A stretch of 63,142 nt of DNA, counting the filler, from Hausera hauseri (Eukaryota): NCBI GenBank assembly GCA_046269625.1. It is 10 parts of 10 records of this genome, joined end to end, with 100 filler letters (N's around TTAATTAATTAA, not from the genome) between each part and the next. Parts side by side here need not be neighbours in the genome. Positions count along the whole stretch, not along the records: positions 12,312 to 16,271 come from JBJURY010857078.1; 9 more parts are not named here. One strand, given 5' to 3'. The notes under the pieces are model-generated. The model saw nothing but the letters and a program-made list of their open reading frames with translations. It was not told where the DNA came from and searched no databases. Positions within the stretch are counted from its first letter, which is position 1; every line of letters starts with the position of its first letter. Positions 1-63,142 of this stretch are shown here, one piece after another. The translations under genes were made by a program, and so were the position numbers.

Positions 1-1030
1 ATAAACTAGGAGAAATTCAAGTCAATGCAATTCGAAAGAATTTGAAAGCAAATCTTTTTGTTCTGTTGAAGCATCCAGGTTCTCATGAAGTGCGAAATCA
101 GATAACAACATTACTCAGTGATTTAGGTGCCACACAATCAGAGATTTCACGTTGTCTACCGAAATACGACGACGGTGGAACAGGAAAACGAAAGAGGAAA
201 GATGAAACAAGTTCGGTATCTAAACCAATGCAACTCTATTCTTTGAATATGCAGGGCCTTAATGAAAACATTATTCGTCGATTCGGTAATATGCATTTTG
301 AAGTCAAGGTTGAAAAGAAAAGTAACTACGTTGAAGAGTTATTAAGGGAATTAATTCCGAAGCTCAATATTGTTGTTAATGTCGCTGATCTTGTGTTGAT
401 GAGTATGACGCTCTTACCGGAATCAATGCCACCGGTTTTCCAATCTGCATACACGCCAATAGCTGCTGCCGGCACTCAGACACAAATATCCCATTTGTCC
501 AGACTTCTGGCTGCCCAAATCGTATCGGCCAATTACTTTTCAGTGGAAGCACAACGGCAAAGTGAATCAGAGTATGAAATAGGAAGACGACCTGATTTTT
601 GATGACGCTAATGTTCGTCCATTGAAAAGTACAGTATCGTTTCCGTTTCCAATTGACAGCAAAAAGCACCAACTTCGTCATCTTTATTTGGAAGCTGTTG
701 CCGAGGCAAATCACGATCCACTCAGTTCGATAATGATCGTTTCGTATAAGCGTATCCTTGAAATACCGGTTCTCGATGGCGTACTTGATCGGTGTCGTAA
801 TAATGCTAATATTTCTTAGACTGGCATGGCGTACTATTATTCAATTGATAGTTGTAATTTGCCGCCTTGGTACTTTAATCGGAATAAGATACTTACGACG
901 TTACCATCGTCAATTTTTGGTGATGCTGAGCTCTACTTATTTAAAGGCATACGCATTGGCTGACATCAAAAATCGTTTTGACATTATTTCTGCTCTTGTG
1001 ATGCAAAGGTTCATAAAATTCAAAGCATTT
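1..1030 (+). pseudogene. SYMPK: Symplekin internal fragment, intronless and frameshifted
   Basis: ORF 42-602 segments LKANLFVLLKHPGS..QITTLLSDLG and NVADLVLMSMTLLPESMPPVFQSAYTPIAAAGTQTQISHLSRLLAAQ resemble human symplekin ([71 protein letters not shown]). YLKAYALADIKNRFDII (~940-990) resembles [20 protein letters not shown]. Stops and frameshifts lie between segments. Confidence 0.85.
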
Positions 1031-1576
1031 CAATTAGCACCGGCTAGCAATGAAGACAAGGGACACACACCCCGACTCAAAGAGACTAAAGAAAAGTATA
1101 ATTCACCTACAGATGCTAAAGAAGCCGACATACAAGATGCGCTAATAAGATTATTTCAGCAATATCTCGCACAACAACAGATCCACATGACACAAACTCC
1201 TAGGTATATGTCGGGTATGTTTTCAAGGCCGCCAACTTTAATGGGTCGGCCACTTCAAAATCTAAATCAAATATTGAATCATTGGAAAGCCATGCAAATA
1301 GGATCATCTGATGATCAGATTGCTAACTATGAACAACATAGTCCATATATACTTAGAAGATCAGACAAAACCGGTGCGCTATCTGATGATCCACTAAGAT
1401 GCATGATTGAATACCTTTTGGACCCGTCATACATGAAACCTGATGAAATGTTTACAATTTTGGAATTTCTCTCTGAACAAACTATGCATATCGATGTTTG
1501 GGACGATAAATATAAGAATTTCAATTCATTTCCAAAACCATATTTTTATGGAGCAAATGAAACGGACACCAATAGC

Positions 1577-2120
1577 AGTGATGTTCATAATGACATTCAA
1601 TCCCATTTTATTTTGGTACTATCCTATTCTCGTACCGACGAATTAAGTCGTTGGTTCATTAACCAAAATGTTGTTTTGTTTGAATACTGTTTTTCTGCAC
1701 ACCAAAAAGATGTCTTTAAACAGTTCCTCAGAGAACAAAATTTATATGGAAATTGTCAACGATCCTGTTGTCAAAATGAAACATTCAAATATAACATATA
1801 TTTTACATGGAGTTAAATTTCAAGCAGTTTCCGATTTGATTAAATCATGCAAAGTCTGTTCGAATAAAGGACTTGCATATATTTCCGAACATGAACTCGC
1901 CAATTATGTAGCAACGAATTCTGCAAACACGTCTCAATTTCTTAATTTTCGCCTGAATTGGTCACAAGCCGAAGAAGTCAGTCGTTTGAATTTTTCGTTC
2001 ACTATTGACAAGAATCACTTTGGTAGGGATTATTCCCAGACGGAAAAAACTAAAAAAATTGCCGCTAATCATACAACTTCATTGAGTAAAACATCTTTTC
2101 CGCCATGCATGCAGCTATTG
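1577..2120 (+). pseudogene. PRIM2: DNA primase large subunit (p58) fragment, copy 1
   Basis: DIQSHFILVLSYSRTDELSRWFINQNVVLFEYCFS, VKFQAVSDLIKSCKVCSNKGLAYI and SLSKTSFPPCMQLL resemble PRIM2 [39 protein letters not shown] and LSTKSFPPCMRQL. Frameshifted; ends at the first Fe-S-domain cysteine. Confidence 0.85.
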
Positions 2121-2286
2121 TTACATCAACAAAAACTGCTGTCAACCAGTGAGGTTATCAGTATTAGACTGCAGAATGGAGCGAGTAAGAAGATCGATTA
2201 CAGACATCCGTCAAAAAGCGCCAAGCAGATTAGATTCGATGAAAACCAGACGACATATAACGAATTGGTGGGCTTGTTCAAAGAGT
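1577..2286 (+). repeat. ~710-bp dispersed direct repeat (partner 11493-12211)
   Basis: Colinear, near-identical sequence from agtgatgttcataatgacattcaatcc to ttcaaagagt at both sites. Upstream flanks differ, and the second copy runs into the contig end. Confidence 0.95.
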
Positions 2287-2952
2287 TGTTGAGTACGCAG
2301 ATCGTTCGTAGGACGACACGACGTGAGAAAGTCGATCTGCAGTGCCCACATTGCAAAACGACACTGCTATCTGTGGCGAAAGCAGCGCACGATGAGATGA
2401 GATTCTTCATTGCGTTCTATTTGTCAGGCAACTATTTTTTTAATTTTCTTGGTATTAAAAATTCCTTTTTCATTTTTCTCGCTTATATTTTTGTTCTCAA
2501 CATGTCTGGTACATCATTACCCCTTTTAAACTTAGCTCTCCGTTGCGGTTGTCCTTTACAGCCCATTTACTTCGATAGTTCAGATTTTTGTCTATATGTG
2601 CGCAACAGTACTCTTCAGTTCCAAGTAAATCACAGCGTGACCGACTACCGACCTATCCGTCCAACGCCAGTGGGTCCCACACCGTGGTTTGTTCCATTGC
2701 CACACTACCCAATAGGGCCTGTGCCACCCCTTTCGTTTTACCTTGTATTAAATAATTCTCCAATATTGACGCACAATACAATATACAACATAGACACACG
2801 GTACTTATACAAATATGTAGAACATTTTACTGCCCTTTCATACTTTTACTTAACCCTTAATAATATACCACTCATTAATGCCAATGTCCGCAATTTTTTT
2901 CTCCTCCAACTCCACACATCGTTTTTCATGTACATTTGCGCATACGTTGTGG

Positions 2953-5900
2953 AATGGACTCTTCACCCACCGTTGACACCACTAACAAAACTACCTCTAA
3001 AACATCACATTTTGCTTTTGACCAAAAATCGTCGACCGTCACGACGCCATCTACTTTCACTAGCTATACATCTTCCACCCCGCCAGCCAAACACACTTCT
3101 TCTCAATGTACGGAGTATTTTATCGATTAGGAAAAATTCAGCACAACGTGGTTCAGCTTTCACAAACTTTGACTGCAGTCTAATAACATTACTGATCCCT
3201 AGCAAAAGCTTATTGTTTGCTTTGTCTCTTACCAAACACAGTTAAGTCTTTTCTTCACAACATTTTAGACATGTTTCAAAAATCAAACCCGTACACACAT
3301 CTCTATAACGCAGTCTTAAAATTTACTGAACCGTCTATAGATTCCATAATCCATAGATTCTTTAATGATAATGGCATGGGAACACAAAAGCCTTCTAAGT
3401 TCCTGCGTACGTCGTTGGCTCACCTACAAACATTCAGTGTAACTAGGCAACATAATTCAGACCTTCTGCGACGATATTTCTTAAACGTGTTATCTATACA
3501 AATTACAGCTCTCCTTACCGTTATCAAGGAATCTACAGCATTGGATAAATTGGCGTAATTGGCTGATAAAGCACATGAAGTGCTACAATTAAATTCCCAA
3601 CCAATTGTATCAGCAGCAGCCAAAACAAGCGGCAATCAACTCAGTGCAACAATAGAGCAACAATTGAGCCAATTATGCGCTGAAAATTTAGCACTATAAC
3701 AGACAATAAATAAAATAAACAATAGGTTGAACAATCTTTCATTACCACGACGAAGTGTTCCTATTCATAATCATACTCGTTCTCTCTCCAAAAACAGGTC
3801 ACCATCACCTACACGATCTTTTATGTGCCATTATCATAGAAAATTTCATAATAAAGCTAATAAATGCTGTTTAGGGTGTAGATATTACACTCCAAATTTA
3901 CATTCAGACAAGATCGTTTGCACCATGCAAAATTTGAATTCCACGCACAGAAACGTCTTTCAGGCTGCAACTATAAGAACAACGCTAAAAATACTACCGA
4001 CAGACGTTCTATTTCTCTTGATAATAGTCGGCCAATCTCACCATTCCAGAAAAACTAATTTCGCTGCCAGTACTCACGGCAGAGTCTAACAAAGGCAACT
4101 TCTCCAATACTACCTGCCTACACACTTCCTTTTCAGTCTTTACACTAAAGGCTTCGATAACCACACAAACAACTCAATCCTTAGATTTCCTTATCGATAC
4201 AGGAGCCGCGGTTTCTTTGCTACCGCCCACTTTCCCTGTACAAAATTCACCATTCAAAGCAAAATCGTTATTTACGGCTTCAGAAGAACAGCTAGACATT
4301 TCGGGTACATGTAAATTGTCGTTCACCTTACCAAACTTTTAGCCCACGTTTCATTGGATATTTACCTTCGCTAACGTCCGCACAGCAATCCTACATTTGG
4401 ATTTCTTGTCGCACTATAATCTTTTAATTGATTGCAAACAACAGTGTCTAAAACTTAACACTACTGGACATCTTGCCGAGCAGATAAATAGTATCTCCCC
4501 TAAGGCGCAAACGATCTTCCAGCGGAAGCCTATACTCAAAAATCCTGTAAGTAATCCAAATCCCTTCAACCAGCACTTTTCATTTCGTAAATTTTTTAAC
4601 GATAATGTGGATATTCAGTCGAGATTTGGTTTTGACAGCTAGGTTTGTGTTGGTTCAGTACATTGTCTAGACAAAATTACCTCTTAAACACTATTTTTAA
4701 TACTACTATCCTACATAAAATTTCCCTTGATTTCAATAACTCGCAAACATCACTCGTCACCGCACATATTGACTCAACACCATCGCCATCACCCAACCTC
4801 TCGCAATTGCCTGCAAGTCTACTGCAATACATACACACTTCATATCCCCGCTTAATACAGAAGTACCGAAACTTCACACCTACAAACAGCACTTTTCATC
4901 ACATTATAACGCAACATCAAGGACCTATTCGTCGAAAGGTACGTCCACTGTCACCTCGTCGTAGGCAAGCTGTCGAAGCGGAATTTCTAAACCTTGAATG
5001 TTCCGGCATTGTACGAATATCTAAATCGCCGTGGTCTTCGCTTTTACACGTTGTCCAAAAAAGATGGATTATTCCGACCATGCGGTGATTACCGTCAGCT
5101 AAACACTTTAACCGTTATGGATGCATATCCTTTACCATTATTTAAGGATATCCTACACCGGCTCAATTCAACCACAGTATATTTAACCATAGACTTAGCC
5201 AAGGCATATCATCAAATTACTGTAACACATGAGGACATCGAGAAAACTGCAGTTACGACACCTTTCGGACTGTATGAATACATTTATATGCCTTTTGCTT
5301 TACGCAACGCTGCGCAGACTTTCCAACGTCACATCGACTTCGTCCTCTCGGATTTCACTTTTGCGCATCTATATATCAACGATATCTTGATTGCTTCGTC
5401 TTGTACCAAACAGCATGAGGAACACCTTTGTTTCATTTTTAACGACTTAACCGCCACAATTTACAAATTAATTTTACAAAAAATGTCGCTTCTTCCGAAA
5501 GCGTATTAACTTCCTCGGACACATCATTTCAGCAAATGGTCATTTTTCTCAGCCAAAACGTGTTAAAGCTATCAAAAGTATACAACTACCACGAAGAACA
5601 ACAAAAATGAAAAGTTTTTTGGAAACTTTGCACTTCCTTCACAAGTATGTGCCGTATTACTCTGAACTTACCGCACCATTGGCTCATTTAAGTGGTGGCA
5701 AAAAACATCAGCAAATTCAGTGGACACCTAATCTGGTTGATAAGTTTGATAAGCTACGCGAAGGAATTAAGACCGTCGACATTCTCGCTTTCCCCAAGCC
5801 TGATGCGGAACTCATCCTTACTACAGACGCTTCAACTGCTGTGCTTTACCAAATACACAAAGGAGAAAATCAAGAACTAAAATTTTTTTCTCGTAAGCTA

Positions 5901-7871
5901 ACGTCCCCTGAGACTCGATATTCAACGTGCGATCGAGAATTATTGGCCATAGTTCTCGCTCTAAAGCATTTCTCCCAACTACTTGTCGCTCACCGTTTTA
6001 CCATACAGACCGATCACAAGCCCTTGCTAAACATCATGACTATGAAACATCCTTCTTTACGCCAATAACGACAGATCATATCTGTCGACATTTAACTTTG
6101 ACATATTTATGGGGTTAATAATTTGGTTGCCGATTTTCTATTTAGGACGGTTGGTTTGATTAATTTTTCACCAGTCTTTTGTCAAGTACAACTCCAACAG
6201 AACCAGCCACCTCAGTATATGCTTAGTTCTTTTAAATTTTACACATTTATTGACGGCGTGGCTTTAAACACTTCTAAACCAGGTCATTCCTTAATAATTC
6301 TCGCACCACCTTTACAACGGCAAGCGTTTAACAATGTACATTCACTGCACCATCCTGGTGCTAAGGCAACTTTTCGCTTACTCCACCGACAAGTATTATG
6401 GCCGACTATGCGTTCTGATGTACAAGCGTGGGTTAAGGAGTGTGTGGCTTTCAAGAAATTTAAAATCACCAAACATCTGAAGCCACCACTATATCATTTC
6501 CCTTGCACATCACGCTTCGAGTCAGTTCATGTTGACCTAGTTGGCCCTCTTCTTCCTGACAACGGTCATCAGTTCATTTTGTCCATGATGGATCGTTCCT
6601 CACTTTGGCCAGAAGCTCTTCCACTACGAAGAACTAACACGGACATAATAGCCGACTTTTTCATATGCACTTGGATCAGCAGATTAGGATCCCCTAGATT
6701 TATTTCTACAGACCAAGGTACTTAGTTTGAGTCCAATTTGTTTAAATCTCTCGTTAACCGATTAGGAATTAGCCATATACACACATCACCGTATCACTCC
6801 CAATTGAGTGGTCTTCTAGAGAGATTTCACAGAACACTAAAAACGTCACTGAGATTTCTTGCAGAATCCAATAGCAGTTGGACTACTATTCTTCCGCTGG
6901 TTCTTCTGGGTTGACACAACACCCCTTCTATTTCTACTGGTTGTTCACCTACGGAAGCCCTCTTCGGAACACCTATACGTCCATTATTGTAGTTAACTGC
7001 TTTGGAAGACATACTTACAGACGAAGCTACTCGAACGGCACAGGACCATTTTGTCTCAGTCAGTAAATATTCATTCTGCAGGATAAAAATAACAACAATA
7101 CGTACCTACCAGAGGATTTATACTTGCAAAGTGCGTCTGGTTAAAAACCAGACGCTGTGCGGTTTTCAACGACGGAATTTGGGCCTTACAGACTCGTTCA
7201 ATTGCATTCCGACAATGCTATTATATTTAAAGACGGCACGGAACTAGCGGTGCATATCAACAACGTAAAGCCTACTTTTTTCGTTGATGATGCCCCTCAA
7301 ATAGAATCTTCCACGCCTATTCTGACTCTACCGCCTTTTGCCTTTCAGTTACTCCAACCACTACCACCTTCCCCATCCCAAACCCAACACCTACCCCTTT
7401 ACTAGATCCTACTCCAAAAACCCGTTCTACTAACCTACCCACTTTTCTTCCCTTTTCACTTTCATTTTCCCCTCCAACCCATTCCTTGTCTCTGAAAGAT
7501 ATATCACCTCCAACGACGACGTCCGACATTGTTTTATCTCAATCAACTTGTCAACCAGATTCAATTAAACTAAAAAGCGCAAATTCGTGTCATTCAGTAC
7601 CTACAGTAAAGATATTAAACTTACAGGGGTACAACGTCTTATTCACACAAAAACCTCCTAGATGGCCTGCACTGTTCAACCACATTTTTCTCTTTTCTTA
7701 CCCTATAATCTCTTCTTTGCCACGGGGGCATAATGTTGTGCCTAACAAGAACTTTTATATACTCTGTTTTGTTTTCTCATTCGTTGTTATTTGTTTGTAA
7801 TTCTCGACGAATTGATACGCTTCTGCTGTCTGCACCTCATCGTGCCAAAATATCTCATCAGGTCCACAACA
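2953..7871 (+). mobile_element. Decayed Ty3/Gypsy LTR retrotransposon (gag-PR-RT-RH-IN, 3' LTR)
   Basis: Gag has a CHYHRKF..ANKC..GC motif. Protease FLIDTGAAVS (~4190); RT RPCGDYRQLN, IDLAKAYHQI, MPFALRNAAQTFQ, YINDILI; RNase H TTDAS..DRELLAI..TDHKPL; integrase HSLHHPG..ECVAF, VHVDLVGPL, STDQG. Many stops and frameshifts. No 5' LTR is recognisable. Confidence 0.95.
7734..7871 (+). repeat. Putative short 3' LTR (138 bp)
   Basis: Starts TGTTGTG and ends CACAACA (7-bp terminal inverted repeat). It follows a G-run (acgggggcataa) downstream of integrase. Confidence 0.65.
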
Positions 7872-8789
7872 GCCCAGATTTATAGATCCCTATTTGAAAT
7901 TTGACTCGATGACTCAGTTTACAACAGAAAGATTTCCTTGTATCCGCATACCACACCAAAATACTGGATACCCTCAATCCAGAATGTACAACACGTCAAT
8001 TATTATTCTATGATGGTATAGGTAATATTCACTAACCATCGGAAGGCGAATGCCAAATAAATTCCAATCAAATAGACTTGAGCGATTAAGAAACAGGTGT
8101 TAGCGTCATGTTTTAATTACTGTATATGAGGACACCATGAAATCAACGCTAGATTAATGTGGCGGGGGGTGATTCGTTACGCAATGTTCTGACAATATTC
8201 AAAAATCAATAACTGCAACAAAGATCAAAGACAGGCTAACCGATAAGTCAAGAAAAACACGTACTTGTTTCAATTGCTAATGCTCTTATTCAATAATGCC
8301 AAAATTTATTCATTTCTAATTTACAAAGCCGTGATAAAAATTATCATTTCATGCAACATTATGTAAGCTTGGTTTAAACGTTTCAATGTTTTTTAAAAGT
8401 TCTATACTTCCATAACGTTAAAGGAACGTAAAGAAATGCGTGGTTCCTGTACGTCATCTCAAATTGCATATCTCGTAGCCATATAGACATAAATTCATGT
8501 TTATTGATTTAGTGGAATTTAAAATATATAATTTGTTGTTATACTTCCGTTCTTTTGTTAAATGATGGAACTAAGTAAAATTGCGAATTTACTATGGTGT
8601 CAGAAGATTTATTTATCATTTCGTATTTATCAAAAATATGATTTGAGAGGAAATTATGATGCTGGATCCGAAAGACGAGAAAATAAATGTAAAACATTGA
8701 ATTTAACAAAACTGGTTAATCATTCAGATTCGAATTATGATTTTTCCAACAGCTCTTCAAATTTAACACAGATGAATGAAAATAACAGT

Positions 8790-10520
8790 CTCAGTCGTAG
8801 ATATTTACTTGAAATTATTAATCTTTGTCGTCAAAAAAGTAATTGGGCAGCTTTACTTAGTCCGCTGGAAAATGTATTTTCATCTAAAGTCTTTCCAAGA
8901 GTTTTCTTTATGATTTCAGTTTTGATTCCAGTGAGTCTGATGGTGATAGTGAATCGGTAGTTGAAAAAGCTGACTGAAAACAGGTAGAAAGAACAAATAA
9001 TCCGTCCCAGTTCTCATTTTTATACCGTCGATGTTAACAGTGTTCGTAAAACATTCAAGACCTTATTCAGTCTCAATGATGTTGATTACTTTACGAGTAT
9101 TCGAAAAGGATTAAATCAGCTTGTTCAAAATATTAAGCGGAACAGCGAATTTTACAATCGAGAAAAACCATTTGAAACAATGAATTTTTAATCATTTTAT
9201 CTGTAAATCCCTATCTAAGCGATATTTAGAAATTCGAAATCATTTTACCGTTGGTTTGTGAAATTGTTCCATTGCTTCCGATTGAAGCTCAAGCTGAATT
9301 AACGGAAATTTTAGCGGAAAATATTTAAAGAGGGCAATCGATTATTGCTGCTCCATCAAGCCTTACAGCAGAGAATTACTTTGAGACGTCTTACGACTGA
9401 ATACGATTCAACATATGTTTTGAATCAGGATCGAGAAATTATCAATACGGAGTATACGATTGAATGTGTTTATTATGCAAGTATACTGGACGGTTCAGTG
9501 GACTCGGTTGATCAATTGGAGTCTGAACGAGAGTATAATAAAAGATAATCAATGAACATCAATCATTCCAAATCACGATACCATAAGGACATTGCAAGTA
9601 TCTTGATGATCCCTGCCATGGATTGTCGATTTCCATTAATTCTGTACGATGGTTTTATTAACGAAACTCTAAATGAAAATGTCAATATTGAAAATGATTA
9701 CGTTTGTTACAAGGCTGGGAAAGACTTCAGTTTTGTCAAATATTCATTTTTACTCAACACCAATACGAAACGAATTCCTTTGTTTTGCAATAGAATTCGA
9801 ATGCGTGCCGATTATTCGGAATCGCCATTTTTGTCTAATCTTATTCATAGTCTCTGAAAATTATCGTTGATAGAGATAATTTGGTTGATGATACATTGAA
9901 TGCGCTTGAATATAAAATTTCCAGAAACTTAGACAACTTAAATAAGCGCCTTTACATAGAATTTCGAAATGAAGAAACTGTTGACGAAGGCGGTGTTAGC
10001 AAAGAATTCTATCAGTTGATTTTCGAAAAGATTTTTAATCCTGATCATGTAATGTTTGTTTTTAATGACGAAACCAATTTATTTTGGTTCAATCCATTTC
10101 TTATGGAAGACATGTCGCGGGAATTGAAATTGATTGCTATTATTTTGGGATTTGCCATTTACTTCGGTGTTACACCGGATTTGAAACTACCTCCTGTTTT
10201 ACATAGTAAGTTGATGGGGAAGTTAGGGAATTTCGAAAATTTAAAAATTACTAATCCGAGTTTGGCCGTTGGACTTGAAGGCCTCTTAGAATGTGATAGA
10301 GATATGGTAACCAGTGTTTTGATCAAAATTTCGAAATAGCCGTTAAAGATTCCTTTGGTAATATTGTGATAAAAAAACTTAAGAAAAATGTTAAAAGAAT
10401 TTCTTTAAATGGAGACAATAGAGAATAATTCATAATGCTTTACACCGATTACTTATTGAATTATTCAATCAAGGAACAATTGAATGCTTTCTATGAATGC
10501 TTCCAAATGGTAGTTGATGA
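8790..10520 (+). pseudogene. UBE3A: UBE3A/E6AP-like HECT E3 ligase, intronless, truncated before the catalytic C-lobe
   Basis: Colinear segments resemble E6AP: LEIINLCRQKSNWAALL..VFSS; LQQRITLR; DCRFPLILYDGFINETLNE; FSFVKYSFLLN..NRIRM; LNKRLYIEFRNEETVDEGGVSKEFYQLIFEKIFNPD; LYTDYLLNYSIKEQLNAFYECFQMV. Multiple stops; homology ends at ~10520. Confidence 0.92.
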
Positions 10521-11492
10521 GATCCCTAAAAATACATCAACTGGATTATATTTTGGTTTACCTAGGACATTAGTGGTTTTAACTGAACCCATCAAAAAAC
10601 ACTCAAATGTCACAAATATCGATAAAATGCTTTTGATGTATCATTATTTCACCCATAAAGAATTCGATTCATGCCAGTGGCTTATTCCAGAAAATTCTTT
10701 GATCCATGAAGATGACAAAATCACCGTTATAGAAAAAGGAGATGATGTGCTTATTCATCTAGAAAATCCAAGATTTGATGAATTTCAAAAATTTACTATT
10801 GACAATTTGAAAGTAGTTGTAGAACAATCACTTCTAGATTTCAAAGATCAACTTCAAAATGATATTCCTGAGAGAAAAATTATATCTGGAAAACAGACTG
10901 ATAAGGATAATGCATTGGTACATATAGTTCATAGACGTCTGAGGGTGTTACCAATGGCTATAAATGCTTGGCGGAAAATGACATTATCCATCCGAATGTT
11001 TCCAAATCTATTGGCAATAAGCAAACTGATTTAAGTAAAAATACTGATGAAAACAGCACTCTGTTGGACAAAAAGGTCATTGACATTAAACTTCCTGATT
11101 ATTTATGTTTAGCTTTGATTTTTATATTGGAATATGTAATTACTGAAACTATGTTTGATCCAACAATAAAGCTGCAATATGGAACGACACGTTCTTACCA
11201 ACAGACATATCAAATTCGCTATGCAGCCTATGAACCATTCACTCATAATTTATCATCTGAGACATTAAAAGACGGAATCCGCTTAGAATTTGAACTTGTC
11301 GGAGGTGCTTTTCATGCACCTGAACACTTTTTGTTGTACAAAACAATAGACGCAGACAAAACATCACATGAGAATGTCGAGCTCTCGGCAAAAGCAGATA
11401 CTATAATGAGGCTTTCAGCAGTATTTAGTGAAGATATCTTCAAACACAAAGAACCGCTCACTGCAATTTCTAATGTCACTCAAAGTAGTGCT

Positions 11493-12045
11493 AGTGATGT
11501 TCATAATGACATTCAATCCAATTTTATTTTGTTCCTATCCTATTCTCGTACCGATGAATTAAGTCGTTGGTTCATTTACTAAAAAGTTGTTTCGTTTGAA
11601 TATTGCTTTTCTACACACCAAAAAGTTGTCTTTAAACAGTTCCTCAGAGATAACAAAATTGACATGAAAATTGTCAGCGATCCTGTTGTCAAAACTAAAC
11701 ATTCAAATATAACCAATGTGTTACACAGAGTTAAATTTCAAGCAGTTACCGATTTGACTAAATCATGCAAAGTCTATTCGAATAAAGGATTTGCATATAT
11801 TACCGAAGATGAACTCGTCCATTATGTAGCAACGGAATTCCGCAAACACATGTCTCACAATTTCTTAATTTTGTGCCTGAATTGGTCACAAGCCGAAGAA
11901 GTCAGTCGTTTGAATTTTTTGTCCACTATTGACAAGACGCACTTTGGTAAGGATTATTCCCAGACGAAAAAAACTAAAAAAAATTACCGCTAATCATATA
12001 CCTTCATTGAGTAAAACTTCTTTTCCGCGATGGATGCAGCTGTTG
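11493..12045 (+). pseudogene. PRIM2: DNA primase large subunit fragment, copy 2
   Basis: Paralogue of 1577-2120 (DIQSNFILFLSYSRTDELSRWF; SLSKTSFPRWMQLL) with independent stops and frameshifts. Confidence 0.85.
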
Positions 12046-12211
12046 TTATATCAACAAAAACTGCTGTCAACCAGTGAGGTTATCAGTATTAGACTGCAGA
12101 GTGGAGTGAGTAAGAAGATCGATTACAGACGTCTGTCAAAAGGTGCCAAGCAGACTAGATTCGATGAAAATCAGACTACATATAACGAACTGGCGGGCTT
12201 ATTCAAAGAGT

Positions 12212-12311
12212 NNNNNNNNNNNNNNNNNNNNNNNNNNNNNNNNNNNNNNNNNNNNTTAATTAATTAANNNNNNNNNNNNNNNNNNNNNNNNNNNNNNNNN
12301 NNNNNNNNNNN
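12212..12311. other. Artificial contig-joining spacer
   Basis: N44 + TTAATTAATTAA (stops in all six frames) + N44. The same spacer occurs at 16272-16371, 20791-20890, 25303-25402, 32738-32837, 37071-37170, 47536-47635, 54362-54461 and 58875-58974. Confidence 0.98.
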
Positions 12312-12917
12312 CTGTATCACATTCTTTATTGTAGTAGTCACATTCAAGAAATGTCATCATTTTAACCGATTATAATTCGAATAGAACATCATTCTCTCAA
12401 TTCGATTTGATATCATTCGATGGCTACTACATTGCCCAAAATTTCGTCCTTTATATTGTATGATTCTCCTTTACAATATCCTGTTTTATCAATAGCTCCA
12501 GCGGCAAAAATTCTTTTGTTAATGACTTTTCCTTTTTGAGCCTTGAACCGAATGCTTCCAATATTGAATTGTTTAGTTACAAATGCTTCTACACACCCAT
12601 TTGCTTATCGGAAGTCGTTCGAAAGGAGTGGTTAGTTCTACTATAGCCGAATTTCTGTACCAATAACCACAAATAAAGTTAAAGTAATTCTTTCGCACGA
12701 AACATTCACTTGTTTTTGCAAATTCAATTCTTGTTAAACCTAATATTCTTTATTGGATACTGTAGTTAGTGATGCTTGATTGGCATGTGGACATTTTCTA
12801 GATCTAACAGAGAATATATTGGACCTTCTTTCGCTTGTCTGCAATCATAGGCAGTGATTGAAAAGGTTCTTGCCACGAGGTTAAATAGTACAAATGTGTA
12901 TAACTTTAATTAACCAT
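12312..12917 (-). pseudogene. N-terminal part of a class III (chuvirus/gB-type) fusion glycoprotein, env-like
   Basis: Manual minus-strand translation across frameshifts gives a hydrophobic leader LYTFVLFNLVARTFS, then ITAYDC..IYSLLDLE-C, ECFVRKNYFNFICG, IFAAGAIDKTGYCKGESY..GNVVAIE and ECDYYNKECD. The cysteine pattern fits chuvirus-like G (GYDC..SLLDV.EC; LAG.ID.DG.C.G..Y). Not present in the ORF track. Confidence 0.75.
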
Positions 12918-13179
12918 GATAAGTCGAAATCTGGCCGTTGATTTCGTTGTCATTCTTGCTGGTGAGATGGAGTATTTTCTGTTGTCTCTGAGTAAAAGGT
13001 ACCGATTTTTGTATTGTTGCCTGAATCAGAATACTAATCCATCCACCTCTACACTACGCATCCTTAGACATTAACCTTCAATGCTCTTGTGGCAATTTCT
13101 GTTTCTTTCTCTCCTCTTGGTTTGGATTTACACCATTCATTACCGTTATTTTATATGAGATAGGACATAGCTGTTACGA

Positions 13180-15345
13180 TTTTACTTCTTGTTATACCAG
13201 TTTCCACCATTCTCGACAGCATATCTCTTCTGTATTTTGTTTATTCTCTCGTCTGTAGGAATATCGGCAAATTGCTCACTCATTTTTGCTATTTCATTCC
13301 TGATGATTTGTATTATTGAGTCTTGTATTTGTAAATTGGTGTTGAACTCAACGAATGCATTGTGCATCCTTGCTAACAAGGTCTGCAATAATGTTGCTAA
13401 TGGTTCATTACCTGCATCATGTTCATCACCCGTTGTTAGTAATTTTCGATCAACGTCGTCATCTCTCGCTTTTCTACCTTTTAATTGATAAAGTTTCGTA
13501 GTTCCTTAGGGTCTACCACGATTCCTTTTATCTGTCTGAATTTGCTCTGATATTGAAATATTCGTTTCAGCTGTCTGCTGATCTTCATAATGTAGTTCAG
13601 CTTCTTGTATCTCCTTTTGTTTAACTTCAGTAATGATTTCATCAATTTTTTATGCTCGGATTGTCTAAAATCATTGCATACTGGGTTATATCTACTTTCC
13701 CACATACCTACTTCATATACGGTTTCGTAATCTAATAGGGTTCGCCCGTAGAGACGTAATTCCAATTCCTCGAGGTTGGATTACTTCATTGGTTTTGTTT
13801 CAAATCAACTATCGTGTCCAACGACTTCATTCTTATGACTTGAAAATCTTGATTATATTGTTGGAGAGTAACTATTACTTTGGAGTTTTCTCTGACCGTT
13901 CTTACTCTATATGCATACCGATAGATTATGTCTTACGACATTCTGATATGGATTGTGGCCAGCAGCATATACTAACATGTTTATTAAATTAGCAAACTGC
14001 TTATGGCTAATCGTAGGTGACAATAACATCGAAAGATCTTATCTGAACTGAGTGCCATTAATTAATTCTTGATTGGCATAGCTCAATACTTTTCGGACTT
14101 TTTCCATGCCATCTTGGTCTAAATGTATAGATGAAGTTTCCACTTGTGATGGTTCCTTCACTTTCTTCTTATCCTTTTTATTTTCTCGCTTGGCTCACTT
14201 ATCACTTCCAGAAGGTGAGTCTGATTCGGGCGTTCTTAAATCCTCTTGTATAAAAGGTTTATCTTTTGTTTTGACCTTTCTCTTCTCAGTATCTGATTCT
14301 GCTGCAGGACTCTTTTTAGGTCTGCCTACTGGGGCAATAATCGAACTATCGTTGTTCATTTTGTGCCTTTTCTCACAAACTTGTTGCTCTTTTAACTTCA
14401 GATATAGCTGCTTTAATTCAACCACATTGTTTTCGTTATGTCCTACCATATTGGTTTTGCACTATTTCGATTTAGCTCTAATCTTTTGTTGGAGCTTTTC
14501 TACTGTATCTTCGTGTTCATTGTGTCATGTACAGTACCAAGTATATCAGCTTTGTTTTTCTTTGATTGTCCTTGCTTAGCGCATGAGCGAGCGATATGTC
14601 CATAATTTTCACAAGTAAAATATAATGGCTGTCCATCTTGATTAACCAGTGGCTTCCTCACTGCAGACTTTGAGGTTGACTTTACCCAGTAACATTCTTT
14701 TGCTCTTGCTCTGGTCTTCCGAAATTTTTGGAACGGCTTTTGAAAATTTTTCTTTTGCTGAAAATTTCTCGGTTTCTTATTATCTTAGGGATGCTTCTTT
14801 ACATTCTCCAATCGTTCATAATTGACTTCAATTTTCCTAGCTTTACTGACATCTTCTTTATAAGTGTCAGGATCAGCAACGATAATATAGTTTTGGATTT
14901 CTCTGTTTATTCCGTAACAGAACTGAGCTAGGAGAGCATCTTATATCTTCATCTACGTTCGCTCTCAGCCAAATTCTGCAGGGCACATGTATACTCTTGC
15001 ACGGTTTCGTCTTTCCTTTGACGTCTCCTGTTGAATTTTCCAATTCGACCTTTTTCTGACGGGTCTACTGTGAGCCTTTCCTCCAGGGACTCCTTAAGAC
15101 TATACCAATTGGATTTATTCTCATCTTAAACTTGTGTGTAAGCAATAAGTGATATACGTTTGAGATGAAGTGGAAGTCGTTTTATCCTAAGCTCATCTAT
15201 CCATCCGAAGCTCTCTGAATACATCAAGTAATGCATTAGGAACTCACCAGTCCTGATCCGGTTCTCCTTGAAACTTATCCATGGGCAAGACTATCGTGCC
15301 ACTTAGGTTGCTACCTAAGCTGGCTCCTAATCCGGAACTAGACCT
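13180..15345 (-). pseudogene. Decayed Gag polyprotein with CCHC knuckle and ubiquitin-like domain (paralogue of 35014-37070)
   Basis: SSGLGASLGSNLS start; SEKGRIG; degenerate knuckle ..CENYGHIARSC; ELKQLYLKLKEQQVCEKR..PVGRPKK; UBL VTLQQYNQDF..MKSLDTI..ELRLYGRTLLDYETVYEVG (~13675-13885). Confidence 0.88.
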
Positions 15346-15478
15346 CTGTAGATTTCCTTCTATTTTGGGGATTTTCTGTATCTGATTCGGATAAACTTCT
15401 ATTGAATCTGTTTTTTCCGTTATGATAGTAGCGTGTGCTTTACGCTTATTTCGTCAGTTGTACAACGCCAGCGTGCCT

Positions 15479-15495
15479 CCTCACTCGGGGCACTA
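15479..15495 (-). promoter_or_regulatory. Primer-binding site, elongator tRNA-Met type (one mismatch)
   Basis: The minus strand reads ..ttaaCA c TAGTGCCCCGAGTGAGG, upstream of gag. It matches 34867-34883 apart from one base. Confidence 0.8.
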
Positions 15496-18217
15496 GTGTT
15501 AAGTTTTGAAGTTAGAGACGAGTTTGCGTCTCGCGACCTCAAACTTAAACTTTATTTATTCGCTTAAATAACAACCTGTGGGGTTACTAGGCTGTTTATT
15601 TAGGTTACATGACCTTAATGTGTAAGTTTGGCAGAGTCAATTTGTAGCCATCGTCCTTTCTTTTTCATTTTTCTCGTCAGAGTGATAGTTTCAGCGTCGA
15701 GAATTGATTCTGTGGAGCTGGCCATAGGTAATGATTTCCAATCAATATAACAGTCTTTTAATAGCTACTTAACGAAGAGGGTATCTGAATTGGTGTCGAT
15801 GTTTGATTAATGGGTATCTGTATAGGCACCTGAACTTGATCCTTACACGAAGAGACCGTGAAGTCTGGTATCGTGGTTTGTCTGTCGGATATAAGTATTG
15901 ATGTGTCCATATGTTCGATTGAATATTTAGAATTTCCAGTTTTAACGTTAAAGTAATTCAATAAGAAACGTGCAATTTATATTTGATTAATTGAAAATCT
16001 AGAAATTTAAATTTTCGAATAAATTATAATAATAAAGATCTATTTAGTATGACATATTTTGTTGAAAGTGATAAATTGAGAATTTAATGATTGTGAATTT
16101 AAAATATTGTATTTGCGATGATAAATTGGTTGAACAATTCATATTCTCAACATTACGAATTATTTTTTTGTTTTAATATTTCGGGCAGGGAATATATGGT
16201 TGTATACACTTTGCTGGTGAACTGGTGAATAATTATACGGAACATAAATGGATAAAATATATGTAGTATTGNNNNNNNNNNNNNNNNNNNNNNNNNNNNN
16301 NNNNNNNNNNNNNNNTTAATTAATTAANNNNNNNNNNNNNNNNNNNNNNNNNNNNNNNNNNNNNNNNNNNNTGCACATTCATATACTGCACCATGTTTGT
16401 GTTCGAATGCACCCGGTCACATGTCCTAATCATCAATATTGGAAATATTGGAAATCCGATATTATTGATTTTTCTCACTTCCACATGTGCAGTGCCCCTG
16501 CACTGTCACCAATCGATATGCACTGATGTGCACTATCGATTAGCACTTTGCCCCGGTCGATTCGATCAATACTGCACTGTGCAGCGATCGATTTGTGAAA
16601 TCTGCAAAAACGTGCCTAGCAACGGTGCCTAACCACACGGTTGCCTAGCACACTACCGATCGACAGTGCACCATATGCACCATCGATTGGCACATGTGCA
16701 AAATTGATTTATCGATTACCCCCTGGATGGGGGTGAGAGACTTCCCATTTCTCCCTATTCCCATTTAATTAATTACTGAAGGTTAATAGGTTTAGAAAGC
16801 ATTGAATTACAAGATGAGCAATTATTTTATAATTACAAGTTTTATAGTAGACTGGCTCCTAAATGCTATATCATACAGAAAACGGTAATAGATTATATTC
16901 AAATAGAATCATATTTAAAAAGTATAATAGAATTATTGATAGCTGTGCAGGTTGATTAACCTTTTGTGCTGTCCACTGTTTGTTAATTTTATATGATGGG
17001 AGTTAGATCTGTGATACCACACGAAACACAGGTTGGACTTAAATACTGTTGATATGTTATCAAATCATAACAAATACCATTATTTAGTAACTCGTATAAT
17101 ACTAACGTATCTTTATTTTTTCTTTTGTTTTTATAAGAGAAAATCTCATGTAATACGAATCGTATTAAATTTTATTTCACTTTTCAATTTTATTAAAATA
17201 TTGAATATGATTGTTTTTCTGTAAACCAGTGAAACGCTATTTTTCTCGTCGTGTTTTATTTCACTGATATTCAAATATCTTTAACCGAACATTGTCCTAG
17301 TTATTACCCAGTTTTCCATTTCATACGATTTCCGATTGGACAGCTCTGAGAAATATTGAGCTTGTTATGTTAATTTTGTCCTGTATTATAGTTAAGCCAA
17401 ACATTTTCTAATTTCGACATTTTGACATACAATCATTTGATTCTTTATTGAAAACTGACATAAATATTCCCAAATAACATTGTAGACATTATAATTTGTT
17501 ACGTGGAGAAAGAATAACATCGATAAGAAAGTGTCATCTAGATATTTCTGCTGCTCAGTAATCGTTCGTGTACTTCGAATAAATGTTAAAATAATCGATT
17601 ATCTAATCAACAATTACTCGAGAGCATAAAATTCAAAATTGGATTGATAGAATAAGAATTGAAAAGTAGCTAACGAAATCATTTGAACTCAGAAAAGTTG
17701 AATTTCGACTTGAATAAAAACTTTATGCTTTATGTTTTTAAAATAAAATCTTCCAAATGCCACCATATACACCTGCAACATGAAATAGTTTATTTAAGAG
17801 CAATATTAAACCATTTAGATTTGTGATTTACATCTATCCCTTTTAAATAAAAAATGATTACTATTTATGTAACTACTTCAGCAAATTCAAATGATATATT
17901 GATTGGAAATTCATTTAAAATTTGTATTTGAGGGAATGATGAGATAATTTAGCCAACGGATAAATTATGATTATTTGGCATTTGGTGATAAATATTTCTG
18001 TATAGTAATCAGACGTATTCCTTAAATTATTTTTATTTCATGTCACTTTGATAATATTTATATAGGAAAAAATTTCTTCCGTTTAAATTAGACGAGAGAG
18101 AATAATGATGCTTCAATAATTGAACTTATTTAAAGATGTTATTTATTAAAGTTATTTATAGATATTAAATGTTATGGTTCTGATTATACGAACATGTTTA
18201 ATGTTGATTTATTTCAG

Positions 18218-18608
18218 CATTTGACGAGCCTGTTAACAGAACATCTAGAAGAATGGGGTCGAATAGAAAATTATATTATCGTGATGAGCTGTCATCCAAA
18301 TTACCTCGAGCAGTACATGAAAGTGTACAATCAGCTCTTTCGAGGGGATGGTAGCCTACCATATGTAGATAGATAATATTTAGCAATAATGGTATATTTA
18401 AATACTAGTCTAGTCTATGAATTTTTGAATTATTCAGGCAGCTGCTCAAATGCATTGTAGAGAGTTGATATATCGGTTCATCACCGAATTCCTTGCTGCC
18501 GGAGGTGATGCAATATGGTTGAATGGTGTCCGTAAGGCTCCATCTCGATTAAAAGCACTGTCAGTGCTCAAACAATATCTTTGTCATCAACCATGGTTGA
18601 TAGAATCT
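18218..18608 (+). pseudogene. SESN: Sestrin, two exons with a premature stop
   Basis: GRIENYIIVMSCHPNYLE..GDGSLPYVDR*YLAIM | 46-bp GT-AG intron 18392-18437 | AAAQMHC..FLAAGGDAIWLNG..AP..LCHQPWLI resembles the sestrin N-domain. In-frame TAA at 18374-18376; no further exons recognised. Confidence 0.85.
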
Positions 18609-20435
18609 GTAAGTTTTAGTTATGAATTTATTAAAAATTATCGTTTGTATGCTTATCAACTTATCATTAACTATCATGTAATTACTGTTAATTATCGATT
18701 TTTTAAAAGTCTGTTCAGGGTGTGACTTTAATCTAGGCTCTAAATATGCCGGTTTGATTTGATCACATTATGTTCTGTCAGTTTACATTATTATTTGACT
18801 ATTGATACTATGACTTTCATTGTAAGTGGTTCGAATTGTTTGTTTAAATTTCGTCGTCAAAATCCTATCTTACGACGCACACTGTTATTGTTGAACATAG
18901 CCAGTCTTATACATTCGGAGGACGTATTATTTTTTACACTGTCGAAGTGTTTTCTCATTTTATACAGATTATTATGTCCACTGTTGTCAAAACTACAACA
19001 ATTAATTAAATCATTTTTTATTATATTTTGAACGTAAAAAATTAATATTTTTGACATGTTACATTTTTACAACATACATGACTTTAATAATGTAATAATT
19101 TTAATAAAATTTCGCAGTGCTTCTGTTTGATGAATGTTTGAATTCAACTGGTATGAGAAATATTCAAATTTGGTGTTGTATTAATATTCTATTTATTTTT
19201 GAAAAATTTACATACAAAACTTCTTTAAATGTTGTTTCAAAATTACGAACATCCCAGGTCCCGTCGATTTTATTTTTTCATTTCCTCCAGCTAGGGTATG
19301 TTTACAAACGTAAATAAGCAAACTAAATACGACTTTGAATTTTTAAACTCAATATTACGTTTTTTTCGAATATCCACTGATCGAAAGTTGACCATTAAGG
19401 ACATTCATTGTTTCAAATTACTTAGACGGAAAATCAATTGTAGTTATTAAAAAGCTGAAGAGACATTCGTCATTTGACGTTACAATAGGTCGGGTTAAAG
19501 AAGTAATACAATGATACAATCAAGATCATTATGGACAGAATTACCTAATCGAAGTTCGTCAGTATCGGAATAATGAAAATCCCAATAAGCGATATTTTGC
19601 TCATACCTTTCATTCTGTTTCCAATGATGCCATGAAGGTAATAAATCTAAAATGTTATCCAATAACATGGAATGGTTTTTTGAAAGCGTCAATTGTTTCG
19701 AGCATGATTTACTTGGTTTGTGTTCTGCTGTTGCTGCACAAATATCAGGTTAGGAAGAATGTGAAATCAGCGGCTTTCAAATCAGAATGACCTTTTTAGA
19801 AGGATTGATTAAAGTGACAGATTCATAACTTTTTTCACCATGATAGATACAATTAATATATTCAATATAATTCTTGGGTATGAATGTTTTAGTTGTTCGA
19901 TTCATAGAAGAAAAGGCACAATTTTAATACATTGACAATGATATAGTTTAGATTGCAATATGCATGGTCTGTAATAGATGTACCATTTAAAACTAACTGT
20001 TAGACTTCCATCCGGACTACAAAACATGTTTATATTTCTATTTGTAAATCCATATTTTCGAAATGTCGGGTTTTAAATTTCCGCGTTGTTGAATTTAGAT
20101 AAACAAACCAACGTATACAAGTAAGGTATTTTGTTTTCATATATTTCACAAAAAATACCTGTTTTGTCCAATAAAGGCCGTTATTATTACTTGCTGTGCT
20201 TTACTTATATTTAATTATTAAAATTTATTAAACAGTATCAACACGAAATTATTCATCTACCTGATATTACAGTGCAATTTCTCACTTAGATTTTTAAAAG
20301 GTAACAGCATTGTTTTCAACCGAATTTATTCTGACTGAAAAAACATTCACACTTTCCGAGAGACTAAGTAAATAAATAAACTAGTTTTGTTTAATTTAGA
20401 TGTTGTTCTTGAAAAAAACAATGACCTAAAAACAA

Positions 20436-20790
20436 TTCTCATGTGTTTGTGACTAAAATAAACAACTTTTGACACAAATTCACTTTGTACTTTGTAGATG
20501 AGAAAGGGTGATACAACATTCTTTTATTGCTACAAAGGTTGCATGAATGTAAACGTGACAAAATCGCATTCAAACATGCCCCAAAATTCGCGTAAATTTC
20601 GCTGCTTTGAGAAATTTTGGCAACTTGGATCTTCATTCTCATGTGTTTGTGACTAAAATAAACAACTTTTGACACAAATTCACTTTGCACTTTGTAGATG
20701 AGAAAGGGTGATACAACATTCTTTTATTGCTACAAAGGTTGCATGAATGTAAACGTGACAAAATCGCATTCAAACATGCCCCAAAATTCG
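20436..20790. repeat. 200-bp tandem repeat, about 1.8 copies up to the contig end
   Basis: ttctcatgtgtttgtgactaaaata... starts at both 20436 and 20636, and the copies are nearly identical. Confidence 0.95.
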
Positions 20791-20947
20791 NNNNNNNNNN
20801 NNNNNNNNNNNNNNNNNNNNNNNNNNNNNNNNNNTTAATTAATTAANNNNNNNNNNNNNNNNNNNNNNNNNNNNNNNNNNNNNNNNNNNNATTTAGTTTC
20901 AACATGAGGTGGAAATTCAGCTTACTTGTAAGATTTTTCTTCTATAA

Positions 20948-21790
20948 TTACGGAGATACCTTGTAAGTATTTCTTAAGGTAGTATAGGCATGAAGTTTTA
21001 CCGGTATCGGGGCATTATTTACTATCCTGAAAGGTACGCGGCCTGTACGTATTCTTGTCAGTATATTGCTGAGTATTATGTTTAGATTCAATGTTTCCTT
21101 AGGTTCAAAATATACCTGTTGATCGTCGTTTTGCTGAATTTGCGCATAGATTATCATCTCTGTTCTTGGTGGAATGTTTTCATTCACTGAAATCCACAAT
21201 TCTCCAAATTTCCTATCTTTAGCCCTTTTTATGCCTTTATTTGTTCTGATTTCAATTCATTTCCCCGTTTGCAGATCGATTGCTATATTTGGTAGTCTTT
21301 TTAGTAGAACTACGTCGTCGGTCAATAGTTCCATAACCGCAAACTTGTAGTGGGAAAACTTTCAGACTATTTGAACTTCCGGGTTTTATTTAAACACTGA
21401 TTTTGACACTTGGCCAAATGCTCCTGTGCTTCTGGGATCTCCTGTTGACGGCGAATATAACTTGTTTCTTAATGTTTTAGGAATCGAATCATTTTTAACG
21501 TAAGATATTTCGGAACCTGCATCGATTAAGGCATATACCTCCCAATCATCCATGATGATTTTGGCGAAAGGCCTACCTTCTATTACTGTTCCAAAATAAT
21601 TTGATGTGATCATTTGGCGCTTTATTGTCGATATTTCATGTCCATTAATTCGGATTTCCGGAGGGGATACTATATTTTCCGATAATCCTCTCAATTCGCC
21701 GTTTGGATGTAGTTTTTTATTTTCGTTGCTTACTTCTTCCGTCTCATGGCTGACGATCAGTTGTTCTCGATTGTTAGTGTGCGATTTCAT
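20948..21790 (-). pseudogene. Retroelement aspartic protease and post-protease spacer (start of pol)
   Basis: GRPFAKIIMDDWEVYALIDAGSEISYV (D[T/S]G-type site reading DAG at ~21512-21523), then STGAFGQ and the Gypsy-type spacer IPPRTEMII..FEP..GRVPFRIVN..PVKL. Confidence 0.8.
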
Positions 21791-21954
21791 GTTTCAAAAA
21801 GTTTCTATTCTTCTGTCTTCCCAGACATGGACCCGGTCCGGTCTCTATATTTCGAGGTTCCTTGGAGAGTACAAAATTCTGGGATCATTTCTAGACGGTT
21901 GGTAGCACATTTTTTGTAAAATTCCATATCGTTTCACTCCTTTATAGGGGTCTT

Positions 21955-23580
21955 CTATATTAAATGTTCTTTTATAGATTTTGTCTGATAATAGCTCGTT
22001 GATTGCTTATTGCAGTCTTCGTAAATAGGAGCGATAGGGGGTAGCATTGGCAATGGTGCTTTAATGACAGAGTATGTTTTATGTCTGTTTGTTCCTGGAA
22101 GTACTTTTCCTGCCTTAGGCTCGTTATCATCTGAATTATTTCTTCGCGTATTAGGCTTTGTAAATTTCCGCTTGTACAAAAACATAAGCCTTCCCTTTCA
22201 TTTACAATTATACTATCCGACAAGGCGTTTTACGTCCGATTTCCATCTATTTTCTTTGCATGCCCGGTCAATGTAAATATTTCATGGCCATTTATTACTG
22301 CTTGGATGACTGACTTAATAATTTGTATCCAAAAAATATATTGCTAAGAATCTGGATGGGGCTTGGCCAAAAATCAAAAATCTTCCTCAAATTTTGTAGA
22401 GTATTTCTGTGGTGACTCGCTGATAATGATTTATGCCAAGCACGGATTGCCATTTAGTCTGATATCGAGTATTGTCTACTACGAAGGCCAAGGCTCGGTT
22501 TAATTCATGTGTCCCTTGTCGCGGAAAAGCGAAAAATTGTCTGAAGGCTTCAATTTCCTTAGGTCTATATATGCCTTTTGACGAGGTGTCTTGAAATTTG
22601 TCGTCTGTAATTCATTTTGCAAGATTTGTTCCTGTTAAGTTATTTGGTGCGGCAGCAATACCTCCATTTGGCAAACTAACCCAATCCGTTGCACTACGTC
22701 TAAACATGAGTTCTCCTAAGCTTGCTTTGCAATATTGAAGGATTGTTGGTTCAGTTGCATTGTCTAATAGCACTCTAGTGAGTGGAATGGCTAACCTTGG
22801 AATATTCTGGTAATTAACGGGAAGTTCCTGCATGTAGCGTTTTTCTTCAACTTTGATTGGTACATTTCTTTTTTCACAATCGTAAGTCAATAGTAATTTA
22901 CCGGTAACTCAACCAAAAATTCCTCCTCTCATAGAAATTATTGGGGATTCCAACTCGGGATTAGCGTAAATAAGAGCCATTTTTGTCCTCATGATTTCCA
23001 TATCCAATTTACAATCATTTGTTATCATTTTATGATATAACTCGGTTATTCCGACTTGCCCTTTGTAATAGAAGTAATTGTCTCTGTTTTTCAGATAATC
23101 CTCAATTCTGGTATCCTGCGTTTCTAGTTTGTAAATCTTTGCATTTATTTCTGTTTCTGCGACGAAAATGCCTCATTGTTAGTAGCGAACATCACTACTT
23201 CACAACGAGAAATCATTTTTTTCTTCATAAATTTTAGTCCATGCTGATCAGAGATTAATATAGTGGGCGTAGGATGTTCGGATACGTCTTCGCGTGTCCT
23301 TGAGTTGGTATCAGATTTATGCACATATCGCTTTCCGGTAGTTTCATTAAACTTTAATTCCTTAATTTTGATAAAATTACAGTTTGTTCCAGAAGGAGGT
23401 TCCCAGATTATAACAGAACTTCTAAAAGCACAGGTTCCGTCTTGTGAATGACATTTTTGATTCTCGGTATATAGTTTGGTGACACCATGGAACATTACTT
23501 TCTGTGCTCGCATTTATGATTCATAGAAATCCACGACCACTACGTTTGCTTGTAATCCTTTTCCGGTGTCGTATTCCGCT
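21955..23580 (-). pseudogene. Central and C-terminal part of a class III (chuvirus/gB-type) glycoprotein, env-like
   Basis: NVVVVDFY; CHSQDGTC..SVIIWEPP..C; C..EIMRTKMALIYANPE; LLLTYDC..VPIK..ELPVNYQN..PLTRVL..C; KGIYRPKEIEAFRQFFAFP (compare the chuvirus-G GIY..DL..LR..IMFP motif); hydrophobic segment at ~22310-22380. Several stops. Confidence 0.78.
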
Positions 23581-25402
23581 CCGCTACAATGTCCGTTTAG
23601 AAGTCTGCGCCTTAATGCAGGCCTTACCTCTGGCCCACCGCATAATAGCGATAAAACAATAAACTAAAAAGGACATAAGACAATTAAGAGAAAAAACGGA
23701 GTAATGGTCACAACGTTTATTGTTATCACAATCGCTGTTGGCCGAGTTCCTCGAGGCGTACGAGGCGTCCGTGGAGGATAATGCCCGGCCATTTCGGAAA
23801 CCGCGGCGTACACAGGTCGGAACATCGTCCGAATTGGAATCGGTTGACGTTGGTTCAAGTCTTATCGGCTCCAGCCGGCGTCGACGGCGCGGTACGGGAA
23901 CTTTGTCCGGGCTGGAACTTACTGTCTTAGCCTGCGGTTTGTCAGCGGTTTGACAATCAGGAATCAACTGGCCCTCCGTTGGAGCCAGCGATTTGTAGAG
24001 ATGGTCGGCGGCCACCATCAGTCTTAAGAAGACCGGCAAGAGAACCGACGAGTCGAAGAGACGTCGATTTTCGCCGTCCTCGTAGAACCGATGGAGCGTT
24101 GCCTCCGGTAGAGCGTAACGGTCGTCTCTCTCCAGCCTGACTAAATGCCGCATGAAACGGTTCCGTTGGAGCAGCTCCAGTACCGTCAGAAAGTTCGAGC
24201 AAGACCGGGACGGGACTCGCTTGTCGGTGTTGCGATGTCGTTTGCCGCGTGGAACGGTGTTCCGCCGGGTTGTGTGCTGCCGCTCTTCTTCTCGACCTTA
24301 TTCTGGTGAGGCGACACGGCTATCGGTGTTGTTTTCCGCTTCGGCGTGTACTGGTTGGAGTACCTTGGGAATACGGTACCTCGGTGTTGATATGGTATTC
24401 CTTTAGCCAAAGGTGGCGTTGGATGGCCTTTGTGTCTTCCCCGACGATTGCTTCGCCGGGTTTTGCTGTTCAAGTCGCGTGCGTTCCCGTTTCAGCGCTG
24501 TTTTTCTGTTTTGCCGTCTGGTCCTTTCCCCAATTTTTCAGTGTTTCGGGCATAGTAGTTTTCTTTTTCTTTTTGAATAATTTTCTGTTTCTTAAAACTG
24601 TGGATTCAAACAAATGGATTTGAATCCGCAGATTTCGATTGTTAATTTTGTATTATTATTATTACAAGTGCTGATCACTTCAGCACTCGTAATCCCTGTT
24701 TAATTTTTTTGTTTCCTATTTTTGTGCTTATTTGGGATGAATTCGTGATTTTACATTGACATTTTCAGGTTACCCGATTTTCGTTATTCATTTGAAATGT
24801 TATTTGCTTGTTTAATTAAAGGTTTAATTTTTCGTCAGCTTCTTTTGTGATATTTTTGATCAACATTCATTAGGTAATTAATGGGATATTGAAACAGTGA
24901 AAATGGAGTGATATTATTGTTTTGTAAATTTTATTGGGTTTGTGGATTTTAAATTTTATTTTAAATTTTGTTGTTAGTGTCGGAATTTATTTAACATGTT
25001 TGGTATGACTTATATTTGTTAATGCTTGAATTTTGTAAGGAGAAGTTTTACAGTGGGTTATGCATGTTTAACCTTCCGACCACTACCCTGTATGCCCTAA
25101 TTATCTTCCCTGGTTGCATTTTAATTCTNNNNNNNNNNNNNNNNNNNNNNNNNNNNNNNNNNNNNNNNNNNNNNNNNNNNNNNNNNNNNNNNNNNNNNNN
25201 NNNNNNNNNNNNNNNNNNNNNNNNNNNNNNNNNNNNNNNNNNNNNNNNNNNNNNNNNNNNNNNNNNNNNNNNNNNNNNNNNNNNNNNACAACACCACCAA
25301 CANNNNNNNNNNNNNNNNNNNNNNNNNNNNNNNNNNNNNNNNNNNNTTAATTAATTAANNNNNNNNNNNNNNNNNNNNNNNNNNNNNNNNNNNNNNNNNN
25401 NN

Positions 25403-25553
25403 GTGAATCCGTGATTGTGCGATTTTGTTTTGTGTTGTGATTTACTGATCTGATTTATATTTTGTTGAATTAGATTTTTACTTTTTTTAGAAAAAAAAAA
25501 TTTTTTATTTATTTTTATTTTGTTGTAAGGTGAAACCTTACAATACTCCCCCG
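25403..25553 (-). mobile_element. PPT plus start of an LTR (3' end of an LTR element)
   Basis: The minus strand reads GCGGGGGAGTAT followed by TGTAAGGtttcaCCTTACA (TG start at 25542 with a short hairpin). It runs off the contig end. Confidence 0.5.
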
Positions 25554-26100
25554 CCTGAAAAATAAAAAATTAACATAGATTTTAATTTTTTTAATATTTG
25601 CACAATGAGCGAAAAAAAAATATCCGTATTCTTACTCGATATTATTCTGAACAATTTAATGTCTTTTCTGATCACTTAGTGGATTTATACAGATATTTTA
25701 ATTTTATTATAGAGAACGTAACATCGAGAAAATTTAGATATCCTATTAAACTTTAAAATTATGCGACCGTCGAAATTGATTCACATTATTCTATAAAAGA
25801 CAGAAACATTGAATTATTTTAACAATATTTACCGCGTATTGTTTCCCTTACTGTAATTTCGAGTCTTAGGTATATTAAAAAAGTAAAGTAAAACACCAAA
25901 AAACAATGCAAATGTAAAGAATACAATACTCTTTGAAATCATAACGGAATTTTCAATGTAATATTTGAAGTTTCCCTTAAATATTTTTATATAATTAGAT
26001 AATTTTTCCCTTTGTTGGAGATACTGCCTAAGTAATGTAATTCGGAGCTAATAATCATTAAAACTTTGTTTAAATAATCCTTGGTAAATTTTTAAAAATT

Positions 26101-26553
26101 ATGAAGTTTAATTTTGAGGTAAAGCCAATGCCGTAGTCGCGTATGATTTTACCATATATTTCCAGTTTTCAACAGTTCTTGGTGCCGCGTATCAAAATGG
26201 AAATATATCATTTTGCTCCGATAATGAATCCGTTTTGAGTCCGGTTGGAAATAATGTAAGCATAATTCGTTTACAACGGTAATAGATTGTTTAACAATAA
26301 TGTCAATTTACAGAGACGAAGCTAACACATTGGAAGTTAATAGTTCATACAATATTGAATTTGTCGCTATATCACCAAAACAACCAATTGCTGTTTTTGA
26401 CAATGAAAGTAATAATTGACATATTGATAAACCTAATCTTCCAATAATTTTAGAGGGTAATGCGTATGTGTTGTCGTTAATTACTGGATTTCTCATCAAT
26501 ACACATGATTTTCGACGACCAATTAATCACATTTGCTTTAGTCCAAATGGAAA
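26101..26553 (+). CDS. PWP2: PWP2 (WD40 ribosome-biogenesis factor), first four exons only
   Basis: MKFNFE|FSTVLGAAYQNGNISF..SVLSPVGNNVS|..NTLEVNSSYNIEFVAISP|..GNAYVLSLI..INHICFSPNGK resembles the PWP2 N-terminus (MKFAYRFSNLLGTVYRRGNLNF..ISPVGNRV..SFSPDGR). Introns are short GT-AG. Confidence 0.85.
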
Positions 26554-27848
26554 GTGAGTTTGTTATGTGTCAAATTTTGGTGACGAACTTTGTTTTAAAG
26601 GTTTATCAGGTAATATTAGTTAGATTTTTACAGTATTTTGCTTTTATTGAAAATATTTAGAAATATATCAAGTGATTTGAAATGCGTTTTAGCACTGAAT
26701 GGCGATACGATTTTTGATGCAGTTAAGTTTGAAGTTTATATCTTAATTGATAATCCATGTTTAAGGACATTAAACTTAAAAAGTCACCTCATTCGATTTT
26801 TAAAACGTCAATAAAAGATGAGTTTGGAGCTCAGTATAGACTTCAACAAGTTAGTTAATGCTTTTTTTAATAAAATTAGCACCGTTCAATGTTAGATACA
26901 GGATTGTCATAATTACGTTTGTTGTGCGATCAGATTAATAGAACGAGTTTCTGTTTATTCGACGTTAAATATTTTTGCTCATGGTGCCGTGAACGTTAAC
27001 TGATTTATTTTTTGTCACCCTATATTTGTAAGTGTCAGAAGGCGGTTGTGGAATTGATGCTTTTTTGCGGGGGGAGGGCATTATTTGAATGCGTCTGTAG
27101 TAGGCAATAATAGCATTAACTAGCATATGAGTGTTCACTAAATATGGTTGTATTAACATATGTTTTCTTGCAGAATTATTTTTACAAATTTTAAGAATCT
27201 GTTATTTTGAAGTAAAGTGAGCTAGACGACGAAAATAATAAGTGATATTGTTGAAACCGGGACTTGAAAATTTTGGTATTAGATATACAGTGCAGAATTA
27301 TTGCTAATTGCAAATTTCTGAAATGTACATTGTGATCGGCAAAATTCAACCTAACAAAATTGCCTACCATCTGTAATTTTTTAAGCTTTAGTAACCCTCA
27401 TTTATTATTTAACCCAAATGATTTGGTTTTTTTTTTGCTCATCACCCGGTTAATTTACAAATGGCCAGTGAATATTAAAAAGTGAAATGAAAATTTACAA
27501 TTAACATTTGTTTTAATTTACTTCATAAATATTCAAATTTAATTTCAGTAAATAATCAATCGTCGTGCAACTTGCAGCAATGTTAGTCATGTGTGTCTGT
27601 TATTGTTGAGTTTGAAATTGACCCGAATGTAGTTACACATATAGGATTTAGAGTGTGTGTATGACAATTACATACTCTAATTTAACTATACTATAGTCTA
27701 TTACGTTTGTTAGTCCATGATTTAATTCGAAATGAAATTCATTACTTTAGAATTTTTTTAATTTTTTCAAAGATTAAATTAATTTTGTTCGAGGTAGTTT
27801 GTAAGGAATTGAAATTATGATAATTGTTATCACTAATATTTTAGTGAA

Positions 27849-30700
27849 ATGGCATCATCTGAATTTGTCGACAGTGTCATGCAGACATTGAGAGGATTCT
27901 GTCTGAACAACAACACCAATGCAGCAATTGACGGAGTGGACTCATCCAACAACAAATCTTCAGTGTTGTCACCCGACGAGGATAATATTGAAACCGCTGT
28001 AAGATACTTGTGGACCAGATTTGACATCAAAATTTAATTTAGGAAAAATTACGTGCATTCAATTTATTGCCGACATTGGCGACCACTCTCTGTCCAGAAA
28101 ATACGCGGAATAAATTGATTCCAATTTTGGAATGTTAGTTTTTGGCGAAATATTGTTGAGGAATTATTGGTAAATTGCAGCACTGATCACAACTGCAGTA
28201 GAAAATGGCGACGACGAAGCACTGATGATAATTGCACAGAAATTGGGTGATTTCGTCTCTCTTGTCGGTGGAGGAGTTCATGCAAATTGTTTATTGGTAC
28301 TTGATTATGGTTTCTGTTTTGTGAACATTTCCATGTTTAGCCTTTGTTGGCAAGGATTGTCTGTTGTGTGGAGGAAATTGTTGTCGTCCAGGCAGCATGT
28401 GATTCTCTGGTTAGGATTATTCCCAAATTGGATGGGGCTATTATTGACACGAATTGTCTGCAGTTGGTGAGAAATGTTTTTGCTGGTGAGTTGAGTTTGT
28501 CTATTGCTGTTTGCGTGTTTATTCACCTTCCTACCGTCTATGACATTTATATTAGACGATCTCTACTGTGCATCAAGGAAGGCCGGAGTCCGACTTATTC
28601 CGGTTCTTTATAAACGGGCAAATGCTGAATCACAGGCTGAACTGAAGAAGTATGAAGGGAAATATTTGATTTTATTATTTATGTACACAACAGTCGTTTG
28701 TTACATCTGTGTATGGCCGATGATGAAATTCCACTTATACGTGCAGCAGCAGTTGAACAATTAGTGGAATTGAATCAGGCAGCTGGGGGACCAGAAATGA
28801 AGGGGGAATTAGTGAAGACATTGACGAGGTGAATAGAGAATAACTGTGAAAATAAAATTGTCATATTTCATTTTGTAGTTTGGTGTCGGATAATCAGCGA
28901 ATTGTGAGGGCAGCTGTTGTCAAACCGACTCTGGAATTGGCACGGAATATTGATGCCGGTGAATTTGATACACTGTTAATGCCATTGCTGGAGAAATTGA
29001 GTGAGGACACAAACAGAGACACGAGACGGGCGTTGGCAACGGTTATTAGCGAATTCCAACGTGTGGCTCATCGATACGGGAAATCATTGCATACGTTATT
29101 GATCAAATTGATGGAGGATAATGAAATAGACTCACGTAAAATTGTTGCCGGACAGTTGAAAGGTACGTCAATTGATTGATTGTTGTCATTAATGATCGGT
29201 TGTAGAATTTTGTTCGGTTTGTTCAACACAAATAGTCACGGATTCGCTGTTGCCGAAAATTCGCGAACATCTCAATTTGGAAAGGGAAGATCGGGTTAAG
29301 GCAGAATTAGTCAAATCTGTCGTCATGATGATACCCAGCTTCAAACGCGAGGATTCATTGCCACTCGTGCAGCATGTTCTGTCTTTCTTGAATGACTCCA
29401 GTTCACAGGTATATGACATTATTGTTTATTTGATAGTCTTGGGGGGTTGGTGAAGAAGTTGATTAATGGAGGGTGGGTTGGTAAAGAAGTTGATTAATGG
29501 AGGGTGGGTTGGTGAAGAAGTTGATTAATGGAGGGTGGTTGGTGAAGAAGTTGATTAATGGAGGGTGGGTTGGTGAAGAAGTTGATTAATGGAGGGTGGG
29601 TTGGTGAAGAAGTTGATTAATGGAGGGTGGAGTTAGTAAATAAGTTTGTTATGCAGTAAAATTATGGTTATCATCAGCGAATGTGAGAAAACGACAGGTA
29701 ATGGGATAAACGTCATCAGTATTTTGAGTTTTATATGATACTAAGATTGTCATGACTTCGTTTACATCGTTCTGTTTCGTATCGTAACGACTGAATATGT
29801 AGACTAAACAATACGTATTCGAACATTTCCAAGGTCTCATTGGACTTGTATCACCAAGCGAACTCCAATTGACCATTATACCAAGTCTCGTAAAATTATT
29901 TTCGGACAAAAACTGGCGTATTCGATCTGGTGTGGTAAACAGTATTATGTTGATCGTACCAGTTGTCGTAAGTTTCCATGACAAATGTAACTAGTTGACT
30001 GTCTGTGGTGACATAGGATGAACCCTGTTGTCGAGATTTGTTGATGCCGACTGTCCTCACTTGGATACGTGACCCTGTTTGGGACATTCGTCAGGGTTCA
30101 TGTGAAATTATCGGTGCCATCACAGCTCGTTTCCCATCGCTGTTAGCGGATAAATTGGCCAAATCGCCGATACTCAAAGAGCTGCATGAAGATACGAACT
30201 ACCATTTCAGACAGTGCTGGTGTTTTCTCATTGAAGCCACATGCAAAGCCCACCAGAAACGTAACGGCACTGGATCAGCCGACCTGTTGTGTGCATTCAT
30301 GTCAGCCAATGCCAATGACGTGTTGATGACGATGATTGAGAAAGATCCTGTACCGAACGTCCAGTTGACTGCCGTCAGGAGTGTCAATGAATTGTCGGAC
30401 TTTTTGGACAAGAAGTAAATTTCAATGTCTGGCATTTTGAGTGTCGTGTTCGTTTTCAGTTTTGTCACGAAACAGTTGCAGCCAGCCTTGAAGAAATTGG
30501 CTAGTTCGTCAATTGATATTGATGTTCGGTATTTCTCAGACATAGCTGTGAAATGTAAGTAATGGTGATTGTGGTGATGGATGTGTGTACAATGTCCGGT
30601 TGGTCCGTCTAAATTATGCATTGTTGTAGGGGACGCGATGGAGCGGATGAGTGGGGATGTGGGGCGTTTTAACAAAATGAGAACTTGTACAAACAAATGA
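27849..30700 (+). CDS. PPP2R1A: PP2A scaffold (A/PR65) subunit-like HEAT-repeat protein, multi-exon, apparently complete
   Basis: TRNKLIPIL; DDEALMIIAQKLGDFVSLVGG..ANCLLPLL..VEEIVV; DKNWRIR; TWIRDPVWDIRQ; DTNYHFR; DPVPNVQL; DIDVRYFS are colinear with PR65. Introns are mostly ~45-60 bp. TGA stop ends at 30700. Confidence 0.88.
29444..29630. repeat. Intronic 31-bp minisatellite, six copies
   Basis: Unit gggttggtgaagaagttgattaatggagggt repeated six times; one copy is 30 bp and one has a substitution. Confidence 0.95.
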
Positions 30701-31022
30701 TATTTTCATAAATTCTACTTGTAAAACTGGCATCAGTGAAGTATGGAGAGAAAATGAGTCGGTTTAAAAAATACTGACATTTTCAGTTGATGTTTATAAA
30801 TTAATGAAATTGTTTTATCTTGTTGTTAAACAATTGTCACATAAAGATAAAACGAACGAGAAAAAAGATTCGAGCAAAGAAGAAAACGAAATCATGTTAA
30901 TCATTGAAACAAATTCCAATGACACGACGTTTGAGACAAGGAAACAAAGCAGATATTCCTGAAGGCAATAAGAATTACAGAATCAATCAAAGACAAATGA
31001 AACTGGCCGAGAAATCCAAAAT

Positions 31023-31160
31023 AACCCATTTCAAGCCTTTAAATGTAAGAGCATTTCGCACTTGTTGAAATCTCCAACGAGAAAAGGAACGAAAATGTTG
31101 GGCAAATTGAAAATTTGAACAAGTGCGAAATGCTGTTACATTTAAAGGTTCAAAATGCGT
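31023..31160. repeat. Imperfect inverted repeat (~45-48 bp arms), MITE/hairpin-like
   Basis: catttcaagcctttaaatgtaagagcatttcgcacttgttgaaat (31027-31071) pairs with atttgaacaagtgcgaaatgctgttacatttaaaggttcaaaatg (31113-31157). Confidence 0.85.
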
Positions 31161-31249
31161 TGGTTTGGCTTTTAATAATCGCCCATACTACAATAATGCT
31201 TAAATAAAACATTTTTTATCAATTTTGATTCTAATCGATATATAAATTG

Positions 31250-32440
31250 ATGCCTGAAACGTTTGAATAATGAAGACCAACAAAGATAGACGCAATTGAT
31301 GATTATAAAGCCGCTGGAATAAATCACAAACGGCAAAGAAATTCAAGATAGACAGGAAAATGCTAACAGAATGACTTGCATTAAAAGAATCTATTTCGCA
31401 ATGCAGGTCCAGACCGTTATCGTTTGGAAAGTGGTGGAAGACGGACGGTTTGCGTAGAATTGGATGACCTACTGCTCGAAAGAACTTCCAATGAACGACT
31501 TCAAAAAATAATTGTTCCTATGAAAATGACAACGCAGTGGACCAGAGATATCGCAAATTAGCCTGGCCATATCAAGTTTAAAGCATCAGTTGGGTGTTTG
31601 GATAAATTTCTTAAAAGAAATCAGCTAACCATGAGAAAATCAAACAGAATATGCAGACTTAGTGACCAAGAAGTTATTTGTGGCATTTTGTCAGAAAATA
31701 TTTATAATTTTGATGAAACGGCCATATTCATTGAAGATGATTCGTTTAAACCAATCGAGCATGTTTGTGGTGATCACATCCCCAAAATCCATTCAAGTCA
31801 AGAATGGCATCTTGAGATCAGTATAATTTATATGAAATCACATTATCCAGCAGTACAATGTTGGCTCAGAAAACGTTCCTGTTGTGGCGGCTGGACTATC
31901 CAGGTTGAGCATTATCAGCATTTGTGCTGCGTCAGCAGTTGGCACAAAACGGTGCTAGAATCCATATTTCAAAAGAAGCAAAAGAATATTTACAAAACGG
32001 CATATTTTATTTTGTGTTATTCCAGTCGGTTTGACGAGTCTTCTTCAAACATCACAACGGTTCCAATCTGGCAAAAACATCCCATCTGGATTTTCAGAAA
32101 TTTATGAACAAATTTTGATTTACGAACAACAAGCTAGAACATATATTGCTGCAAAACAACGGTGACGATACATGTTTTACGCAATACATAACAGATCACG
32201 TAAGATTAATACGTGTGAGTGATGTCTTGTGATCATTGAGTCTTTTTGACCGTATTTTTTCTTCATAAAATAAGGAAACAGAGAAGTGTCAAAAGAATTG
32301 AAAAAAATTTTACCAAAAAATAAAAAATAAAGCCTGAAAGGAATCGTAACAGATATTTTTAAAAATCTACAGGGTGTATTTTCCCGTAAACCAAAGTGGG
32401 GCACAACTGGCCGCGATGAACTTAAAGAAAAATGAAATGT
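31250..32440 (+). mobile_element. Decayed pogo/Tigger-like (CENP-B HTH + DDE) transposase
   Basis: NKSQTAKKFKIDRK (HTH), GGRR..ELDDLL, FKASVGCLDKFLKRNQLTMRK and ENIYNFDETAIF motifs. Heavily disrupted. Confidence 0.7.
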
Positions 32441-32953
32441 GTGGTTCAGGTTCGATTATTTATTATATGATGTGCATTTTACTGATATCTGTGTATTTTC
32501 AGCCAACTTTTATTCTGTTATAAAACGTAAAATATACATTCCTTTTTGGGGTGCCAGTAAGCATTAATAGATTTTACATTATTTCTTATGGAAATAGCTG
32601 ATGTCCTTCACGAACAACAAACTTCTTCGTTTATGAAAAGAAGCCTTTAAGAATGAATCAAGTTCGTGAACCGAGTCAGTAACACATGCACCGAGAATGT
32701 CATCCACATACGACATCGTTCTTCCAGCTCCCAGAATNNNNNNNNNNNNNNNNNNNNNNNNNNNNNNNNNNNNNNNNNNNNTTAATTAATTAANNNNNNN
32801 NNNNNNNNNNNNNNNNNNNNNNNNNNNNNNNNNNNNNTAAAGGGACATTTGGCATTCCAACGAATTGGTCTCCTCTTTAAACTCCAGACAAGATCAACAA
32901 ACCTTTCGGACTTGATAAATATATAAACAAAAACGCTTGCCATCTATATCTCG

Positions 32954-34108
32954 GTGGCAAAAGAAAGAGTCCAGCTGAAAAGCAAATCACTTTCTACCGG
33001 AATCACGGATACAATGGATATTACAGAAGCTACAACAATTCGTCTAGATCCTCGTCTATATACAAATGTCGATGTAACCCTTCGGATATATGATACACCC
33101 TGCCAAATAATATATGTAGAGGTAATAAAAAAGGAAAATATACCTCGAATAACTTACGAAATTGAAAAATATTTTACACCAAGGCCCAAAGAAACCGAAG
33201 TGGAAAAAGGCCTATCCTTTTTAAGGAGACCAATCCAATTTAAGTCAGAAATCGTAATTATGGCAATCAATTCGGTATATTTAATGACCCCTATTAGGAG
33301 CAAAGAAATGACATTAGTCGAAATAACCCTGATAGATATAGAGGGTAATATTATAAAGGATGAAATCCTAACCCCAAGAGAGAAAATAAACAACTACAAT
33401 ATCCATATTACTGGTCTAAAAGAAGCTGATATTGTGGGACAAAAAAATTCATATGAAGAAGAACCTCATTTACTGAAAGCAATATTTGGGAAAGTAATAG
33501 TTGGCATCGATGTATATCATATGCTTATAACCACTCTCAAATACGATTATAATTATTTTCTTGGCATCAGAGACCTATTGCATCATAAAGAAATTAATCC
33601 CCAATTGGAATATACTGCAAAACAGCTTCTCATGAAATATAATGATGGTGCATATCCTCAAAAGACAAAAGATAAGGCCTTAACCATTCTGAAGATTTAC
33701 AACACTATTTCAGAATATAAAAATGAACACTTTGAAAATGGTACCACGTCCATGGAAATCCAAAAACCAGAATTAACCAAACAAGCGCTTATCCAGACAG
33801 TGCCTATGCAGGCGGTATCCGCATGTTTAAAGACCCAACAAATATCATTCCAGTCGACAATTGATCAATTAATGCCAAATCGGTTAATGCCTAATGATCA
33901 ACCGATGTCAGCCTCGACTTCAACTATGAAAGATTGTTACATAGATCTAAAACCCTTAACACTAGCCAATTCTACGGAATCTATTTTTGTCGACCTCACA
34001 AAATCATGGAAAAAAAAGGAAAATCCCAAAATCAGAAACGATCACTTTAAAAAGGACGATGGCTTCACATCAAATCTGTCGATTATCAAGATTCAAATGG
34101 GACAATAG
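32954..34108 (+). CDS. Retroelement 3' accessory ORF with an inactive REXO4/ISG20-like DEDDh exonuclease fold
   Basis: IVIMAINSV..LVEITLIDIEGNIIKDEILTPREKINNYNIHITGL..FGKVIVGIDV..IRDL..TAKQLL..KALTILKIY parallels REX4 (VAMDCEMV..ARVSIVN..GN..D..VKP...V.DYRT..SGI..GRILVGH..RDT..L.K.LL..DARA.M.LY), but the catalytic acids are missing. The ORF ends 35 nt before a PPT. Confidence 0.72.
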   Translation: MAKERVQLKSKSLSTGITDTMDITEATTIRLDPRLYTNVDVTLRIYDTPCQIIYVEVIKKENIPRITYEIEKYFTPRPKETEVEKGLSFLRRPIQFKSEIVIMAINSVYLMTPIRSKEMTLVEITLIDIEGNIIKDEILTPREKINNYNIHITGLKEADIVGQKNSYEEEPHLLKAIFGKVIVGIDVYHMLITTLKYDYNYFLGIRDLLHHKEINPQLEYTAKQLLMKYNDGAYPQKTKDKALTILKIYNTISEYKNEHFENGTTSMEIQKPELTKQALIQTVPMQAVSACLKTQQISFQSTIDQLMPNRLMPNDQPMSASTSTMKDCYIDLKPLTLANSTESIFVDLTKSWKKKENPKIRNDHFKKDDGFTSNLSIIKIQMGQ

Positions 34109-34120
34109 AAGCCTACCCTC

Positions 34121-34154
34121 TGATGCTGAGGACAGCATCATCTAAGGAGGGAGG
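34121..34154 (+). promoter_or_regulatory. Hairpin plus polypurine tract
   Basis: TGATGCTG-AGGA-CAGCATCA perfect 8-bp stem, then AAGGAGGGAGG directly followed by TGT. Confidence 0.7.
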
Positions 34155-34865
34155 TGTCCAACACAATCAGTACGAGCTGAAATAAAGTAAATAATCGAGA
34201 AAAATAAACAGAATTGAATTACCTTACAATCACTGATCGATTAACAAATTGATTTTTGTTTTTTTTTGACTCTCCATAAATTGAAACTTGTTATTTCTCC
34301 TTCTTTGTAAATATAGTTTTATTTATTCGGTACAAATTGGTGATTGTAAAATTAGTACATATACTGATATGATTTATGTCAACCTACCACTACATAGGAT
34401 TAGAACTTTTGAACTGTTCGTACCGAAACTTTTATGTCGTACATAGATAATTGTGAGTAGCTTTATTTTTTTTGTTTCTTATCGTACTTTGATTTATACA
34501 TTTATTACCAATTAAAAGATTTATATTCGATTAATTTTCTTTTTAACAAATTTAAATAGATCATAATACAGTATTGAATAGGACAAATAGAATTCAACTT
34601 AAGGGCCCTGTTTGGTATACCGTCCCTTCAGGACGGTTGTCTAAAATCTACTAATTAAGGGGGAGTAACGTCGGTGTACCTCCTTACGAAGCTCACTCAC
34701 TACGACCAATTAAATAAAGTAGTATATAGATGTTGGCAAACCCACAGGTTGCTGATTACTGTTAAAGTAAGTTAAGCTTGAGACAAAGAGAGAACTCAAG
34801 CTTCTGAGTAAAGAGCATAAGTTTAAGGTCGTAAGACCAATAAACCTTAGACTATAAACTTATCA
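34155..34865 (+). repeat. Putative LTR between PPT and PBS (left boundary uncertain: 34155 or ~34664)
   Basis: TG follows the PPT at 34155 and CA at 34864-34865 precedes the PBS. The 3' part (cccacaggttg..aaactta[t/a]cact) is shared with 15495-15585 on the minus strand. Confidence 0.55.
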
Positions 34866-34866
34866 C

Positions 34867-34883
34867 TGGTGCCCCGAGTGAGG
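34867..34883 (+). promoter_or_regulatory. Primer-binding site complementary to the elongator tRNA-Met 3' end
   Basis: TGGTGCCCCGAGTGAGG is the reverse complement of CCTCACTCGGGGCACCA, the 3' end of invertebrate-type elongator tRNA-Met. It lies ~130 nt upstream of the gag ATG. Confidence 0.85.
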
Positions 34884-35013
34884 AGGCACACTGGCGTATA
34901 ACACGCGGTAGAGAGTTAACGCTACTAATACCATTTCAAGTACTGATTCGGCAAGGAGTAGTTCCAAATTAGACGAAGATTTCAATCCTCATATTACAAA
35001 TCAGAATTCCGAT

Positions 35014-37070
35014 ATGTCCTCAGGACTTGGACCAAGCTTAGGTAGTAACCTAAATAGCACAATCGTGCTATCTATGGACAAGTACGAAGCCAAACCGGAT
35101 CAAGATTATAGTGAGTTCATCATGCAAAATGAGATGTACTCAGAAAGTTTTAACTGGACAGATGAGCTCAGGATGAAGCGGCTCCCTCTTCACCTCAAGG
35201 GTATAGCACTTAGTGCTTATACACAAATCAAAGATGACGAAGACAAGGCTGATTGGGCTAGCCTTAAAGACGCCCTGGAAGAAAGACTCTTAGTAGACCC
35301 ATCAGAAAAAGGTCGAATCGGAGAGTTCAACAGGCAACGTCAAAGAAAAGGCGAAACCGTGCAAGAGTATGCATGTGCCCTTCAGAAGTTGGCTCAGAGA
35401 GCCTATGTAAATGATGATAAAAGGGAAGATGCCCTCCTGGCTCAGTTTTGTTACGGAGTTAACAAAGAAATCCAGAATTACATAATCATCGCCGATCCGA
35501 GTTCATATAAAGAAACCGTTAGCAAGGCTAAAAAAATTGAAATCAATTATGAAATACTCAAAAACATAAAGAAACATCTTAAAAGTGATGATAAAAAACC
35601 GAAAAATTTCCAACAAAAGAAAAATTTTCCTAAACCGTTTTATAAAACTCAAAATCAAACGGAACAACAGCAGAAGAAGTTTACATGGCAATAAGATCAA
35701 TCTCAAAAATCTGCGATGAGGAAACTAACAATTAATCAGAATGGACAACCATTATGCTTTGCATGTCAAAAATATGGGCATATGGCTCGTACCTGCCCTA
35801 ATCAAGGACAGTCAAGTCAAAAGAAAAAGAATGTCGATATAGTAGGTAATATATCTGACACGGATAATGAACACGAAACCACAGATACAGAACCAGAAGA
35901 AACGATTGAAAAGCTACAACAAAAGATCAGATCCAAATTAAAAGAAAGTAAAACCAATACGATAGAAGAGGAAGATAAGATAGCTGAATTAAAACAGCTA
36001 TACCTTGAATTAAAAGAGCAGCAAATCTGTGAGAGAAGACAGAAAATGAACGATGAAAGTTCAATTATTGCTCCTATTGGTAGACCCAAAAAGACTCCTG
36101 CATCAGGATCGGATGTTGAAAAGAAAAGGGTCAGAAAAAAAGATAAACCTTTGATACAGGAAGAAGAACTGAAGACTCCGGAACTTAACTTACCTTCTGG
36201 AAGTGAAAGTGAAAAAAGTGAATTTAGTGAAGAAAATAAACCCAAGGAGAAGATAAAGAGAATAAGGAAAAAGAAAATTAAGGAAAAATCCACAAGTTAC
36301 GAGTCTTCCGTTGATTTAGACCAGGATGGCCTAGAAATAGTTCGGAAAATATCCAGCTATGCCAACCAAGAACTAATCGATGGTAATCGATTTAGACAGG
36401 ATTTGTCTATGTTATTATTGCCAACAATTAGCCACCAACAATTTGCCAATTTATTGGATCTGTTATTAATATAATCGGCTGGTGCAAGTCCATACCAGAA
36501 TGTTGTACGATATATAATTTATCGGTACGCTAACAGAGTAAGGGCCATTGGAGAAAATCCTGAAGTAACGGTTACTCTCCAACAATATAATCAAGACTTC
36601 CATTTTCTTAGAATGAAATCGTCGGATACAATAACTATATTAAAACATAAAATTAACGAAATAAGCCAGCTTCAAGGAGAATTAGAGTTACGCTTCTATG
36701 GGCGATCATTAATGGACTATGAAACTCTATATGAGGTAGGTATTTGGAAAAATCGGTATAATCCCGTGTGTATTACTTATAGACAGTTTGAGCAAGAGAT
36801 AATCGATGAAATTATTACTGATGTTAGGCGAAAAGCAATACAAGAGGCCGAACATCAATATCAGGTGCAACCAGTAGAAGCCGGAGAGAATATACCTATC
36901 TCAGAACAAATACAAACGGATAAAAGAAATCGTGGAAGACCAAAAGGAACGACGAAACTCTATCAGTTGAAAGGCAGAAAAGCTAGAGATGATGAAGTTG
37001 TTCGAAGATTGTTAACAACGGAAGATGAATATGATGTAGATAATGTATCATTGGCAACATTACTACAAAC
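35014..37070 (+). pseudogene. Gag polyprotein: capsid-like domain, CCHC knuckle, charged linker, ubiquitin-like domain, AT-hook-like motifs
   Basis: ORFs 35014, 35716 and 36613 share one frame, split by two TAA codons. Motifs: RQRKGETVQEYA..QFCYGV (Gag), CFACQKYGHMARTC, PIGRPKK, UBL at 36559-36783 (VTVTLQ..RMKSSDTITILKHKI..LRFYGRSLMDYETLYEVGI) and KRNRGRPKG. Confidence 0.9.

Positions 37071-63142: not shown

What the first reader, a model, noticed from the sequence alone, without database searches (positions are those of the whole stretch)
12312..15495. Class III env directly downstream of gag, with no pol in between (gag-env junction)
Seen: on one strand of one contig the order is PBS, Gag, CCHC, UBL, about 0.75 kb of linker with no protease/RT motifs, a hydrophobic leader, then an AYDC..SLLDLE-C chuvirus/gB-type glycoprotein. 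Known: in retroviruses and errantiviruses env lies 3' of pol. Inference: together with the env-protease junction at 20948-23580, this suggests an enveloped Gypsy-type lineage ordered gag-env-pol. The ORF track misses it because of frameshifts.
Basis: partly seen in the sequence, partly recalled or inferred. Interest (0 to 1): 0.9.

Follow-up and report, generated by a model that had tools for sequence, protein, structure and literature searches.

The report
Decayed gag-env-pol retroelement, Burro-like
This is a broken copy of an envelope-carrying jumping gene whose fusion-protein gene sits between gag and pol, an unusual layout that has already been described in flatworms, nematodes and bryozoans.

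Summary
On the minus strand of contig 12312-16271 the order is PBS, Gag capsid, CCHC, UBL, linker, hydrophobic leader and the first third of a PF24664 (chuvirus/Monjiviricetes-type) glycoprotein, where the contig ends. No pol was lost between gag and env: an uninterrupted relative, P0001 (1130 aa), is collinear with the locus over residues 3-993 and carries gag and env in one protein. Six further env-bearing relatives show env-protease or gag-env order. The 0.75 kb 'linker' is not empty: it is Bcl-2-like. The layout is published: planarian Burro elements (gag-CCHC-UBL-BCL2-env-protease, one frame; PMC6431247) and gag-env-pol gB-type errantiviruses of flatworms, nematodes and bryozoans (PMC13524379), whose Schmidtea envs resemble this one motif for motif (by eye). 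The env-protease contig at 20891-25128 is a different subfamily (27% identity), not the continuation. Verdict: new, decayed, compact member of a known kind. Class III fold rests on family membership and literature; the env was not folded here. Host unknown.

The parts
15497..15561 (-). 3' end of an LTR-like segment, ending CA one base before the PBS
   Evidence: Shared with the second copy at 34806-34865. No paired LTR is in the window, so the LTR call is inferred.
15478..15495 (-). Primer-binding-site-like 18-mer
   Evidence: Same 18-mer, starting TGG, at 34867. It resembles the 3' end of elongator tRNA-Met as I recall; not tested.
14794..15342 (-). Gag capsid region, broken
   Evidence: 62-92% identity to P0001 residues 3-189 in windows; close relative P0002 hits Ty3_capsid E 0.0036, more distant ones Retrotrans_gag.
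14575..14630 (-). Single CCHC zinc knuckle, degenerate in this copy
   Evidence: Maps to P0001 197-212, PF00098 E 2.5e-4.
13900..14110 (-). Four-helix domain before the UBL, unidentified
   Evidence: P0001 about 385-455; helices with pLDDT about 67-80 in the model; also in P0003, P0007, P0153. Fold not searched alone.
13652..13893 (-). Integral ubiquitin-like domain
   Evidence: Second copy PF00240 E 7.9e-5; profile hits ubiquilin and ubiquitin, E 1.6e-5; P0001 model vs ubiquitin Z 13.0, rmsd 1.4 over 73 residues. No C-terminal GG in P0001, P0007, P0153.
13017..13415 (-). Bcl-2-like helical domain (the 'linker')
   Evidence: PF00452 in 3 of 6 aligned members, the three that contain the region, best E 0.0071; profile of two relatives hits 13252-13151, iE 2e-4; model of the L001 domain: 41 of 41 listed Foldseek rows and VIA ranks 1-31 are Bcl-2-fold proteins.
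12855..12930 (-). Hydrophobic leader, putative internal signal peptide
   Evidence: Maps to the hydrophobic peak of P0001 at 784-798; a leader precedes A[YF]DC in P0064, P0152, P0153 too. No signal-peptide predictor was run.
12312..12852 (-). N-terminal third of a PF24664 fusion glycoprotein (env), cut by the contig end
   Evidence: 53-92% to P0001 810-993 in windows; P0001 PF24664 E 6.3e-19; independent profile iE 6.8e-17.
34867..37070 (+). Second, less decayed copy on another contig: PBS, gag, CCHC, UBL; ends before the Bcl-2-like domain
   Evidence: 71.6% nucleotide identity over 2235 columns; Pfam.
20969..23597 (-). Related but distinct element on another contig: env lacking its N-terminus, protease-like motif, post-protease (dUTPase-like position) region
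   Evidence: PF24664 E 2e-20; profile positions 155-577 of 627; RVP E 0.12; post-protease region matches P0089, E 1e-6. The dUTPase label comes from position and PMC6431247, not from a hit.

Best explanation
A decayed genomic copy of a Ty3/Gypsy (Metaviridae) element of the Burro-like, flatworm-type gag-env-pol kind. In intact members one reading frame encodes Gag capsid, CCHC, a helical domain, UBL, a Bcl-2-like domain, an internal hydrophobic leader, a gB/chuvirus-type env with a C-terminal transmembrane segment, and then protease and pol. Shown: the domain order and the single-protein gag-env join in relatives. Inferred: the polyprotein threads the ER membrane like an RNA-virus polyprotein; the leader opens translocation and is cut before A[YF]DC, env is luminal, its transmembrane segment stops transfer and returns protease-RT-IN to the cytosol; the viral protease then trims Gag and Pol. 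Inferred, weaker: the cut leader stays on the Bcl-2-like domain as a tail anchor and ties Gag to the membrane where env sits, and UBL and Bcl-2-like modules act on host proteostasis and cell death. This copy itself is non-coding.
For: Collinearity with P0001 over 3-993 with no room for pol. Single proteins with the order: P0064 gag-env-protease, P0153 CCHC-UBL-env-four proteases, P0152 Bcl-2-like-env-protease, P0151 env-protease-RT-RNaseH, P0025 gag-env-protease, P0089 gag-env-like-protease-RT-RNaseH-integrase. DNA-level check: L001 has gag-CCHC-UBL-Bcl-2-like-leader-env in one frame with one stop. A leader before and a hydrophobic segment after env in P0064, P0089; C-terminal hydrophobic segments also in P0151, P0152, P0153, P0025. 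Burro has the same order (PMC6431247 section 7). YQES occurs in 4 rows of the eLife env table, all Schmidtea gag-env-pol elements, and those rows match the P0001 env motif for motif by eye. Multi-copy family: 3179 contigs of run X1 laid, summed depth 79-41,613 over 12312-15611 against 2-4 at 15744-16271.
Against: The contig ends inside env, so pol downstream is not seen for this subfamily; P0001 also ends in env. P0001 is a predicted protein whose DNA I could not see and lacks about 60 residues before the CCHC that its close relatives have, so a predicted intron cannot be excluded there. Protein searches favour in-frame fusions and would miss a separate env ORF after pol. L001 has a stop before the leader and P0007/P0152 appear split, so one frame is not universal. 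The capsid tree does not group P0001 with P0003/P0007 with support. The Bcl-2 model is of a relative, pLDDT 56, best Foldseek E 0.011 and Z 8.2, within the range common for helical bundles. Env was not folded; its PDB sequence search was blank. No Burro sequence was compared directly.
Confidence: 0.85

Rival explanations
1. A pol-deletion derivative of an ordinary gag-pol-env element.
For: The locus has no pol and is heavily decayed; conventional gag-protease-pol proteins occur among distant gag hits (P0011, P0042, P0098).
Against: The interval is fully accounted for by UBL and Bcl-2-like domains collinear with P0001 and present in L001/P0003 and P0152; env is followed by protease in P0064, P0151, P0152, P0153.
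Confidence: 0.03
2. Order is gag-env-pol, but this subfamily is a non-autonomous gag-env element mobilised in trans, or env is expressed apart from Gag (stop, splice or own start).
For: Neither this contig nor P0001 reaches pol; L001 has an in-frame stop before the leader; P0152 and P0153 carry several protease domains and no RT within the protein.
Against: P0001, P0152, P0153 and P0064 run through the leader without a stop; P0151 and P0089 continue from env into RT.
Confidence: 0.1
3. The linker is only a generic helical spacer and not Bcl-2-derived.
For: Pfam scores are far below the curated cut-off; the BH1 signature is degenerate; Z about 8 is common for helical bundles.
Against: Three independent sequences hit PF00452, retain a GGW motif at the BH2 position, and two fold searches return Bcl-2 folds almost exclusively at the top; Burro has BCL2 at this place.
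Confidence: 0.08

Closest known systems
Burro / GYPSM1 giant Gypsy elements of planarians (PMC6431247, section 7 read)
   Same: Gag, CCHC, ubiquitin/SUMO-like domain, BCL2-like domain, mononegavirus-like env in frame, then protease and a dUTPase-like region.
   Different: One CCHC rather than two or three; about 810 residues from Gag to env, with no MATH, BIR or ankyrin domain detected in P0001; total length, LTR size and pol unknown; no sequence comparison with Burro was possible.
GAG-ENV-POL HSV/gB-type errantiviruses, Platyhelminthes C1a group (Smed_errantivirus_1-6; PMC13524379)
   Same: Gene order; env motifs and cysteine spacing match P0001 by eye, roughly a third or more identical (not computed).
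   Different: That paper does not mention Bcl-2, ubiquitin or in-frame fusion in its text or supplements; its elements are intact, this copy is not; host here unknown.
Nematode non-canonical env-before-pol metaviruses (Sacco et al. 2022, seen only as cited in PMC13524379)
   Same: Gene order.
   Different: The nematode env rows look unlike P0001 and more like P0025/P0089 by eye, whose envs are distant from P0001.
BEL/Pao elements with chuvirus-like glycoprotein (mentioned in PMC13524379 section 14)
   Same: Same broad glycoprotein type.
   Different: Gag relatives here are Ty3/Gypsy-type (Ty3_capsid, Retrotrans_gag; RT-RNaseH-integrase order in P0089).

Membership tests
Ty3/Gypsy (Metaviridae) | Gag capsid with CCHC | tested here: met
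Ty3/Gypsy (Metaviridae) | PBS next to an LTR end | tested here: inconclusive
   PBS-like 18-mer conserved in two copies; no LTR pair and no tRNA comparison.
Ty3/Gypsy (Metaviridae) | pol in the order protease-RT-RNaseH-integrase, RT in the Gypsy clade | tested here: inconclusive
   Absent from the contig; protease-RT-RNaseH follows a homologous env in P0151, full order only in distant P0089. No RT tree.
GAG-ENV-POL HSV/gB-type errantiviruses | env between gag and pol | tested here: met
   gag-env in the locus, P0001 and L001; env-protease in P0064, P0151, P0152, P0153.
GAG-ENV-POL HSV/gB-type errantiviruses | env of chuvirus/gB type by sequence family | tested here: met
   PF24664 for P0001 E 6.3e-19, P0152 2.2e-90; locus iE 6.8e-17 to an env profile; by-eye match to C1a rows.
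GAG-ENV-POL HSV/gB-type errantiviruses | class III five-domain trimeric fold | not tested
   Both fold jobs went to the UBL and Bcl-2-like regions; class III rests on PMC13524379.
Burro elements | UBL then BCL2 then env, in frame with Gag | tested here: met
   P0001; Bcl-2 fold from the L001 model.
Burro elements | MATH, BIR, ankyrin and multiple CCHC in a 4,900-5,100 aa ORF1 | tested here: inconclusive
   Not detected between Gag and env in P0001, one CCHC only; the part after env is missing.
Burro elements | 25-30 kb length; planarian host | not testable with these tools
   Contigs of 4-12 kb; no genome held.
Bcl-2 family | helical-bundle Bcl-2 fold | tested here: met
   on a relative's low-confidence model.
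Bcl-2 family | BH1 NWGR groove signature and BH3 binding | tested here: inconclusive
   The signature (recalled) is not kept in P0001, P0003, P0152; GGW at BH2 is. Binding not tested.

The most novel reading that the evidence does not exclude
A compact, wider-spread Burro-like lineage in which a single polyprotein makes Gag, UBL, Bcl-2-like, env and Pol, and the env signal peptide doubles as the membrane tail anchor of the Gag-borne Bcl-2-like domain, so that one hydrophobic segment both imports env and tethers the capsid protein, with an apoptosis-modulating module built into the particle; possibly in a host group outside the three phyla reported.
Probability: 0.25. Interest if true: 0.6.

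Novelty: new member of a known kind. Interest (0 to 1): 0.3.

Why it matters
The gene order itself is in print, so the find mainly adds members. Its value is that it links two descriptions: the giant Burro architecture (UBL, BCL2, in-frame env) and the gB-type gag-env-pol errantiviruses, and shows that the UBL-Bcl-2-env core exists in a compact form in several unnamed assemblies. If the polyprotein topology holds, these elements solve Gag membrane targeting and env biogenesis differently from retroviruses and carry a Bcl-2-like module, which is rare for retroelements; that is testable in natural, expressed planarian elements.

Tried and rejected
No genome is held, so intact copies in this host could not be sought. 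Word-based homologue searches: the env piece of the other contig against longer proteins gave 0 of 1041 candidates; the P0001 UBL-linker region only itself among 6307. IMG/VR scans with gag and P0152 found nothing; phage and PDB sequence searches with the env piece were blank. ESM Atlas gave no usable hit for the 23584-24297 ORF or P0001 615-760. Fold searches on the two-domain model were filled by ubiquitin and said nothing on the other domains. The capsid tree (52 of 54 rows; P0043 and P0153 left out for short matches) is unresolved at depth, bootstrap unsettled. No RNA holder listed; no evidence on expression. Run X1 may be the source of the window and is not independent. Rejected: that 20891-25128 continues this element; that the breaks are only assembly errors (X1 contigs match 12905-13100 and 13478-13870 without differences or gaps); that the UBL is a cleavable ubiquitin (no GG); that the pol genes near 4000-7000 and 56000-58200 belong here (they follow a different gag). 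Earlier-finding look-ups were empty. The Burro genome paper is not held. Literature searches for Bcl-2 or UBL in compact gag-env-pol elements (in-paper searches) found only the Burro review; subscription journals and bioRxiv supplements were not covered.

Full report
Setting. The window is a string of short contigs joined by 100-base spacers; no genome is held. The finding lies on the minus strand of contig 12312-16271. The host is not known; fragments of a HECT ligase and a PP2A scaffold fit a eukaryote, and the closest published envs are from a planarian, but I did not establish the host.

Observation. ORF lists show only fragments. A second copy of the gag region at 34856-37070 is 71.6% identical and nearly open; it gave CCHC (E 5e-4) and ubiquitin (E 7.9e-5 on the isolated region) hits and shares the PBS-like 18-mer. 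Searching 1.84 billion representatives with it gave 1138 hits, two of them close: P0001 (1130 aa, 77%) and P0002 (451 aa, 76%). P0001 aligns to the locus collinearly over residues 3-993, from 15342 to the contig end at 12313, mostly at 50-90% identity, through about 17 frame switches. P0001 carries PF24664 Monjiviricetes_fusion at 793-980 (E 6.3e-19). A profile of five env proteins without P0001 also finds the locus env (iE 6.8e-17). No pol motif or pol match lies between gag and env.

Is pol missing by deletion? No. From residue 542 to 993 P0001 spans 1356 coding bases and the locus 1334, so the gag-env interval is the same in an uninterrupted relative. I scanned 28 of the 150 listed gag hits with Pfam; 3 of 28 carry PF24664 (P0001, P0025, P0064), and P0089, P0115 and P0088 carry a more distant env-like region related to that of P0025. 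An env search added three proteins among 6211 candidates: P0151 env-protease-RT-RNaseH, P0152 Bcl-2-like-env-proteases, P0153 CCHC-UBL-env-four proteases. In all of these env lies after gag and/or before the protease; none has pol first, though protein searches would miss a separate downstream env ORF. The JGI contig L001 gives a DNA-level check: gag, CCHC, UBL, Bcl-2-like, leader and env in one frame with a single stop before the leader. P0007 and P0152 come from contigs of the same length and abut in the alignment, so they are probably one split element (inferred).

The linker. It aligns between P0001, P0003 and P0152, each of which hits Pfam Bcl-2 weakly (3 of 6 members, best E 0.0071). A model of the L001 domain (pLDDT 56, pTM 0.57, three sequences) returned Bcl-2-family proteins in 41 of 41 listed Foldseek rows (E 0.011-0.035) and Bcl-2-fold proteins at VIA ranks 1-31 (best Z 8.2, rmsd 3.0 over 110; first unrelated row Z 5.7). 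The scores are middling, the uniformity is the evidence. The UBL is firm (Z 13.0, rmsd 1.4 over 73; profile E 1.6e-5) and has no terminal GG, so it is an integral domain. A four-helix domain precedes it and is unidentified.

The other contig. 20891-25128 holds env (PF24664 E 2e-20; profile 155-577 of 627), a protease-like motif and a post-protease region like that of P0089. It overlaps the locus env by about 60 profile positions but has no nucleotide match and is 27% identical to P0001 and 26-30% to the other envs. It is a different subfamily with the same order; its env start is replaced by a GC-rich stretch (0.54 against 0.38).

Copy number. Run X1 holds the stretch; 3179 contigs were laid, most 85-95% alike, with summed depth 79-41,613 over the element and 2-4 upstream of 15744. 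This fits a multi-copy, diverged family; the tool warns that the depth is no copy number and X1 may be the source. No RNA holder was listed.

Mechanism. Shown: order and in-frame join in relatives; hydrophobic segments flanking env. Inferred from general membrane-protein biology: an internal signal sequence and a stop-transfer segment put env in the ER lumen and Gag and Pol in the cytosol. Inferred and untested: the leader remains as the tail anchor of the Bcl-2-like domain, as cellular Bcl-2 proteins are tail-anchored (own knowledge). The BH1 signature is degenerate, so BH3 binding is open; some viral Bcl-2 folds act on immune signalling instead (own knowledge).

Comparison with what is known. 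PMC6431247 (passages and section 7 read) describes planarian Burro ORF1 as Gag, two or three CCHC, MATH, Ubi2/SUMO-like, BCL-2, env with hits to mononegavirus fusion proteins, protease, dUTPase-like, RT, and calls it the first in-frame env between gag and pol; it also notes decayed Burro fragments in a third planarian. [quoted passage not shown] Its six Schmidtea env rows match the P0001 env by eye; YQES occurs in that file only in four of them. Sacco et al. 2022 was seen only as a citation; the Burro genome paper was not held. PMC8532177 (passages) shows BURRO1 is expressed and PIWI-controlled. So it works like Burro and meets the tested criteria of the gag-env-pol gB-type errantiviruses; strict Burro membership (size, extra domains, host) is untested.

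Verdict. Real, correctly read, but a new decayed member of a known kind. Interest 0.3. What remains of interest is the compact UBL-Bcl-2-env core seen in several unnamed assemblies, which my searches found described only for giant Burro, and the untested topology model.

Noticed in passing
window 32927-34108 (+) and 15657-15761 (-): A 393-codon ORF with an ISG20-like exonuclease domain (phmmer E 1.3e-4 to ISG20; first catalytic motif looks altered) lies upstream of a purine tract, an LTR-like stretch and the PBS of the second copy; 35 residues of its C-terminus also lie upstream of this locus's PBS (54%, E 1.7e-4). Either an accessory ORF of tandem copies or part of a long LTR. Rotifer LTR elements carry DEDDy exonucleases (PMC5408684, passages), a different subtype.
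   Followed up: partly
window 40715-46329 (-): Intron-less run of two RING-finger ORFs, a weak paralogue of the exonuclease-like ORF (E 0.017) and ankyrin repeats (PF12796 E 8.6e-7). Burro is reported to carry ankyrin and RING-like domains; a link to this family is untested.
   Followed up: partly
window 23584-24297 (-): GC-rich 237-codon ORF that abuts the truncated env of the other contig; Pfam and Atlas blank.
   Followed up: partly
P0152, P0153: These relatives carry three to four tandem aspartic-protease-like domains after env and no RT within the protein.
   Followed up: no
L001 2539-3130: A single in-frame stop separates the Bcl-2-like domain from the env leader; mutation or regulated readthrough cannot be told from one contig.
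   Followed up: partly
window 3196-7000 (+) and 54841-58300 (+): Two decayed copies of a conventional gag-pol Gypsy family, 65-71% alike, unrelated to the finding.
   Followed up: no
window 47636-54361: About 6.7 kb of degenerate TTCG-type microsatellite giving long spurious ORFs.
   Followed up: no
window 8562-10500, 28856-30418, 1577-2286 with 11493-12211: Broken HECT ligase-like sequence, PP2A scaffold-like HEAT fragments, and a 720-base duplicated unknown ORF region at 90% identity.
   Followed up: no

What the first reader, a model, noticed from the sequence alone, without database searches (positions are those of the whole stretch)
20948..23580. Class III env running into the aspartic protease (env-pol junction)
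Seen: on the minus strand, the env ectodomain, GIY..FP motif, TM and tail are followed within ~0.8 kb by a retropepsin and Gypsy spacer, with no LTR, PBS or CCHC gag between. Its first segment (EYDTGKGLQANVVVVDFY) aligns with the env at 12312-12917 (SYNIKDEILGNVVAIE.Y) but is divergent, so this is an independent subfamily. Inference: a second, complementary line of support for env lying 5' of pol.
Basis: partly seen in the sequence, partly recalled or inferred. Interest (0 to 1): 0.85.

Follow-up and report, generated by a model that had tools for sequence, protein, structure and literature searches.

The report
Decayed envelope-before-pol gypsy retroelement
This is a broken copy of a Ty3/gypsy-type retroelement whose virus-like fusion (envelope) gene lies directly in front of its protease gene, a real and inherited gene order that has already been published for nematodes, flatworms and bryozoans, so it is likely an ordinary new example and not a new kind of element.

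Summary
On the minus strand of a 4.2 kb contig (20891-25128), a chuvirus/herpes-gB-like (class III) env remnant (Pfam PF24664, 59 bits) is followed, about 290 codons after its membrane anchor, by a retropepsin and gypsy spacer. No gag, LTR or PBS was found between them. The order is inherited, not a nesting accident. Of the 18 best env relatives, 9 carry a protease behind env in one predicted protein and none has pol in front. The window's protease-spacer matches those same proteins (54 bits, against 8 for another gypsy protease in the window). Corrections: the copy is dead (stops, frameshifts), and the 'first segment' is not the start of env, which is split by a 1459 bp insertion (23598-25056). 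The order is already known: GAG-ENV-POL errantiviruses with gB-type env in Nematoda, Bryozoa and Platyhelminthes (PMC13524379, which credits Sacco 2022). The scan has noted a gB-type-env gypsy element on other DNA (e1-9887218). RT, LTRs and host phylum could not be tested. The only fresh lead lies in the relatives: 19 of 28 env-pol polyproteins carry two or more protease domains.

The parts
25057..25128 (-). Short piece of env domain I, cut by the contig end; the rest of env's 5' part and gag lie outside the assembled sequence
   Evidence: Ranks 3 of 44,215 23-residue windows against the relatives' profile at the expected register (ranks 5 and outside the top 200 at the two neighbouring registers); contigs of other copies join 23594 to 25057 (3 contigs, 64 letters on the shorter side)
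23598..25056 (.). 1459 bp insertion into env, flanked by a 3-letter repeat; AT-rich at one end, 53-59% GC in the middle; identity unknown
   Evidence: joints that skip it; ends, GC; no Pfam, Rfam, Atlas or gag hit
23178..23597 (-). Env ectodomain, end of domain I and domain II (one stop at 23516; frameshift near 23175)
   Evidence: 68 bits with env profile; phmmer E down to 2e-13 against relatives; stops
22390..23172 (-). Env ectodomain, long central helix, beta-rich crown and membrane-proximal helices, with the GIY..FP motif near 22575-22522 (stops at 22911, 22614)
   Evidence: PF24664 59.1 bits; model pLDDT 77.8; best Foldseek matches are chuvirus-like glycoproteins, E 1.7e-8, with herpes gB among the 25 matches at E<=0.001
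22280..22389 (-). Degenerate membrane anchor of env (stop at 22389, frameshift near 22340); boundaries approximate
   Evidence: tblastn of relatives runs to 22330; motif compared
21600..22279 (-). Env tail and linker to the protease; no gag, LTR or PBS found; several stops, frames change
21260..21599 (-). Retropepsin-type aspartic protease remnant (catalytic Asp codon at 21523, degenerate motif; stops at 21388, 21364); boundaries approximate
20951..21259 (-). Protease-RT spacer (FEP..P.R..N motif shared with relatives); the contig ends at 20891 before RT
   Evidence: Invariant columns in alignment A1; 54-bit profile hit

Best explanation
This is a decayed copy of a multicopy retroelement family with a class III (chuvirus/herpes-gB-like) envelope gene directly in front of its protease gene, most likely a Ty3/gypsy element of the known gag-env-pol type. 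Shown here: env remnant, then protease and spacer, no gag between them, and the same order in the closest relatives, where RT, RNase H and integrase follow and a zinc-knuckle gag precedes env. Inferred for intact members: one long Gag-Env-Pro-Pol protein is made. A hydrophobic stretch in front of the ectodomain would thread Env into the ER, and the anchor behind it would return the chain to the cytosol. There the protease would release RT and integrase, and Env trimers would let particles fuse with other cells. This copy can do none of that: env is split by an insertion, and both genes carry stops and frameshifts.
For: Env family. Order in relatives: 9 of the 18 hits at E<=1e-10 have a protease behind env, 8 are env-only pieces, 1 is a repeat protein dropped as spurious, 0 have pol in front. 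Over all 116 proteins scored: 28 env-then-pol, 1 pol-then-env, 87 env only (the query included). Of the 28, 17 have a CCHC knuckle before env, none has one between env and protease, and 19 reach RT. Pfam shows the gypsy order PR-RT-RNaseH-H2C2-integrase. The window's protease-spacer hits these proteins just behind their env (E 8e-9 to 2e-4 in a 105-protein library) and scores 54 bits against 7.7 for another gypsy protease in the window and 0 for reversed controls. In the env tree the window's copy sits in a 26-row clade (SH-aLRT 98) with 19 env-then-pol rows and 7 env-only rows; the one pol-then-env protein falls elsewhere. Anchor-to-protease spacing of about 289 codons lies within the relatives' range of 131-669 for the last protease before RT. 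Hydrophobic stretches flank the ectodomain in relatives such as P0005, P0008 and P0104. Multicopy: 7307 contigs of run X1 lay on the stretch, most 80-95% alike, and all 30 bins have cover. The same order is published.
Against: RT, integrase, gag and LTRs are not on this contig, so gypsy membership rests on relatives at 24-30% identity. No listed contig of run X1 spans anchor to protease; the one joint across the linker (21655-22028) has only 27 letters on its short side and is weak. This copy does carry one nested insertion, so nesting happens here. The tree is the quick one and the window's branch is long (1.99). 13 of the 28 env-then-pol proteins came from a search limited to 1570-4997 aa, which favours polyproteins. 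The DNA of the relatives could not be fetched, so their single-ORF state is inferred from the predicted proteins. PDB matches to gB are weak (best E 0.017 by sequence; 0.078 by Foldseek).
Confidence: 0.9

Rival explanations
1. The junction is an accident of this copy: an env remnant and the pol of an unrelated gypsy element were brought together by nesting, recombination or mis-assembly.
For: This copy has one proven nested insertion; the contig is short and comes from a fragmented, repeat-rich assembly; no listed contig bridges the whole junction.
Against: The protease-spacer is of the lineage that carries this env, in the same order, strand and spacing; there is no LTR or repeat at the junction.
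Confidence: 0.04
2. The element is of the env-gag-pol type reported for oribatid mites, with a short gag between env and pol that has decayed beyond recognition.
For: That order exists (PMC13524379 methods); the roughly 700 bp linker has no assigned domain.
Against: No gag-profile or CCHC signal on the contig. In 17 of 28 relatives the knuckle lies before env and in none between env and protease. The sister family in the window has gag before env (gag at 15293-14574, env from 12909).
Confidence: 0.03
3. Gag-env-pol order, but with env and pol as separate reading frames in this family (pol made by frameshift, read-through or its own start), or as a non-autonomous element that ends soon after the protease.
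For: Env and protease are in different frames in this copy. Some relatives end after env or after the proteases (P0007, P0004, P0012). The eLife paper treats ENV and POL as ORFs up to 2 kb apart.
Against: The copy is decayed, so its frames say little; 19 relatives run from env into RT in one predicted protein. This rival changes only the expression step, not the gene order.
Confidence: 0.25

Closest known systems
GAG-ENV-POL 'ancient errantiviruses' with HSV/gB-type ENV of Nematoda, Bryozoa and Platyhelminthes (Chary and Hayashi, eLife 2026, PMC13524379)
   Same: Ty3/gypsy-type element, gB-type class III env, env placed before pol, multicopy; ectodomain flanked by hydrophobic segments in the relatives.
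   Different: This copy is decayed and truncated. The host phylum is not established, so it may or may not be one of the three. The parts of the paper I read (abstract, sections 5 and 6 first parts, section 14, searched passages; 'protease' occurs once) do not mention the repeated protease domains seen in the relatives here.
Non-canonical nematode endogenous retroviruses (Sacco et al. 2022, J Gen Virol 103:1739, PMID 35550022)
   Same: Env before pol (as cited in PMC13524379). Recalled, not read: a continuous gag-env-pro-pol ORF with an env resembling RNA-virus glycoproteins, which matches the single predicted polyproteins found here.
   Different: The paper is not held, so sequence membership was not tested. 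Recalled as restricted to chromadorean nematodes; the host here is unknown.
Chuvirus/Monjiviricetes glycoproteins (PF24664) and their BEL/Pao captures in mosquitoes (Dezordi et al. 2020, PMC7642597; seen as search listing only)
   Same: Same env family and predicted fold.
   Different: Those are RNA-virus genes or lie in BEL/Pao elements. Here the partner is a gypsy-type protease, and relatives show gypsy Pfam domains and no BEL/Pao families.

Membership tests
GAG-ENV-POL gB-type errantivirus | gB-type (class III) env | tested here: met
   PF24664 59.1 bits; chuvirus-like G and herpes gB among 25 fold matches at E<=0.001 in BFVD; 29 of 30 PDB sequence hits are herpes gB but weak, E>=0.017
GAG-ENV-POL gB-type errantivirus | env directly 5' of pol, no gag between | tested here: met
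   same order in relatives
GAG-ENV-POL gB-type errantivirus | gag 5' of env | tested here: inconclusive
   The contig ends inside env; true for 17 of 28 relatives and for the sister family at 12312-16271
GAG-ENV-POL gB-type errantivirus | Ty3/gypsy RT-RNaseH-integrase | tested here: inconclusive
   The contig ends before RT; relatives with the same protease-spacer have gypsy domain order
GAG-ENV-POL gB-type errantivirus | LTRs and tRNA primer-binding site at the ends | not testable with these tools
   The element ends lie off the contig; no genome held; DNA of relatives not found
GAG-ENV-POL gB-type errantivirus | intact ORFs | tested here: not met
   Stops, frameshifts and a 1459 bp insertion in this copy; this bears on the copy, not on the family
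Nematode NERV (Sacco 2022; features recalled) | one continuous gag-env-pro-pol ORF | tested here: inconclusive
   Broken in this copy; seen as single predicted proteins in relatives, e.g. P0008, P0113-P0116, P0118-P0121
Nematode NERV (Sacco 2022; features recalled) | nematode host and RT in the NERV clade | not tested
   No RT on the contig, no named NERV sequence among the hits, host not determined
BEL/Pao with chuvirus glycoprotein | BEL/Pao-type protease and pol, env after pol | tested here: not met
   Env lies before the protease; relatives hit RVP/gag-asp protease, RT_RNaseH_2 and Integrase_H2C2 and no BEL/Pao family

The most novel reading that the evidence does not exclude
The copy belongs to an undescribed branch of gag-env-pol elements that makes a giant single polyprotein (2700-4800 aa) with an internal class III fusogen and two to six aspartic protease domains, some behind the integrase, in a host phylum not yet known to carry env-before-pol elements.
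Probability: 0.2. Interest if true: 0.5.

Novelty: new member of a known kind. Interest (0 to 1): 0.2.

Why it matters
As it stands it adds one decayed example to a published class. Its use is as a check: it shows by protein lineage that the env-protease junction is inherited, and it points to a set of unnamed, apparently intact polyproteins in public assemblies. These could test how a membrane-anchored fusogen is made inside a Gag-Pol polyprotein and why many members carry extra proteases. If the host proved to lie outside nematodes, flatworms and bryozoans, the range of the gag-env-pol order would widen.

Tried and rejected
No whole genome is held, so the contig could not be extended. Word-index searches with the broken env and protease pieces against longer proteins found nothing; the full HMMER scan did. 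Pattern scans of genome, viral and metagenome contigs found no relative (the alignment query was too divergent). Cluster look-ups gave no informative names; the one organism label, a Flavobacteriaceae MAG for P0008, is probably mis-binned host DNA (inference). No RNA holder was listed, which says nothing on expression. Summed contig depth in run X1 differs along the stretch (high over env, lowest bin 21743-21884), but the tool states that such depth cannot rank parts, so I draw nothing from it. The wide structural search returned generic coiled coils (best Z 6.4; Thogoto and Bourbon virus class III glycoproteins at Z 6.0 and 5.8 within the noise). Weak NEDD8 matches to the spacer (E>=0.57) were rejected as chance. 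A search for a second protease on this contig found only one. The insertion could not be identified. P0016 and P0055 (repeat proteins) were left out; the tree used 102 rows with at least 150 matched residues and the careful search did not finish. Sacco 2022 is not held. Searches for repeated proteases in such elements: one library search (no paper with 'two proteases') and a term count in PMC13524379; this is thin and no proof that it is unpublished.

Full report
Setting. The window is not one stretch of genome but about ten contigs joined by N-spacers with a fixed 12-letter linker. The finding lies on the contig 20891-25128, so nothing left of 20891 is its neighbour. No whole genome is held. 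Other contigs hold gypsy pol remnants and pieces of eukaryotic genes such as a PP2A scaffold-like HEAT gene and a HECT domain, so the source is a eukaryote, probably an invertebrate (inference). I did not determine the phylum.

The env. The stretch 22390-23172 on the minus strand, read with X at its two stops, passes Pfam PF24664 (Monjiviricetes fusion glycoprotein) at 59.1 bits, cut-off 27. A scan of 1.84 billion representatives gave 99 hits at E<=0.001 and 18 at E<=1e-10, at 24-36% identity for those 18. A profile from 12 of the long relatives covers 23597-22335 in three pieces (68, 136 and 50 bits), and also finds the env at 12897-12394; reversed controls gave nothing at 5 bits or more. A model of the C-terminal half (pLDDT 77.8) has a long helix, a beta-rich region and terminal helices. 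Its best matches among viral models are chuvirus-like glycoproteins (E 1.7e-8), with herpes gB among the 25 matches at E<=0.001. Against solved structures the matches are mostly herpes gB but weak, and the wide search was uninformative. The class III assignment is therefore sound at family level.

A correction. In run X1, three contigs join 23594 directly to 25057 (64 letters on the short side), and several more skip nearly the same stretch. The 24 codons at 25057-25128 resemble the relatives' residues just before the conserved Cys that the segment at 23597 begins with. They rank 3 of 44,215 windows at the expected register, behind the true counterpart in the other env and one chance hit; alone this is modest, and the joints carry the weight. 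So a 1459 bp insertion (23598-25056, flanked by a 3-letter repeat) splits env in this copy, and the 5' part of env and gag lie beyond the contig. The insertion has no Pfam, Rfam, Atlas or gag match. Env also has stops at 23516, 22911, 22614 and 22389 and frameshifts near 23175 and 22340; the protease frame has stops at 21388, 21364 and 21259. The copy is dead.

The protease. It has no Pfam hit by itself. The Atlas returns retropepsin clusters at 0.90-0.93, which is suggestive only. The stronger test is lineage. The protease-spacer piece hits the env relatives themselves, just behind their env: P0105, P0104, P0005, P0106, P0013 and P0008, E 8e-9 to 2e-4 in a library of 105 proteins chosen only for env likeness. 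A profile from five of them scores 54 bits at 21571-20989, against 7.7 and 2.1 bits for two other gypsy proteases in the window and 0 for reversed controls. Between anchor and protease there is no CCHC knuckle, no gag-profile hit, no long repeat and no clear PBS or polypurine tract.

Is the junction inherited? Of the 18 best env hits, 9 have a protease behind env in the same predicted protein (P0004, 5, 6, 8, 9, 11, 12, 13, 18; for P0011 the call rests on a motif and on my own profile, which included it, not on Pfam). Eight are env-only pieces, one is a repeat protein that I dropped, and none has pol in front. With cluster members and 13 more proteins from a length-limited search, 116 proteins were scored: 28 env-then-pol, 1 pol-then-env, 87 env only. 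Of the 28, 17 have a CCHC knuckle before env, none has one between env and protease, and 19 reach RT. Pfam shows the gypsy order protease, RT, RNase H, H2C2, integrase. In a quick env tree the window's copy falls in a 26-row clade (SH-aLRT 98) with 19 env-then-pol rows; the one pol-then-env protein is elsewhere. The window's branch is long, so its exact place is unsure. The spacing from anchor to catalytic Asp, about 289 codons, is within the relatives' range. Inside the host the family is multicopy: 7307 contigs of run X1 lay on the stretch, most 80-95% alike, and all 30 bins have cover. No listed piece spans the junction, and the one joint across the linker is weak.

The second env in the window (12312-12917) shares 16 of 50 aligned residues and no DNA match with this one. 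Its contig has a gag upstream that matches the relatives' gag (78 and 40 bits).

How it likely works. Shown for relatives: hydrophobic stretches before and after the ectodomain, and env and pol in one predicted protein. That these are true single frames is inferred: I could not fetch the DNA, but P0008 was annotated in a prokaryotic MAG, and cluster 3 shows one protein whole on one contig and in pieces on another. Inferred from known polyprotein topology: the first stretch acts as an internal signal, the second as a stop-transfer anchor, Gag and Pol stay in the cytosol, and the protease frees the enzymes. Fusion activity and spread between cells are untested.

What is known. Chary and Hayashi (PMC13524379; I read the abstract, the first parts of sections 5 and 6, section 14, the file list, searched passages and some rows of supplementary file 1) state that errantiviruses of Nematoda, Bryozoa and Platyhelminthes carry only HSV/gB-type ENV and are arranged GAG-ENV-POL, and they credit Sacco et al. 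2022 for the flipped order in nematodes. Their table lists 10 bryozoan rows (the first 20 matches) and 9 flatworm rows, one with 215 copies. I could not read Sacco 2022; its continuous gag-env-pro-pol ORF is recalled.

Verdict. Real, correctly read, and a new decayed member of a known kind; interest 0.2. The one thing I did not find in print is in the relatives, not in this copy: 19 of the 28 env-then-pol proteins have two or more protease domains, 8 of them one behind RT, and P0106 has six catalytic motifs plus ankyrin and zinc-finger hits. My literature check on this was thin.

Noticed in passing
relatives P0004-P0123 (not in the window): 19 of 28 env-then-pol polyproteins carry 2 or more retropepsin domains, 8 with one behind RT; P0106 (4844 aa) has six catalytic motifs, ankyrin repeats and a C2H2 finger. 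The window's contig shows only one protease.
   Followed up: partly
window 32927-34108 (+): A 393 aa frame upstream of a gag has a weak match to the ISG20 3'-5' exonuclease (E 4e-4, residues 126-208); a related frame lies upstream of the gag on the 12312-16271 contig. Likely a captured exonuclease-like ORF in the sister family.
   Followed up: partly
window 36475-37068 (+): Weak ubiquitin-family hit (E 2e-4, below the curated cut-off) in the region between gag and env of the sister family; also matched by relative P0115.
   Followed up: no
window 12312-16271 (-) and 32838-37070 (+): Two copies (about 72% DNA identity over 2.2 kb) of a sister family with gag, a long linker and, on the first contig, the start of a gB-type env.
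   Followed up: partly
window 23598-25056: Unidentified, apparently repeated 1459 bp insertion in env with a GC-rich core and a 237-codon open frame; no family found.
   Followed up: partly
window 1577-2286 and 11493-12211: A 719 bp direct repeat at 90% identity, both copies coding a DNA primase large-subunit-like segment (PF04104), on a contig that also holds gypsy pol remnants and a HECT domain.
   Followed up: no
window 28100-30420 (+): Exons of a divergent PP2A scaffold-like HEAT-repeat gene with apparently short introns; could help place the host.
   Followed up: no
window 47636-54361: About 6.5 kb of extremely T-rich simple repeat (AT skew about -0.9).
   Followed up: no
protein P0008 (HBK71150.1): A 2627 aa gag-env-pol polyprotein filed under a Flavobacteriaceae MAG; likely mis-binned animal DNA.
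   Followed up: no

Follow-up and report, generated by a model that had tools for sequence, protein, structure and literature searches.

The locus considered here raises the question of why the Gag frame of a retroelement should carry a ubiquitin-like domain (UBL) and motifs resembling AT-hooks, and whether these would serve budding or attachment to chromatin. It lies in a 63,142-nt stretch of DNA from Hausera hauseri (GCA_046269625.1), here called the window, with a GC content of about 35%. Since N-TTAATTAATTAA-N linkers (for example at 12212-12311 and 37071-37170) connect the short contigs that make up the window, contigs on either side of a linker are not genuine neighbours. The element under study (copy 1) is on the contig 32838-37070 and its Gag frame (35014-37070, plus strand) runs to the contig end. 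Judged from sequence comparison, the UBL appears real and selected, one of two AT-hook-like motifs is credible and the element seems to be an enveloped relative of Burro-type gypsy elements. Copy 1 very probably belongs to a compact Ty3/gypsy element of Burro type (Gag-Env-first), now decayed and likely of flatworm origin; no contig joins this family to a pol gene, and all of them end inside or before Env.

A tRNA primer-binding-site-like motif with a TGG start (34867-34884, plus strand) precedes the Gag frame and is shared, at 15494 on the minus strand, with a second copy (copy 2; 12312-15506, minus strand) that contains many stops and frameshifts. The copies are 71.6% identical over 2235 aligned bases, which on the copy 2 side run from 15506 to 13381 (minus strand). 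Copy 1 has an in-frame TAA at 35692-35694 (break 1) and a second at 36472-36474, inside the helical domain described below (both plus strand); since the two sit between capsid and UBL, copy 1 cannot make a capsid-UBL fusion. The copy 2 UBL is broken by frameshifts and stops, with a further stop directly after the RGRP motif. Both copies are dead. Behind its AT-hook-like motif (hereafter the hook), copy 2 has a decayed Bcl-2-like region (about 13380-13100) and a class III Env (about 12870-12312). Its pieces match residues 542-993 of the related protein P0002, and copy 2 therefore once had a P0002-type continuation past the hook. The Bcl-2-like part is seen in copy 2, in P0002 and in L001, the contig of a more distant relative (P0004), and not in copy 1 because the copy 1 contig ends at 37070. 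A 393-aa ORF (32927-34108, plus strand) that matches an ISG20-like exonuclease (phmmer E 4e-4) directly precedes the copy 1 primer site. The DNA ahead of the copy 2 primer site contains a decayed homologue of the C-terminal end of this ORF (15955-15650, minus strand; tblastx E 8e-10), and the ORF is possibly an accessory one in or beside the terminal repeat.

The Gag frame has a Ty3/gypsy-type capsid domain (35071-35658), for which the close relative P0003 gives a Ty3_capsid match (E 0.0036) and profile A2 a match to the Drosophila Arc2 capsid (E 0.008). There follow a single CCHC zinc knuckle (35755-35796; Pfam zf-CCHC PF00098, E 1.7e-4), a K/E-rich linker (35809-36309; 38 K+R and 36 D+E in 167 aa), a four-helix domain of 80 residues resembling a HEAT/TND-like bundle (36310-36549) and, directly after it, the UBL (36556-36792), all on the plus strand. 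The helical domain is kept in P0004, where 16 of 74 residues are identical. The preliminary description had read CCHC knuckle, K/E-rich linker, UBL and RGRPK in one Gag frame. This order stands, but the frame is not open, being cut by the two TAA codons, and the helical domain before the UBL had been missed, as had the Bcl-2-like domain and in-frame Env found behind the hook in copy 2 and P0002.

A protein search returned two matches, P0002 and P0003, among 7997 scored candidates. P0002 (1130 aa, 69% identical to the copy 1 frame) is known as a protein, and its continuity as one ORF is read from the protein sequence: capsid, UBL and RGRPK come first, then a region weakly similar to Bcl-2 (E 0.055), and last a fusion protein of class III (PF24664, E 6e-19). 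Its single hydrophobic peak (residues 784-803) comes after the Bcl-2-like domain and just before the mature Env start at about residue 808. After residue 189, P0002 has about 53 residues fewer between capsid and knuckle than copy 1, copy 2 and P0003, which is either a deletion or a gene-call artefact. P0003 does not extend as far as the UBL. When residues 383-807 of P0002 were used in a full HMMER search, one more protein emerged, P0004 (E 1.5e-9), which is 35% identical in the capsid and 23% in the helical-UBL part (about 20-35% overall). Its contig L001 encodes capsid, CCHC knuckle, linker, helical domain, UBL, KRGRPRK, Bcl-2-like domain, one in-frame TGA, a signal segment and Env, with Pfam matches to ubiquitin (E 3.4e-5), the Bcl-2-like domain (E 0.017) and Env (PF24664, E 7e-43). 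The TGA (L001 3058-3060) stands between a Gag-UBL-Bcl-2-like ORF of 997 aa and the signal segment plus Env (402 aa, with no stop up to the contig end), and represents either decay or programmed read-through. Many diverged pieces in three public runs cover the whole region, while 36470-36985 is missing from one low-depth contig of run X1; further scans for relatives beyond the three proteins and these runs were without match. The Env of the family is of class III (gB-type) and sits behind Gag. Its in-frame position in P0002 and the decayed Env behind copy 2 agree with the earlier suggestion of an enveloped element.

Against Pfam ubiquitin the UBL (piece 36559-36795) scores E 3.6e-5 and 23.9 bits, just under the curated cut-off of 25.4 bits. 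Of the solved structures, polyubiquitin matches it best (E 0.0014), and the best sequence-profile matches are ubiquilin, Rad23, UHRF1 and the ISG15 C-lobe (E 0.007-0.05), with no single donor family prominent among them. A beta-grasp is predicted, at low confidence, in the P0002 model (pLDDT 48-62 across the UBL), but the model of the window's own copy reaches only pLDDT 29-48, and no match by Foldseek came up to E 0.001. Profile and model, each weak alone, together point to a real ubiquitin fold of beta-beta-alpha-beta-beta-alpha-beta type. The lack of a C-terminal di-Gly noted previously is confirmed, there being no Gly-Gly anywhere in the copy 1 Gag frame, and a UBL of this kind is not expected to be a conjugatable modifier. 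In the HMMER alignment to ubiquitin RLIFAG pairs with ELRFYG, which puts Arg at the Ile44 position of copy 1; the same column holds Arg in copy 2, His in P0002 and Val in L001. The loss of this column also argues against Rad23/ubiquilin-type proteasome docking by the UBL.

The UBL is found in all four sequences that span its place (copy 1, copy 2, P0002 and P0004). Comparison of copy 1 with copy 2, broken codons excluded, covered 621 of 685 codons and gave an overall dN/dS of 0.16. The capsid stood at 0.15, the helical domain at 0.10 and the UBL at 0.13, the last from 77 of 79 codons with a bootstrap range of 0-0.28 and a dS of 1.4, near saturation. The UBL was therefore under purifying selection equal to that on the rest of the frame, and no more. 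Identity between the copies is 68% in the UBL versus 73% in the capsid, so the domain is no better kept than the remaining frame. A UBL conserved in the diverged copy had been placed at 13675-13885; a homologous domain is indeed present at about 13640-13890 (minus strand), but it is cut by frameshifts and stops.

AT-hooks, which bind the minor groove of AT-rich DNA, have an Arg-Gly-Arg-Pro core with basic flanks, and the bipartite nuclear localisation signal (NLS) has the consensus KK-x10-4 of 5 basic residues. Both GRP motifs of the frame had been described as AT-hook-like, and the two fare differently. KRNRGRPKG (36922-36948, plus strand; RGRPK at 36931-36945) has the core and the basic flanks and would qualify as AT-hook-like, with Pfam AT_hook at E 0.045 and 14.1 bits, under the cut-off of 17.4. 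The distant relative P0004 carries KRGRPRK at the matching place; Pfam AT_hook gave no match to this L001 motif. RGRP[RK] occurs once each in P0001 (the copy 1 frame), P0002 and P0004, with shuffle P values of 0.0006, 0.0012 and 0.0022 (5000 shuffles), and is not a matter of chance for the copy 1 composition. From the hook to the BH2-type GGW of the Bcl-2-like domain there are 161 residues in P0002 and 162 in P0004, whereas the hook-to-UBL distance differs about twofold. Since its spacing is fixed to the BH2-type motif and not to the UBL, the hook seems to move with the membrane-side module. PIGRPKK (36073-36093) fails as an AT-hook: the residue before GRP is Ile or Val rather than Arg, there is no Pfam AT_hook match at E<=10, and the motif is not kept in P0004, where it aligns to PIGKLY. 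Its KK opens a bipartite NLS-like pattern that is completed by KKRVRK (36073-36138, plus strand) and lies at the same place in all three close proteins (P0001, P0002 and P0003); 5-11% of shuffled linkers also yield such a pattern, and P0004 lacks it. PIGRPKK would thus be better read as half of a bipartite NLS than as an AT-hook.

We propose that in this decayed Burro-type element, likely of a flatworm, the UBL is integral and non-conjugatable and, together with the helical domain, is likely a docking site for host proteins and not an ESCRT-recruiting ubiquitin mimic; on balance we consider this proposal probable. That the helical-UBL unit has the putative role of an accessory adaptor is a claim on which we are evenly divided. 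The order capsid, CCHC, linker, helical domain, UBL, RGRP hook, Bcl-2-like domain, hydrophobic signal and Env is seen in P0002 as one ORF and in L001 with the single TGA interrupting it ahead of the signal. This hydrophobic stretch may act as an internal Env signal peptide, in which case Gag and the accessory part would be cytosolic and initially anchored at the ER. HCV core is anchored by the E1 signal in this manner, according to the available text of PMC5402940. Signal peptidase would release Env, and the element's protease, which in Burro lies downstream of Env, would separate the accessory part from capsid and nucleocapsid. Host pathways of protein turnover and cell death could then be the targets of the helical-UBL unit and the Bcl-2-like domain, and the released piece might reach the nucleus and bind nucleic acid by means of the NLS-like motif and the hook.

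Several other readings of the UBL must be weighed against this adaptor proposal. Engineered Gag-ubiquitin fusions were reportedly made by Zhadina and Bieniasz in 2010. It had been suggested that the UBL is a natural counterpart, imitating ubiquitin within Gag and taking over the task of a late domain by recruiting ESCRT. The premise that ubiquitin fused to Gag can replace late domains is borne out by the available part of PMC2958808, provided that Leu8 and Ile44 are present; the fused ubiquitin there lacked GG, so the missing di-Gly is no obstacle. No PTAP, PPxY or YPxL-type motif occurs in P0001, P0002 (residues 1-807) or P0004, the UBL would sit between nucleocapsid and membrane anchor, and L001 has Val in the Ile44 column. 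What weakens the suggestion is that the published activity needed Leu8 and Ile44 (PMC2958808), whereas in the Ile44 column the two window copies have Arg, and P0002 has His. Mimicry through the Ile44 patch is therefore unlikely for the family, and we think ESCRT recruitment by the UBL very unlikely. That the domain is a neutral passenger or a chance resemblance is exceedingly improbable: its Pfam scores are sub-threshold, both window copies are dead and the X1 contig skips the region, but the low dN/dS, the presence in every spanning sequence and independent ubiquitin matches at about 20% mutual identity speak against it. The conservation of the UBL largely refutes this reading.

Chromatin tethering, in which the NLS-like motif and hook bring a Gag piece and the integration complex to AT-rich chromatin while the UBL docks a chromatin factor, would accord with the recurrence of RGRP[RK] in three proteins beyond shuffle expectation, with the NLS-like pattern in the close proteins and with the GC content of the window. 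We nevertheless regard it as improbable, as there is a single hook with a sub-cut-off Pfam score whose spacing follows the Bcl-2-like domain rather than the UBL, and the NLS-like pattern also comes up among linker shuffles and is missing from P0004. Another unlikely account, compatible with the adaptor proposal and not exclusive of it, is a structural one: a matrix-like layer built from helical domain, UBL, hook and Bcl-2-like domain would hold the capsid to the Env signal anchor, giving ER particles without a classical matrix or late domain. The single-ORF anatomy of P0002, the hydrophobic segment found only after the Bcl-2-like domain, the analogy to HCV core-E1 (PMC5402940, available text) and the helical-UBL spacing kept at about 20% identity all point this way; against it, L001 has its TGA directly ahead of the signal segment, which would separate Gag from the anchor if the stop is natural, and particles are not described in the literature searched on these elements. 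A bolder combination, which we also hold improbable, would make helical-UBL unit, hook and Bcl-2-like domain the minimal Burro-type core: a matrix substitute chaining the capsid to the Env anchor at the ER or nuclear envelope, in a flavivirus-type polyprotein assembly where a membrane-anchored Bcl-2 grips chromatin by the hook 161-162 residues before its BH2-type motif.

Other parts of the window hold further mobile or virus-like sequence. At 20891-25128 (minus strand) a decayed class III Env of a different subfamily (27% to the P0002 Env) is followed by a retropepsin-like stretch (RVP E 0.12), an Env-before-Pol order from another subfamily in the same window; a further stretch there looks dUTPase-like. 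At 737-3245 and 9851-11993 (plus strand), primase large-subunit-like pieces (E 7e-9 and 7e-8), duplicated at 90%, and fragments of a HECT ligase (E 9e-10) lie on either side of a Gypsy-type pol (4991-6725) that has decayed. A compact ORF series at 40715-46612 (minus strand) includes two RING-like ORFs (E 4e-4 to 6e-4) and stretches that by eye look like ankyrin repeats and an exonuclease, and looks virus- or giant-transposon-like. A long T-rich low-complexity simple repeat at 47636-54361 gives rise to spurious long ORFs.

That gypsy elements of flatworms combine a UBL, a Bcl-2-like domain and an in-frame Env was already published in 2019, with no functional test in the literature searched. Planarian Burro/GYPSM1 are giant gypsy-like LTR retroelements (Arkhipova and Yushenova 2019, PMC6431247) with CCHC knuckles in Gag; their BCL-2 is preceded by a Ubi2/SUMO-like domain, and Env lies in frame after Gag and ahead of the protease, dUTPase, RT, RNase H and integrase of Pol. 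The same paper, in its available text, suggests meddling with host apoptosis and ubiquitination and has no mention of an AT-hook. The UBL is not an extension private to this Gag: it is part of the published Burro-type accessory region. What is already known is the layout of UBL, Bcl-2-like domain and in-frame Env; what is new is the compactness, the conservation of the hook and the loss of the Ile44 column, the last two not found in print in the literature searched on Burro-type and flatworm gypsy elements. These two are small additions, and the late-domain idea becomes directly testable on the isolated domain. The family reduces the Burro-type layout to about 800 residues before Env, with the same layout in a second lineage at about 20% identity; a compact layout kept at such divergence points to the helical-UBL unit, one hook and the Bcl-2-like domain as the parts that matter.

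Comparison with known systems places the family close to several of them and apart from each. Burro/GYPSM1 share a Gag with CCHC, a UBL ahead of a Bcl-2-like domain and a mononegavirus-like/class III Env in frame, but have two to three knuckles where the present family has one, an Env deep in an ORF of 4,900-5,100 aa where it here starts from about residue 808, and a Ubi2/SUMO-like domain where the best Pfam match here is ubiquitin and not PF11976 (PMC6431247, available text). Pfam found no MATH, BIR, ankyrin or Smc match in the P0001 pieces, P0002 or P0004; since neither this cargo nor the giant ORF was encountered, the family is a Burro-type relative and not Burro itself. BURRO1 RNA is under PIWI control, and particles are not mentioned in the accessible part of that report (PMC8532177). 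Flatworms, nematodes and bryozoans carry GAG-ENV-POL elements with gB-type Env, according to Chary and Hayashi (eLife 2026, PMC13524379), whose main text does not contain the words ubiquitin or Bcl. Among the 230 rows of their Env table, VYQES and TGES of P0002 appear in three Schmidtea rows only, though gaps elsewhere could hide matches. Smed_errantivirus_1-3, of the HSV/gB-type GAG-ENV-POL group, resemble the present family in having Env after Gag, and, by eye against the supplement rows and for Env only, in the cysteine positions of the Env ectodomain and the runs YYVYQES, ELRE and TGES; no primer-binding site is listed for them in the part of PMC13524379 seen, whereas the present family has a primer-binding-site-like motif. 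The integral UBLs of ubiquilin, Rad23, UHRF1 and the ISG15 C-lobe are the nearest by profile, but the present UBL comes without a UBA or other partner domain. The engineered Gag-ubiquitin fusions share with it a ubiquitin fold without di-Gly behind Gag, but depend on the Leu8/Ile44 patch (PMC2958808, available part), where the present UBL has Arg or His in the Ile44 column and is an internal domain.
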